64,000 nt of DNA from Candidatus Latescibacterota bacterium (GCA_963667175.2 CAXXXF010000013.1:32001-96000), one strand, 5' to 3'; shown: positions 1-64,000, counted from the first letter of the stretch. Made by a program: numbers and translations. Notes: a model not told the origin generated them from the sequence alone.

Positions 1-225
1 CTCGATATGCGTGAGACCCGCCGGATTCGAAAAGATAGCATCGATATTGTCCGATACGGCCACAAACGCTCCGCCCATACCGGCCATTCGCGCTCCGTGA
101 TCGATCTTCAGAACAGGGAGGACCATCCGCGCCAACCGCCGCTGGTCCTGGGCATCCGCCGCCCGCGGGTAGAGCAGGGCGCAGATCACCGCCGCTGTCA
201 GTCCGATCCACAACGTCCGTTTCAT
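1..225 (-). CDS. PorV/PorQ (UPF0164)-family outer-membrane protein, N-terminal part (runs off window)
   Basis: Manual translation from ATG at 225: MKRTLWIGLTAAVICALLYPRAADAQ...LKIDHGARMAGMGGAFVAVSDNIDAIFSNPAGL. Signal peptide plus the family-typical GARxxGMGGAFVA...NPAGL motif. Not in the supplied ORF track. Confidence 0.75.
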   Translation of the reverse strand, partial: MKRTLWIGLTAAVICALLYPRAADAQDQRRLARMVLPVLKIDHGARMAGMGGAFVAVSDNIDAIFSNPAGLTHIE

Positions 226-284
226 CGCGTCATCTCCTTGAGTTTCAGTATGGACCTGAGCCGAGCAGAAATAGAGATCTGCCC

Positions 285-2561
285 CTACTTGATGATCATC
301 AACGTGCCCCGCTGCGTCCGGCCCGCGCTCCCCGGCATCTGGGATTCGACGATCCAGTAGTAGACGCCGGCGGGCACGTCCCCGCCGCGCGAATGGGGGA
401 TCTGGTCCCATCCGGCTTCGCCCCGGGCGGGGTCGTTGTGTTCAATCAGGGCGGCAAGCTCGCCCGCCACGGTGTAGATTCGGATCGTGCATTTTTGCGG
501 GACATTCGTAAACCGTATCAGACCCGCGGACGGGTAATTGTGGGCGCCGTCCACTTTGTGCGGATTGGGTACGACGATGACGTCCCGCGCCAACTGGTCC
601 GCCGAGGCGTTGGCCGGCACGAAGGGAACGCTGGTCATAACGCCGCCCGCCCACTGCTCGGGCGCGCTGTTGCCGCCCTCCATGGAGGGAATGGCCATCC
701 CGGTACCGTTCCAGTCGTCGTGCCCGGAGTCGTAGGCGGCCACGCGGTAGGTGTACTCGAAACCCGCCACGGACTTCCGGTCCTCAATCTGGTAGACGCC
801 GCCGCTGTAGTACTCCGGGTCCTTCAGCGGAATTTCGGCCATCAGCTTCCAGTCGTCGATTTTATATTCCGAGCGGTAGGCCCGGTAGCCCACGATGTCC
901 TGCGCCTCGGCGCCCGTGTAGTCCGGGTCGGTCGCGTCGTCGCCCGCGTCGGTCCACTTGATCAGGTTGAATCCGTCGACTGAAGCGGTCACCTCAGTCT
1001 TTACGTCAGGCGGGGGATCGGGCAGATCGTAGTTCCACCTGAAGGCGTCGGCGGCGGCCTTGTGGTGTTTGAGCAGGTTGTTCATGGGCTTGTCCGACAA
1101 CATATCTTCCTGTCGGCTCTGCTTGGCCCAACCATAGATATTCTCCTCCACCGGTGCGGCCGCGACCAGGGCGTAGACGATTCTCACCTTGTCACCCGGC
1201 GCCAGGTCGTACGGCCCGTAGGCGAAGGACGCAACGAGCCCGTCTATCGTGGTGGGATTGTCCATGATGAATGGCGCGGGACTCGTCAGTTCGTTGTAGA
1301 TTTGCTCGGAACTCCTGTTCTCGGATCCGGGTTCCGAGAAATCGGTGCGGTCCCGGTAGTCCCACCACTTGACGGTATGAGGCTGGTCGGCCACCCGCGG
1401 CGCGACAAAGCTTGCGTCTCCGCCGGTGTCGAACGTAAAGGTCGAGGCATCGTTGGCCGACCCGGGCGTGTACGCCAGCGGGGCGGCGCCGATGTACTGG
1501 AAGGCCCCCATCTCCCCCTCGATCTTCGTCTGCTTGAGACAGCACTGGTGCCAGCTCGAATGCGCGCGTTCCTCACTATATGGTTTGCCGACGTCGTTTC
1601 CCGGCAGGTCGGGATTCTCCCCGTCGAAGGCGTACCACATCTTGAGCCCCAACGCGTCGCCCGGCCCGTCGAAGTTGGCCGCTTCCGTGTATTTGTACCA
1701 GTCGTCCAGTGCGATCGGAATGGTGCGCCGGAAGAACGAATCCCCCGCATAGTGGGCCTGGCCGCACTGGGAGGCGTAAAAGCGGGTGGAGAAGATCAGA
1801 AACGTATCGTTCAGTTGCAGCCCACCGCCTCCGAGGTCGGCCACGCCGTCGCCGTCGGAGTCTCCGGTATTCTCAAACGTATATTCCAGAATCTGGAAGT
1901 CGTCGAAGTCCGGATAGCTCCATGCGTAAGACTTCTTGGTTACGGTGATGCCGTTCTTCGTCGTCCATTTGCTGACGATAATGCTTTCCGGGAAATTGTC
2001 CTTGTCGGCCTCCATATATTCGCTGTACCGGTAATTGTGGATCTCCACCGGCGAACCGGGCCCCGGCGCGGGCTGCCCCGACCACCAATTGGCCATCACG
2101 GGACCGAGGGGCGACACCTTCCGGTAGCCGATATTGCTCTCCGGCCCCTGCGAAGGATCGTAGGCCATCGGGACCACGTCCTCCGATTCAAGCGTGGCCT
2201 TCGACTCGGAAACGTGGTAATCGCCTCCGACCCGTGTCGCGATGAACTGGTTCCAGCCGGGCATGGTGCCGCACAATTCGTTGTAGTAGACCACCCACTC
2301 GGACCGGACGCCCCAGCGCCGGGTGCCCCAGTAGTCCACGAATTCCTGTGGGAACTGCACCCAGAACCTTCCCGGATAAGACATGCCGACGGGCCGGTAC
2401 CAGCTCATCGGCGTGGCGGCGCGCACGCCCTGTGTGCCCGAGTTCCAGTAGATGTCCCACACCTTCGCACGGGACTGGACCCGGAGTTCCGCATCTCCGG
2501 CGCTCGCGAACACCTGGGTCATGACCAGGAGTGCGATCGCCCGTAACATTTTCTTTTTCAT
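285..2561 (-). CDS. Large secreted protein with C-terminal FlgD-Ig/T9SS-sorting-like domain
   Basis: Likely start MKKKMLRAIALL (2561) with GAGGAGG SD and a signal peptide. C-terminus VIVVPNP...IRFTNVP..CTIRIYTVAGEL...W..VPAGVYYWIVE. Confidence 0.7.
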   Translation of the reverse strand: MKKKMLRAIALLVMTQVFASAGDAELRVQSRAKVWDIYWNSGTQGVRAATPMSWYRPVGMSYPGRFWVQFPQEFVDYWGTRRWGVRSEWVVYYNELCGTMPGWNQFIATRVGGDYHVSESKATLESEDVVPMAYDPSQGPESNIGYRKVSPLGPVMANWWSGQPAPGPGSPVEIHNYRYSEYMEADKDNFPESIIVSKWTTKNGITVTKKSYAWSYPDFDDFQILEYTFENTGDSDGDGVADLGGGGLQLNDTFLIFSTRFYASQCGQAHYAGDSFFRRTIPIALDDWYKYTEAANFDGPGDALGLKMWYAFDGENPDLPGNDVGKPYSEERAHSSWHQCCLKQTKIEGEMGAFQYIGAAPLAYTPGSANDASTFTFDTGGDASFVAPRVADQPHTVKWWDYRDRTDFSEPGSENRSSEQIYNELTSPAPFIMDNPTTIDGLVASFAYGPYDLAPGDKVRIVYALVAAAPVEENIYGWAKQSRQEDMLSDKPMNNLLKHHKAAADAFRWNYDLPDPPPDVKTEVTASVDGFNLIKWTDAGDDATDPDYTGAEAQDIVGYRAYRSEYKIDDWKLMAEIPLKDPEYYSGGVYQIEDRKSVAGFEYTYRVAAYDSGHDDWNGTGMAIPSMEGGNSAPEQWAGGVMTSVPFVPANASADQLARDVIVVPNPHKVDGAHNYPSAGLIRFTNVPQKCTIRIYTVAGELAALIEHNDPARGEAGWDQIPHSRGGDVPAGVYYWIVESQMPGSAGRTQRGTLMIIK

Positions 2562-2626
2562 CACCTTAACCTCCTCAAAAATGCCAACTGGGTTCAGGTT
2601 CTCCACTTCGGGAGGGTTCGCTCACG

Positions 2627-5600
2627 TCAGAAGCTCAACCTGATTCCCACGTGCGTAATCCGGGGATTGCCGATATAGCGGGAGCGGTCTGAAACGTCCC
2701 CGTAATTCAGGTAAGTCGCGTCGTCGGGCCTGGGCTGCTGGAGCCCCCACCACATGTAGTCCGTTCCGGTGATGCCGCTGGCGTCCTGCTGGTTGAACAG
2801 GTTGAACACTTCCACGAACACGTCGGCGTTCACGTCCCCAAAGCGGAAGTGCTTCTGCAGGTTGAGGTCGGCTTCCGTGTGCAAGGGCCGTCTCGCCGGG
2901 GTGTTGGCTCCGGTCAGCTTGATGTAATTGAACTTGCTGCCCGTGTAGATCCGGTAGATCAGGTTGGCGTTGATGCCGCCGAACAGCGTGGCGCCCGCGT
3001 ACTGCGCGCCCGGACCGTAGTCGAGCGGGGACGCGAAGAACATCTGAAGGCTGCCCTGGCTGCGGCGTCCGCGCGTGAAGATATTGCCGGTACTGAACCA
3101 GAGCTTCTGGAACCAGATGCCCTGAAGGTATTGCCTCGCTTCGTCCGTAAGACCCTCGACTTCCCACGCCGGCTGGACCGGACCTGCGCCGCCGCTGGTG
3201 AGAAAGGCATCAACATTCTCCCGGACCTTTTGCAGGTTCTCTTCCGCCTTGTCGCCGAGCGTCTTGATTTCTTCGGCCGTAAGCGGGACCGGTTCCCTTC
3301 GGCCGCCCGCGGCCCGCCATTCCTTGTGATACTTTCCGCTGGCGATGAAACTCCGGTCGGGATAGACCAGGACGCTGGCAACCGACTCGAGGTCGCCCAG
3401 CCAGTGGATGGCTTCCAGCCACTCCAGGTTCATCGCGGCGCGGAACGAGAAATAGTTGCTGAAGCCCTTTCGCATGCTGAACTCGAAACCCTTGACGTCT
3501 TCCGTCCGTTCGGAACCGTACGTGCCCCCGATGGCGCCCGTCCTGCCCGTGACCGGATCGACGGCGTCGTGCCAGATGCCGGTGCTCTGCAGGTGGCCGC
3601 TCTTGTAGAACGCCGCCAGAGAGAAGACATAGTCGCTTACGAAGTTCCAGTCGGTACCCACCTCGAAACTGTTCGTGGGGTGGCCGTGGTCCCAGACCGG
3701 GCTGATGACGTTGGCGCCGTAGCTTTCGTCTTTCGCGTTGAAATGACTCCACGGGACGCCCGGAATCCCCACCGGACCGGAAGCCGTTTCCCAGTGGCTG
3801 CCGAACTGCTGGCGGAAGGACGGGAGCATCATGAACCGGCCGTAGTAGAAGTGCATGCTGGATCTGGCCGTGATGGGGTGCGAGATTCCCAGCCTCGGGC
3901 TCCATCCTTCTATGGTCCGCATGGGTCCCGTGGGCGCCTGGATGAACGTATCCATTGCGTTGTACCACCCCGACGTGAACGACGGCAGCAACTGAACGTC
4001 CTGACCCCACATGCGGTCGTAGCGCAAGCCGACGTTGACGATCAGCCCCTCAAACTCCATTTTGTCCTGGACGTAGGCGCCGAACTGTTTTGGCGTCACG
4101 GCCTCGCCGGGTTCGGGCTGCCCGATGTAACGGATATCCCGTTTCGCGTCGCCGGGCGTCATGCCGGTCCACGTCCACCAGTTCTCGAACGTCATGAACT
4201 CGAAGCCGGTCTTGGCGAAATGGCCCCGCGTCATCTGGCTGGACAGGTCGGCTTTCAGGCCGAAACGGTTCTGCTCGCCCACCTTGAATGCCCAAACGTC
4301 TTCCCGGCCGATGTAGAAATATCCTTCGCTGTCGGTCCTGACGGCCGTGGTTTTGTTCCCCACTCCGCTCGTGTCCGTTCGGCTTCCATAGCGCGATACG
4401 CTCACTTCGTAGAACGTTCTGGGACTGATGGTGTGGGTGATCACGCCGTAGATCATGTTGTCCGTCTGTTTTTCCTCACCTGCGACCGATCCATCGGGAA
4501 TGAAGAGGTCGCGTCCCGGACCCCGGATGACGTTCGGAAAGCTGTACCTGGAGAGGCGGCCGTTGTTGATACCCTCCGAGAAGTCGTACATCCATCCGAT
4601 CCGCAACTTCATGTTCGACCCGGCCGGGACCGTCAGCTTTGCCGTGGTCCTCAGATTTGCCGGCCGGGTGCGCCACGGGCCGGGAAGCACAGCGGCGTCG
4701 CGCAGGTGCCGGGCGCTGGCGAAGAAGGACGACTGCCCGAACAGCGGTCCGCTCAGAAAGCCATCCAGGTAGTGGCCGCGCCAATCTGTATAATTGGTAC
4801 GCGGGTGGACCAGATTTCCCGTCTCCGGGTCCACCTCGGACGTCCACGACGGATCGTTCCACTTCGCGTTTCCACGCAACTCCGGCGCATCGTAGACGTT
4901 CTCGCCCCAGTGCTTCTTACCGGCGGGCGTCATACGATACTCCGCCTCGCCGTGATATTGCGCCCCGCCGTCGCGCGTAACGATCTGGATGACGCCGGCC
5001 TGCGCGTTTCCGTACTCGGCGTTCATCCCGCCCGTGATGACGGAGACCTCCTGCACCGCCTTCAAGTTGACGCCGTACCACTGTCTCTCGCCGCCGTCGC
5101 CCCATCCGCCGCCGATACCGCGCCCGTCTCTGCCGGACACGGGAACGCCGTCCACGTAGACGACGTTGTGGCTTGCCACCCAGCCCCGGATCGCGCCGCT
5201 GCCGTCAACGGCATAGCCCGGCTCCAGCTCCAGGACCTCGGTGACGTTTCTCAGAATGGGCGTTCGCTCGATCTCCTCGGCGGTCACGACGTAACGGCTG
5301 TCCGTCTTGTCGGGATCCACCGGCGGTCTCTCGGCGACCACCACCATTTCTTCCAGTTCCAACTCGGTTTCACGAAGCTGAAAGTCGACCGTCGTCGTGA
5401 AGTCCACCCGTATGCCTACCTGCTCTTTGACCACAGAGTGATACCCCACCATGGATGCAGTCAACTTGTACTGGCCGGGCGTTACGGAGACGATCACGTA
5501 GAATCCGTCCGCGTCGGTCGTTCCACCCAGCCGGATTTCCTCGATTGCGACACTCGCCCCCGGCAGGGGTTCGCCCTTCTCGTCCGTCACGCGACCGACG

Positions 5601-5695
5601 ATCTTGCCGGTTGTCGCGGCCATTATCGCGTCCGCGGCAAAGAACACGGCGAACAGCACGACCACAGCGCCCGTCAAAAATCTGAGCCTGCACAT
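2627..5695 (-). CDS. TonB-dependent receptor with N-terminal carboxypeptidase-regulatory-like domain
   Basis: Signal peptide, GKIVGRVTDEKGEPLPGASV, plug-end motif VITGGMNAEYGNAQAGVIQIVT, QDKMEFEGLIVNVGLRYD, C-terminal Phe (GIRLSF). AAGGAGG SD before ATG 5695. Confidence 0.9.
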   Translation of the reverse strand: MCRLRFLTGAVVVLFAVFFAADAIMAATTGKIVGRVTDEKGEPLPGASVAIEEIRLGGTTDADGFYVIVSVTPGQYKLTASMVGYHSVVKEQVGIRVDFTTTVDFQLRETELELEEMVVVAERPPVDPDKTDSRYVVTAEEIERTPILRNVTEVLELEPGYAVDGSGAIRGWVASHNVVYVDGVPVSGRDGRGIGGGWGDGGERQWYGVNLKAVQEVSVITGGMNAEYGNAQAGVIQIVTRDGGAQYHGEAEYRMTPAGKKHWGENVYDAPELRGNAKWNDPSWTSEVDPETGNLVHPRTNYTDWRGHYLDGFLSGPLFGQSSFFASARHLRDAAVLPGPWRTRPANLRTTAKLTVPAGSNMKLRIGWMYDFSEGINNGRLSRYSFPNVIRGPGRDLFIPDGSVAGEEKQTDNMIYGVITHTISPRTFYEVSVSRYGSRTDTSGVGNKTTAVRTDSEGYFYIGREDVWAFKVGEQNRFGLKADLSSQMTRGHFAKTGFEFMTFENWWTWTGMTPGDAKRDIRYIGQPEPGEAVTPKQFGAYVQDKMEFEGLIVNVGLRYDRMWGQDVQLLPSFTSGWYNAMDTFIQAPTGPMRTIEGWSPRLGISHPITARSSMHFYYGRFMMLPSFRQQFGSHWETASGPVGIPGVPWSHFNAKDESYGANVISPVWDHGHPTNSFEVGTDWNFVSDYVFSLAAFYKSGHLQSTGIWHDAVDPVTGRTGAIGGTYGSERTEDVKGFEFSMRKGFSNYFSFRAAMNLEWLEAIHWLGDLESVASVLVYPDRSFIASGKYHKEWRAAGGRREPVPLTAEEIKTLGDKAEENLQKVRENVDAFLTSGGAGPVQPAWEVEGLTDEARQYLQGIWFQKLWFSTGNIFTRGRRSQGSLQMFFASPLDYGPGAQYAGATLFGGINANLIYRIYTGSKFNYIKLTGANTPARRPLHTEADLNLQKHFRFGDVNADVFVEVFNLFNQQDASGITGTDYMWWGLQQPRPDDATYLNYGDVSDRSRYIGNPRITHVGIRLSF

Positions 5696-5773
5696 GGTTC
5701 CTCCTTTTCGCGGCGTTTGTTTCACTTGCATGACGTTCCAACTGAAGACCAGCGGGCTACCAAGCCTGCCTGG

Positions 5774-6490
5774 TTATTTCTTGAAGTAGAACCGGATGCC
5801 GCCCCGCGCGTTCAGGAATTGCATGGGAAAGGTCTGGCCTTCGAGGCCCCATGCCTCCATCGGCCTCAGCTCGCCGAGCAGCAGATTGTACCGCGCCCGC
5901 ACGTCCAGCGAGATGTTGTCGAACACGAACGCTTCCACGCCAACGCCCACGTTGGCGCCGAGCGCCGTTCTCGTATCGCTGAACGGCTCTATGACGAGCT
6001 CCTTGTCAAGAGGGGCCTCTCGCTGACCCGGAAAGATCAGGCCGCTTACGTCCGTCTTATAGTCGTAGAATCCCGCGCCGACGGTCACGTAGGTGGAATA
6101 CTTCTCCTTGGCCAGGATGCCTCCGCCTCCGCGTCTGACCACCGCGTTCACCAGAAAGCTGCTGATGCGCATCTCGCTCACCGCGTCCGGCGACTTATAG
6201 TCCCTGCCGTCTATGGGCCAGGTAAACGCCCGGTCTTCCAGGGCGCCGTTCTCGAATATGGACCGGTGAAATTCCATCTCCACGCTCGTGCGCGGACTCA
6301 TCACGTAGGTGAACACCACGCCGGCCTGGCCCCGGCCGGTTTCGTACCAGTCCTTCAGCTTGAAGATCGACCGGTTGTAGTCCAGGAACGTGCCGAGTCC
6401 CCAACTGCCGGCCACGCCGCCCCCGTAGACCGTTCCCGCCGAAAGCAGCAGCAACGCCGCAGCGAACCCTACCAATATGCCGTTACGCAT
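5774..6490 (-). CDS. Small outer-membrane beta-barrel protein
   Basis: Start MRNGILV with GGAGG SD, signal peptide, alternating beta-strand pattern, ends GGIRFYFKK. Confidence 0.7.
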   Translation of the reverse strand: MRNGILVGFAAALLLLSAGTVYGGGVAGSWGLGTFLDYNRSIFKLKDWYETGRGQAGVVFTYVMSPRTSVEMEFHRSIFENGALEDRAFTWPIDGRDYKSPDAVSEMRISSFLVNAVVRRGGGGILAKEKYSTYVTVGAGFYDYKTDVSGLIFPGQREAPLDKELVIEPFSDTRTALGANVGVGVEAFVFDNISLDVRARYNLLLGELRPMEAWGLEGQTFPMQFLNARGGIRFYFKK

Positions 6491-6682
6491 ATAAAACCTC
6501 CTCAATAATTCAGATTCCTGGTGCAACGTCCGGACGACCCGGCGCCAAATGCCAAACATACTGCGTGTCCCGTCGAACCATCACCTCCTTCGTGCAATTG
6601 TCTGTCGTGTACGCGCAATGGTTCAGGAAAAGGTGAGAACGGATACCGAATTATTCTCGATCGCAGGATTAGTACGAATCGC

Positions 6683-6711
6683 AATTAATGGACAAGGATC
6701 ATGGTTGTCAA
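6683..6711 (-). promoter_or_regulatory. Putative sigma70 promoter for the barrel/TBDR operon
   Basis: Minus strand TTGACA-17 nt-TTAATT in an AT-rich intergenic region. Confidence 0.45.
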
Positions 6712-6939
6712 GTGCTTTTCATCCGGAATTCAAAAGAATCTAATAACCGTCTCCCGAACGCGCCGACCCCGGTGAGGCGAGCGATGCCGCTCATCCTGAA
6801 AGGAAAGGAAACTGTGTTACAGTAATGTCGCGGTTCGGTCACGAACGGTTAACAGTCCGTTGATAAAGTCGCTCTGCAGGCGAGGCCGAAACTTCGTTCC
6901 CTTCGCTTCCCTGAAGAAATCGAGAGCCGGCTGATGGCT

Positions 6940-7737
6940 TCAACCGTCGATATATCCCTGCAGAAGGCGTGCCGTTTCCGATGCGACCCGCGCGAGGTCA
7001 TGGTCCTTCGAATACGGTTCCAGGACGTTGACGTACCCTTCATATCCGATGGTTTTCAGATTCGATATGAATTGAGGTACGTCAAGATGGTCCTCTTCGC
7101 ACAGGTACACTCTGCGGAACGTCGGGGTGGTCTTCAGGTAATACCGGCGAATGGTCTGCTCGCCCTGGTACAATACGCCGCCCTGTACGTTGACGATGCG
7201 GAGCAGGTCTCTCACCTGTTCCAGGGTGGCCAGGCCGTAGTCCTGTTCGGCCATGTGGATATTCAACGGATCGACGTTCAGCCCGAGGTTCGGGCGGTCG
7301 ACCTTCCCGATGAAATCGCGGGCGCGTAGGATATCCTCGAACATGCTGTTGAAATGACAGGCGATGACCAGCACGATTTCCTGACGCGCCGCCAACTCGC
7401 ACCATTCACGGATCAATTCGATATCCGTTGGATACCCGATCATCAGCTGGTCCAGGCCGACCCTCGGCAGAAAGGCCAGCTTCTTCCTTGTCAGATCCGC
7501 GTCGAACGATGCGGAATCAAGCCTACCCCAGAGCATGCTGCAGCCCAGCCCGTGGTCACCGTAAAGTGCTTCCAACTCTTCGAAGCGTTCTTCCTTGATG
7601 AGGTGATCGATCTGCCCGTCCCTCAAATGCACGCCCTGATAACCAGCCCTGACCGTCAGCTGCAGGAATTCTTCCACCGTCATCGCGTAGGACCGCTTTG
7701 TCGTTTCAATCAGCCTGCCGGACAGGGAGAGTTTCAT
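6940..7737 (-). CDS. Sugar phosphate isomerase/epimerase (xylose-isomerase-like TIM barrel)
   Basis: GYQGVHLR, NLGLNVDPLN and GYEGYVNVLEP motifs. Start approximate. Confidence 0.7.
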   Translation of the reverse strand: MKLSLSGRLIETTKRSYAMTVEEFLQLTVRAGYQGVHLRDGQIDHLIKEERFEELEALYGDHGLGCSMLWGRLDSASFDADLTRKKLAFLPRVGLDQLMIGYPTDIELIREWCELAARQEIVLVIACHFNSMFEDILRARDFIGKVDRPNLGLNVDPLNIHMAEQDYGLATLEQVRDLLRIVNVQGGVLYQGEQTIRRYYLKTTPTFRRVYLCEEDHLDVPQFISNLKTIGYEGYVNVLEPYSKDHDLARVASETARLLQGYIDG

Positions 7738-7762
7738 CAGGATCTCCTGAAAGGTACGGAAT

Positions 7763-8755
7763 TCAAAACGCATTTCTCACGGGGACGGGATTGCCGGTTT
7801 CGATGGACTCCGCGCCGGCGATGCACGTGGCCGCGGATTTCGCGCCGTCCCGCACGTCGATCATGGGTGTTTTGTCGTTCAGGATACAGTCCACGAAATG
7901 CGCCATCTCCTCGGCGAACGTGGGATGTTCGGCGAGAATGGTGATCGGCAGCCGGATGAAATCCTCCAACTCTTCGATTTTGCTGAGATACAGCCTGTCG
8001 TTGATGGCCGTTCCCCTGGTTCCGTAAATGGCCAGGTTCAGCTCGTACGGACGCTGGCAACCGAGAAAGGCGGCCATCTTGCCCATGCAGCCGTTCTCGA
8101 ATCGGAAATTCATCAGGTATGCATCGTCGTGGGGGAATTCCGCGAGCACCTTATGGTTGGATATTGCGAACACCTCCTCGATATCCCCCACGATCCATCG
8201 CAGGAGATCGATGGGGTGGACGCCGCCGCCCATCAGTCCGAAATGCGGATTCCGGTCGTCCACCCACCAGTCCTTGATCCGGTTCCCGATGTTGTGCAGA
8301 TAGTCCGCCTCGGCGTAGAAGGCCTCTCCCAGTTCTCCCTCGTCGTACATGCGCTTGATCGTCTTGCAGATGGGATTGAACCGCGCGCTCTGCCCCACCA
8401 TGAACTTCAACGAAGGTTTCACGTCGGCCGTCCGCACGATCCGCTCGCAGTCCTCCAAAGTGGTTGCCAGGGGTTTTTCGCAGATTACGTGTTTGTCCGC
8501 TTCCAGCGCGGCAACCGCCTGATCGGCGTGCGCGTAGTTGGGGCTGCACAGGGAGATGATATCGATATCGTCGCGTTCCAGCATCGACTCGAAGGTCGGG
8601 GAAAACAGGTCCATGGCGCCCGGAAAGAGATCCAGCCTGCGCACGCTCGGCGCCCAGGCCGCCCGCACGTCGGCATCCGGATGCTCATCGAACGCCGTGA
8701 AGTGTTCCCGGCCCGCGTGTCCGATCCCCACGATTCCCACGCCCAGTTTCTTCAT
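7763..8755 (-). CDS. Gfo/Idh/MocA-family oxidoreductase
   Basis: GIVGIGHAG Rossmann motif, KHVICEKP, GVHPID. Confidence 0.9.
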   Translation of the reverse strand: MKKLGVGIVGIGHAGREHFTAFDEHPDADVRAAWAPSVRRLDLFPGAMDLFSPTFESMLERDDIDIISLCSPNYAHADQAVAALEADKHVICEKPLATTLEDCERIVRTADVKPSLKFMVGQSARFNPICKTIKRMYDEGELGEAFYAEADYLHNIGNRIKDWWVDDRNPHFGLMGGGVHPIDLLRWIVGDIEEVFAISNHKVLAEFPHDDAYLMNFRFENGCMGKMAAFLGCQRPYELNLAIYGTRGTAINDRLYLSKIEELEDFIRLPITILAEHPTFAEEMAHFVDCILNDKTPMIDVRDGAKSAATCIAGAESIETGNPVPVRNAF

Positions 8756-8828
8756 TACAAGACCTCCCCGGCGGGTCCCGCGGTCCGGCAACGGTCCCGC
8801 CGTGATTCTTCCCGTGTCGACGCCCGGG

Positions 8829-9674
8829 TCACCGTTCGACTTCATCCAGCAAAGCCAGAAGATTGGCGCCCTCGATCCGCTTCCGGTTCGCGTCGTTCAG
8901 GAACGGCATCTTGGAAAACAGGTCGTACGTCTGTGGAAACGTCAGCCAGTCGAGGCAGGGTGAATAGTCCGATGCCCAGAGCAACCGCTCGACGCCGTAG
9001 GCATCCAGCAGGGCCTCCACGTAGGGCCACGCCGCGCGGTGCGGATAGTCGTGGCCCGGATCGGTCAGCGCGTAGAAGCCGCTCAGCTTGACCCGCGCCT
9101 GGGGATACCCGGACAGCGCCAGCACGCTGGCCATGGCCTCCCTGGCGCCGGCGGCGTCGGGCGCTTCGGCCTGTTTCGGGGGCAGACCCAGGTGGGAGAC
9201 GACGAGGCGCAACTCCGGATGGCGCGTGAGGACCTCCTGCCAGGCGTTCCAATCGTCCCCCTTTGAATTGACGCTTACGAGCCAGCGCTTCGAAACCAGC
9301 CAGCTCCATACCTCGTCCGATATGCGCAGGAGCGCGTCCACGCGATCCTGTCCGAATATATAGAAGCTCACCCCCACGAATCCGTCTGCCTGCAGTCGCG
9401 TCAACTCCTCCGTCGTCGGGGGCGCCGATGCATCGAAATAGGCCGCGGGATGGACCCAGTCGTACTGTTTCACCATTTGTGTCAGATAGCGGGTATTTTC
9501 CGCGGCCCACGGAACGTCCGCGTACCCGACGATCAGCGCGGCCTCTACCCCGTGGTCTTTCGCCAGCGACGCGTAAACCACGGCTTCGTCGACGGGCCGG
9601 CCAAATCGCTTCATCAAGGAATCCTGATAGCCTCCCTCGAACAGATGGATATGCGCGTCGGCTCGTTCGGACAT
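8829..9674 (-). CDS. Amidohydrolase-family protein (amidohydro_2 type)
   Basis: DAHIH, VVSHLG, VKLSG and LLWASDY motifs. Confidence 0.85.
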   Translation of the reverse strand: MSERADAHIHLFEGGYQDSLMKRFGRPVDEAVVYASLAKDHGVEAALIVGYADVPWAAENTRYLTQMVKQYDWVHPAAYFDASAPPTTEELTRLQADGFVGVSFYIFGQDRVDALLRISDEVWSWLVSKRWLVSVNSKGDDWNAWQEVLTRHPELRLVVSHLGLPPKQAEAPDAAGAREAMASVLALSGYPQARVKLSGFYALTDPGHDYPHRAAWPYVEALLDAYGVERLLWASDYSPCLDWLTFPQTYDLFSKMPFLNDANRKRIEGANLLALLDEVER

Positions 9675-9728
9675 CGATTCCTCCTTGGATTTAGGGGAGA
9701 AACTTTAAGCCTCCTTCAAAAGTCGGGT

Positions 9729-9849
9729 AGACGTTAGACGGGAGACGGGAGAGATTGTCTGCCCCGTGTAGTTTCACTTCTTGCCAGCGGCATTAAGGTA
9801 GAATCAATCGGGCAAGGACGTCATCTACCGTCTCCCGTCTTACGTCTTA
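9729..9849. repeat. Short-period inverted repeat (AGACGGG / CCCGTCT units), followed by a C/T low-complexity tract to ~9900
   Basis: agacgttagacgggagacgggaga ... ccgtctcccgtcttacgtctt in intergenic DNA. Confidence 0.4.
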
Positions 9850-9909
9850 CCGCTTTCAGGTTTTTCTTCTTCCTTCCTCCTTCTTCCTTCTTCCTTTTAT
9901 CTTCTCACG

Positions 9910-11925
9910 TTACTCCCAGCGCAGCTCAACCGCCAGATAGTCCTGGTCGCCCGGCATGTTGACCGGCAACCGGACGACCTGTCCGTCGACCGTCGCGGAG
10001 GCCATCAGGTCCTCGCACGAAAAAATATCCACAAGCGTCGTGGCAGCGGCGCCTCCCGGCGCCCGCATCACCAGATTGGTCTCGTATGCCAGACCGAGAT
10101 AGTTGAAAATCAGACAGACGAGACACCCGTCTCCCAGCATCGGAAACATCTCCATCGTGGGTACGTCCCGCCGGTCCCATGGGCGAAGGTCTCCATAGTC
10201 GTTCCTGGGAGGATAGGGCCACAGCCTGGCCGCCGGCGCGTCCGCGGACAACCAGGACAGCGCGTTCCGCAACAGCGTCATCCCGCCCGTGGGCGTTCGT
10301 ACGGCTCCGTGATCGCCGGGTTCCACGTAGTTGAACAGGGGCGTTCCGGCCAGCCAGACCTCCCGACCGTCCGGGGACTCGCGCGCGATGAGCGCCGGAC
10401 GACCGTCAATTTCGGCAATCGTTTCTCCTTCCAGACCCGATTCCAGAAATCCCGATCCCAGCATGATGGGCGCATCGATGCCCTCCAGCAGCGGGTGTTC
10501 GGAGACGACCGGCTTCAACTCCGAAAGCCCCGCCTCGGCGCCGGACGGCGGCGGAAAGGCGCCTTCGCCGGGCCAGTTCCCGAGCGGCGTTCGCCCCACC
10601 CGGAGCAGGCCGTTGCCGCCCTTCGCGTGCGCGTCCAGCACGGCGCGCTGTTCCCGCGTCAGACAATGGGTCTCCGGCAGAATCACGGGGCCGCTCAGCG
10701 CCTCTTCCGCGTCCGAAAGCCGCCCGTCGAAGACCCATCGCCAGGGCAGCCCCACCTGATTCATCACGTCCGGCCATACGGCCAGGGTATCGCGGCCCCA
10801 GCGCCGGTCGGGATACCCGTAGATTTCCGTCTGAGAGGGCTTGATCAGCGTGGCGGCGCTGTAGGGCCGGGTCTTCTCGAAGTACGGAATCAGCCGCTTT
10901 GCCTCTTGCAGCCCTTCGTAGTAGCCCGGGATGATCTGACACAGTTCGAACGTATAGGGCGAGATATTCTCCGCGCCCAGCGCGAACGGAACGGACCCGG
11001 CCATGAATCCGTCCCGGCGCGTCAACTCCAGGCTCCCCGACGGCGGCATGAATCCCTGGGGATAGATGAACAGGGAACGTCCGACGGTCGCTCCGGCCAG
11101 CGCGCGCGTCGCCTCCGCCTGAATGCGGCGCATGGGACGATAGGTAAAGTGGGAGTAGTGGATGTGGTGGTACGGGTCGGTACACAGGACGTCCATGGCC
11201 TCCGCGTCGCGGGACAGATCGATCCCGGACAGCCAGGGGTTGTCGTTGAACGTCACGACCTTCGGCGAATGCTGGATGCCCACCACGACGTCGGGCCGCG
11301 CCTCCTTGATTTCCGCGCGAAAACAGGCGTGTACCCCGGTCCAGGCGTCCATGCGATGCCGCACCCACCGCCACCATGCCGGGGACGCCCAGTCGACCTC
11401 CCGGGGCGGTGGTTCGCCGGTATCGCGTTCGTATTCCGCGACACAGTGTTTGCAATAGCAGCCCACGTCTCCGTTTGAGAACCCGATCTCGGCCTCGTCG
11501 TTGAGATGGATTTCCCGAACCGACGGCAGCCGGATCACCCTGTGAATCATGTCCATGTATTCCGCCTTGTTCTCAGGCTGGAACGGACAGAGCCAACGGG
11601 TTCTCACGATGTTGTCGCTGTCCAGGGCCGTGCCGCTTCCCCCGACGCACACCAGGCTGCGTTCCGGATGAGTCCGCAGAAACGTCTCGCGATACTTCAT
11701 GTATCCTGTAAACACGATGACGCCCAGATCGAATTCCTCGCACCACTCAGCCAGCCGGCACACCTTCTCCCACGTGTACCCCTGTCCGGTCATTTTGTCG
11801 TCGTCGGGTTTCAGTCCCAGTCCGACGTCGCTAAACCCTTCCTCGCTGACCCACTTGACGTAGTCCCGGGAATAACTTGCGCTCTCGAAGTGCAGCATCG
11901 CCGTCCGTCGAATGGTCCTTTTCAT
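9910..11925 (-). CDS. Putative glycoside hydrolase (TIM barrel plus beta-galactosidase trimerisation-like domain)
   Basis: 671 aa. LCPFQP, HLNDE, GCYCKHC, DVLCTDPY and VILPETHCL resemble GH42-like architecture; sugar-catabolism context. Confidence 0.5.
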   Translation of the reverse strand: MKRTIRRTAMLHFESASYSRDYVKWVSEEGFSDVGLGLKPDDDKMTGQGYTWEKVCRLAEWCEEFDLGVIVFTGYMKYRETFLRTHPERSLVCVGGSGTALDSDNIVRTRWLCPFQPENKAEYMDMIHRVIRLPSVREIHLNDEAEIGFSNGDVGCYCKHCVAEYERDTGEPPPREVDWASPAWWRWVRHRMDAWTGVHACFRAEIKEARPDVVVGIQHSPKVVTFNDNPWLSGIDLSRDAEAMDVLCTDPYHHIHYSHFTYRPMRRIQAEATRALAGATVGRSLFIYPQGFMPPSGSLELTRRDGFMAGSVPFALGAENISPYTFELCQIIPGYYEGLQEAKRLIPYFEKTRPYSAATLIKPSQTEIYGYPDRRWGRDTLAVWPDVMNQVGLPWRWVFDGRLSDAEEALSGPVILPETHCLTREQRAVLDAHAKGGNGLLRVGRTPLGNWPGEGAFPPPSGAEAGLSELKPVVSEHPLLEGIDAPIMLGSGFLESGLEGETIAEIDGRPALIARESPDGREVWLAGTPLFNYVEPGDHGAVRTPTGGMTLLRNALSWLSADAPAARLWPYPPRNDYGDLRPWDRRDVPTMEMFPMLGDGCLVCLIFNYLGLAYETNLVMRAPGGAAATTLVDIFSCEDLMASATVDGQVVRLPVNMPGDQDYLAVELRWE

Positions 11926-11940
11926 CCTTACCCTTTCCGA

Positions 11941-12909
11941 TTAATAAAGGGTTGTCTTCTCAACCCGGACGGGTATGGCGCTGGTCCAGGCCCGGCGCCC
12001 GGTTGCGTCCTCCACGCACGCGAATACCCAGTCCCGCATGCGGTAACCTTCCACCGTCAGGTCGACCTCGAACCGTTTCAGAGGCGCCGCCGACTGTACG
12101 CTGCGGACCCCGAACCCCTTCGACCGCACGTGACACGCCGTGCAGGGGCTGCATTCCACGACGACCGCGCCCCGTGTTTCGATGCGGAAATCGCGAATTT
12201 CAGGCCCCTCGCTGGCGTACGTCCGGTGCGCGCGAATCCCCTCAAGAATTCCCTCGACTCCCGGTCGCCGTACGAGCACCCCGGTCCAGGTCCGCCCCGT
12301 CACGTCCGCGTCCTCCAGCACGATCGCATCGTCAACGCCGATCGCGGCCAGGCGGACCCCTGCGTTGAAGAGCATCTGCCAGAGTTCCTCCGAACGCTCC
12401 TTGCCGTTGATCTGCCACGTCAGCCTGTTGCTCACCTCGAACCCGACGATCCCGGACTTCGCCAGGGCATACGCTTTCTCCCAGGGATAGTCACTCCATG
12501 CGGGATGCGCCAGCACCGCCAGTCCGCCCAGAGCCTCGGTGTCCCGAACCAGGCGGGAGACGTCTTCCAGCGTGCCGTCAAGCGGCCGGGGCAGATGCCG
12601 GAGGCCCAGGCAGATAATGTGGGTCAGATCGTCCCCGTCAGGGCAGAACATCTCCGCCCCGGGCACGGGCGTGAAAGCGCGCGACGACTCCGGCATCGGC
12701 GTGATGCTGAGATAGTCCGTTGTCGCAAGAAAATCGAACCCCAGGTTCCTGTAGTGCTCGCAGACTTCGCGGGACTCTCCCATCTGCGCCACGTGGGAAT
12801 GCAGGCCGCCCCGAAGCCAGCGACCCCCGCCTTCGAACGGGTTGTCGACCTCTATCCTCAGCCGGATGGGTCCCCGCTTGTCCCGTCCTTCGATCTCGAA
12901 CGTCTTCAT
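11941..12909 (-). CDS. PHP-domain (CehA/McbA-like) metallohydrolase
   Basis: GGLHSH, FLATTDY, GAE, LAHP, GVDDA, YASEGP. Confidence 0.75.
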   Translation of the reverse strand: MKTFEIEGRDKRGPIRLRIEVDNPFEGGGRWLRGGLHSHVAQMGESREVCEHYRNLGFDFLATTDYLSITPMPESSRAFTPVPGAEMFCPDGDDLTHIICLGLRHLPRPLDGTLEDVSRLVRDTEALGGLAVLAHPAWSDYPWEKAYALAKSGIVGFEVSNRLTWQINGKERSEELWQMLFNAGVRLAAIGVDDAIVLEDADVTGRTWTGVLVRRPGVEGILEGIRAHRTYASEGPEIRDFRIETRGAVVVECSPCTACHVRSKGFGVRSVQSAAPLKRFEVDLTVEGYRMRDWVFACVEDATGRRAWTSAIPVRVEKTTLY

Positions 12910-12928
12910 CTCCCGCTCCGTCCGCCGG

Positions 12929-13978
12929 TCAAGTTGAGAATTCCGTCCGCAGCGGCGCCTTCCTCTCGGCCCTGTCGTACCATCCCCGGGGCGCGTAATC
13001 GTCCATGTGGAGATAGCACCTGATATTGACCTCCGAAGCCCCGTCCGAGAACGTGAAGAGCCGGCTCATCGATATGTTCTTCTTTCCGTGATATCGCGAA
13101 ATCGCCGCCACGTTGACGAAGGTCACCCCCCATTTCCGCTCCACGTGGGACCGCCCGCCATACGTGTCGTCCGGATTCGTGTGGGTATGCCCGCCCAGCC
13201 AGAGGTCGATGGCGCCCGGATGCGCTTCAAGATAGGACTCGAATGCCCCGGCATCCGGCTTCCCGCCGACGAAATAGAGATACGACGCGCCAACGGGGGC
13301 GCCCGCTTCGAACCGGCCGTGATATCCTCCGTCCACGCCCTCCCATGGTCCGGACGCCACCGTCGTGTCCCGCAGCATGTGGTGGTGCGCCGTTACGATG
13401 ATCCTGTCCTGGTTCGCCTCTACCTTTTCTTTCCACCACTCGAACGTCTCCCGCGTCACCGCGCCGGCCGGAAACCCGCCTCTGGCGGCCCGACCCACCG
13501 GGGGTCCGCCGTCGTTCCGGTCTCCCATCGCGAGAAACAGGATATTCCCGACCTGAAACGAATACCGCTCCCAGGTCCCCTCGATCGGATACGGCCGCCT
13601 GCCGGCGTGGACGTTGGAATACGCGGTGTTCTCGCCTGTGGGGTCCACCCATTTCCGAAACCACCACTGGCAGGGCTCGTCCGGGCCGCTGGCGTCGTGG
13701 TTGCCCACGATATTGTAGAAATCCTCCCGGGGATGACGGGTCGACGCGCTGTACTGCCGGACGACCTCTTTTCCTTCCTCGTCGTCCGGCGGCGTCTGCG
13801 AACCGGACAGGTCCCCGATATCGAGCATAATGTCCCACTCGAACGGCGGTCCGCCTTCCGAACCGCCGTTTTCGGCCTGGAGAATGGCCTCGGCCAGGCT
13901 GCGCCGATTCGCCGCCGCCAGGTCCGTGCCCACGTGCGCGTCGCCTCCCGCCCACAGTTTGAACGTTCGCGCACTCAC
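12929..13978 (-). CDS. Calcineurin-like metallophosphoesterase
   Basis: GDAHVG, GDL, GNHD, HHM and GHTH motifs. Confidence 0.8.
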   Translation of the reverse strand: MSARTFKLWAGGDAHVGTDLAAANRRSLAEAILQAENGGSEGGPPFEWDIMLDIGDLSGSQTPPDDEEGKEVVRQYSASTRHPREDFYNIVGNHDASGPDEPCQWWFRKWVDPTGENTAYSNVHAGRRPYPIEGTWERYSFQVGNILFLAMGDRNDGGPPVGRAARGGFPAGAVTRETFEWWKEKVEANQDRIIVTAHHHMLRDTTVASGPWEGVDGGYHGRFEAGAPVGASYLYFVGGKPDAGAFESYLEAHPGAIDLWLGGHTHTNPDDTYGGRSHVERKWGVTFVNVAAISRYHGKKNISMSRLFTFSDGASEVNIRCYLHMDDYAPRGWYDRAERKAPLRTEFST

Positions 13979-13985
13979 GCCATCC

Positions 13986-15401
13986 TCACTTCGCGGTATA
14001 GTTTGAGATCAGGGGGCAGCGGTCCCCGTGCATGGCGAGCATTGCCAGCCTCGCCAGCCCGTGCAGCAGGTCTCCCGGGACCATCTGGGACTCGTACCAG
14101 TCGATACCCGCCGCGCCCCGTACGAGATCCCGATCCATATAGATGGAAACCAGCTTCCGGGCCAGTTCAAACCCCTGTTCCAGCCAGAGGGAATCGCCAG
14201 TCAAATCGTAGAGGTCCGCCAGCAACTCCACCGCCTGTCCGCCATCCATCGACGGGATCGGCACGCCTTCGGGGAAGGGGGTCTTCAGGTGCCAGCGTCC
14301 GGCAAGTTCCGCCCACTTCAGCAGCCGTTCGTCCTCCGTCAGCCTGTAGATGCACAGGGCGATCAGCGCCACGTAAGCAAACGGCCAATTTCCGTATACG
14401 CTTCCCCAGACGGGGTTCGTGCTCACGACCTCATTCGTCTCACGCCGGCAGGCGGCCACGAAGACGCCCGCGTCCGGATCATGTGGGGCGGACAGAAAGC
14501 CTTCGATATACACGCCGGCGCGCTTCCGCATCCGATCGGTCAGATCGGGGGCGCTTCCGTCGAGCAGTTCGGCGGCTTCCAACAGGCTGGCCGCAAGGGA
14601 GACCGTCTGCGGCGGGGTGTTCGCGTTGTGCATCGGCGCCGGCGCTTGAGGTCCCCTCGACGTGGACAGCAGCAGACCGGCGGCGTCCCGGCGAGGCCAC
14701 CAGTAGTCCAGCATGATCTCGATCTGCCTCAGGAAGTCCGCGCGCGACGACTTCACGAAGGCAAACGACCAATCCAGAATGTAGAACCCGCCGTGCCGCG
14801 GAAAATCCGAAGACGCCGGCCCGCGTTCGAGGCGCTCTTTGCGCTCGATATGGGCGTGACGGATGTATTCCCTCGGCGCCCCGTCCTTGTAGTGGTAGTC
14901 CAGTCCTTCGGCAAACCGCTCGACGCACCCGGGATTGAATCCATACAGCTTTTCCCACAGCCAGACCGGCGCCTGCCGCAGATGGTCGTGCAGCGTGGTC
15001 CCCGGTGCCTTCTCCGGAAGCGCCAGCCGATGGCTGTCGCCCACCCGGTCCTCTTGAAGGTGCCAGTACGCGTGCTCGCCCCACGGGAACAGGCCGGTAA
15101 CCGTGTCCGTGCAATGGGTCGCAAACCGGCGCAGGTATCGGTCAGCCGCGTCCCGGTACCCGTCGCGGTCCAGGGCGTACATGATCTTGAGCACGTGCTG
15201 GTCGTGCATGAGATTGCTGCCGAGGAAGGCGCGGTCGCCCATGCGCTGTCCGTGAATCGGCGGCGGCAGTTCCGTCAACATCCGGTGCGTTTCCAGATCC
15301 AGCATGGATGGAAACAGACCGCTGTAGGGCTTTCCCGCCTCAATCAGCACGTCGATCGAATCGCAGACCTTGTTCAGAACGGCTTCAGGCGTCATGGTCA
15401 C
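13986..15401 (-). CDS. Hypothetical (alpha/alpha)-barrel protein, possibly polysaccharide-lyase-like
   Basis: 471 aa, helical. SNLMHDQ...YRDAADRYL...GLFPWGEH is reminiscent of PL2-like lyases. Confidence 0.45.
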   Translation of the reverse strand: MTMTPEAVLNKVCDSIDVLIEAGKPYSGLFPSMLDLETHRMLTELPPPIHGQRMGDRAFLGSNLMHDQHVLKIMYALDRDGYRDAADRYLRRFATHCTDTVTGLFPWGEHAYWHLQEDRVGDSHRLALPEKAPGTTLHDHLRQAPVWLWEKLYGFNPGCVERFAEGLDYHYKDGAPREYIRHAHIERKERLERGPASSDFPRHGGFYILDWSFAFVKSSRADFLRQIEIMLDYWWPRRDAAGLLLSTSRGPQAPAPMHNANTPPQTVSLAASLLEAAELLDGSAPDLTDRMRKRAGVYIEGFLSAPHDPDAGVFVAACRRETNEVVSTNPVWGSVYGNWPFAYVALIALCIYRLTEDERLLKWAELAGRWHLKTPFPEGVPIPSMDGGQAVELLADLYDLTGDSLWLEQGFELARKLVSIYMDRDLVRGAAGIDWYESQMVPGDLLHGLARLAMLAMHGDRCPLISNYTAK

Positions 15402-15434
15402 AATAAATCCACAAGACGGAACTCACATGGATTG

Positions 15435-16235
15435 ACCTGCCTGCCTGTCCAGCCGGCGCAGCCAGGCGGGCTGAAGCAGGCGAGGCAGGCAGGACGGACA
15501 GGACGAAAACCAAAAGCGCGGCAAAAACACGAAAGAACGAAATTCAGAAACTACGAAACACGCGAAAAAAACGAAATATCCGTGACTGAACCCCATAAAC
15601 CCTTCATGAAAACATCAAAAGGATCTTACTTGGATCGACAGGATGGGCAGGATAAAGGCGCAGTCGCCGAGAAGACGCACAGTTTTGCAGGCGATCGCGG
15701 TGAACCCGCTTCCCGCAGGCTGTGGGACAAGATGCTTGAAGGCATATCGGTCGCCATGTTCCGATCAAGATAAGGGAAGTATTGCGGTTTGCCAAACCCA
15801 AGTCCACGGTCCTGATTTGGCATCGCGAAGCGGTCGGCCCGGCGGCCTCGTCAGGATGGGAATCTGGCTGGAGAATCCAATGGTAGAGGCAGGTTTCAAA
15901 CCTGCCCGCCGCTGCCTCAATCCGCATTCCGACAGCAGAACGCTGATGCGGGCAGACAAGAATGTCTGCCCGCCTGCCGCCTGCCTGCGCCGCTTCGCTT
16001 CCCGCGGCAGGCAGGCCCCACCTTCAACAGTTGCTTCCTCAGGATGACAATGTTGGAGAGCGGCCGGCCTGTCATTCTGAGCGCAACGAAGAATCTCCCG
16101 TCTTCTGGGTCGTCCTGAACACAGCAACGCGGAAAACACATTGGCGCGGAGACCTGATTGGCATCGCGATGCGGTCAGACAATCGGATGACGGTAGGAAT
16201 CCAGCCACTGGTTTTCACTGACCACTGGCCACTGC
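15435..16235. repeat. Cluster of REP/MITE-like palindromes between the catabolic operon and the CRISPR array
   Basis: cctgcctgcctg...aggcaggcagg (~15435-15492); ggcaggtttcaaacctgcc (~15888-15906); gcgggcagacaagaatgtctgcccgc (15948-15973); gtcattctgagcgcaacgaagaatct (~16072-16097); ggcatcgcga(a/t)gcggtc twice. Confidence 0.6.
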
Positions 16236-16240
16236 TGTTC

Positions 16241-17531
16241 GCTTCAATGAGGCCGCGATCAGATGATCGCGGAAATGCATGCCGATATCATCAATGCGCG
16301 CCGGCGCGCGACCGCTTCAATGAGGCCGCGATCAGATGATCGCGGAAATGCTGCTTGGACTTCCGCACTGCGAGCGAAGACCGTGTCGCTTCAATGAGGC
16401 CGCGATCAGATGATCGCGGAAATTCCGCAGTTGCGGCAACTGTGGTCCGCGGACGCAACCCGCTTCAATGAGGCCGCGATCAGATGATCGCGGAAATATA
16501 GACCGGTATTTAAATAAGGACAAGACATTTAATCGCTTCAATGAGGCCGCGATCAGATGATCGCGGAAATCTGTTACACGCCAGAGCCCCATGTCGGCTC
16601 GCAAATTTTCGCTTCAATGAGGCCGCGATCAGATGATCGCGGAAATCGTACGCTTCGTTACGAGATTCATTCCTCCCCCTCATCGCTTCAATGAGGCCGC
16701 GATCAGATGATCGCGGAAATCCGCAGAGGCCGAGAAGGCAAAGGCTGCTGCAATACGCGCTTCAATGAGGCCGCGATCAGATGATCGCGGAAATCCTTCA
16801 GCTTCTGTGATGCCCTGGCAAGACCCGACTTGCTTCAATGAGGCCGCGATCAGATGATCGCGGAAATGCGGAACACCGCGGACACGCTCCGCCTGAAGGA
16901 GGATAAGCTTCAATGAGGCCGCGATCAGATGATCGCGGAAATGCGGAACACCGCGGACACGCTCCGCCTGAAGGAGGATAAGCTTCAATGAGGCCGCGAT
17001 CAGATGATCGCGGAAATAAAGCATTCCTCACAGCCTTTGTCCGCTTCCCACCATGCTTCAATGAGGCCGCGATCAGATGATCGCGGAAATGTGGTTAGAA
17101 ATCTGGTTCCTGAGATCGCTGAAATGGAGCTTCAATGAGGCCGCGATCAGATGATCGCGGAAATTGCACGGCGGATGCGGAAAAGCTGGCCGTCCAACTG
17201 CTTCAATGAGGCCGCGATCAGATGATCGCGGAAATGTCCGGATATGCGGGGAACGTGACGGGGGATACGTCGTAGCTTCAATGAGGCCGCGATCAGATGA
17301 TCGCGGAAATATGCTCGCAGTGCAAAGATACCGGCTGGTATTGGGTGCTTCAATGAGGCCGCGATCAGATGATCGCGGAAATTGGCGGATTCCATTGTGA
17401 AGCCCAAGGACAATGACGGCGCTTCAATGAGGCCGCGATCAGATGATCGCGGAAATTTTATCGCTGGACAGTCCGATTCCCAACGCTTCAGCCAAGCTTC
17501 AATGAGGCCGCGATCAGATGATCGCGGAAAT
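16241..17531 (-). CRISPR. Type I-G CRISPR array: 18 identical 36-bp repeats (ATTTCCGCGATCATCTGATCGCGGCCTCATTGAAGC on minus strand), 17 spacers of 35-40 bp
   Basis: Counted directly. Repeat has the hairpin CCGCGATCA-TC-TGATCGCGG and a 3' ATTGAAGC end. Adjacent to cas4-cas1. Confidence 0.98.
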
Positions 17532-17713
17532 AGCGTCTACCCTACACAGCTTATTTTCAACAACTTGCCATCGCAATTGCGAGCAGCCGCCTCCATGATG
17601 CGGGTACGCGAATCTTTCATAGACACCTCCCTTATCTAAGTGATTGTAAATATTTCGTTTGTGCAATGCGAGCATCCCCCGGGAAATTTTCATCGCCTCG
17701 CCGTTCGTATTGC
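17532..17713 (-). promoter_or_regulatory. CRISPR leader
   Basis: Relatively AT-rich non-coding segment between the cas1 stop and the first repeat. Confidence 0.75.
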
Positions 17714-19522
17714 TCAGCGCGTCACGAAAACCGGATAACTGCCCAACTCCCCCTGGAGCGTCTTTGCGAGTAGGCGGGCCTGGATTTCGAGGAGTCGTCG
17801 ATAACTGACCCGGTAGTCGAAGAGCGGATGCGTGACCAGTGTATTCATACGGGCCTCATACGCACGGAAGAATCCTTTTCGACCCGCGGGCGTCAGCGAA
17901 ACCGCGTCCCCCGACAATACGAAGTCGCCTTCCGAGACCATCTTCGTATTCACCGCGCTCAGCACGGCCGAGTCCACGATCAGGGGTCGCAACGGTTCCA
18001 TCAGGTCCAGCGCAAGCGCCGGGCGTCCCTGGCGCGGCTGATGATAGAAGCCTACCATCGGGTCGAAGCCGACCGCGTAACAGGCAACGGTCAGATCCTT
18101 TGTCAGGAGGCTGTAACCGAGCGACAAAAGGGCATTGACCGGGTCTCGCGGGGGCCGGCGGTTTCTGGCGCGAAAATCGAAGGTGAACCCGGTCTCGCCG
18201 CCCTGTTCTTCCTCGCGTTTCAACATCCCTCCGAACAATCCGAAATAGATGCGCGCCGCCCAGCCTTCTACTCCCAACAGTTCCTCAAGCGATCCGGCTG
18301 TCTCCGCCTGATCGACAATCCACGACAACTCACGCAACGCCGCCCGGGACGGTTCGACGTGATTGCGGCGCAGCATTGTCCGTTGATTGCGAATCTTGCC
18401 TGCCACGAGTTCGCGGGCAAGACGCAGGCAGTACCCGGGTTGGTCTGAAAGACGGAACTGCGCCTGTCGCAGAAAGACGTTCTTCGTGTTCAGTCCCGAA
18501 GTGACCCCGTAGAACCACCCTCCCTGAGAGAAGTAGCAGATAGGAATCTCCGCGGTACACAGCGCCTGCACGGCCTGCGTCGTCATCTGGACGCTGCCCA
18601 TCAGGCTGACCTGACAGATTTCGTTGATGCGCACGTCCTGAACGACCTTATCGCGCTCTTTGACCCGGAGTACCCCGTTGCTCTTGCCCACGCGAAGTCT
18701 CTGAGAATTCAGATACAGCGGCTTCCTGTCCGTCCGGGGCGCGACCATGCGCCGCACTTCCTCCGGGACGGCATTGGGACTCTTCCCCGCGCCGGGAAAC
18801 AGTTCAAGTTGCCGCGCAACGTCGGTCTCGCCATTGGCCTTGAGTTGCCAGGTCTCATCGGGCATGCAGATGCCGACGAGGGAGCAGCCGGGACATTTCG
18901 GCGAGTCGATGAGCGGAAGCGGCCTCTCGCCGGCCTCGGCCGTGGCCCATGCGTCCGCGATGGCTCGCTCGGCTTCCTCAATCGTCTCTTCGTCGAACGG
19001 AACGCGCACACGCTGGCGCGTCTTGTGGTAGAAGATGACCCCTTCGTCGCAACGATACCCATTCGCGCGCAACACGAGCGCCTGAACGGCGAGTTGAACG
19101 CGGTCGCCCGGCCATGCTTCGACACCGTCCTCGCCGTCCATCGGCCGGCCGCGTTTGTAATCGACGGGCGTTGCCCTTCCCTCCGAGAACTCTGCCAGAT
19201 CGAGCTTGGCGATCACTCGATGGTCATCCGACGACAACGTTATCGAGCGGGCGACAACGGGTTTTTCGCGCGCTTCGTCCGGCGGCGGCGCCGGTTGTGT
19301 TTTCCTGTCGACGCGTTTGTGCTGCGTTTCGCCCTCGGCGGTGTACTCGTTGTGGACGAAGACGCCCTCCACGTGCTCGAAGTAGAACAGCCGCGGGCAA
19401 TACACGTACTGGTTGATCATGCGCGCCGGGAGATAGTCCGGCAACGGACGACCTGTCCGCGAAGGATTCTCGTCGGGCAGGCGGGACGGGGAGTGTCCCT
19501 GAGCGGGGGGAGCGCTCATCAT
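17714..19522 (-). CDS. cas1: Cas4-Cas1 fusion (type I-G adaptation)
   Basis: Cas4: YCPRLFY, AKLDL, PVDYKRG, QLAVQAL, CPGCSLVGIC. Cas1: LGVEG, RNRRPPRDPVNALLSLGY, GFYH, ALDLMEPLRP. Confidence 0.95.
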   Translation of the reverse strand: MMSAPPAQGHSPSRLPDENPSRTGRPLPDYLPARMINQYVYCPRLFYFEHVEGVFVHNEYTAEGETQHKRVDRKTQPAPPPDEAREKPVVARSITLSSDDHRVIAKLDLAEFSEGRATPVDYKRGRPMDGEDGVEAWPGDRVQLAVQALVLRANGYRCDEGVIFYHKTRQRVRVPFDEETIEEAERAIADAWATAEAGERPLPLIDSPKCPGCSLVGICMPDETWQLKANGETDVARQLELFPGAGKSPNAVPEEVRRMVAPRTDRKPLYLNSQRLRVGKSNGVLRVKERDKVVQDVRINEICQVSLMGSVQMTTQAVQALCTAEIPICYFSQGGWFYGVTSGLNTKNVFLRQAQFRLSDQPGYCLRLARELVAGKIRNQRTMLRRNHVEPSRAALRELSWIVDQAETAGSLEELLGVEGWAARIYFGLFGGMLKREEEQGGETGFTFDFRARNRRPPRDPVNALLSLGYSLLTKDLTVACYAVGFDPMVGFYHQPRQGRPALALDLMEPLRPLIVDSAVLSAVNTKMVSEGDFVLSGDAVSLTPAGRKGFFRAYEARMNTLVTHPLFDYRVSYRRLLEIQARLLAKTLQGELGSYPVFVTR

Positions 19523-19536
19523 GACGCTAACCTCCG

Positions 19537-22508
<2,972 letters not shown>

Positions 22509-22624
22509 GGGAGCACCTTGGGGCGCGTCGGGTCCATCGCCGTTTCAATTATCCTATTGAGGCTTCACTGTGCTCTGCCGCAACCAAATATGTGGTAGTG
22601 ACCGCGCGCACATCAAACGGTGTA

Positions 22625-22712
22625 ATCACTCCCCCCTTGAGGGGGAGTCGCAGAAGCCGAGCCGTTGCCCTGAGGTTGTCGAAGGGCCGGCGAAGGCTGA
22701 TGCGGAGGGGGG
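22625..22712 (+). repeat. MITE/REP-like element (ACTCCCCCTTGAGGGGGAGT...GGCTGATGCGG family)
   Basis: Hairpin element with a second copy in reverse orientation at 51418-51514. Confidence 0.6.
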
Positions 22713-23005
22713 ATTTCAACGCCGTACCGTATCCAGGTAACATGAACAATTATACGTGCATTTTGCGCCGCAGTCTTACTGTAAGATTCTATATCGTATT
22801 AATATAGGTGCCGTTTACAGCTTTCAAAGCAATGGATTCAATGAACCCAGAGCATCGAATCGGTCTTCCGTGGCGTGGTCAAAGCCCTTTGGGTTCCACG
22901 GCCGTCGTATCGAAGCATGAAAGCTCCTATAACGCGCCACTGAACTCCTATACGAGCCCTGGCTGTATAGTGTCGTGTTCTATTTCACTCAAATACGTTC
23001 CCCTT

Positions 23006-23167
23006 TCAGCAAGCAAGATGGCCAAGAAACTCCATAAATCCCTCGATGGCTTTCTGTTGTCTGTAATCCTCGATCAGACGCCAAATCCAATACACGATCA
23101 GCCCGGCGGTTCCCACCCCTAACGAGACCGCAAACGATCGACACAGCCAGACCTTGAATTCCGCCAT
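23006..23167 (-). CDS. 53-aa single-transmembrane protein
   Basis: MAEFKVWLCRSFAVSLGVGTAGLIVYWIWRLIEDYRQQKAIEGFMEFLGHLAC with a GGGGG SD-like sequence. Below the ORF-track length cutoff. Confidence 0.45.
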   Translation of the reverse strand: MAEFKVWLCRSFAVSLGVGTAGLIVYWIWRLIEDYRQQKAIEGFMEFLGHLAC

Positions 23168-23219
23168 CTGTCGCCCCCATTTTCATAAGTATATATATTT
23201 ATTATTGTCATAAGTATAC

Positions 23220-23451
23220 AGATAAATCGCACCTCAAGACACACTGAATCAAGTACATCCTGCATGAGGAATTGGGGGCCCTTCGGCGCCGACCCCCTCC
23301 GGCAAAGCCATGCTTCGTTCATGTTTAACTTAAGTTAAACATAACGCATCCCCAACATGCGTTAAACGTCGGCATCAGGCATTACGGCTTTCCACCGCTC
23401 TCCGCGGCGCGACGATTCTGAACGACGTCCTCAGGTTCAGCGGCGGAGTTA
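23220..23451 (-). ncRNA. Conserved structured non-coding element, copy 1 (candidate ncRNA)
   Basis: Colinear homologue at 42377-42607; several hairpins, including a perfect 22-bp palindrome at 23321-23342. Confidence 0.45.
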
Positions 23452-23469
23452 TTACCAGGAACAGTAAAT

Positions 23470-23497
23470 AGTGGTCAGTGGTCAGTGGTCAGTGGTC
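23470..23497. repeat. Heptamer tandem repeat (AGTGGTC)x4
   Basis: Direct reading. Related reverse units (accactg) occur at ~16205-16235 beside the array. Confidence 0.7.
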
Positions 23498-23751
23498 AGA
23501 AAGAGCAGTTGTCCGCTTCCGTTTATTTTCATGAACTGCAAATAGCCGACATCCAGGCCCACCAAAGAAGAGTGGGAGGATGTAAACAATACGGTGCTCC
23601 CCGTAATAACGTCCACCGGCCCGCCGCGATAGCGCTGTCGAATGTAGGCTTGCTCTTCCTCAAACGTCATGCCGCTGATCTGCTCGCTAAGTTTGTCCCG
23701 GATCAAGCACATCATCCGGACGGCATCGAACGGCTTGTTACTGATTGCCAA
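23482..23751 (-). CDS. Small helical protein (SNKPFDAVxMM..IRD family), antitoxin-like
   Basis: First ~38 aa are nearly identical to the ORF at 42633-42749. TTG start; C-terminal extension may be read-through. Confidence 0.45.
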   Translation of the reverse strand: MAISNKPFDAVRMMCLIRDKLSEQISGMTFEEEQAYIRQRYRGGPVDVITGSTVLFTSSHSSLVGLDVGYLQFMKINGSGQLLFLTTDH

Positions 23752-23760
23752 TGCTCGGTC

Positions 23761-24699
23761 TCACACTGGGACAGCAACGGTAAAGTTACTGTAGTACTGG
23801 TTTTGTTGGATGCGCTGACTTCGATAGACCTCTTCAATCCCTCGCCTGAAAAGGGATGAGCGGGGTATGGGATCTTTAAAGAGATCGTCGAGGGTCAGCA
23901 GAGATTTCACCGTTCCCAAACTCACCAGAGGTGTCCAGATCGGCCAGACGAAATAAGTCTGTCTCCTACCAACCCGGCGAAATCCCGTGGTTCGTGCTTG
24001 ACTTCCAATCAATACCGTAGGAAACCACCGTAATGCCTCAACCGCCAGACTGTTTGCCGCTAACATGGTGCCTTGTCTTGACTTGCTCGGACTTGGATCG
24101 TGCCAACGCAAGGCATACCGCTGATCTTCAATAGGGTCCCAACGAAGACTGCTATACCCTTTGTCCTGGTAATCCCAAGAATGAAAGAGAGTGCGTTGAA
24201 TGTGATCTATACCAACCTTTTTTCGCATTTCCCTGGCATAGAACGGTAATCCTTGTCCCGCACTGTCTCCGCTACGTACCATCCTGAACTTCGAATCCTG
24301 GAACTGTCCACTCTTATCATCGGGATACAGTTCGGTTCCGAAACCAGAGAAAAAATCGGCATCCCGCCGATCGGCAATGGATGAACTGCGCTGAACATCT
24401 CGCAGTTTTTGCGAAAATTTCTCGGCGTCAAAGGGCATCCTGTTGTCGATATCAAAAGCGGCCATTGAGGATTTCTGCAGCGTCTCCAAGAGTTTTTGCG
24501 AGAATTTCTGCTCATCGTCGTCACAACCCACCAGGGATGGCCTCCAACCGCCTTCTGCTTGTTGCCAGCCAAGGCATATTTCCGGGAATACATCTTGCAA
24601 GACAACCGCAGTGCCAACGGCCGCGAGGAATCCGAGCGGGTTGCTGCCGTCGAGTCCGTTCAGCAGAAGACCTGAAGCTGCTGATTCATTTGCCGTCAT
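23761..24699 (-). CDS. cas8g2: Type I-G large subunit Cas8g2 (Csb3/Cas8u2-like), module X
   Basis: GLDGSNPLGFLAAVG N-terminus, LRWDPIEDQRYALRW..P, LAVEAL..FP, FVWPIW. GGAGGAG SD; overlaps the cas3 stop. Confidence 0.8.
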   Translation of the reverse strand: MTANESAASGLLLNGLDGSNPLGFLAAVGTAVVLQDVFPEICLGWQQAEGGWRPSLVGCDDDEQKFSQKLLETLQKSSMAAFDIDNRMPFDAEKFSQKLRDVQRSSSIADRRDADFFSGFGTELYPDDKSGQFQDSKFRMVRSGDSAGQGLPFYAREMRKKVGIDHIQRTLFHSWDYQDKGYSSLRWDPIEDQRYALRWHDPSPSKSRQGTMLAANSLAVEALRWFPTVLIGSQARTTGFRRVGRRQTYFVWPIWTPLVSLGTVKSLLTLDDLFKDPIPRSSLFRRGIEEVYRSQRIQQNQYYSNFTVAVPV

Positions 24700-27658
24700 G
24701 TGTCTCCTCCAGATCGCTCTGCCGCCAGTCGGCGAGTCGCAGCAGGGCTTCCAGCCAGGCCAGGCCCCACCAGCCATAACGCCGCACCAGCCTCCAGTAG
24801 CGATCCGCGACGCCAGAATCGAGGCGCTCAAGGTTAGTAGGACCGGACCAGTGCATCCGATGGCCACTCAACTCGAAATCTACATCCACGCCCTGCTCAT
24901 CAAAGACCACCGGCGCGAACGGTCGACAGTGACCGTGATGGCTGGCTATCAGATGTAGAACCAGGTCGCGCAGACCGTCATCTTCCGGCAAAAGCGCCGT
25001 CGCACGTTCGGCCAAGCGCACCGAAAGCAATTCGTGCCGCCCTCCTTTCGGATACCCAGAGTCCTTACGGGCGCGCTCGCGAACAGCAAACGATCTCGGC
25101 AACCGAGCAGACTTGGCGAATAGCTCTCCGCCCAGCCAAGAAGCTCCGCCCTGCAACCAGGACTGGAATCTATGATCGGCCTTGCCCACGTCGTGCAACA
25201 GGCCCGCCCTGGCGATGGTCTCAACCAGGTCCTTCGGCAAGCCGCAACCCTTGGCATGACAGCGGGCGAACGCTTCGACACCGGGAAGGTGGAGTTGAAG
25301 CTTGACGGGATGCCCGTTGCGGTTCGAAATGCCGGACGCGGCGGCATCGTCCTCGTCGCTGAAGCTGTCGGCTTCGTGGGCGAGTTCAGGAATGCGGCGG
25401 CGTCCGACGAGGACGATACTTTCGCCGACAACTTGGTAGGCGTGGTCCAGTCTGGAGCCGGGGTACTCCCGGGAGAGTTCGTTAGCAGCCTTCCACAGCC
25501 AAGATTGTTCGGCTGGGTTGGAAAGTTCCGCCAGAAGGTCGTGCAGGGCATCGGTAATCACATCCGGGTCGTCGTCGAGCTTCCATTCCATATCGTTCAG
25601 CAACTCACGAGCGGTTTCCTTGGCCGTATCGGTATCCGGCCAAGCGTCCACCAACTTCAGGTGTATGCGAAGTATGGGCTTGGCCCTCGCAAGACGGTAG
25701 GCGCGGTCACCTACGTCCAGGTCCGCGTCCGGCGGCAGGTCTCCGAGTTGACGCGGATCCCCCGGATGGTTGGCTGGGATCACAATAACATCGCCGGGAC
25801 GAATCTTCTTGGGTTCCGCCGTGATGTCCTCCCCAGCTTCCGTCTCGGCCCCCCGCCACCGCACGACCAATCGTTCCACTGTGGACGAACCATTCCCGCT
25901 GACGTCGGCCTGAGTGCCTATTCCTTCCACATCAGCGCTGTCGTCTAGAGCGTCCTCTCCGGCTAACCAACGCTTGAACATACCGACCGGCACCGGGAGT
26001 GTCTCACTGCTGCTCGGCGGGCACAAGGCCAGAAGTCCCAGCGCCGTTTTCTTTTCTTGAACTAAGTCCATATCGGTGCGCCAGCAGACCTGAACATCCG
26101 CCGCGCCTTCACGGGGACCGTGCAGAAACGGAGCCAAATCGGGCGAAGGATTTGGCTCCGGCGCTGTCTGCGCCAAGCAATCGACGTGGGCGGGAAGCAT
26201 CACCGGGGCATCGGCGGAAGGTGCGTTGAGCGAAGAGTCGCCGTCCGGCAGATAGGCGATTCCAAAATCGACCTCGCCATTTTCGTTTTTGTGCTCGTTG
26301 AGCCAATTCCAAGTCTTGGTAAGGGCTTCGCCATACACGGGATCATCACCTTTGTCGCCTTTTTGGTCGCCGCGTATTAGAACCGCCGCTCGCGCATCAA
26401 TTTTCCGTCCCATGCGATTCAACCGGCCAAAGCGCTGGCGCAGGGCGTCGAGGCTCGCGCACTCCGTGACAAGACCATCGAAGTCAAGGTCGGCCCCTAC
26501 TTCCAAAGTTTGAGTGGCAACTACCACTACAGGCTTTTCCAGGACACGTTTTGGGGAGTTGCTGGAATGGAGATGCTGCAAATGCTGCTCAACTACGGTG
26601 TCCTTATCGACAGGGCGCATCCGGCCAGTGAGCAACACCGCTCGGTTTCCGTACTCAGCGGCCAACAGCCGATATGTCTCCCGCGCTGTGGCAACACGAT
26701 TGACGAACACCACGATAGCTCGGCGTTCTTCGTTGACCAGCCCCGATGCGGTTTCGGCCAAAGCACCAGCCAGTACGCTTGTGGCCTGCTTTCCCCTGGC
26801 TCTTTTGATCGTCTTCAAGGTTGCGGGCTTGCGCGCCAACTGGCGGCATCCTAGCGTATGGGCAGGATCGCGGCCTTCGTCGGATTGATCCTCAAATACA
26901 TCATCTATGCCCGGCGGCGGCGTGGCTGACATTACCACGGGATAAAATGGACGACCGAGCGGAGCGTGCGCCCATGTCTGGAAACGTCGGACCGCTTGCA
27001 GGGTCTGTAGAAACGGCTGTGCACAGTGCGCCTCATCAAGCAGAATCAGGCTGTCGTTAGCGACGAGTCCCGCGTAGACCGGCCAGGCGCCGTGGCGGCG
27101 CCCATAAGCACGGAACAACAAGCGGGAGCCGATCTGATCGACGGTCGAGGCTACCACCAACGGTTGCAGAGGATTGCGCGCCCACCCTTCGGACCGGTAC
27201 ATCCCGCCGCGCAATACATGGGCAGTGAGCGGCCAGACATCATGGGAACCGTTCATCTCAGCACCAGCGACCTGCCGGAGATTTCCGGCGACAGTATTCA
27301 GAATGCCCTTCTCAGCCTTCTTCAGTTTCTCGGCCAAACGGCGGGCGCGTTTATGCGCCTCATCAACGATCACGCGCCGGTCTACCACGAAGAAAATGCG
27401 GCGAGGTGCGGTGATGGTCTGTTTCCGGGACAGGCGGGACGCCTGGGCCGCTAAGGCGAACACTGCAATATCCAGGCACGCGGTCTTACCGGAAGCCGTT
27501 GGCAGGGCTATGGCCTCCGGCCATGGAGCTTCTTCCCGTTCCAGGACTCGATCCGCCAACGCCTGCTGCCAGGCGAAGGGCGGATGGCCCCACAACGCGG
27601 CGAAGAATTCGGCGAAGTGGGTGCTATTCAGGTTGGTTTGTCCCATATGTATGCCCAT
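24686..27658 (-). CDS. cas3: Type I-G Cas3 (SF2 helicase with C-terminal HD nuclease), module X
   Basis: LPTASGKT, DEAH, MSAT, QTLEVGADLD, QRFGRLNR; C-terminal LHDVGK, RHE, SHHG, LADW. Start may be 27646. Confidence 0.95.
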   Translation of the reverse strand: MGIHMGQTNLNSTHFAEFFAALWGHPPFAWQQALADRVLEREEAPWPEAIALPTASGKTACLDIAVFALAAQASRLSRKQTITAPRRIFFVVDRRVIVDEAHKRARRLAEKLKKAEKGILNTVAGNLRQVAGAEMNGSHDVWPLTAHVLRGGMYRSEGWARNPLQPLVVASTVDQIGSRLLFRAYGRRHGAWPVYAGLVANDSLILLDEAHCAQPFLQTLQAVRRFQTWAHAPLGRPFYPVVMSATPPPGIDDVFEDQSDEGRDPAHTLGCRQLARKPATLKTIKRARGKQATSVLAGALAETASGLVNEERRAIVVFVNRVATARETYRLLAAEYGNRAVLLTGRMRPVDKDTVVEQHLQHLHSSNSPKRVLEKPVVVVATQTLEVGADLDFDGLVTECASLDALRQRFGRLNRMGRKIDARAAVLIRGDQKGDKGDDPVYGEALTKTWNWLNEHKNENGEVDFGIAYLPDGDSSLNAPSADAPVMLPAHVDCLAQTAPEPNPSPDLAPFLHGPREGAADVQVCWRTDMDLVQEKKTALGLLALCPPSSSETLPVPVGMFKRWLAGEDALDDSADVEGIGTQADVSGNGSSTVERLVVRWRGAETEAGEDITAEPKKIRPGDVIVIPANHPGDPRQLGDLPPDADLDVGDRAYRLARAKPILRIHLKLVDAWPDTDTAKETARELLNDMEWKLDDDPDVITDALHDLLAELSNPAEQSWLWKAANELSREYPGSRLDHAYQVVGESIVLVGRRRIPELAHEADSFSDEDDAAASGISNRNGHPVKLQLHLPGVEAFARCHAKGCGLPKDLVETIARAGLLHDVGKADHRFQSWLQGGASWLGGELFAKSARLPRSFAVRERARKDSGYPKGGRHELLSVRLAERATALLPEDDGLRDLVLHLIASHHGHCRPFAPVVFDEQGVDVDFELSGHRMHWSGPTNLERLDSGVADRYWRLVRRYGWWGLAWLEALLRLADWRQSDLEETHDGK

Positions 27659-29102
27659 CGACCGGAACGAACTGGCCGAGCCCGAAGTGTGCGCCTACTC
27701 CCATAGGGCGTGGAATAACAACCGGATGATCGAATTCAAGCTCGAACCAGCCGGCAGCTCTCCTGGTCCAGCGCCACGTGCCACGTTGGTAGAGGTGGGT
27801 GCGAACCGGCGTGAGCCTGCCGAGCGACCCTGGGCCGGACGTCTGCGTCGCTCGGGGGCGTGCGGCCGTGGTTTCTTCGACCATTCTCTGAAGCTGCTCG
27901 GATGGCGTCGGTCCGCGTCGTCCTCGACGCGCGTGCAACGGCGCTAGGAAGGGCGTCAGGGATCGCCAGCACCGTGACGGCGTCGGCTCCGGGTATGTCT
28001 CGATCACACGCTCGACGACCACGAGGATCGGATAGTCTTCATCGCGGAAGATACGCTGGACTCCAAGCAGGGCGTCCAGCTCTCTTTGGTCGATGCCATC
28101 TGAGCCGTCCGGAAGCCACACAGTGCATCCCTTCAGGTACCCGTCTCCCGTATCAGGCTCCGGCAACCAGAACGCGTGCCGATGCCCCTTTGCGACGTTG
28201 CCATCAGGCTCCCGGCCGGTGAGCCGGCGGGACGGTACTCCAGCGGCGGACTCGAAGCGTGAGGCGGCCTGATCGCGAATCTGCCGAGCTACGCGTACCA
28301 GCTCCGACAGGTGGATCGGAACACGGCGGAACAGGCCGAACCGCACCGCTGCAACGCGTGGGCGCTCCTCTGACGAGGCTACTTGGCGTCGAGCAAGCCG
28401 GGGACGAACGAGCATCGGCGGCAACGCGTAGTCGATCCAGTCCGTGTTCGGAGGTCGCTTTCGACCCTCGACGATCATTGTTTGGACGAGATGGTCTCCA
28501 CCGGCTTCTCCCGCCCAGAGGTCGGGGGCGCAGAAGGCGTCGCGGGTGACCAACACTCGCCGCCGGATTTTGTTCGACAAGGGACGGCCGTCTGCCGGAG
28601 CTACCCTGTGCAAGTGCCTCGGAGGGGCTTCCACAAGCGCGAGGCGGGCCCTCGACTCCGCTCGCCCGAAGTAGGTCATGCGCGCAAGCAGAAGCGGGAG
28701 GCCGCTCCGCTGCCGGGCCGAGAGGGATACATCATAGTCGAAGCAGAAGCATGCGCCGTCATCGCCTTCCGAGAGCACCGCGAAGTGATCGAAGTGTAGA
28801 ACGCGCTTCGGCTCCTTGGTCTCGACGATGACGGGCTGGTAGTACGGAATCTCGGCGAACGACACCGGGGGCAGCCACATCGCCGGAGGCGAGGCCCGGC
28901 CGAGTGCTTGCAGCAGGTCGTCTCGTTCCACTTCCGTAACAGGGGGCGGGTTGGCGTCGAACCAGACAGCGGCCAGACCGCGCAGCAGCCGCCACGGAGA
29001 AGGGGGCCACTCGGGTCCCGCCATCGCGTGCTGCGCCTCGCCCCAAGGATGCGCGTGGTAACGCCCCGACAGCAGGCTCACTTGGACGATAGTGCGTGAC
29101 AC
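27624..29102 (-). CDS. csb2: Csb2 (Cas5/Cas6 fusion), module Z
   Basis: GRYHAHPWG..EWPPSPWRLLRGL, YFGRAES, HRHAFWLP, WRSLTPF, GVGAHFGLGQF glycine-rich loop. Confidence 0.9.
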   Translation of the reverse strand: MSRTIVQVSLLSGRYHAHPWGEAQHAMAGPEWPPSPWRLLRGLAAVWFDANPPPVTEVERDDLLQALGRASPPAMWLPPVSFAEIPYYQPVIVETKEPKRVLHFDHFAVLSEGDDGACFCFDYDVSLSARQRSGLPLLLARMTYFGRAESRARLALVEAPPRHLHRVAPADGRPLSNKIRRRVLVTRDAFCAPDLWAGEAGGDHLVQTMIVEGRKRPPNTDWIDYALPPMLVRPRLARRQVASSEERPRVAAVRFGLFRRVPIHLSELVRVARQIRDQAASRFESAAGVPSRRLTGREPDGNVAKGHRHAFWLPEPDTGDGYLKGCTVWLPDGSDGIDQRELDALLGVQRIFRDEDYPILVVVERVIETYPEPTPSRCWRSLTPFLAPLHARRGRRGPTPSEQLQRMVEETTAARPRATQTSGPGSLGRLTPVRTHLYQRGTWRWTRRAAGWFELEFDHPVVIPRPMGVGAHFGLGQFVPVDGHTYGTNQPE

Positions 29103-29105
29103 GAA

Positions 29106-30233
29106 CTACTTCCCGTAGGTGACGGTGGTCTCAAGTCCCAGTTCGAGTTCTTTCAAGAGTTCCTCAAAGATCGGCGGGTCCGAGAGGAGGCCAGTCAGGC
29201 CGCCGTCACATGGAGGTGTCACAAGCCTCTCCAGATCCAACGGGCTATTGTCCCCGAACGGGGCGCCCTGCTTCGACCCTGACCAACTCACCGACCCGAC
29301 CGCCAAGGAGCAATCGGCACGCAGACGGAGGGCGCCCATCGTGTCACCGGTACGGGCGTCGAATGCCGGCCCGTTCGTGAGGAACCGATGGATCTTCCAG
29401 AGGGCCAACGCGAGCAGGAAACGCTGGGCCGCGCAGTTGCCGGAGCCGTCGTCGGAACCCGCCTCGTCGGGCGCCGCGACAAGCGACCGTTCCCGAAGCG
29501 CCAGCACGTCGATCTCGAAGGTGGCCTGAATCGACTCGGAAACGTAGCGCTGCTTGTGAGCAATGCTCTGGCCCTTGTTGCTCTTCTTGGCAGCTGACGA
29601 CTCGGGCTCGATGCCGTCGACCTTGACGAGCCCATAGTGGACCTCGCCGTCCTCTGCGAGAGTCGCCTCCAGCCGCGCGTGGAGCAGGCGGGCAGCACGG
29701 AGGCCGACGGCCTCCCACTGCATGAACTGGAAGCCGTGCAGTATCGCGGCCGGATCCAGCGCGAACACGGCCTGAGTGAGTTTCTCGCGGCCGTCCAGCG
29801 GCCAGGTCTTGCCGTCGAGGCGGAGGTGCTCCTCCAGCTTCTCCTGTAGGGTCGTGCGGTCGTTCTTCGCAGGTTGCGTCCCGTTGACATCGCTCTCGAG
29901 CACGTATGACGAAGCGACCCGGTGGGGTTCGGTGAGGTTCGTCGCCAGAATACGGTTCTTCTTATCCATGACCCGGATGACAGGCAGTTGTGCGGCGAGC
30001 GGTTCCCGCCACACTCCGGGGGACCGCATGCAGACGGCCTCCAGCCGGTTGGCCATGCTCTGCTCGCTCTCAACCAAGCATCGGCGTTTCCCCTTGCCGT
30101 CGGTGTAGACACAGGCTCCAATGTCCGGGAACCCCGTCGGCTGGAAGAACGAGCCGTTCGCAAGGTGAAGCTTGGCCGAGATCAGGACGCGGTCTTGGTC
30201 CAGGAGTACGTCCACGAGGTTGTTGTCAGACAT
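29106..30233 (-). CDS. csb1: Cas7g/Csb1 backbone subunit, module Z
   Basis: FQPTGFPDIG, LVESEQSMANRLE, EPHRVASSY, DPAAILHG, LRLRADC. GGAG SD before ATG 30233. Confidence 0.88.
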   Translation of the reverse strand: MSDNNLVDVLLDQDRVLISAKLHLANGSFFQPTGFPDIGACVYTDGKGKRRCLVESEQSMANRLEAVCMRSPGVWREPLAAQLPVIRVMDKKNRILATNLTEPHRVASSYVLESDVNGTQPAKNDRTTLQEKLEEHLRLDGKTWPLDGREKLTQAVFALDPAAILHGFQFMQWEAVGLRAARLLHARLEATLAEDGEVHYGLVKVDGIEPESSAAKKSNKGQSIAHKQRYVSESIQATFEIDVLALRERSLVAAPDEAGSDDGSGNCAAQRFLLALALWKIHRFLTNGPAFDARTGDTMGALRLRADCSLAVGSVSWSGSKQGAPFGDNSPLDLERLVTPPCDGGLTGLLSDPPIFEELLKELELGLETTVTYGK

Positions 30234-32346
30234 GAGCAGTCTCCATTTCGGGGTTGGTGTCTGATTCGCGAGAAGTGGACGGCACAAGCAGGGTGTCTGC
30301 GAGGCACGCCACACTTTCTTCTGAAACCGGAATGAGCACGGCCGCAGCCATCAGCTCTGCCTGCTTGGATGTGAGACCGACGTCGGGTTGCGCCACGCTC
30401 TTCCCGCTCGGACGAACGTCGTCCGGCCAGTTACCCGGCAAACCCGCTATACGCAGTCGGCGCAGGGCGGCGTCGCAGGCAGCTGCAACCGAGCTCGCGG
30501 TACCGGTGGCGATGCCTCGCGGCACGTCACCGTCCATTGGTCGCCGCTCGCCCGGCGTCTGTCGGGCCGACAGCTCGAGCCAGAGTCGAAGTGCGGCGTA
30601 GACAGGCCCGGCCGGTCGATTCGCAGAAGCCGGCGGCGGCGCATGTCCACTCCCATCCAGTACCAGAAAGGCCAGGAAGTAGCGTTGTAGATCCTTCACC
30701 GGCACGTCACCGCGGAGCAGAGCGACCACGTCGGCGGCGGCGGCGGGACGAGTTCCCCTTGCCGGAAGCACCGGCAGGCTCGCGGTATCGAGCCACCTGC
30801 GCCAGAGCAGCGTCGCAAGCTCTCGGGCCGGATTGCGGCCGGGTTGCGGAACGCGCTGTGCAGGCGGAGGGTCTGGAACGCGGAGTCCGCGTTGGCCGTC
30901 ACTTGTCACGGACATGAGCTGTTCGATGACCGGCATCCGGACCATCTGCCCATTGTCATCCGGCACGGCGGCCCAGCCGAGGGAAGCAAGGGCCCATCCG
31001 AGACGGGCGGCAGGTGAGTCCGCCAGAAGCTCCGACAGCACCCGTCCCCACGCGCGCCCTTCCAGCAGCGGTACCGGGCGGAAAGTCGCTTGAGATCCAG
31101 GTCGCTCCGATACCGTCGTGTACAAGGTGACTTGGAGATTCCACAGCGCCTTCAGCACGTTGACGCGGTTCGCGTCTTCAGGCACGTCGATGGCGGCGTG
31201 GACAGTCTCATCGAAGCGCGTCTTGGCCAGTGCCAGCTTCTCGGAGCTGTCGTCCACCCTGCTCAACCGGAACTTCTCGATCCATCCCGAATCGTCGAGC
31301 GGTGCGAGGAGGAACCGCAAGCTGTCCCGTGCAGCCGACGTCGGCCCGACCTTTGTGGCCCCGCGGGAGACCGCTTGGTTCTGAGGGGCCTTCTGGCCGG
31401 GTTTCCTCGGTTCGAGGGCAAAGCGATGAAACGCATCGAACGCACCCGTGATCGCCCTGCTGGCGACGGCTCGTCGGAAATCGGCTGCACCGGAAGCGAA
31501 GTCCCTCTGACCGACTCGTGCCTGGAAGCCCCGCACTTGCGCCTGGAACTCGGACAGCGTCCTGGGATGGTCGCTGCTCCAAGTCGGAAGGAAGACCTCC
31601 TGCGTCTCTACCATTGAGCCCTGGGCCCGGATGACAGAGCCCGGAAGAACGAATGGAAACGCAGGATAGGAGCGGCGTGAGCCGCGTGGTGACCTGGCGG
31701 CGCCACGCAGGAGCAGCAGGCCTCGCATCGCGAGGATATAGTCCCAGTTGCTGAGTGGCTTCTTGGCCTCATGGATCCAAGCGGCCCCGGTGGCATAGCG
31801 CTTGATACCCTCGGGGAAGAGTAGGCCACCACCTCTCTTCAATCGGCCCTTGGGCACGCGTTCTTCGCTGAAGACCGCAGAATCGATGTCGGCCTCTGGA
31901 GCCTGTTTGGCAGCTTCCCGAAGGGTATTGAATTGGTTCGCTCTCCCGCCAATAGCTTGCCCCCAGCTACCGAGGACGGGATTCGGTTGGGGCAGTTCTC
32001 TGCCGACATAGACGCCGATAGCTTCGGCGTCTACTGCCGCAGCCGGATCGAGCTCCGTCCAAACCGAGGGATCCTTCAGTGGTGGATCACTTCCGTCGGC
32101 CTTTGCGAAGGTTCGCCCAGTTTCATTCGCCCAGTCGACCAGTAAGGCGAGTGCACTCCGAACCTTCTCATGCTGCGCTTCTGAACTTACGTTTTTAAGC
32201 GCTGGAATGTCGGTCTCGAGCGCACCCGCCGATGTCCACCAGAAGCGAGCATCCGACCACGCTACGCCGACGCCTGCCATGACACCATAGCCTTTCAACA
32301 TCGCGCCAAGCGAGGCCGTCGATACGCCCGGGAACTCGACCGTCAT
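30226..32346 (-). CDS. csx17: Divergent Cas8g1/Csx17 large subunit, module Z
   Basis: Sits between cas3 and csb1; 706 aa. WDYILAM.GLLL, AFPF, EVFLPTW, FHRF and ALRRLRIAGL motifs. ATGA overlap with cas3. Confidence 0.8.
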   Translation of the reverse strand: MTVEFPGVSTASLGAMLKGYGVMAGVGVAWSDARFWWTSAGALETDIPALKNVSSEAQHEKVRSALALLVDWANETGRTFAKADGSDPPLKDPSVWTELDPAAAVDAEAIGVYVGRELPQPNPVLGSWGQAIGGRANQFNTLREAAKQAPEADIDSAVFSEERVPKGRLKRGGGLLFPEGIKRYATGAAWIHEAKKPLSNWDYILAMRGLLLLRGAARSPRGSRRSYPAFPFVLPGSVIRAQGSMVETQEVFLPTWSSDHPRTLSEFQAQVRGFQARVGQRDFASGAADFRRAVASRAITGAFDAFHRFALEPRKPGQKAPQNQAVSRGATKVGPTSAARDSLRFLLAPLDDSGWIEKFRLSRVDDSSEKLALAKTRFDETVHAAIDVPEDANRVNVLKALWNLQVTLYTTVSERPGSQATFRPVPLLEGRAWGRVLSELLADSPAARLGWALASLGWAAVPDDNGQMVRMPVIEQLMSVTSDGQRGLRVPDPPPAQRVPQPGRNPARELATLLWRRWLDTASLPVLPARGTRPAAAADVVALLRGDVPVKDLQRYFLAFLVLDGSGHAPPPASANRPAGPVYAALRLWLELSARQTPGERRPMDGDVPRGIATGTASSVAAACDAALRRLRIAGLPGNWPDDVRPSGKSVAQPDVGLTSKQAELMAAAVLIPVSEESVACLADTLLVPSTSRESDTNPEMETAHV

Positions 32347-34943
32347 CGGCTGGCCCTCCAGTCGGCGACGCGGACCAGGGCCTCCAGGTACGCCAGAAAC
32401 TGGGGTCCGTTCTCTTTGAGCAGCTTCACGGCCCGTCCCTGCCAACCGGGGTGGGCGAGCGAAGGGAGCAGCAGGTCGGGGTCGAGTTCGCACGCTTCCT
32501 CACGTGCAACGAATGACATGGCTCGCGCAGGGATGCGGTCGTGGGGCTGGACACCGGCGACGTCGTCCAGCCGGTCATCGTTCCAGGGAGTGGGTGTCAT
32601 CCGCACCTTCCCGTGGTGTGCCATGACGAGCCACGCGACCAGATCGTCGGCGTCCTTCTGGGCAAGGTACGCCAACGCGGACGCCACCTCGTGGCGGAAG
32701 CGCTGGGTGTTGCGCCGCGGTCTGCGATGATCGTTGGACTTTGCATAGTAGACACCGTCTCGGGGGTCCGGGGGCTCATCGTGGCCTGCATCGCGAAGCA
32801 TCTCCTGGAACGGGGAGAAGGGTCCGTCGGCGTCTTCCCGCTCGAGGGCCTTTCCGATATCGTGCCAACGGCCTGCCGTTGCCAGCACGTCCTCCAGATC
32901 CGGAACAAGTGCCCCAGCGAGTTGACGCGCCGCCGACTCCGCCGTGGAGAGGTGCTGCGAAAGTTCCATCCAGCGGCGGGTGTGGCTGTGCGGGTCTTCC
33001 TGGCTGCCGGCCCACCCCTCCGTTCGATCATCGATCCCGCCGACCGTGTCGCCGTCGCTTTGTACCCATGAGCGATGTCCGTCAACGGTAGCCACCCAGC
33101 ACGACGGCCGGCTCTGTTCGGAGCCCACCCAACCGAGTGCATCGTCGTAGCCGCCGAGGGAGACGTCGAGCATCACCGTATCCCCGGGTCGAATGCCCGG
33201 GTCATCCAGCCGGATCTCTCTCCAGGCGCCGCTTTGACGACGAGAACGCTGCAACCCGAGTAACCAGCCCCGGCTGTCAGGACCCAGTTTGCGACCAAGC
33301 TCGCGCAGGGCAGCGATCGAGACCTTGCAGATCTCGTCAGGGTGCGGTGCTGGGGTCTCCTCCGGCTCGACGTTGTCGAGCACCCGCCAGAGCACCGCGA
33401 CATCGAGATCCCTTCGGTCGCCGCGCACGAACCGGGACACGTCGAGATGTCCACCCGACAAGTCGGGGTCCGTGTCGAAGAGGTCGTCGAGGTGGTGTTG
33501 TCGGAGCACGGGTCCTTCGACCGGGACAAGGTGCGGGTCGGCTTGGTCGACTTTCTTGATTGTCGAGATCGATGCGTCTCCACGAAGGCGATCCACTCGA
33601 ATCCATGCAGACTCGAGATCCGCCCACTTGTAAGGCAATGCGGCCGTGCTCCGGGCTTTCTCTTCGGCCTGCTCTCGGTCGGCTTTCTTCTTCGGCCAGC
33701 CTCCGGTCGGCACTTCTACTGGGGCCTCCAGGATATGGACGACGCCCTTTTTCCGTCCACGACGATTGAGTCGCCCGAGGCGCTGCACCAGGGATGACCA
33801 AGGACAGATTTCGCTCACCAGCATGTCCGCGTCGAGGTCGACACCGGCTTCGAGCACCTGAGTGCTGATCACGATTCGTCCCAGGTCCGGAGTGATCGTC
33901 CTGAGCCGGGCCATGGCCGCGGCGCGCTCACGGGGTCGAAAGCGGGAGTGCAAGAGCAGAAGCTCCGGGGGGCTGTCGTCGTGAGCGACAATTGCCTTGA
34001 CCCGCCGGAACAGCTCTTGGGCGCGCACAACACGATTGACCATCACCAGAACGAGTCGTCCGCCGGATGCGTGACACAGAAGTTGCTCGGCCAAAGACGT
34101 GTCCTCGACCGTGACCGCCGGACGTTCCACACGCTTCGATCCGTTGAGCACATCGGACATCGTCTTGCGGTCGGCTTCTCCGAGCCCGAGCACGGTGACG
34201 TCCCGTTTTCCGTGTTCCGGCGTCTGCATCCATAGGGGGGCCTGCTGCGTCCACCGTTGCCCTTCCGCCTGCCTGAGGGTCGCAGTGCCGATCGTCGCAC
34301 TCATCCAGAGACTTTCGCGTGGCAGGTGCTGCGGTGAATGTCGAAACTGATGGAGCTGAACGCTTGTGGTCCGGCCAGCCCCCATGAGTTGCACCTCGTC
34401 GAGGACCCAGAGTGCATCGACGTTCACCTGTCCGAATGCGATCGGCCAGTAGTACGGCTTCATCGCGTACCCGCGGTTCAGGCCGCGCGAGAGGAGCATG
34501 TCCTGGGTCCCCAAGAGCACGGCGTCGCGTTCCGGGTGACCCTCCCATTCCACGGCTTCCTCTCCTCCCATCAGCCTAAATACCGGAACGGCATCGCTGC
34601 ACCAGTTCGGCCGATACGGATCAGCCAGAGGCTGCGGGCGTTGAAGCCAGCCGAGGTTGGCGAACCATTCGATGATGTCGTCGTGCACTTGCTCGACGAG
34701 CGATCGCATCGGCAGGCAGTAGACCAGTCGTCGGGGTGTGCGTTGCCGGATGTCGCGGTCGGGGCACTCTCGCCGGCGCCATGCCCACGAGAGAACGGCC
34801 GCAGCGGTCTTCCCGCACCCTGTGGGCACGGCGAGGATGTCCGGCAGGTACCCGTATTCGGCAAGATTCTCCTGGTACTCATGTGGATCTGTCCGCAGGC
34901 CGGTCGCTGCTACGAAGAAGGAGCTGAAAGGTCGACCACTCAC
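32343..34943 (-). CDS. cas3: Type I-G Cas3 (helicase + C-terminal HD), module Z
   Basis: VPTGCGKT, DEVQ, MSAT, TQVLEAGVDLD, QRLGRLNR; HDIGK, RHE, AHHG, ADWRAS. Confidence 0.95.
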   Translation of the reverse strand: MSGRPFSSFFVAATGLRTDPHEYQENLAEYGYLPDILAVPTGCGKTAAAVLSWAWRRRECPDRDIRQRTPRRLVYCLPMRSLVEQVHDDIIEWFANLGWLQRPQPLADPYRPNWCSDAVPVFRLMGGEEAVEWEGHPERDAVLLGTQDMLLSRGLNRGYAMKPYYWPIAFGQVNVDALWVLDEVQLMGAGRTTSVQLHQFRHSPQHLPRESLWMSATIGTATLRQAEGQRWTQQAPLWMQTPEHGKRDVTVLGLGEADRKTMSDVLNGSKRVERPAVTVEDTSLAEQLLCHASGGRLVLVMVNRVVRAQELFRRVKAIVAHDDSPPELLLLHSRFRPRERAAAMARLRTITPDLGRIVISTQVLEAGVDLDADMLVSEICPWSSLVQRLGRLNRRGRKKGVVHILEAPVEVPTGGWPKKKADREQAEEKARSTAALPYKWADLESAWIRVDRLRGDASISTIKKVDQADPHLVPVEGPVLRQHHLDDLFDTDPDLSGGHLDVSRFVRGDRRDLDVAVLWRVLDNVEPEETPAPHPDEICKVSIAALRELGRKLGPDSRGWLLGLQRSRRQSGAWREIRLDDPGIRPGDTVMLDVSLGGYDDALGWVGSEQSRPSCWVATVDGHRSWVQSDGDTVGGIDDRTEGWAGSQEDPHSHTRRWMELSQHLSTAESAARQLAGALVPDLEDVLATAGRWHDIGKALEREDADGPFSPFQEMLRDAGHDEPPDPRDGVYYAKSNDHRRPRRNTQRFRHEVASALAYLAQKDADDLVAWLVMAHHGKVRMTPTPWNDDRLDDVAGVQPHDRIPARAMSFVAREEACELDPDLLLPSLAHPGWQGRAVKLLKENGPQFLAYLEALVRVADWRASR

Positions 34944-35033
34944 TTCGCAAACCCCGTTTCAGGTGATGGTTTTCTATTGGCCTCCAGTTGATGGGCAAGC
35001 GGCTCTTTCCCGTTTCGCCAAGTTGACTGAAAC

Positions 35034-37394
35034 TCAGTCACTTTCTTGTCCTCGCTCATCCATCGGACGGCACAGTCCATATCCCCGGAATCGTCCTGCC
35101 CCCAGAAGCACGGGACCTCGCGCCGGCTCGTCGAATACGATCACCGCGTGGTTGTGGCTCTGGCGTCCGCCGTGGTTCTTGCGCGCCATTTGCGGGAACT
35201 CCCTCGAATGAGGAACCCCTTCGACTAAGGAAACCGGGTGTAACAAAACCTCGCGCGGGCGCGGCAGACCGATGTGCCCGCACATGTCCTTCACGCTTTC
35301 GGCCGCCCGTTTCCACTTGTCCTTGCCATCGAAATGCCGGTTCAGGACCACCGGGGTCACGGTGGCCCAAATGCGGGATTCCCGTGTCCAGGTATTCGGA
35401 TTAAGGTTTTTCGGCGGGCGCTCGCGGGTTTCCAGTTCAATAGCGCACTCCAACCACGCGCCATCAAACAACCGATGTTCGCACGGCAGGCCGGTAGTGG
35501 AATCGTGAAGAAAACGGGCAAGGCATTTTCCGGCATCCTGATGATTCAGGTCCGCCGGCAGGGCTATGGCCAAACCCATGACCCGGCCATCTGCATATTC
35601 TGCACCGACGAATGGGAGAGGGGTCAGTGCCAGATGGGGATCAGCGGTAGGTCCGCCCTCCGGTCGATGGCCGCTGAACCACTCCGGCGGGGGTTGTTCG
35701 GGACACTCTTTCATCAATAAACCGCGCAGGGCCGCCGTGAGCTTGAGCGTCGCCGGTAGAGACACGCGCTTGCCTTTGATACCGAGGACAATGAGCTGAG
35801 GGTCGAAAACCGAGGCGGGGATTTCGGGGGCCTCGTCTTTCGGGGGTCTATCGTATCCCTGCCAACGGCCCGGTACCGGGCTCAGACTCACGGGTTTTCC
35901 GTTGGGAAACCGGTCTTCCGAACGCGTTTTCAACTCCTTGATGTATCGTCTCTGTTCGCGAGGATTTCGCCCGATGCACGGTCCACTTCCGCCTTGCTTT
36001 GCCGCAGCAAGTCGATTTCGGATGGTGTCAACATCCGGGGAGCGGGCGAGGTACCGAGCCTCTGACTGAGTAAGGCAATCGAAGGTGTGGCCGAAGTGGG
36101 CCTTCCACCACTTTTCGAAGTCTGATCCGTGCTCTTGTCGGAGTTCATGCAATTGCTCCTGTGAAGGGTTCAATTTGACAGAGTAGGGTTTGCCGGTCAG
36201 CGCAATGGCGCCAACGACTTTTCCGCCCTGCTTTTCTATCCAGCCGCGCAGATTCGCCAAAGTACCGCCCTGACCGATGAAGTCGTCCACCATCACGTAC
36301 TCTCGCCCTGCTTCGACAGGCCCATCGAAGCAAGCCTGACGCGCGAGCCGGCCATAGCCGTCGGCGCCCGTATGGGAGACGATATTCGTCTGTACGACAG
36401 CCGTCTCGCGGGGGATGCCGAGCCGCTCGTGCAGCAGTCTTGTCAAGGCAGCCGGAATGGCATTGAGGCCCTGGCTTTCCCAAGCATGTGCGCTGACCAA
36501 CACGGGATCGCCACTTTCACTTGCTTCGGAAGCCAGCAACTGCACCGCACGGATTCCACTCTCGTCGACCAGGCTGTCGACGAGGCGCGTCGCGGCTTCG
36601 GCGTCGCGCGCCGATTTTGCGCCAGGATATTCGGGGTGCTGTTTGACTTCGGATTCGCCGGCCAGTAGCACCACGTTCGCGAATGCCTTCCAAGGCGCCC
36701 TTGGCGGTGGCTTCATCTCCTTGAGGTCCGCGTCAGCTTGCTTAATCTCACTTTGAAGATCGTGGTAGGCGATTGTCGCTGCACGGTTCATGCGCGTTTC
36801 CAACATCTGCAGGCGCCCGGGGTTCGTTACGCGGAGTCGCTGACGGGCGACGCCCGTCGCTGGAATCCACGCAGGCGGCGGCGGCTTGGTCTCCAGCCAC
36901 ATTTGTACAAAAGAAGCCGAATGTCCCACGTGGGTAACTTTGGCGCCCAGCCGTTCCAAGGTGGCGCGATGTGTACCCAACTCGGCCTCCGGCCAAATCA
37001 GATACACCTTCGGGTTGTGAGGGATGGCAACCGGGAAACCACGGGGCTGGCGCGACCGATACTCCGGAAGCTGGGCCAGTCCGGCATCCTTCAGTTTGTT
37101 CAGATTTCCGATGGCAGGCAGCCGACGCTTTATACTCGCGTCGTTGACGGGCACATAGCTGACAACAGTAGCGCGACTGTGGGCATCCGACGCGGCAATC
37201 GCAGGTGGCGGCAAGGCTTCAAGCCAACGCAGTGCGTCGCCTTCGGCGGGGTCTTCGCCCGTCTCAAACCAGGCTGCTGCCAACGCCATGAATACCCGAT
37301 CGGGATGCGGCGGCCATTCGGCCTGTTCCTTTCGGGCCCCGTCCGCCGCTGCCATGGACCATCCATTCAGATAATGGATGCCAAGAGAGAACAT
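35034..37394 (-). CDS. csb2: Csb2 (Cas5/Cas6 fusion) with an internal phosphoribosyltransferase domain, module X
   Basis: N-terminal EWPPHPDRVFMAL..VPVND..VGHSAS; C-terminal SGH..PHLA..LPFVG..ADG, WATVTP, GPVLLGAGRFRGYGLCRP. Insert of ~260 aa (from aa ~227) carrying VMVDDFIGQGGTL. Confidence 0.9.
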   Translation of the reverse strand: MFSLGIHYLNGWSMAAADGARKEQAEWPPHPDRVFMALAAAWFETGEDPAEGDALRWLEALPPPAIAASDAHSRATVVSYVPVNDASIKRRLPAIGNLNKLKDAGLAQLPEYRSRQPRGFPVAIPHNPKVYLIWPEAELGTHRATLERLGAKVTHVGHSASFVQMWLETKPPPPAWIPATGVARQRLRVTNPGRLQMLETRMNRAATIAYHDLQSEIKQADADLKEMKPPPRAPWKAFANVVLLAGESEVKQHPEYPGAKSARDAEAATRLVDSLVDESGIRAVQLLASEASESGDPVLVSAHAWESQGLNAIPAALTRLLHERLGIPRETAVVQTNIVSHTGADGYGRLARQACFDGPVEAGREYVMVDDFIGQGGTLANLRGWIEKQGGKVVGAIALTGKPYSVKLNPSQEQLHELRQEHGSDFEKWWKAHFGHTFDCLTQSEARYLARSPDVDTIRNRLAAAKQGGSGPCIGRNPREQRRYIKELKTRSEDRFPNGKPVSLSPVPGRWQGYDRPPKDEAPEIPASVFDPQLIVLGIKGKRVSLPATLKLTAALRGLLMKECPEQPPPEWFSGHRPEGGPTADPHLALTPLPFVGAEYADGRVMGLAIALPADLNHQDAGKCLARFLHDSTTGLPCEHRLFDGAWLECAIELETRERPPKNLNPNTWTRESRIWATVTPVVLNRHFDGKDKWKRAAESVKDMCGHIGLPRPREVLLHPVSLVEGVPHSREFPQMARKNHGGRQSHNHAVIVFDEPARGPVLLGAGRFRGYGLCRPMDERGQESD
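35930..36148 (-). CDS. Nested out-of-frame 72-aa protein ('LTPxEIDLLR' family) inside the csb2 PRTase insert
   Basis: AGGAG SD 7 nt before ATG. Clear homology to ORFs 50398-50640, 51069-51377 and 52723-53004. Confidence 0.65.
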   Translation of the reverse strand: MNSDKSTDQTSKSGGRPTSATPSIALLSQRLGTSPAPRMLTPSEIDLLRQSKAEVDRASGEILANRDDTSRS

Positions 37395-38668
37395 CAGCCG
37401 TCCCCTTCTCCCGAGGCGCTGGCCAATTCCTGGCTCCGCCGGACCAGTTCGACGAGGTCGGGCGATGGGGTCAGTTCAATTTCGCCCTCCCAGGGAAGGC
37501 CGACATCTCTGGCGGCCGCAGTCGCCTCGTTCAACAATTCAAGCGCGTCTTCGGGATCAAGTTCAAATTTCCGAGGAGATTCTCCGGGACGATCGAGCAT
37601 CTCCCACACAGGTTCTTGTTCAGCGAACAACTGGCAACGAGAGCGAAGGTCCGTATCGACTCTCGCCAAACTTCCGGCGGCCAGCCCCAGCGCGGCCAAC
37701 GCGGTGCGTGCGGCCAGATCAGTGTCGCGGTCAGAGTCCGCGGCGCCGTTGAGCGGAAAGCGGAGGCGACGTAGGACACTTAGTGACATTACCGTGGTCT
37801 GTACGGCTCTGGAGATTGTAAAACCGCCGATAATCCGCGGTACTCTGCGTTCCTGTCCATTTGAGTCAATAATAGTATCATAGACGATTTGTCCTCTTGG
37901 GTCTTTCGCATAAGCGTAATCGGGAGTGACATTTCCGTGGTTCGCTTCAGATGGCCTTCCTGTCTTGAGCTTCTTCCCGTCAGTCTTATTCAACGTCCAG
38001 TGGGACGCATCGTCGCTTTCAGATTTGCGCTCATATAGCGTGGCCGCATCGCGCATGATCTCCGCAGGATCGATTCGGCTGGACGTTTTCTTTCCGGCTA
38101 TCGCGTCATATCCTGCAATTTCCGAAACCACCGCACGCTGGAATTTACACCCCAGACCGCCACGAGGACCAGTCGAGTCCCACAGACCAAATATCAGTGC
38201 GGTCGGACACAAGCCAAATAGGCCGGTGGCATTCCGCACCTCCGCGGTGTCGAGTATTCGTCCCTTCTCCGACTTACGAAAAATCGTCCCGTTCAGAAGA
38301 CTGTCGCGGAATAGCGCATCCGCGACGCGATGGGGCGCCTCCAGGCTGGACACTGAGAACTCTTTGGGTAGTTCCTGATCGAAACGTGTTACCAGCAGAG
38401 GGAGCTGTACCGTTCCGGCACGGTGTGCCTCCAGCAGCGCCAACTCCATGCGGTTGGCCTGCGACTGCACCGAATCCAGGAGAACACATTGTCGAGTCTC
38501 CCTTGTCTTCGGGTCGATGCGCTCTTCGGTGGCGTATTTACCCCCTTCGTACGTCGGAGGAAACACTTTGTCGCCGGGGCCTCCTGCGGGCTGATAGTCG
38601 GTCACGCACCGAAACGCTGCGGCCGTCCCGGCGACCGCGGATTGCAAAGTCTGCAAATCAATCTTCAT
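37394..38668 (-). CDS. csb1: Cas7g/Csb1 backbone subunit, module X
   Basis: QPAGGPGDKVFPPTY, LLDSVQSQANRME, EAPHRVADA, PTALIFGLWDS, SSRIDP, NHGNV, DLRSRC. Confidence 0.93.
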   Translation of the reverse strand: MKIDLQTLQSAVAGTAAAFRCVTDYQPAGGPGDKVFPPTYEGGKYATEERIDPKTRETRQCVLLDSVQSQANRMELALLEAHRAGTVQLPLLVTRFDQELPKEFSVSSLEAPHRVADALFRDSLLNGTIFRKSEKGRILDTAEVRNATGLFGLCPTALIFGLWDSTGPRGGLGCKFQRAVVSEIAGYDAIAGKKTSSRIDPAEIMRDAATLYERKSESDDASHWTLNKTDGKKLKTGRPSEANHGNVTPDYAYAKDPRGQIVYDTIIDSNGQERRVPRIIGGFTISRAVQTTVMSLSVLRRLRFPLNGAADSDRDTDLAARTALAALGLAAGSLARVDTDLRSRCQLFAEQEPVWEMLDRPGESPRKFELDPEDALELLNEATAAARDVGLPWEGEIELTPSPDLVELVRRSQELASASGEGDG

Positions 38669-38715
38669 AGTTCGTCTCTCCTGTATACGTGACGCCTCGG
38701 ATCATGGTGTCAATG

Positions 38716-38853
38716 TCAGTTCTCAACTATAACATCGCCATTGACCAATTTCCCCGCAAGGACTTCGCTCACGATCTCGGTAGTTTCCCGTGCGGCCTTC
38801 CGCAGACGTTTTGGGTCGGCTATGTCGTAGGAGACGACGTAGGAATTGCGCAT
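38716..38853 (-). pseudogene. cas2: cas2 fragment (first 19 aa) fused to the tail of an LTPxEI-family gene
   Basis: [19 protein letters not shown] is identical to Cas2, followed by AARETTEIVSEVLA matching 52723-53004 (AAKETAEIVSEVLA). Confidence 0.75.
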
Positions 38854-39956
38854 CCGGACAACCTTTCTGTCAGGCTCTGCTTCACCTCGCGGTTCGGATA
38901 TCCCAGATGGTACAGGGTCCTGACGCCCAGTTTTCTTTCCCCGGTAATCGTCAGGCAGCCGGTCTGGAACAGCAGAGCTTCGGTACCGATGTGGTCCACG
39001 TCAATGGTCGACAGCAAATCGCTGCTACCCAACATGTCGTCAAGTGCCAGAGAACTCACCTGGCGTTTGAACAGGGTTTCGACCAGGAACGAGGGCGTAC
39101 CGGTCTCGAACCAGTAGGCCTTGAACATGCGGCTGTCGAAGAGCAGTAGAATGTCGAAGGGGTTGTACACGTTCTCCTCGCCCAGCCAGTTGTAGCCGTT
39201 GTACCAGTCGCGGATCTCGTCCCGGTCGAGACCGGGCAACTCCGGCGCAAATATGGTGTCGATATCTTCGTCGGTGTAGCCGCAGACGGCGGAATAGCGC
39301 CTGTCCAGCGTGATGTCGATCAGGTTGTTGAGCCCGGAGAACGGTCCGGCCAGGGGAAACTTGTGGACCCCGGTGAGAAGGCTGAACCGGACGTCGGCGT
39401 CGCTGGACTTGATCGCCGCGTAGAAGCCGAACAGGTAGTCGCGGATGGCGCGGGCGGTTTCGGGGTTGTCGAGGTTGTCCAGGATCGGCTTTTCATATTC
39501 GTCCACGAGGACTGCCACCCGCCGGCCGGTACGCTCATGCAACTCCTCAAGCAGGCGCCCGAAGCGGAAGGACGGATCGTTGTCGCGAGGGGTTATCTCC
39601 GCCTGGTCTTCCAGGACCTGCAATTGCGCCGCCAGTTCCGTCCGCATGTCCTCGGGCCCCCGGTAGTTGCCGTAGTCGCCGCCGCTGAAGTCGAGGCGCA
39701 CCACCGGATGACGGACCGACCAGTCCCAGTGATCGTGGATGTGCAACCCCTCAAAGAGCGGTTCGTTGCCCTCGAACAGCTCCTTGCAGGTGTCGAGGAA
39801 GAGGCTCTTGCCGAAGCGCCGCGGGCGGGAGAGGAAGTAGTGACTGCCGCTGTCGAGCAGTCGCCGTACGTACCGGGTCTTGTCGACGTAGTAGCAGTCT
39901 TCCTCGCGGATCTCGCGAAAGGTCTGGATGCCATTGGGGAGTTTGCGTCTGGTCAT
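38820..39956 (-). CDS. C-terminally truncated AAA-ATPase-like protein (paralogue of 19828-20931)
   Basis: [27 protein letters not shown]. Ends shortly after PNREV; no nuclease domain. Confidence 0.7.
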   Translation of the reverse strand: MTRRKLPNGIQTFREIREEDCYYVDKTRYVRRLLDSGSHYFLSRPRRFGKSLFLDTCKELFEGNEPLFEGLHIHDHWDWSVRHPVVRLDFSGGDYGNYRGPEDMRTELAAQLQVLEDQAEITPRDNDPSFRFGRLLEELHERTGRRVAVLVDEYEKPILDNLDNPETARAIRDYLFGFYAAIKSSDADVRFSLLTGVHKFPLAGPFSGLNNLIDITLDRRYSAVCGYTDEDIDTIFAPELPGLDRDEIRDWYNGYNWLGEENVYNPFDILLLFDSRMFKAYWFETGTPSFLVETLFKRQVSSLALDDMLGSSDLLSTIDVDHIGTEALLFQTGCLTITGERKLGVRTLYHLGYPNREVKQSLTERLSGCAIPTSSPTT

Positions 39957-39982
39957 GGGAGGTCTCCGGCGCGGGGGCGCGC

Positions 39983-41533
39983 TCAGGCGCGCTCCACCTC
40001 GAAAGCGGCCAGGTTGCGGGCGTCCCTGCTGAACTCGACGGCAATCAGGTAGACCGGCTGGCCGAGGCCGCGGTACTTGTCGGCGTAGCGCCTCTCCTTC
40101 AACTGGGCCATGGCGGCGCCCTCCGGCGCCAGCTCGACCACCTTGAACTCGAAGAGATAGACGTTGTCGTTGAAGCGGACCGCCATGTCGAGGCGGCCGT
40201 GGCTGCTGCTGTCCTCCACGGTGACGTCCGATTCCAGGGCAGCGAAGTACGAGTAGAACACGCTGGCGTAGTAGCCCTCGTAGTTGGCGATGTCGTTGCT
40301 GGTGTACCACTCGTAGGGGATACTGGCGAAGAAAGCACGGAACAGGGTCTCGAGCCCGGCGAAGTCGTTGGCCAGCAGTAGGTCGTAGAGCCGGGCCCTG
40401 TGCTCGGCCTGCTGCGGCGGGCTTCCCGTCAAGGAACTCAGAAGGCTTCGGTTCAGGCTCTTCCGAACCTCCCGGTTCGGGTAGCCGAGACGATAGAACA
40501 TCTCCCCGCCACGCGGCTCGGCGCGGGCGATGGTGAGATAGCCGGTCTGGAACAGCAGCGCCTCGGTGGCGATGTCCTCCACGTCGAACTTCGACAACAG
40601 ATCGTCGGTGCCCACCATGTCTTCCAGGGACAGCGAGCGGACGCGGCGCTGGAACAGGGTTTCGACCAGGAACGAGGGCGTACCGGTCTCGAACCAGTAG
40701 GCCTTGAACATGCGGCTGTCGAAGAGCAGTAGAATGTCGAAGGGGTTGTAGACGTTCTCCTCGCCCAGCCAGTTGTAGCCGTTGTACCAGTCGCGGATCT
40801 CGTCCCGGTCGAGGCCGGGCAACTCCGGCGTGAATACGGTGTCGATATCTTCGTCGGTGTAGCCGCAAAGGGCGGAATAGCGCGGGTCCAGCGTGATGTC
40901 CTTGAGGTTGTTTAGGCCGGAGAACAGGCTCACCCTGGAAAACTTGCTCACGCCGGTGAGGAAGCTGAAACGGATGTCGGCGTCGCTGTCCTTGATCGTC
41001 GCGTAGAGGCCGCGCAGGAAGTCGCGGTTGGCCAGGGCGACCTCCGGCGTCTCAAGGGCATCCAGGATCGGCTTGTCGTACTCGTCGATCAACACCGCGG
41101 CGCGCTGACCGGTGCGCTCGTGCAACTCCTTCGTCAAGCGGCGGAAGCGCGCCGAGGCGGTGTCGTCATCGCGCGGAGTGACTTCCGCTTCCTCCTCCAG
41201 GGCGGTCAGTTGAGTACCCACTTCCTTCCGTAAGTCGTCCGGCTCCAGGTAGGTACCGCTGCTGAAGCTCAGGCGCAGGACGGGGTGACGAACGGACCAG
41301 TCCCAGTGATCGTGGATGTCCAGCCCCGTGAACAGGGGCTCGTTGCCCTCGAACAGCTCCTTGCACGTGTCGAGAAAGAGGCTCTTGCCAAAGCGCCTCG
41401 GACGCGACAGGAAATAGTGCTTGCCCTCGTCGAGAGGCCGACGGATGTAGCCGGTCTTGTCGACGTAGTAGCAGTCCTCCTCGCGGATCTCGCGGAAGGT
41501 CTGAATGCCTATGGGGAGTCTGCGTCGGGTCAT
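39983..41533 (-). CDS. AAA-ATPase-like + PD-(D/E)XK nuclease protein (copy B)
   Basis: 516 aa, highly similar to 20958-22508. Confidence 0.9.
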   Translation of the reverse strand: MTRRRLPIGIQTFREIREEDCYYVDKTGYIRRPLDEGKHYFLSRPRRFGKSLFLDTCKELFEGNEPLFTGLDIHDHWDWSVRHPVLRLSFSSGTYLEPDDLRKEVGTQLTALEEEAEVTPRDDDTASARFRRLTKELHERTGQRAAVLIDEYDKPILDALETPEVALANRDFLRGLYATIKDSDADIRFSFLTGVSKFSRVSLFSGLNNLKDITLDPRYSALCGYTDEDIDTVFTPELPGLDRDEIRDWYNGYNWLGEENVYNPFDILLLFDSRMFKAYWFETGTPSFLVETLFQRRVRSLSLEDMVGTDDLLSKFDVEDIATEALLFQTGYLTIARAEPRGGEMFYRLGYPNREVRKSLNRSLLSSLTGSPPQQAEHRARLYDLLLANDFAGLETLFRAFFASIPYEWYTSNDIANYEGYYASVFYSYFAALESDVTVEDSSSHGRLDMAVRFNDNVYLFEFKVVELAPEGAAMAQLKERRYADKYRGLGQPVYLIAVEFSRDARNLAAFEVERA

Positions 41534-41893
41534 GGGAGCAACTTGTGGCGCGTCAGATCTCTCGCCGTTTCAATTAGCCTCAATTTAAAAAAGATAATCG
41601 TTAAATTGGCCACAAAAAGCACAAAAGACACAAAAGGTATCGGTGCGAAACAGCGTGTGTCGTAACGCCGTGACCCTGCAGATATTTGCTTGTCTTTCGG
41701 CGGTACGCCCTGTAATAGGATGGTTGTTTTTGTGCCTCTTGTGGCAAGTTGCCTTCAATCGAAAATTCCAGCAAGCCGACACTGAGGAGAAAACTCCCGA
41801 AACGGAGCGTAATGGTCGTCCAAAAGGATGTTTTTTCCGTTCACGTCCGGTGACCTGATGTATCCTGGAAATCCGATGTCACATCGCCTTTAT

Positions 41894-42238
41894 TCACTTG
41901 CCTATATTCGATTTAACGTCACCGAATAATGACGAATCGAGGTTAGATCGGAGGGCTTCAAGGTCCCGGTCCCGCAATTCGGATTTTGCGATAAAGGAGA
42001 CAACCGGAAACGCATCCGTGCCCGCCTTCGCCACCCTGCGACGCAGGTCGCGTCTCAGGCCTGAAGTACGCCGAGCACCGAGGCGGTCCTTGTTGAAGAC
42101 AGCTTTTATCACAAGGATCTCGTCCCCATATTCATCGAAATCCGGCCTTACCGCAACCAATTCAAACACGTCACCGCATCGTTCTCTTAAAGTCGTTTCG
42201 ACAACATCCTTAACTCTTGACAGGTTTTGTACCGTCAT
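41894..42238 (-). CDS. Hypothetical protein, possibly nucleotidyltransferase-fold antitoxin-like
   Basis: AAGGGGG SD before MTVQNL; DFDEYGDEILVIKAVF...FPVVSFIAKSE. No partner gene evident. Confidence 0.5.
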   Translation of the reverse strand: MTVQNLSRVKDVVETTLRERCGDVFELVAVRPDFDEYGDEILVIKAVFNKDRLGARRTSGLRRDLRRRVAKAGTDAFPVVSFIAKSELRDRDLEALRSNLDSSLFGDVKSNIGK

Positions 42239-42376
42239 CGTCGCCCCCTTTTGTTTATCCAAAACGGGCAGTTACGAACAGAAACCTTCCCGTCTACTGC
42301 GTCCAACTTCCGGCCGAAAATCAGCGTTGCACGGGAAATCAAGCCGACGTGTCCGATAGAACAGCGCCTTGCATGT

Positions 42377-42607
42377 AGATAAATTGCATCTCGAGGCACA
42401 CTGAATCAAGGACATACTGAAGACGACTTGGGGGCGGGGCGGCGCCGGTCACCTCCGGCATCGTCATGGCTCGTTCAAGTTCAACTTAAGTTAAACATAG
42501 AGCATCCCGAACATGCACTAAACGTCGGCATCAAGCATTACGGCTTTCCACCGCTCTCCACGACGCTACGATTCTGAACGGCGTCCTCAAGTTCAGCGGC
42601 GGAGTTA
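42377..42607 (-). ncRNA. Conserved structured non-coding element, copy 2
   Basis: Colinear with 23220-23451. Confidence 0.45.
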
Positions 42608-42632
42608 CTGTCCACAGGCTCGTCGCGAAGGG

Positions 42633-42749
42633 CTACCGGATGTAGGCTTGCGCTTCCTCAAACGTCATGCCGCTGATCTGTTCGCTAAGTCTGTCCCGGA
42701 TCAAACGCATCATCCAGACGGCATCGAACGGCTTGTTACTCGTCGTCAT
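42633..42749 (-). CDS. 38-aa SNKPFDAV-family small protein (possibly truncated)
   Basis: MTTSNKPFDAVWMMRLIRDRLSEQISGMTFEEAQAYIR*. Confidence 0.4.
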   Translation of the reverse strand: MTTSNKPFDAVWMMRLIRDRLSEQISGMTFEEAQAYIR

Positions 42750-42863
42750 AGCCTATTGCGTTGTTTGGTGTTCTGCCTTCCACGATAGCGAAGAGTCCAC
42801 AGCCGATGCCAGATGAATCGGTGTAGATGTCTTTGCTTCATTTGTAAAGACCAAATGTCAATT

Positions 42864-49501
<6,638 letters not shown>

Positions 49502-49600
49502 TCGTTCCTCCTTTTTCTTCAGGTGTCCACGTCAGCATCAGTATTCTTTACGGGCTGATACGCTATTGGATTTGCAGGGATTATGTAAGTAGATATGGGC

Positions 49601-49792
49601 TTACCTGCGAAGCTTGAAATTCTTACTTTGCGGGGGTTCGTTGTCGATCTCAATGCCTTGGTCTCTCAATCGGTCAATGCCGCCGCGTACCTGTTTGCAG
49701 TCTAAGTTCACGGCTGTCGCCATTTCCAGCACGGAAGCGCCGTTTTTCCGGCGCTTCAGATATTCGTACACGCGAGATTGAATAGACTCCAT
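49601..49792 (-). CDS. Small winged-HTH protein, candidate cas regulator
   Basis: 63 aa: VYEYLK...SVLEMATAVNLDCKQVRGGIDRLRDQGIEI. GGGAG SD. Confidence 0.6.
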   Translation of the reverse strand: MESIQSRVYEYLKRRKNGASVLEMATAVNLDCKQVRGGIDRLRDQGIEIDNEPPQSKNFKLRR

Positions 49793-49899
49793 GATGTTCT
49801 CCCTTCAAAATCGCCAACGTCCATTACGCGCGTCGTCTTTTTTTGTTGCTTTCGCATCAGAAGTTGTATATCTTACGAGAGGATTTATAAAACGAAACT

Positions 49900-49941
49900 T
49901 TCTATGAAATAGAATATAACAACCCCTGAAGTCATTGTCAA
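49900..49941 (-). promoter_or_regulatory. Sigma70 promoter with overlapping inverted repeat
   Basis: TTGACA (49941-49936), 17 nt, TATATT (49918-49913); TTCTAT-N3-ATAGAA at 49900-49914. Confidence 0.65.
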
Positions 49942-50093
49942 GTGTTTTCTCTCTTTAGGCCTCATTGAAGGATAGAGAGTTTTGTTTTTTAGCATTTTGT
50001 ATGTGTCACTTCCGGGCCGCAAGGCCCGGCCTCATTGCAGTAGTTGGCAGCAACAGGCGATGGCCCTTCGTCCAGAGAGCAACTGCTATCGGG

Positions 50094-50321
50094 CTATCTT
50101 CTTCGTTCTTTCTTTTCTGTACCAACTCGATTTCGCATGGCGTCAAATTCGGTGGAGCGGGTGAGTCGTTCCCGAATCCAGGCCTCGTCTACCGGCTCGC
50201 CCTCCATCGCCATCGAGTTCGCCACGTGACGGGGAATCGCCTTCAGATGCCGACACCGGCGCTCCTCCGCCGGGAGGTTGCGCCATTGTTCGATGGCCTC
50301 CCTCCAATGCATGTCGGGCAT
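50094..50321 (-). CDS. Small protein with VbhA/Fic-antitoxin-like SxxxEG motif
   Basis: AGGAGG SD before MPDMHW; VANSMAMEGEPV matches (S/T)xxxE(G/N). Confidence 0.5.
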   Translation of the reverse strand: MPDMHWREAIEQWRNLPAEERRCRHLKAIPRHVANSMAMEGEPVDEAWIRERLTRSTEFDAMRNRVGTEKKERRR

Positions 50322-50397
50322 CGACGTCCTCCTGTTCATGTCTAAACGTCGATAATATCCGCGTAACATTCGCAATAGATTCGGGTCTATTTTCAGC

Positions 50398-50640
50398 CTA
50401 TCCACTGGTTTCATCCTGATCACCAACCGCTCTCTTCCTCGCAGAGACTTCGCGCAAGACCTGGGCCATCTCCTTCTTGCTCCTCCGCAGCAGGTCGATC
50501 TCGCACGGCGTCAGATTCCTGTGAGAGGGCGAGACGCCCACTATCTGATTGAGTTTGGCCGCCGAAGGGGTGGTTCGAGCAGGCTTGTTCCGGCTCCTTG
50601 AACGCTGCTCCGCGTCGTTGTCTTTGGCCATTTTCTTCAT
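50398..50640 (-). CDS. LTPxEIDLLR-family small protein, free-standing copy 1
   Basis: PARTTPSAAKLNQIVGVSPSHRNLTPCEIDLLRRSKKE. Confidence 0.6.
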   Translation of the reverse strand: MKKMAKDNDAEQRSRSRNKPARTTPSAAKLNQIVGVSPSHRNLTPCEIDLLRRSKKEMAQVLREVSARKRAVGDQDETSG

Positions 50641-50874
50641 TTTTCTCAGACGCGGAAACGACCGGCGCCCGTGCGGGGATTAGCCTTAATTCCTCAAAAA
50701 TAGGCAATCGAAAACGCGGTCAAACGCTGAAGAAATGGGGCATTTCGTTAGTTCAAATGCGGTTCTTCTCCGATCACCGCCGATGACCTAAAGAATCGTC
50801 TACTCGCGACCTCAATTTGCCTTTGATCTTCTGGGCAAATCCGATTTTAGGCCGCTAAAAATGCAGAATCAAGG

Positions 50875-51072
50875 TTAGAGTTTGAATAGAATCAGCGTGC
50901 CAAGCGTGATAAACATGGTAAACTGAATGCCGATCATCCAGCGGAAACCCTGATCGACGCGAATTTCGAGGGCAGCGATGCGCTGGCTAAGCTGCTCAAC
51001 GGTACCCTCCAGGCGCGCAAGGCGTGCCTCGAAATCGGCGCTGGCGGGTGCTTCGGGCGTTGCGGTGTTCAT
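50875..51072 (-). CDS. Coiled-coil + C-terminal TM small protein
   Basis: Heptad FEARLARLEGTVEQL plus hydrophobic tail; paralogue at 53028-53213. Confidence 0.65.
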   Translation of the reverse strand: MNTATPEAPASADFEARLARLEGTVEQLSQRIAALEIRVDQGFRWMIGIQFTMFITLGTLILFKL

Positions 51073-51377
51073 GATGGTTTCCCTTCTTTGTGTGTTGGTT
51101 GCGACCCCTGGCCGGATTCTTTGCGCTGTTCGTCTGCTTCCATCGTTGCCTGCGTTTCATCCTGATCTCGAGCCGCTTTCTTCCTCGCAGAGACTTCGCG
51201 CAAGACCTGGGCCATCTCCTTCTTGCTTTTCCGCAGCAGGTCGATCTCGTACGGTGTCAGATTCCGGGGCGCGGACGAGACGCCTACTATCTGATTGAGC
51301 TTGGCGGCTGACGGGGTGGTTCGAGCAGGCCTGTCCCCACGCTCTGAGGGCTGCTGCACTTCGTTGTGCTCAGCCAT
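51069..51377 (-). CDS. LTPxEIDLLR-family small protein, free-standing copy 2
   Basis: RPARTTPSAAKLNQIVGVSSAPRNLTPYEIDLLRKSKKE; ATGA overlap with the next gene. Confidence 0.6.
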   Translation of the reverse strand: MAEHNEVQQPSERGDRPARTTPSAAKLNQIVGVSSAPRNLTPYEIDLLRKSKKEMAQVLREVSARKKAARDQDETQATMEADEQRKESGQGSQPTHKEGKPS

Positions 51378-51417
51378 TTTCTTTGTCCTTCACGGGCAAC
51401 GTGCTCACGGCAGGCAA

Positions 51418-51514
51418 CCCCCCACCGCATCAGCCGTCGCCTGACGGCTCGGCTTCTGCCTGCCTGCCGTTCCAACGGGACAGGCAGGCGACTCCCCCTC
51501 AAGAGGGGAGTGAT
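51418..51514 (-). repeat. MITE/REP-like element (same family as 22625-22712) with an inserted CCTGCCTG...CAGGCAGG palindrome
   Basis: Reverse-complement alignment with 22625-22712. Confidence 0.6.
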
Positions 51515-51713
51515 GGCGAGGTCAAACGGGCTTAGACGTTTACTTCCATCCGTTGGGTTCGGGCTGAGCAAAGCAAAGCCGCGTTGGAGATTTACCGATG
51601 GCCGGGGCCATATTACGATGAGACCGATTCGAACGGCCTATTTTCGATCGGCGGACTGCCGAGAGGGGCGACGTCCTCTCACCCAAATGGCAGTCTATTC
51701 CCATCAGGCGACG

Positions 51714-51935
51714 TCAAAGACCTGCAATGGGTATGGACGTTGTTGCTTCAGCCTCTCCGTGGACCATCAGTCGCACCTTCTCGGTCGTCTCGCGACGAAA
51801 CGCCTGTTCGCCGCATCGGACGCATACCACAGCCGGAATGCTCCCGACCAGGGCATAACGCCCATCAACGCGAAACACCTCGTCGACCAACTCCTCACGG
51901 CTTTCCTGGGAATGGCAGACCGGGCAAGTAAACAT
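51714..51935 (-). CDS. YgiT/MqsA-type zinc-finger protein (orphan antitoxin-like)
   Basis: MFTCPVCH...IPAVVCVRCGEQAF with AAGGAGG SD. Last codons possibly frameshifted. Confidence 0.7.
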   Translation of the reverse strand: MFTCPVCHSQESREELVDEVFRVDGRYALVGSIPAVVCVRCGEQAFRRETTEKVRLMVHGEAEATTSIPIAGL

Positions 51936-52029
51936 GCTCACCTCCTTACTGGAGTATTCGATCCATACATAGTGGCGACCCTCCAGATCGGCAACCTCAA
52001 GAGGCACGTTCACGAAATCACTCCAGGAA

Positions 52030-52374
52030 TCAGACAGAACGAGCAATACGTTCGATCGCTCTGGCCAACTCAGGGAGGTCGCGTTCGACGACGCTCCAAA
52101 CCGCATCAAGATCAACCTGTAAATAACCATGCACAAGCACGTTGCGAAACCCTGCAATGGCACGCCAGGGAACGTCTCTCTCGGTCTCTTTTACTGCGTC
52201 GCTCAGGCGCTGCGTTGACTCCGAGAGCGTCTGCAGATTTCGCACGACGGCATCCTGCACCATGCGTGAACCGTAGAACGAAGCTCGCCTGCTGCCGGTG
52301 TATTCCCGAATGCGTTCAATGCACTCGCGTATGTGTTCCAGCAATACTCTATCCGACTGCGCATCGGGTTTCAT
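52030..52374 (-). CDS. hepT: HepT-like (DUF86) HEPN ribonuclease toxin
   Basis: QDAVVRNLQTLSES, PWRAIAGFRNVLVHGY (RX4HXY). Confidence 0.85.
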   Translation of the reverse strand: MKPDAQSDRVLLEHIRECIERIREYTGSRRASFYGSRMVQDAVVRNLQTLSESTQRLSDAVKETERDVPWRAIAGFRNVLVHGYLQVDLDAVWSVVERDLPELARAIERIARSV

Positions 52375-52655
52375 AACGGCTGCGCCTCGTTCAGAACGCG
52401 CTCGCGGAGGGCCGGATGAAGACTCTTTTCAGTGACGACTTCTACGCGGCGTTGCAGAAGGTCCCGCACGTCCATCAACAGCGCGCCGAGCGCGAGGCCC
52501 GTTCTATCGGGCGGGAGCGACACCAGCAGATCGACGTCACCGGAATCATCGGCATCGCCCCTCGCCATAGACCCGAACACACGTACGTCGGTAATACCGT
52601 GCCGTTCAGCAAGGGCGAGAATCCCGGCGCGGTGTTGTTCGATGATTGAGTGCAT
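52371..52655 (-). CDS. mntA: MntA-like minimal nucleotidyltransferase antitoxin
   Basis: VRVFGSMARGDADDSGDVDLLV (GSX10DXD); ATGA overlap with hepT. Confidence 0.85.
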   Translation of the reverse strand: MHSIIEQHRAGILALAERHGITDVRVFGSMARGDADDSGDVDLLVSLPPDRTGLALGALLMDVRDLLQRRVEVVTEKSLHPALRERVLNEAQPL

Positions 52656-52722
52656 AACTACCGTATCCCTACTCGCCGTCCTTCCGGCGCTTGATGAGCA
52701 GTGTACGCTGATGGTCCGAACC

Positions 52723-53004
52723 TTAGCGGGAATCCTCGCGCTGTTCGTCTGCTTCCATCGTTGCTCGCGTTTCATCCTGATCTCGAGCCGCCTCTTTTTC
52801 CTTCGCCAGGACTTCGCTCACGATCTCCGCAGTTTCCTTCGCGGCCTTCCGAAGCAGCTCGATCTCGTACGGCGTCAGATTCCGGCAGGCGGGCGAGTCG
52901 CCCAATATCTGTTTGAGCTTGGCCGCCGATGGGGTGGTTCGAGCAGGCCTGTCCCCACGCTCTGAACGCTGCTCCGCGTCGTTGCCCTTAGCCATTTTCT
53001 TCAT
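52723..53004 (-). CDS. LTPxEIDLLR-family small protein, free-standing copy 3
   Basis: RPARTTPSAAKLKQILGDSPACRNLTPYEIELLRKAAKETAEIVSEVLA. Confidence 0.6.
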   Translation of the reverse strand: MKKMAKGNDAEQRSERGDRPARTTPSAAKLKQILGDSPACRNLTPYEIELLRKAAKETAEIVSEVLAKEKEAARDQDETRATMEADEQREDSR

Positions 53005-53027
53005 CTTTCATGGGCGCCGTGCGAGGG

Positions 53028-53213
53028 TTAGAGTTTGAAGAGAATGAGCGTGCCAAGCGTGATGAAGCTGGTAAAGTGGAGGCCGATAAGCCAGCGTTGC
53101 CCGCGCTCCAGGTTGGCAAGGCGCTGGTTCATCTGCTCTACCGTGCCCTCGAGGCGTGCAAGGCGTGCCTCGAAGTCGGCGCTGGCGGGTGCTTCGGGCG
53201 TCGCGGTGTTCAT
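53028..53213 (-). CDS. Coiled-coil + TM small protein (paralogue of 50875-51072)
   Basis: First 27 aa identical to the paralogue; same GTLILFKL end. Confidence 0.65.
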   Translation of the reverse strand: MNTATPEAPASADFEARLARLEGTVEQMNQRLANLERGQRWLIGLHFTSFITLGTLILFKL

Positions 53214-53226
53214 GGTGATTCCCCCT

Positions 53227-54250
53227 CTATGTGTGATGTTCGCGATCCTTAGCGGGAACCTTCGCGCTGTTCGCCATCTGCCGAGACGCGTCTTTCACCA
53301 TGTAGCGCAGCAGGCTCCGATTCAGGCTCTGCCGCACTTCCCGGTTGGGATAGCCCAGACGGTAGTGAGGTTCGCCGCCGAGATCTTCCTCGTCTGTTAT
53401 TGTGAGATACCCGGCCTGAAACAAAAGCGCCTCGGTGGCCACGTCGTCCACGTCAAACGTCGACAGCAGATCGCTGCTGCCCAGCATTTCGTCCGGAGCC
53501 AGAGAACTCACCTGGCGCTTGAACAGCGCTTCGACCAGAAACGTCGGCGTGCCTGTCTCAAACCAATAGGCGGCGAACTCACGGTTGCGAAACAGCAGCA
53601 GTATATCGAAGGGGTTATATACCCTGGTATCGCCCCGCCAACTGTAGCCGTTGTACCAGTAGCGGATCTCCTCCCGGTTGAGGCCGGACAACTCCGGCGC
53701 GAACACGGTGTCGATATCCTCGTCGGTGTACCCGCAGATGGACGAATGGCGCGCGTCCAGGGTGATGTCGACCAGATTGTTGAGGCCGAAGAACAGGCTG
53801 ACTCTGGAGAACTTGCTTACCCCGGTAATAAAGCTGAAGCGGATGTCGGTGTCGCTGTCCTTGACGACTGCATAGAGGCCCCGCAGATAGTTGTGGTTGG
53901 CGCGGGCGACGTCCGGCGTCTCCAGGGCGTCCAGGATCGGCTTGTCATACTCGTCGATCAGCACTGCGACGGGCCGACCGGTCTTGCCGTGCAGCACTTC
54001 CAGGAGACGCCGTAACCGTTCGGGACCGGTGACGTACTCCGAGGATACGTTCGCCTTTCGTTCCACGGCGTCCAATTGGGCCATCAGGTTCGTATGCAAG
54101 TGGCCCGGCTCCTTGAAGTGCCCGCTCCCGAAGCTCAGACGCAGGACGGGACAACGTATGGACCAGTTCCAGTAACCGTGGATGTCCAGCCCCTGAAACA
54201 GAGATTCGTTGCCCTCGAACATTTCCTTGAGCGTGTCGAGAAACAGGTTT
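53227..54250 (-). pseudogene. Doubly truncated AAA-ATPase-like fragment
   Basis: Begins at (N)LFLDTLKEMFEG after a stop, so Walker A is lost. Ends after PNREV by switching into sequence resembling 52720-52746. Confidence 0.75.
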
Positions 54251-54325
54251 CACGCTTTTGTTGTCTCCTTGAGGGTCTGATCCCGTGTCGGCGTCCGTAG
54301 CCCGGCGCGGGTCAAGGTGCAAAAG

Positions 54326-55618
54326 TCACGGCTTCTTGAAGATCCAGACCTTCTCCCGGTCCGTAACCAGAAACTCGTCGCGCCCGTCCCCGTCCAGGTC
54401 TCCGATCGCCGCGGTGTGGCTCGTGCCGAAATATCGGCCGCCGCCGGGATAGTTTTCGAGGCCGAACTTCCGAAACCGGTCGTGGAAGTTCCCCCGCGCC
54501 TTCAGCCGCGCCAGTTCCCGGCCCGTGGGATCCACCCATAAGACGCGGTGGTCGGCTTCGGGCTCGGTCGGCCATTCGAGACGCATCAGGCTGTCCTCGC
54601 CCACGTCGGTAGACCAGCCGATGACCGAGTAATAGCCCATCGTCCGATGCCTGGAAAGCTCGCGGCCCTGGGCATTGACGATCGCGGCCTCCCGCTCCTC
54701 CGCGCGTCCCAACGCCTTGTCCACAAAGGCCAGCTGAAGTCCGGGCTCGGCGTCGAAGAATCTTCCCGGCAGGATGTTCTGGCAGTGATTCATGGGAACG
54801 GTGAACCGCACGGTCCCGTCCGAATCGTGCACAACCGCGTCGTGCCCGTCGTGGGCCAGCGCAAACTCGAAGCGTCCGTCGCCGTCGATATCGGCAATAA
54901 CCGAATCGTCCAGGTGGTCGTTTTCTGACATCGGGGGATGCGACCAGAGCGGGCTGCCGTCGTGGTCGAACAGGCTGAAGCCGATCAGGAGTTCGTCCAG
55001 CCCGTCGCCATCCACGTCGGCAAAGTCGCCGCCGTGCCCGGCGCCGTCCACCTCCTTTTCCCAGACCACGTTGAAGTTATGGTCCAGCAGCAGGCTGGGA
55101 TTGCCGTACCCATGCGTGGCGGAAGACGTGACGCTCTTGGTAAAGACGTGAACCCTTCCGGAGTGATCGGTTCGAACCGCCCGCGAGTAATAGAACCCCG
55201 AATGGGGCAGTTCGTGCCGCCTGCACAACTCGCCGGTGGCGCCTTTGTACACCAGCAACTCGGCTTTGTAGATGATCATGATTTCGATCTGGCCGTCCCC
55301 GTCCAGGTCCACGACCTCGCAGAAATTGCTCCCGTTCCAGGAAAAGGGCCGTTCCAGCGCCCAGGGCGCCCCAATCTGCCAGAGAATCCGACCCTCGCCA
55401 TCCGTTAGCGTCAGGCAGAAGAGCTCCTGGTCTTCCACGCCCGTCTTGTACCCCTGAACGTCCTTGAACCGCGGATCGAACGCCTCGTTGGCGTGCGCGC
55501 CCGCGTTCTGCACGAACAGGACCTCGTTCTTCCCGTCTCCGTTGAAGTCACGGACCGTGAACGCCGGGCACCCCCAGGGGCGCACGTCCCAGACCGCGGC
55601 GGGATCGACGATTTTCAT
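54326..55618 (-). CDS. FG-GAP/VCBS-repeat beta-propeller protein (rhamnogalacturonan-lyase-like)
   Basis: Repeated DxDGDGxxE motifs, GHGGDFADVDGDG, DHLDD. Confidence 0.65.
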   Translation of the reverse strand: MKIVDPAAVWDVRPWGCPAFTVRDFNGDGKNEVLFVQNAGAHANEAFDPRFKDVQGYKTGVEDQELFCLTLTDGEGRILWQIGAPWALERPFSWNGSNFCEVVDLDGDGQIEIMIIYKAELLVYKGATGELCRRHELPHSGFYYSRAVRTDHSGRVHVFTKSVTSSATHGYGNPSLLLDHNFNVVWEKEVDGAGHGGDFADVDGDGLDELLIGFSLFDHDGSPLWSHPPMSENDHLDDSVIADIDGDGRFEFALAHDGHDAVVHDSDGTVRFTVPMNHCQNILPGRFFDAEPGLQLAFVDKALGRAEEREAAIVNAQGRELSRHRTMGYYSVIGWSTDVGEDSLMRLEWPTEPEADHRVLWVDPTGRELARLKARGNFHDRFRKFGLENYPGGGRYFGTSHTAAIGDLDGDGRDEFLVTDREKVWIFKKP

Positions 55619-55630
55619 GTGGCGTTCTCC

Positions 55631-56680
55631 TCAGGACAGTGGAAAGTCGACCCGCGCGTTGCCCGCGTGGTGCGACTTAAGGATGCCCAGGATGACCTCC
55701 AGCGACTTTCGCGCCTCCCGCGCGGGCGACACCGGGTCTCCGCCGTGTTCCAGCAGATGCACCAGCTCCGCCACCAGGGCGCCCTTGGAATGCAGCATGT
55801 AGTGCTCCGGGACGATCTCCGAGGTCTCGAACGAAGCGCCGCGGATCAGCCTGGCCGTCTTATCGGTCGCTTCCACCCGCCCGTCCTCGCACGTCAGAAC
55901 GAACCGCCACCCGGGAAAAGCCGTCTTGAACGAGTTGAAAAAAGCCCTGACGCCGTTCCCGAACCGGATATAGGCCGAGGCATACGGATCGCTCGCGGCA
56001 TCCTTTCCTCCGCCTCCCCGATACTCGGTGAAATGTTCGAACCCGTCCTCCAGGTCCGCCACCAGCCACAGGGGGTCTCCGTCTGCAAAAAAACAGACCG
56101 TATCCAGGGCGTGGGTCCCGTTGCGAAACAACATCGAACGCAGGCCGAACATCTCGCACCCGACGGTGCGCAGAGGGCCGATCTCGCCGCTTCGCACGAT
56201 CTCGCGGGCCTTGAGGTAATGCGGGTACCACCGCCGGGAATGATCCACCGAGAGAACGGTCCCGTTCGCTTCGGCTGCGGCGATCATCCTGTCGGCGTCC
56301 TCGAGCGTTGTCGCAAGCGGTTTTTCGCAGAGAATCGCGGCGGTACCGCGCTCGGCCGCGTCCACCACGATATCCGCGTGGAAGTGGTCGGACGTCGCGA
56401 CGCTCACCAGATCGGGGTTTTCCGCCTCGAACATCTCCCGATAATCCACGTAGTAACGCATTTCCGGCCACACGTCATTCCAGTTCTCCCGGAAACTTTC
56501 CAGCGCCTCCTCACGCAGGTCGCACACAGCGGTCAGCCGGGTCTGAGGACATCGGTAATAGGCCGAGGCATGCGACATCGGCATCGCGCCATAGACAGGC
56601 AGGCCCTCGGGTTCGGCCGGACGTCCGGCCCCGATTCCCGTCAGGCCCACGATCCCCGCGCGGTATTCGCGTTCGGACAT
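55631..56680 (-). CDS. Gfo/Idh/MocA-family oxidoreductase
   Basis: GIVGLTGIG, ILCEKPLA, NGTHALD. Confidence 0.9.
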   Translation of the reverse strand: MSEREYRAGIVGLTGIGAGRPAEPEGLPVYGAMPMSHASAYYRCPQTRLTAVCDLREEALESFRENWNDVWPEMRYYVDYREMFEAENPDLVSVATSDHFHADIVVDAAERGTAAILCEKPLATTLEDADRMIAAAEANGTVLSVDHSRRWYPHYLKAREIVRSGEIGPLRTVGCEMFGLRSMLFRNGTHALDTVCFFADGDPLWLVADLEDGFEHFTEYRGGGGKDAASDPYASAYIRFGNGVRAFFNSFKTAFPGWRFVLTCEDGRVEATDKTARLIRGASFETSEIVPEHYMLHSKGALVAELVHLLEHGGDPVSPAREARKSLEVILGILKSHHAGNARVDFPLS

Positions 56681-56726
56681 GGATCACCCCCGTATGTCAA
56701 TTCACCTCAAGTCGAAAAATGCATCG

Positions 56727-56863
56727 GCCACAAAATGCACAAAGGGCCTGCATGCAGCGCCTGTCTGCGTGCGTACACGCACAGGCAGGCAGTTCGCTGC
56801 GCAGGCAGGCACAGAAGGTACCGGCGCGAAACGGCGCGTGTCGTAACGCCGAGATCCTGCAGT
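56727..56863. repeat. Dispersed repeat (homologous to 41608-41682) interrupted by nested CCTG...CAGGCAGG palindromes
   Basis: Shared flanks ggccacaaaa..cacaaa and aaggta.cgg.gcgaaac.gcg.gtgtcgtaacgccg.ga.cctgcag. Confidence 0.55.
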
Positions 56864-57014
56864 TTTTCGTTGCCACGGCGAAGACCTGCCGAAACGGGGT
56901 ATGAGGTCGTCCAACCGGACGTTTTCTCCGTTCACGCCCCGTGACCTTGTCCATCCTGAAACGCCGACGTCAGACGTTCTTCTGCCATCGTCCTTCGCAA
57001 CCCCACTTCCCGGA

Positions 57015-58562
57015 TCAAGCACGGGCCGCCTCGAAGGCCGTAATGTTGCGGGTCTCCTTGCTGAACTCGACCGCGATCAGGTGAATCGGCTGTCCCAAAT
57101 CGCAGTATTTGTCGGCGTAACGCCGCTCCTTCAGCTGCGCCATCGCGGCGCCCGCCGATGCCAGTTCCACCACTTTAAACTCGAACAGGTAGACATTGCC
57201 GTTGAACAAAACCGCCATATCCACACGACCATGACTGCTGCTGTCCTCTACGGTAATAGTCAGACCCAGCGCCGCGAAATAGGAATAGAACACACTGGCG
57301 TAGTAGCCCTCGTACCGCGCAACGTCGTTGTTGGTGTACCACTCGCAGGGAATGCTGGCGAAGAAAGCGTGAAACAACGTCTCCAGCCCGGCGAAGTCGT
57401 TGGCTTCCAACAGCCGGTACAACCGCGTGCTATTGGCCCGCTGCCGCGTCCCATCCCGCACCAGGTAGCGCAGTAGACTGCGGTTCAGGCTCTGGCGCAC
57501 CTCGCGGTTTGGATAGTCCAGGCGATAGACCCGCTCGCCGCCTAAGTCCTCCTCGTCGGTAATCGTCAGGTAGCCGGTCTGGAACAGCAGAGCCTCGGTG
57601 GCGATGTCATCGACGTCAAAGGTCGAGAGCAGCTCGTCGCTGCCCTCCATCGCGCCGAGTTCCAGGGAACTGACGCGGCGTTTGAGCAGCATTTCGATCA
57701 GGAACGTCGGTGTCCCGGTCTCGAACCAGTAGGCTTCGAAGCTGTGCCTTCTAAATAGCAGGAGGATATCGAAGGGGTTATAGACCTTCTCATCGCCCCG
57801 CCAGCTATAGCCATTGTACCAGTCGCGAATCTCTTCCCGATCCAGCCCCGGCAGTTCCGGCGCGAATACCACGTCGAGGTCCGTTTCCGTGTACCCGCAT
57901 AAGTCGGAGTATTGCGGATCAATGGTGATGTCTGTGAGGTTGTTGAGGCCAGAGAAGAGGCGGACTTTGGAGAATTTGCTCACACCCGTGAGGAACGTGA
58001 ATCTGATATGGGCATCATTGGACTTGATCGTCGAATACAGACCCCGCAGAAAGTCGCGGTTGGCACGGGCAATCTTCGGTATCTCCAGCACATCCAGGAT
58101 CGGTTTGTCGTATTCATCAACCAGAACGACAACGCGCTGACCAGCCTCCCGATGCAACATCTGGATGATATGGCGAAAACGTGCGGAAGCAGCATCGTAA
58201 GGGCTTTCTACGCCTGTTTCTCTTTCTATCGCGTCCAGCTGCGCCATCACCTCTTTGTGCAAGCTGTCCGGTTCATCAAAATTGCCGCTGCCAAAGTCAA
58301 GGCGCAAAACCGGATACCGAACGGACCAGTCCCAGCGGTCGTGGACGTGAAGCCCTTCGAACAACGGCTCATTGCCCTCGAACAGTTCCTTCAGCGTGTC
58401 CAGAAACAGGCTCTTGCCAAAGAGACGCGGACGCGATAGAAAATAGTGCGCGCCCTCGTCGATCATCCGCCGCAGGTGGGCCGTTTTGTCGACGTAGTAG
58501 TAGTTTTCTTCCCGAATTTTGGCGAAGGTCTGAATGCCGATGGGCAGTCTGCGTCTGGTCAT
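57015..58562 (-). CDS. AAA-ATPase-like + PD-(D/E)XK nuclease protein (copy C)
   Basis: RPRLFGKS, DEYDKP, GRVDM..FEFK; 515 aa. Confidence 0.9.
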   Translation of the reverse strand: MTRRRLPIGIQTFAKIREENYYYVDKTAHLRRMIDEGAHYFLSRPRLFGKSLFLDTLKELFEGNEPLFEGLHVHDRWDWSVRYPVLRLDFGSGNFDEPDSLHKEVMAQLDAIERETGVESPYDAASARFRHIIQMLHREAGQRVVVLVDEYDKPILDVLEIPKIARANRDFLRGLYSTIKSNDAHIRFTFLTGVSKFSKVRLFSGLNNLTDITIDPQYSDLCGYTETDLDVVFAPELPGLDREEIRDWYNGYSWRGDEKVYNPFDILLLFRRHSFEAYWFETGTPTFLIEMLLKRRVSSLELGAMEGSDELLSTFDVDDIATEALLFQTGYLTITDEEDLGGERVYRLDYPNREVRQSLNRSLLRYLVRDGTRQRANSTRLYRLLEANDFAGLETLFHAFFASIPCEWYTNNDVARYEGYYASVFYSYFAALGLTITVEDSSSHGRVDMAVLFNGNVYLFEFKVVELASAGAAMAQLKERRYADKYCDLGQPIHLIAVEFSKETRNITAFEAARA

Positions 58563-58578
58563 GGTTCACCCCTGGCCC

Positions 58579-61011
58579 TCACACCGTTATGTACTCCGAC
58601 GGCGTGCTCGGGACGCCGCCGGCGTCCACCGCCACGACCCGAAAGGACGTCCCCTTCACCGTGTCATTCAGCGGCCAGCGGGTCTCGCGGACGTCGCCCA
58701 GCAGGGTTTCATTCGACGCGGAGAATCCTCCGGGTTCCGGGCATCCATGCACACGATATCGCACCGCGACGTTTCCACCCTCGTTCGCGGACCACACCAG
58801 CGACCGTTTTCCGCCCCGGCCTTCCACCCGGAGGTCCACCGGCAGACACGGGCCGTGGGGCGCGAATGACCGCGCCTCGCTCCAGTCTCCCCACGTCCCC
58901 TTATCGTTCCGCGCCCGCACGCGCCAGTAATAGACCTCGTCGGGATTCAGCAGATTCGGAAACTCCGCCTGCCATTTCGTCCCGCCCGCGTACGCGGTCC
59001 GTCCCACGTACCGGTCGAACGCGGGGCACACGCACCATCTGAAATCCGCGTATCGGCTGACCTGGATATGGTAATCGTCCACCTTTCCGCTGCCGTCGCG
59101 CGGGCGCTTCCACCGGAATTCGAAATCCAGCCGGTCGACGTCGGCGCCATCGTCAGGGTAAATCAGCCCGGGCGCGCCGGGCGGACGGATCGACCGCTCC
59201 TCGCGCCATCCGTACGTCACGCGGACCTTCCGCTGTCCCGGGCTGTCGTCGCGGTAGGCGATCCTATTGTCGCCGCAGAACAGCGAAGGCAGGGACCGCG
59301 TGGCGCACTGGATGTCCGTATCGAAGCGGATCGCGTCCAGGCCTACACCGTGTGGCCGGGAACCGGCCCACATGGCGACCTTGATGTAGTACTGATAACA
59401 GGGCCCCATCCGCCATCCGAGGTCGGTCTCCCCGCGCCAGTCGTTCAGCGCCGGGTTCAGGTACCAGTCCAGGTCCACGCACGCGTCCAGACGCCGTCCG
59501 ATGGCGACCCACAGGGACCGCCAGTCTTCGCCGTCTTTGGAAAACAGCACTTCGAGACCATCTTCCTGCGTGTCGCATCGACACCGGATACCCAGCCGCG
59601 CCCCCGCAATCGCGTATGGAGACGCCACCCGCCACACCACCTCCGAAACCTCGCCTTTCTTTTCCGGGTGCAGCGCGACGCGCCTCCCGGAAGTCTCCTG
59701 CGCGACGTTGATCGCAGATTCGGTCCCCTTCAATCCGAGCGGACCGCGAAGGTCGGGCCGGTACGCCAGTTTCCCGTTGGAATACCGAACGGTCGGGTAA
59801 AGCCGTTTCCCCCGGATCACGTTCTTTCCCACGTTGTCCCAGTAGCGGACGAGTTTCTCCCCCGGCCGGAGCCGCAGCGCCATGGTCTGCGCCGGCGGGT
59901 ATTCGCCCGGCGTCTGTCTTATCTTCCCCCCGGCGTCCATCCACGCGCCGCCCTTGTTGGGCGGATAGACGTACTGGCGTTCCCGGAAGGGCGTGTAGTA
60001 ATAGTCCTTCTCGGGCAGGTCTCGCCCGCACAGGCCCAGGTTGCGGTGGGAGCGGCGCAGCAGGTCGATGTCCCGGGAGAGGTCCTCGGCGCCGGCAACC
60101 GTCCTGTTGTCCCGTCTGAGGAAGAACACCATCAGGTCCGTGTCCAGAAAATGCCAGTCTCCGTCCGCGAACGCCTCGAAGATATCGTGCCCGCAGCTGC
60201 GCCCGCGTCCGTATCCGTCGATGGTGCCGCCAAGCCAGATTTCCCGGCTCTTCACGCCCATCGCCTCCGCGAGACGACGGCTCGTGATCGCGTTGGCCAC
60301 GCAGCCCTCGAACCCGTACACGTTGAAGAGTCTGACGGGGTCGCTGGTCCGGTCGAACCAGGACAGTCCGATCCGGCTGTCGTAGAGCTCGTCGACCACG
60401 AACTTCCAGATCGCCATCATCTTGTCCCGGTCGTCCAGCCGCCCGCCCCCGACGATGCCGGCGATCTCTTTCGTCATGGTCTCCGCCGACCACCAGTCCC
60501 GCTTCCCGTTGGCCACCACCCACGGGTTCTCCACGTCGGTCTCTCCCAGGTTCTCGATGACCACGTACTGGTTGGGCTCGAAGACCTGGTCGTAGGGCGG
60601 CATACTTGAATTCGGACCGGGACAGTAGACTTCCGGGCCCACCGTGACCGTATTCGATTCGTCCAGGTTCCCGCCCATGGAAATCGTGAATTCCTCACGC
60701 TTTTCCGTCAGTACGGAACTCCGCTCTTTCTGCGCCCGGGGTACCGCAACCCGCAGCGGGTCCGCCCCCTTGAGGCTGTTCGTTTCCGGAATCAGGCTGG
60801 GGGCCCGCCACTCCGCCGCGAGATAGTAACAGGTCTTTCCCGGTTCCAGGTGCGCCGTGTCGTCGTACGTTTCTTCGAACGCCACCCCGACCTCTTCATA
60901 GGGCCCCGCCGCGCGGCGCGACCTGTAGATGCGGGCGCCGGGGTGACCCGCAAGGTCCACTCCCAGCCGCACCCGGTTGACTGCGGCCTGCAAGACCTTT
61001 AATTTCAGCAT
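58579..61011 (-). CDS. Fibronectin-III-like plus transglutaminase-like domain protein
   Basis: Putative triad GC..N / GHDIFEAF / WHFLDTD; FN3-type YYWRVRARN..G.WGDWS. Confidence 0.6.
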   Translation of the reverse strand: MLKLKVLQAAVNRVRLGVDLAGHPGARIYRSRRAAGPYEEVGVAFEETYDDTAHLEPGKTCYYLAAEWRAPSLIPETNSLKGADPLRVAVPRAQKERSSVLTEKREEFTISMGGNLDESNTVTVGPEVYCPGPNSSMPPYDQVFEPNQYVVIENLGETDVENPWVVANGKRDWWSAETMTKEIAGIVGGGRLDDRDKMMAIWKFVVDELYDSRIGLSWFDRTSDPVRLFNVYGFEGCVANAITSRRLAEAMGVKSREIWLGGTIDGYGRGRSCGHDIFEAFADGDWHFLDTDLMVFFLRRDNRTVAGAEDLSRDIDLLRRSHRNLGLCGRDLPEKDYYYTPFRERQYVYPPNKGGAWMDAGGKIRQTPGEYPPAQTMALRLRPGEKLVRYWDNVGKNVIRGKRLYPTVRYSNGKLAYRPDLRGPLGLKGTESAINVAQETSGRRVALHPEKKGEVSEVVWRVASPYAIAGARLGIRCRCDTQEDGLEVLFSKDGEDWRSLWVAIGRRLDACVDLDWYLNPALNDWRGETDLGWRMGPCYQYYIKVAMWAGSRPHGVGLDAIRFDTDIQCATRSLPSLFCGDNRIAYRDDSPGQRKVRVTYGWREERSIRPPGAPGLIYPDDGADVDRLDFEFRWKRPRDGSGKVDDYHIQVSRYADFRWCVCPAFDRYVGRTAYAGGTKWQAEFPNLLNPDEVYYWRVRARNDKGTWGDWSEARSFAPHGPCLPVDLRVEGRGGKRSLVWSANEGGNVAVRYRVHGCPEPGGFSASNETLLGDVRETRWPLNDTVKGTSFRVVAVDAGGVPSTPSEYITV

Positions 61012-61043
61012 GTTCGTCCTCCGTATCTGTCTTTACGGACGCG

Positions 61044-62627
61044 TCACGCGCCGAATGCGGCGGCGAAGGCAATGAAATCCGCGAAGCTGATGCTGCCGTC
61101 GCCGTCCAGATCGTACCTTTCGTCGAACGAACCGGCGCCGGACGTCGAACCGAAGTGCCGCGCGAACGCAATGAAATCCTGAAAGTCCACCTTTCGGTCG
61201 CCGTTGAAGTCCGGCGACTTGATCTCCGGCGGGCCATCGAGCGCTGTCCTGGTGTAGAGGACGTGGGGGATTTCCAGCCCGGGTCTGCCGATGTGGTCGA
61301 ACAGCGCCCAGTAGATGTCCCAGATCCGCGGGTCCCACCGGCAGAGTTCGATCCAGCCCCGGATGATCGTCGCGTCTCCGTCCTGCCGGTCCACGCGGGA
61401 ACCGATCTTCGGGTTCGAGAGCGACCCGTTCCACATCTGGTCGGTAAGCGTCCGCGCAAACCGGAGCATGTCCGCCCTCGTGAAGACCACGCCCCGCCGG
61501 TAAGCCTCGACTGCGAACTCCACGTCGATGTGCCCGTGGCTCGTGTCCTCCGCGCCGCTCTGATCCGGTCTGCCCGCCTCGACCCAGTCCCAGTAAGCCC
61601 AGGTATGCGCGTCTCCCGTTTCCTTCAAGGAATCCTTGAAGAACGCGGCCATCTGCGCGGCGCGCTCTTCGAACAGCGGCTCGTCCGACACGTCTTTCAG
61701 CGCCAGGTAGACGCGGCCGAGCGCGAGGTACTGGTTGTGCGGCAGGATGCGGTTGGGAAATCGTTCGGCCGATGATTCGGTGAACCGGTAGGCCCCCATG
61801 CCGGGCGCCATCTGCACCCAATGGCGCTCCTGTTTTCTCAACACGCGCTCCTCGATCAAGTCGAGGTAGGCGCGGGCCTTTTCCCCGTAGCGCGCCTTCA
61901 GACTATCGTCCCTGAGGGCCAGTTCAACAAACTGCGCGATGGGGTAGAGGATCATCCCCTCGTGGACGGCGTATTCGAGGGGACGCACCGCCCACGTCTC
62001 CACCCGGAATTTGTCTCCGATTTCGGGGAGCCTGTCCAGGCGCAATTTGAAACCCGGAATGCCGGGGACGTCCTGTCCCAGGGAATATGGACCTTCATAG
62101 ACCACTACCGAACGGGCGAGGTCCCGCACCACGTACCGGTTCGATGCGACCCGTTCGAGGATAAATTCCGCGTCGATCGCCTCGTGGGCCTGCTCGATGT
62201 TCGTAACAGTGGCCTCTTCCGGCCTGATCGACGCCGTTCCCCGATTGTGCAACGCCCGGGCCCGCATCCTGGACACCGAATACCGGTCCGTGTGCCACCC
62301 TGGGATGCCATCGCCGTCGTGGTCGCTCATGTTGGCGACCATCCGGTCGAAGTGGTCCACGACCTTGTCCAGCCACCGGGTATACCGGGTTGCCCGGTAC
62401 ATCTTGACGTAGGCGTTCAGGTAGTAACTCTCGCCCCATGCCAGCGTGGCGGAACTCGCGCTTTCGGAGAATCCCTTTCCCGCGTTTCGCGAGACGTCGA
62501 AGCCCACGAACTGCTTCGCCAGGGCTTCCGGGTCGAACCCGGCGGTCTGCGCCGGCGCTTCCTGGCGTGCGAGCACCGTGAGGACGGCGACCGCCGCGAC
62601 CATGGCGGATCCGGCGCAAAGTTTCAT
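61044..62627 (-). CDS. Secreted (alpha/alpha)-toroid protein with C-terminal dockerin/EF-hand-like repeat
   Basis: Signal peptide; DFNGDRKVDFQDFIAFARHFG...DLDGDGSISFADFIAFAAAFG. Confidence 0.7.
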   Translation of the reverse strand: MKLCAGSAMVAAVAVLTVLARQEAPAQTAGFDPEALAKQFVGFDVSRNAGKGFSESASSATLAWGESYYLNAYVKMYRATRYTRWLDKVVDHFDRMVANMSDHDGDGIPGWHTDRYSVSRMRARALHNRGTASIRPEEATVTNIEQAHEAIDAEFILERVASNRYVVRDLARSVVVYEGPYSLGQDVPGIPGFKLRLDRLPEIGDKFRVETWAVRPLEYAVHEGMILYPIAQFVELALRDDSLKARYGEKARAYLDLIEERVLRKQERHWVQMAPGMGAYRFTESSAERFPNRILPHNQYLALGRVYLALKDVSDEPLFEERAAQMAAFFKDSLKETGDAHTWAYWDWVEAGRPDQSGAEDTSHGHIDVEFAVEAYRRGVVFTRADMLRFARTLTDQMWNGSLSNPKIGSRVDRQDGDATIIRGWIELCRWDPRIWDIYWALFDHIGRPGLEIPHVLYTRTALDGPPEIKSPDFNGDRKVDFQDFIAFARHFGSTSGAGSFDERYDLDGDGSISFADFIAFAAAFGA

Positions 62628-62642
62628 TTCCGTACAAGCCTC

Positions 62643-62975
62643 TCAACGATGCGCCGGCGCCTCTTCAGCGGCCTCACGCGGATGAACGTTGATTTGCACG
62701 TCTACGCGCTGGCCGAGCCTATTGAGCACGGTCATCAGACGGTCAATGGTGAAGCGGTCAAGCTGAACGTTGCGAATACGAGTAAAGTCCGCGTGGTTGA
62801 TGCCGGTTCGGACCTCGGCCTTGCGCGTTGAAAGCCCTTCGTCGTCAAGAATGCCGATGATGCGGGCGGCCAGAAGCGCCTTGGTCTGCTGTACGTCGGC
62901 GTCAGCGCGGCCCAAGTCGCGGAAAACATTGCCGCTGCCATGCACCAACTCAAAATCGTCTTCTGTTGTACTCAT
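62643..62975 (-). CDS. XRE/HTH_37 antitoxin (HigA-like)
   Basis: GSGNVFRDLG...GINHADFTRIRNVQLDRFTIDRL. AAGGAG SD; ATGA overlap with the toxin gene. Confidence 0.8.
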   Translation of the reverse strand: MSTTEDDFELVHGSGNVFRDLGRADADVQQTKALLAARIIGILDDEGLSTRKAEVRTGINHADFTRIRNVQLDRFTIDRLMTVLNRLGQRVDVQINVHPREAAEEAPAHR

Positions 62976-63340
62976 TGCTGTAACTCCTTCTTCAATCGCT
63001 TTAGCCGCTCGCGGATCAGATCGATATCCTTCTTTGGGGTCTTGATGCCCTGCTCCGCCTTTTTCTTGAAGGCGTGCAGGACCCAAATCCGCTCCCTGAA
63101 TCGCACAGCGTAGACTGCCCGATACGCATCGGTGCGGTGTTTGAGCGCCACCTCAAATATGCCGGAGCCGAAACCCTTCAGAGGTTTGGCGACGTCGGCT
63201 TTACGGCCTTCGGCCGCGACCGTCAGCGCCCGCAGGATCGCGTTCTGCGGCTCCTGGGCAAAGCTGTCGAAAGCTTTACGGGCCGCCCTGATCCACGAGA
63301 CCGGCCGGGTATTTCTGCTTCTAATGGGATATGATGGCAA
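62972..63340 (-). CDS. RelE/HigB-like (Gp49-type) toxin
   Basis: AKPLKGFGSGIFEV...YRAVYAV..IWVLHAFKKK..GIKTPK. Start codon uncertain (TTG 63340 or ATT 63325). Confidence 0.8.
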   Translation of the reverse strand: MPSYPIRSRNTRPVSWIRAARKAFDSFAQEPQNAILRALTVAAEGRKADVAKPLKGFGSGIFEVALKHRTDAYRAVYAVRFRERIWVLHAFKKKAEQGIKTPKKDIDLIRERLKRLKKELQQ

Positions 63341-63515
63341 ATATAACACCAAGCGCCAACGGATACAAATCTTCCCGTTAGCGTGCAGAAGAAAACCGGG
63401 GTGGGTCCTCGTCCGGAAGGTGGTAGCGCGGTAATGGAACGATTGCGGCGCGTTGGTCAGCGCCACGCAGACCCTGCCGAGCGCCTTGCCGTTTGAATCA
63501 CGCGGCGGCTTTCCG

Positions 63516-64000
63516 TCAACCGCCGTACTGAAAGCGGATTTCGCGGTCCTCGCTCTTGCCGCTGACAAGGTCCTTGATTTCGACTTCAAGCACGTTCACG
63601 CCGTGTTTGACCTTGTCGAGGTCGAATTCCAGGTATCCCTGTTCGTTCGAATTGGTACCCTCGTGTTCGTACGAAATCGAGACCGACGGTCTCTTGCTTC
63701 TGAACAGCGAGCGGAGACCTGACGCCACCGAACCGAGCGCGCCGCGGATGGGTTTCGAAACGTACCGCACAGCGTACTTGACCTTGAAACGCGTCTGGCC
63801 GAACCGGTCCTTCTTCAGGTTGTAGATCTCGTAGTAGGCGTATACCTGCTGGGCGCCCCGGTAGTTCCGCGTCGGCATGGGCACAACCCACACGTCTCCC
63901 TTCTTGAACCGCTCCTGCAGCTTCTTTTCTCCAATTGTGGCGGCGAGTTGAATGTCGCTGATCCGAAGCCGGTCATCGGGATATTCCTCCACGTCCACCG
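63516..64000 (-). CDS. C-terminal part of a large protein, probably GWxTD-domain family (runs off window)
   Basis: LRISDIQLA...VVPMPTRNY..VYAYYEIYNL..D.FGQTR Ig-like tail. Confidence 0.55.
   Translation of the reverse strand, partial: VDVEEYPDDRLRISDIQLAATIGEKKLQERFKKGDVWVVPMPTRNYRGAQQVYAYYEIYNLKKDRFGQTRFKVKYAVRYVSKPIRGALGSVASGLRSLFRSKRPSVSISYEHEGTNSNEQGYLEFDLDKVKHGVNVLEVEIKDLVSGKSEDREIRFQYGG

Follow-up and report, generated by a model that had tools for sequence, protein, structure and literature searches.

In bacteria, few long overlaps between genes on the same strand have clear evolutionary support. The small genes comS, inside srfA of Bacillus subtilis, and Rz1, inside Rz of phage lambda, are nested out of frame on the strand of their host gene, and these overlaps are found in narrow lineages only. 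In several type I systems, Cas11 is translated from inside cas8; it is read in frame and is a subunit of Cascade. The overlap that we describe resembles Cas11 in that a small protein appears to be hidden inside a cas gene, but the nested product is out of frame, arrived with a foreign phosphoribosyltransferase (PRTase) module and also occurs without cas genes. It differs from comS and Rz1 in spanning a whole enzyme clade, known from plasmids, from phages and from the CRISPR loci of many phyla, and in the predicted binding of the nested product to its host protein.

The enzymes closest to this module come from mobile elements. A distinct PRTase group, with members in MuF fusions, polyvalent proteins and solo genes, was described by Iyer et al. 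(2017; PMC5512222), who termed its role 'enigmatic'; the viral loci analysed here are of the same kind, and the passages of that paper on these PRTases describe neither an overlapping gene nor a Csb2 fusion. KfrC of the IncU plasmid RA3 and of IncP-1 plasmids has a PRTase of the same clade as ours, and its growth inhibition depends on the catalytic motif: overproduction of RA3 KfrC slows growth, the DDT141-143AAA substitution abolishes the effect, and stable cloning of the fragment 1-249 failed (PMC8124265). The nested ORF is not mentioned in the KfrC passages of that paper. KfrC differs from the csb2 insert in having a C-terminal domain of its own and in belonging to a plasmid stability operon rather than a cas gene.

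Related arrangements of an effector with a small partner are also known. In MuF polymorphic toxins a MuF N-terminus is joined to a variable C-terminal effector, which is countered by an adjacent small cognate immunity protein, and PRTases are not among the effectors named in the relevant passages (Jamet et al., 2017; PMC5576092). The immunity gene follows the effector in those toxins, whereas the candidate described here lies inside the coding sequence of the effector. In the ShosTA system, the toxin ShosT acts via PRTase activity (PMC11961720). The ShosT structures 8zvc and 8zvd were among the Foldseek matches of our PRTase model (E = 2e-4), with low TM-scores of 0.32-0.36, and neither the PRTase insert nor the small proteins matched any PADLOC family, ShosTA included. 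The antitoxin ShosA is a separate, larger protein rather than a nested helix of 60-70 aa.

An open reading frame inside the PRTase insert of csb2

The window (the whole stretch of 64,000 nucleotides that was analysed) carries on its minus strand, at 35034..37394, a type I-G csb2 gene of 786 aa (TIGR02165, E = 4e-87; Pfam Cas_GSU0054). Csb2 is described as a fusion of Cas5 and Cas6 (PMC9638904), and both halves of the 786-aa protein align, at 33-36% identity, to a plain Csb2 encoded at 46554..48248. BLASTP against the plain protein leaves residues ~205-525 unmatched, and these limits define an insert at 35820..36782 on the minus strand (codons 205-525; protein P0001). As phmmer matches of solo PRTases cover query residues ~25-266 of P0001, we placed the PRTase domain proper, which comprises the DD/PRPP loop and three C-terminal helices, at 35985..36710 (minus strand). 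The insert matched phrog_22413 at E = 8e-58, and its score against Pfam Pribosyltran was 17.5 bits, under the cut-off of 26.3. Its AF2 model (pLDDT 87.8) retrieved APRT, ComF, OPRT and ShosT in Foldseek at E-values of 3e-5 to 2e-4, again with low TM-scores (0.23-0.39). Residues D166, D167, G172, G173 and T174 are invariant in our PRTase alignment, as are E223, W225, F234, L237, T238, E241, A242 and L245.

An earlier note on this DNA had described an ORF for a 72-aa protein inside csb2, preceded by AGGAG, a 7-nt spacer and ATG. We found this ORF at 35930..36148 on the minus strand (72 aa plus stop), wholly enclosed by csb2 and read in its +1 frame at csb2 codons 416-488, with the ATG at 36148..36146, the TGA at 35932..35930 and the Shine-Dalgarno (SD) sequence AGGAG at 36156..36160, 7 nt from the ATG. 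The nested ORF covers the final ~55 codons of the PRTase domain and continues into the linker that follows. The same note had placed the end of the insert about where the nested ORF stops, and this holds only approximately, since the insert runs to about codon 525, some 37 codons beyond the stop at codon 488.

In the AF2 model, the nested product has helices at residues 24-31 and 42-71, and is predicted to consist of a disordered Ser/Thr-rich N-terminus followed by a long helix, on which the motif L-T-P-S-E-I-x-x-L-R-Q is carried. Searches of the small proteins against Pfam, PHROGs, NCBIfam and PADLOC gave nothing significant, a weak match of one phage copy to phrog_10234 (E = 0.006) being the sole library hit, and a PDB profile search with the small-protein alignment returned chance-level matches only (E >= 0.2). 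A single-sequence search with a 102-aa free-standing copy of the ORF (see below) had found 18 proteins among 20 candidates; the idea of a tiny family was dropped because a profile search recovered 507 called proteins among 3471 candidates, all of them unnamed or annotated as 'hypothetical'.

Conservation of the overlap and selection on the nested frame

A phmmer search with the insert found 2058 cluster representatives, 401 of them at E <= 1e-30, and solo proteins of 235-250 aa among these matches align over their full length and end at query residue ~262-268. By tblastn, kfrC and 'phosphoribosyltransferase' genes with 36-39% identity to the insert were detected in 168 plasmid records, and the annotated phage collection contained only 3 records with a PRTase of this clade. 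The insert thus belongs to a clade of PRTases from mobile elements (the KfrC or polyvalent-protein PRTases, phrog_22413), and the frame read in Csb2 is the old, conserved C-terminus of this large clade. It is the PRTase frame, rather than the small frame, that is the widely conserved one, and the idea that csb2 had taken up a free small gene, to be read there in a foreign frame as a linker, was therefore rejected.

Carriers of the nested ORF include KfrC of IncP-1 and IncU plasmids, MuF and polyvalent PRTases of phages, solo PRTases and Csb2-PRTase fusions. The +1 ORF was open and began with ATG in 32/32 genome loci covering the region, in 55/55 distinct viral loci bearing the anchor motif and in all three plasmid loci examined, including an IncP-1 kfrC and an IncU kfrC. 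The sequence LTPSEIESLRQ is present in the +1 ORF of all three plasmid genes, and the 355-aa IncU protein has DDT at residues 141-143, matching the motif mutated in the published work (PMC8124265). In several solo PRTase genes the +1 ORF continues 10-25 codons beyond the PRTase stop, and a Binatia MAG has a solo PRTase, then the nested ORF, then a cas3 that starts 2 nt after the stop of the small ORF. The +1 frame was open in 86/86 distinct loci, AT-rich Acinetobacter and Moraxella included. The overlap is not peculiar to this csb2, and is a general and old property of the whole PRTase clade. The suggestion of the earlier note that PRTase and nested gene had entered csb2 as one unit is strongly supported, as the ORF is present alike in solo PRTases, plasmid KfrC and phage MuF fusions.

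We then looked at stop codons and synonymous sites. Pooled over the 86 loci, no +1 stop was found in 5341 codons of the overlap, compared to 2257 in 72244 codons outside it (3.12 per 100). These loci collapse to 21, 28 or 54 clusters at 70%, 80% or 90% nucleotide identity; they represent many lineages, which are related to one another and not independent. Synonymous constraint was measured in 18 full-length Csb2-PRTase genes from several phyla, with a median amino-acid identity of 0.69. Where the amino acid was identical, the codon was also identical with a frequency of 0.795 in codons 416-488 and 0.517 elsewhere (Mann-Whitney p = 7e-18). The constraint was already climbing from codon ~410; the best window of 73 codons starts at codon 412-416, and non-overlapping windows were all <=0.567. 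The highly conserved PRPP-loop region showed no synonymous excess (0.49-0.55). A similar difference was obtained with 41 phage loci, in which codon identity was 0.706 in the overlap and 0.510 elsewhere (p = 1e-8).

The start signals are also retained in the Csb2-PRTase genes. The nested ATG is present in 18/18 Csb2-PRTase genes, even where His is changed to Asp in the PRTase frame, and an SD sequence is kept in all of them (GGAG in 16/18, AAGGA in 2/18); it was seen ahead of the nested ATG in solo PRTase genes too. The Leu of the invariant L-T pair is encoded by CTT or CTC and never by CTG, in 18/18 Csb2-PRTase genes and in 55/55 viral loci. Both the selection on the small frame that the earlier note had supposed and the synonymous-site constraint that it had proposed to look for are thus observed: synonymous positions are frozen in a region confined to the ORF, the Csb2-PRTase genes keep both ATG and SD, and every homologue examined has the frame open.

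Free-standing copies of the small gene

The window contains three stand-alone ORFs on the minus strand, at 51069..51377 (102 aa), 50398..50640 (80 aa) and 52723..53004 (93 aa), which the earlier note had taken for paralogues of the nested ORF, and they are homologous to it at the DNA level. Over an ungapped core of 198 nt they differ from the nested copy at 76, 84 and 75 positions for the copies starting at 51069, 52723 and 50398, respectively (~58-62% nucleotide identity). The ATG aligned with that of the other copies is at 50631 in the 80-aa copy and at 52995 in the 93-aa copy. For the copies at 51069, 50398 and 52723, amino-acid identity to the nested copy is 31/66, 30/66 and 30/66 in the small frame, and 23/65, 24/65 and 19/65 in the Csb2 frame. 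A short remnant of a further copy (SPAPPNLTPCEIELVQKRKNEED) lies at about 50096..50164 on the minus strand and gave weak matches only (E = 0.002 when a small local set was searched). When the 102-aa copy was searched against the whole genome, the nested ORF and the three free ORFs were recovered with E-values of 8e-61 to 2e-11, and this remnant came fifth at E = 0.86; all are on the contig of the window. The sister genome G009 has at least 9 copies of the small ORF, and a PRTase of the KfrC/polyvalent clade was not found in it.

The PRTase frame can still be followed through the free copies. It aligns to P0001 residues 200-277 in the 102-aa copy (32% identity, with one TGA), to residues 212-277 in the 80-aa copy (36% identity) and to residues 205-279 in the 93-aa copy (32% identity, with one TAA). 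Stops interrupt this frame in 7/10 copies, including two of the three in the window, and the invariant WW and LT.SEARYL residues have been lost from it. Across 45 pairs of 10 copies, pN/pS was 0.58 in the small frame and 0.83 and 1.12 in the other frames, a moderate effect in copies that are related to one another. Comparison of the nested ORF with the free copies gave values of 0.82, 0.81 and 0.99 in the three frames, with no discrimination between them. The claim that the PRTase frame had decayed while the small frame was kept, made in the earlier note for the 80-aa copy, is upheld for the free copies by the stops, the lost invariant residues and the pN/pS of 0.58 vs 1.12. The free copies, the three in the window as well as the nine or more in G009, are decayed 3' ends of PRTase genes that keep the small gene only, and hence are orphan copies.

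Predicted binding and possible role of the nested product

Complex prediction for the PRTase and the small protein, run on our own alignments, gave ipSAE values of 0.90, 0.90 and 0.90, and the best of 3 controls gave 0.00; the calibration, in which 58/80 solved complexes and 2/110 mismatched pairs reach this mark, applies only approximately to such alignments. The runs had >=86% of contacts in common, with a pLDDT of >=70 for the partner, and no similar solved complex was found by sequence. The modelled interface involves insert residues 58-69, 97-116, 125-136 and 148-154 on the PRTase side and residues 20-66 of the small protein. These models suggest that the small protein probably binds the PRTase. 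With an SD and an ATG of its own, it would be translated separately, and could bind the PRTase core beside the loops from which type I PRTases build the PRPP site and act as the cognate regulator of the enzyme, presumably by inhibition. Since the overlapping gene accompanies the whole clade, one stretch of DNA would always yield two proteins.

An open frame of this length can arise without selection in GC-rich DNA. When codons were shuffled among synonyms, the frame was open with a chance of 0.149 per locus (median, i.e. about 15%; 1.22 stops expected per locus), and of all other +1 runs without a stop in these genes, 15.7% reach 56 codons or more. However, the frame is open in every one of the 86 loci, the AT-rich ones included, and the constraint localised to the ORF lies >10 SD above any other window, so that a chance frame, with the free copies as meaningless pseudogene debris, is barely credible and strongly disfavoured. 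Synonymous constraint alone is silent on what is constrained, and it could stem, with no separate protein being made, from an element in the RNA or DNA or from programmed frameshifting into an alternative C-terminus of the PRTase; the MuF group of phages would fit, as its nested ATG is conserved, yet no SD-like motif precedes it. Such explanations are very improbable in view of the stops, which are missing from one frame only (0/5341 codons in +1 vs 5.0 per 100 codons in the +2 frame of the overlap), the conserved SD and an ATG that survives the His-to-Asp change, the extension of the ORF past the PRTase stop in solo genes, and the preservation of the frame in free copies. In addition, RNAalifold on the 18 sequences gave a weak consensus of -15.6 kcal/mol over 231 nt with a compensatory change in 1/32 pairs, no slippery heptamer was seen by eye upstream of the nested ORF, and after a frameshift the product would be without three conserved helices that the model folds with confidence. 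Judged from these sequence patterns, the 72-aa ORF is very likely to be a real coding gene.

If the gene is real, its product may still bind the PRTase as a positive partner, for example an obligate subunit, an activator, a specificity factor or a chaperone for folding or assembly. Obligate co-inheritance in 86/86 loci and binding predicted with high confidence would suit any tight partner, and full-length kfrC, ORF included, is still toxic when over-expressed (PMC8124265). We nevertheless consider a positive partner unlikely: arrays of orphans, a typical feature of orphan immunity genes, do not fit easily with an activator, and they are found in G009, with no PRTase of the clade detected, and upstream of a cas locus whose Csb2 is without the insert. 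The main role may alternatively be unrelated to the PRTase, the product being a small regulator or accessory of the cas operon or of Cas3, or a DNA- or RNA-binding helix, whose gene hitch-hikes in the 3' end of the PRTase gene. Free copies immediately precede cas3 in G057, and cas3 as well as other genes in G009; these positions point in this direction, as do the Binatia cas3 that begins 2 nt past the small-ORF stop and the persistence of copies without a PRTase. This role is distinctly improbable, as conservation of the ORF is just as high in plasmid kfrC and phage MuF proteins, where cas genes are absent, and the predicted interface is with the PRTase itself, the controls being at 0.00.

We are evenly divided on whether the product of the nested gene is a cognate regulator that binds the PRTase core, as modelled, most likely as an inhibitor of the antitoxin or immunity type; that the small protein is specifically an inhibitor or antitoxin is a possibility that we place slightly short of an even chance. 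The reading as toxin and antitoxin, or effector and immunity protein, is plausible because RA3 KfrC is toxic through its PRTase catalytic site (PMC8124265), and is supported indirectly by the predicted binding, the KfrC toxicity and the orphan arrays in a genome in which no PRTase of the clade was found. Simple neutralisation is opposed by the full-length kfrC clones, which contain the nested ORF and remain growth-inhibitory when over-expressed (PMC8124265). The cloning result for fragment 1-249 is ambiguous, because the fragment loses only the last 11/62 nested codons and, together with them, the C-terminal domain of KfrC. Free copies that persist without a PRTase fit equally well with orphan immunity and with a second, PRTase-independent role. 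Orphan immunity genes are a known theme.

A more elaborate version, about which we are rather doubtful, is that PRTase and nested gene form a self-contained toxin-antitoxin or effector-immunity cassette, with a latent toxic enzyme in type I-G Cascade and the orphans as spare antitoxins. Toxin and antitoxin would then share one stretch of DNA and never be separable by recombination, which would explain why the module is intact in kfrC stability operons, in polyvalent proteins injected by phages and in the linker between the Cas5 and Cas6 parts of Csb2. Type I-G Cascade would carry a toxic enzyme restrained by the nested protein, and the orphan arrays beside cas loci would blunt the PRTases that phages and plasmids bring in when they invade. 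The free copies would document how an overprinted gene outlives the gene in which it was born or into which it grew.

No report of a nested gene in these PRTases was found in the literature searched, and the supplementary alignments of Iyer et al. might bear on this point. The enzyme clade across which the overlap is conserved occurs in CRISPR-Cas loci of many phyla, in temperate phages and in plasmids of broad host range (IncP-1 and IncU kfrC). The overlap provides a testable approach both to the domain whose role Iyer et al. termed enigmatic and to the toxicity of KfrC, for which an explanation is lacking. Any construct that expresses such a PRTase also includes a further coding sequence, the product of which may alter how the enzyme works, and this could change the reading of published experiments. 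In the free copies the later life of an overlapping gene can be seen, namely independent survival after decay of the host frame. Within type I-G, some effector complexes may have a regulated enzyme as payload. No further Csb2-PRTase fusion was found in 60 relatives searched; in 19 related loci csb1 is followed by csb2::PRTase, with a cas3-like match next in 9/19, and a cas3-like match also follows csb2::PRTase in two more loci that are cut before csb1.

The nested frame and its PRTase host

The 786-aa gene at 35034..37394 encodes a type I-G Csb2 (TIGR02165, E 4e-87), and comparison with the plain second Csb2 at 46554..48248 indicated that ~320 extra residues separate its two halves. The earlier note had described a 72-aa out-of-frame ORF inside this gene, and we found it at exactly the place reported, in the +1 frame on the minus strand, with its ATG at 36148, its TGA ending at 35930 and an AGGAG Shine-Dalgarno (SD) site at 36160..36156, 7 nt from the start. 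Two type I-G cas loci lie in tandem on the minus strand (30226..38668 and 42864..49501), both in the order csb1, csb2, cas3, and only the csb2 of the first carries the insert with its phosphoribosyltransferase (PRTase) domain.

When the insert was used as the query of an exhaustive phmmer search, 2058 cluster representatives were retrieved, and 401 had E<=1e-30. Solo proteins 235-250 aa long aligned over query residues ~25 to ~266 and ended there. An alignment of 16 solo PRTases showed that the family is marked most distinctly by the stretch over the nested ORF (ELRxKHG..E.WW..FGH.FD.LT.SEARYL...D.IR.R.), in which eight residues are invariant. The insert was modelled with a pLDDT of 87.8, the stretch over the nested ORF forming three helices, and the model was similar to APRT, ComF, OPRT and ShosT structures. 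We rejected the alternative in which csb2 engulfed a free small gene and translates it in a frame other than its own; the PRTase frame is the widely conserved, old one. In PHROGs the insert corresponds to phrog_22413, whose function is unassigned there, and its group is the one found in MuF and polyvalent proteins and termed enigmatic in the accessible text of Iyer et al. (2017; PMC5512222). Residues 128-217 of the insert (protein P0001) gave a weak NCBIfam match (E 6e-4, falling well short of the cut-off) to the XopC/Rsp1239 family of type III effectors, which probably reflects a common PRTase-like segment.

Conservation of the nested frame

A scan of species-representative genomes gave 33 loci. 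The full arrangement of csb1 followed by csb2::PRTase was present in 19, with a cas3-like match next in 9 of these, in MAGs labelled Latescibacterota, Nitrospirales, Binatia, Acidobacteriota, Terriglobia, Dehalococcoidia, Alpha- and Gammaproteobacteria; solo PRTases were among the remainder. In all 32 genome loci that cover the region, an ATG was followed by 56-72 open codons in the +1 frame. Viral contigs yielded 72 loci (33-55% identity), and an open +1 frame with the motif (R)(M)L-T-(P/D)-S-E-I-E-S-L was seen in 55/55 distinct anchor-motif loci. The PRTase was present in 168 plasmid records, and the three plasmid loci opened (an IncP-1-type kfrC, the IncU 355-aa kfrC-like gene and an AT-rich Acinetobacter solo gene) all contained the nested ORF with LTPSEIESLRQ or LTKSEIESLRQ. 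Conservation of the nested frame among PRTase homologues, one of the points that the earlier note had raised, was seen in all genome, viral and plasmid loci examined. In Moraxella phage Mcat8, the nested ORF extends ~100 nt beyond the PRTase stop, and its GenBank record includes a hypothetical CDS of 39 aa that uses the nested frame and overlaps the PRTase gene at its end. A 579-aa 'coat protein' (L143 1469..3311) has the Mcat8 PRTase as its C-terminal domain; its gene immediately follows that of the portal protein, where a MuF-like minor head protein is usually encoded.

When 86 distinct loci were pooled (21-54 clusters, by identity threshold), the +1 frame had no stop in 5341 codons inside the overlap and 3.12 stops per 100 codons outside it, while the +2 frame inside the overlap had 5.0 per 100. 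The chance of an open frame, estimated by synonymous-codon shuffling, was ~15% per locus (median 0.149).

Conservation of synonymous sites, the decisive test, was measured in 18 full-length Csb2-PRTase genes with pairwise amino-acid identity of 0.63-0.91. Identical residues were encoded by identical codons at a frequency of 0.795 in codons 416-488 compared to 0.517 elsewhere (68 columns vs 651; Mann-Whitney p=7e-18), so that the synonymous-site constraint that the earlier note had proposed to look for was present and confined to the nested ORF. The constraint rose from codon ~410, at the SD site, and fell past codon ~488, at the stop; the maximum over all 73-codon windows started at codon 412-416, which is the nested ORF itself, and non-overlapping windows of this length had a mean of 0.515, an SD of 0.025 and a maximum of 0.567. 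Amino-acid conservation is not the cause, because the PRPP loop, the most conserved protein segment, was without such excess. The 41 phage loci gave 0.706 vs 0.510 (p=1e-8). A convincing conserved RNA structure was not found over 231 nt using RNAalifold (-15.6 kcal/mol, 1/32 pairs compensatory).

Individual codons were also informative. The nested ATG derives from CAT-GAA, and in one genome with a His to Asp change GAT-GAA keeps it. Only CTT and CTC are used for the Leu in the invariant L-T pair; CTG before ACx would create TGA in the +1 frame. Conservation in the two frames is complementary, with 0.87 in the PRTase frame vs 0.42 in the small frame over LT.SEARYL, and 0.45 in the small frame vs 0.32 in the PRTase frame over the PRTase tail. 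Selection on the small frame, as first suspected from a single free copy, is borne out by the absence of stops, the synonymous excess and the pN/pS of free copies. These results strongly support, and much extend, the central idea of the earlier note, a concealed and selected gene that travels with the PRTase.

The small protein and its possible role

AlphaFold2, run with a 44-sequence alignment, predicted a disordered N-terminus, a short helix at residues 24-31 and a long helix at 42-71, with pLDDT ~95 for residues 41-60; L40 and E44 are invariant. Complex prediction with the PRTase domain scored 0.90 in each of three runs, with at least 86% of contacts in common and partner pLDDT of at least 70, and the best of three controls scored 0.00. 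The mark used was reached by 58/80 solved complexes and 2/110 mismatched pairs, and is rough here since our own alignments were used. These predictions support binding of the small protein to the PRTase domain; because a search by sequence turned up no solved complex of a similar kind, they are unlikely to reproduce a known structure. The predicted interface (insert residues 58-69, 97-116, 125-136 and 148-154) flanks conserved loops, namely E..G.NAIP and a segment leading up to the invariant HTG. In type I PRTases, loops of this kind form the PRPP site. Judged from this model, the small protein may occlude or regulate the active site.

Of the possible readings of the nested product, we favour, tentatively, a putative role as an antitoxin or immunity protein. 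The accessible text on KfrC of plasmid RA3 (PMC8124265), which belongs to the same PRTase clade, reports that its over-production inhibits growth in a host-dependent manner and that the substitution DDT141-143AAA removes the inhibition. However, the toxic full-length kfrC clones include the nested ORF, which argues against simple neutralisation. Fragment 1-249 could not be stably cloned; in the corresponding IncU gene, residues 198 or 207 to 260 are overlaid by the nested ORF, and the outcome is ambiguous because the fragment clips the last 11 nested codons and also lacks KfrC's own C-terminal domain. The main rival, that the product is an obligate positive partner of the PRTase, appears rather unlikely. 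ShosT is a case in which a PRTase provides the toxic component of a toxin-antitoxin defence system, according to the portion of PMC11961720 available; the insert is not a ShosT family member. No report of a nested gene in these PRTases was found in the accessible literature, the text of the two papers closest to the subject included.

Free-standing copies and their surroundings

DNA-level homology to the nested ORF was confirmed for the three free-standing paralogues that the earlier note had listed, at 51069..51377, 50398..50640 and 52723..53004. They are ~58-62% identical to it over an ungapped 198-nt core, with amino-acid identity of 30-31/66 in the small frame vs 19-24/65 in the Csb2 frame, and a whole-genome search returned only the nested ORF and these copies, plus a weak remnant near 50096..50164. 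In the PRTase frame, the copy in the related genome G057 matched the PRTase tail with E 4e-18 and 47% identity and had two TGA stops; the window copies were 32-36% identical to the tail, with a stop in two of the three. The PRTase invariant residues were lost in free copies, while the small frame was open with a common start in all 10 copies compared, and over 45 pairs pN/pS was 0.58 for the small frame, with 0.83 and 1.12 for the two others. Decay of the PRTase frame with retention of the small frame, as the earlier note had read one copy, thus held, and the free copies are therefore PRTase 3' ends in which the nested gene is the sole survivor. They start with MNS.. or MA.., as in the cas-associated clade, and phage and plasmid versions start differently, with an ATG from the K-H-G codons; this start type suggests that the copies descend from the cas-linked module.

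Intermediates were seen next to cas3. A Binatia MAG has a solo PRTase with nested ORF followed by cas3 starting 2 nt after the small-ORF stop, G057 has the small ORF alone, 13 nt upstream of cas3, and in the related genome G015 the first half of the small ORF continues in frame into a cas3 truncated at its 5' end. This fusion (L024 2120..4921, minus strand) joins the first ~44 small-ORF residues to cas3 without approximately its first 60 residues, compared to the G057 cas3; it looks like a deletion, and its helicase may be inactive.

In the sister genome G009, where a PRTase of this clade was not found, at least nine small-ORF copies lie within an island of toxin-antitoxin genes. A 60-aa ORF there (L022 9635..10022) matches the N-terminus of G057 Cas3 and is followed by a truncated, stop-containing small-ORF copy, which again points to the small-ORF sequence as a hot spot of recombination at the 5' ends of cas3.

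The window copies lie upstream of the second, plain cas locus, with a 63-aa winged-helix-like ORF (49601..49792; weak WYL-type match) in between. An ORF of 110-120 aa follows a small-ORF copy in both genomes (50094..50426, minus strand; L022 9061..9423); it ends in ..EFDA(M/V)R(N/D).., which resembles the PRTase-frame tail of yet another copy, and the window ORF contains the small-frame remnant 50096..50164, so that a third gene may use the old PRTase frame as its C-terminus. ORFs of 61-77 aa (50875..51072 and 53028..53213, minus strand; L022 4983..5180, 5533..5766 and 6673..6885), with a coiled-coil-like N-terminus, a hydrophobic C-terminus (..LGTLILFKL) and a weak Pfam DUF7310 match, alternate with the small-ORF copies as if in one amplified cassette. 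Interspersed with the window copies on the minus strand are a toxin-antitoxin pair of HepT/MNT type (52030..52374 and 52371..52775) and, at 51714..52163, an MqsA-like zinc-finger ORF; these genes recur in the G009 island. Large ORFs that closely resemble one another, and may be of AAA-ATPase/PD-(D/E)XK type, lie at 38820..41533 and 53227..54222 on the minus strand and, in the sister genomes, at L022 2840..4393 and L024 5013..6620; they border the cas loci and the island of small ORFs.
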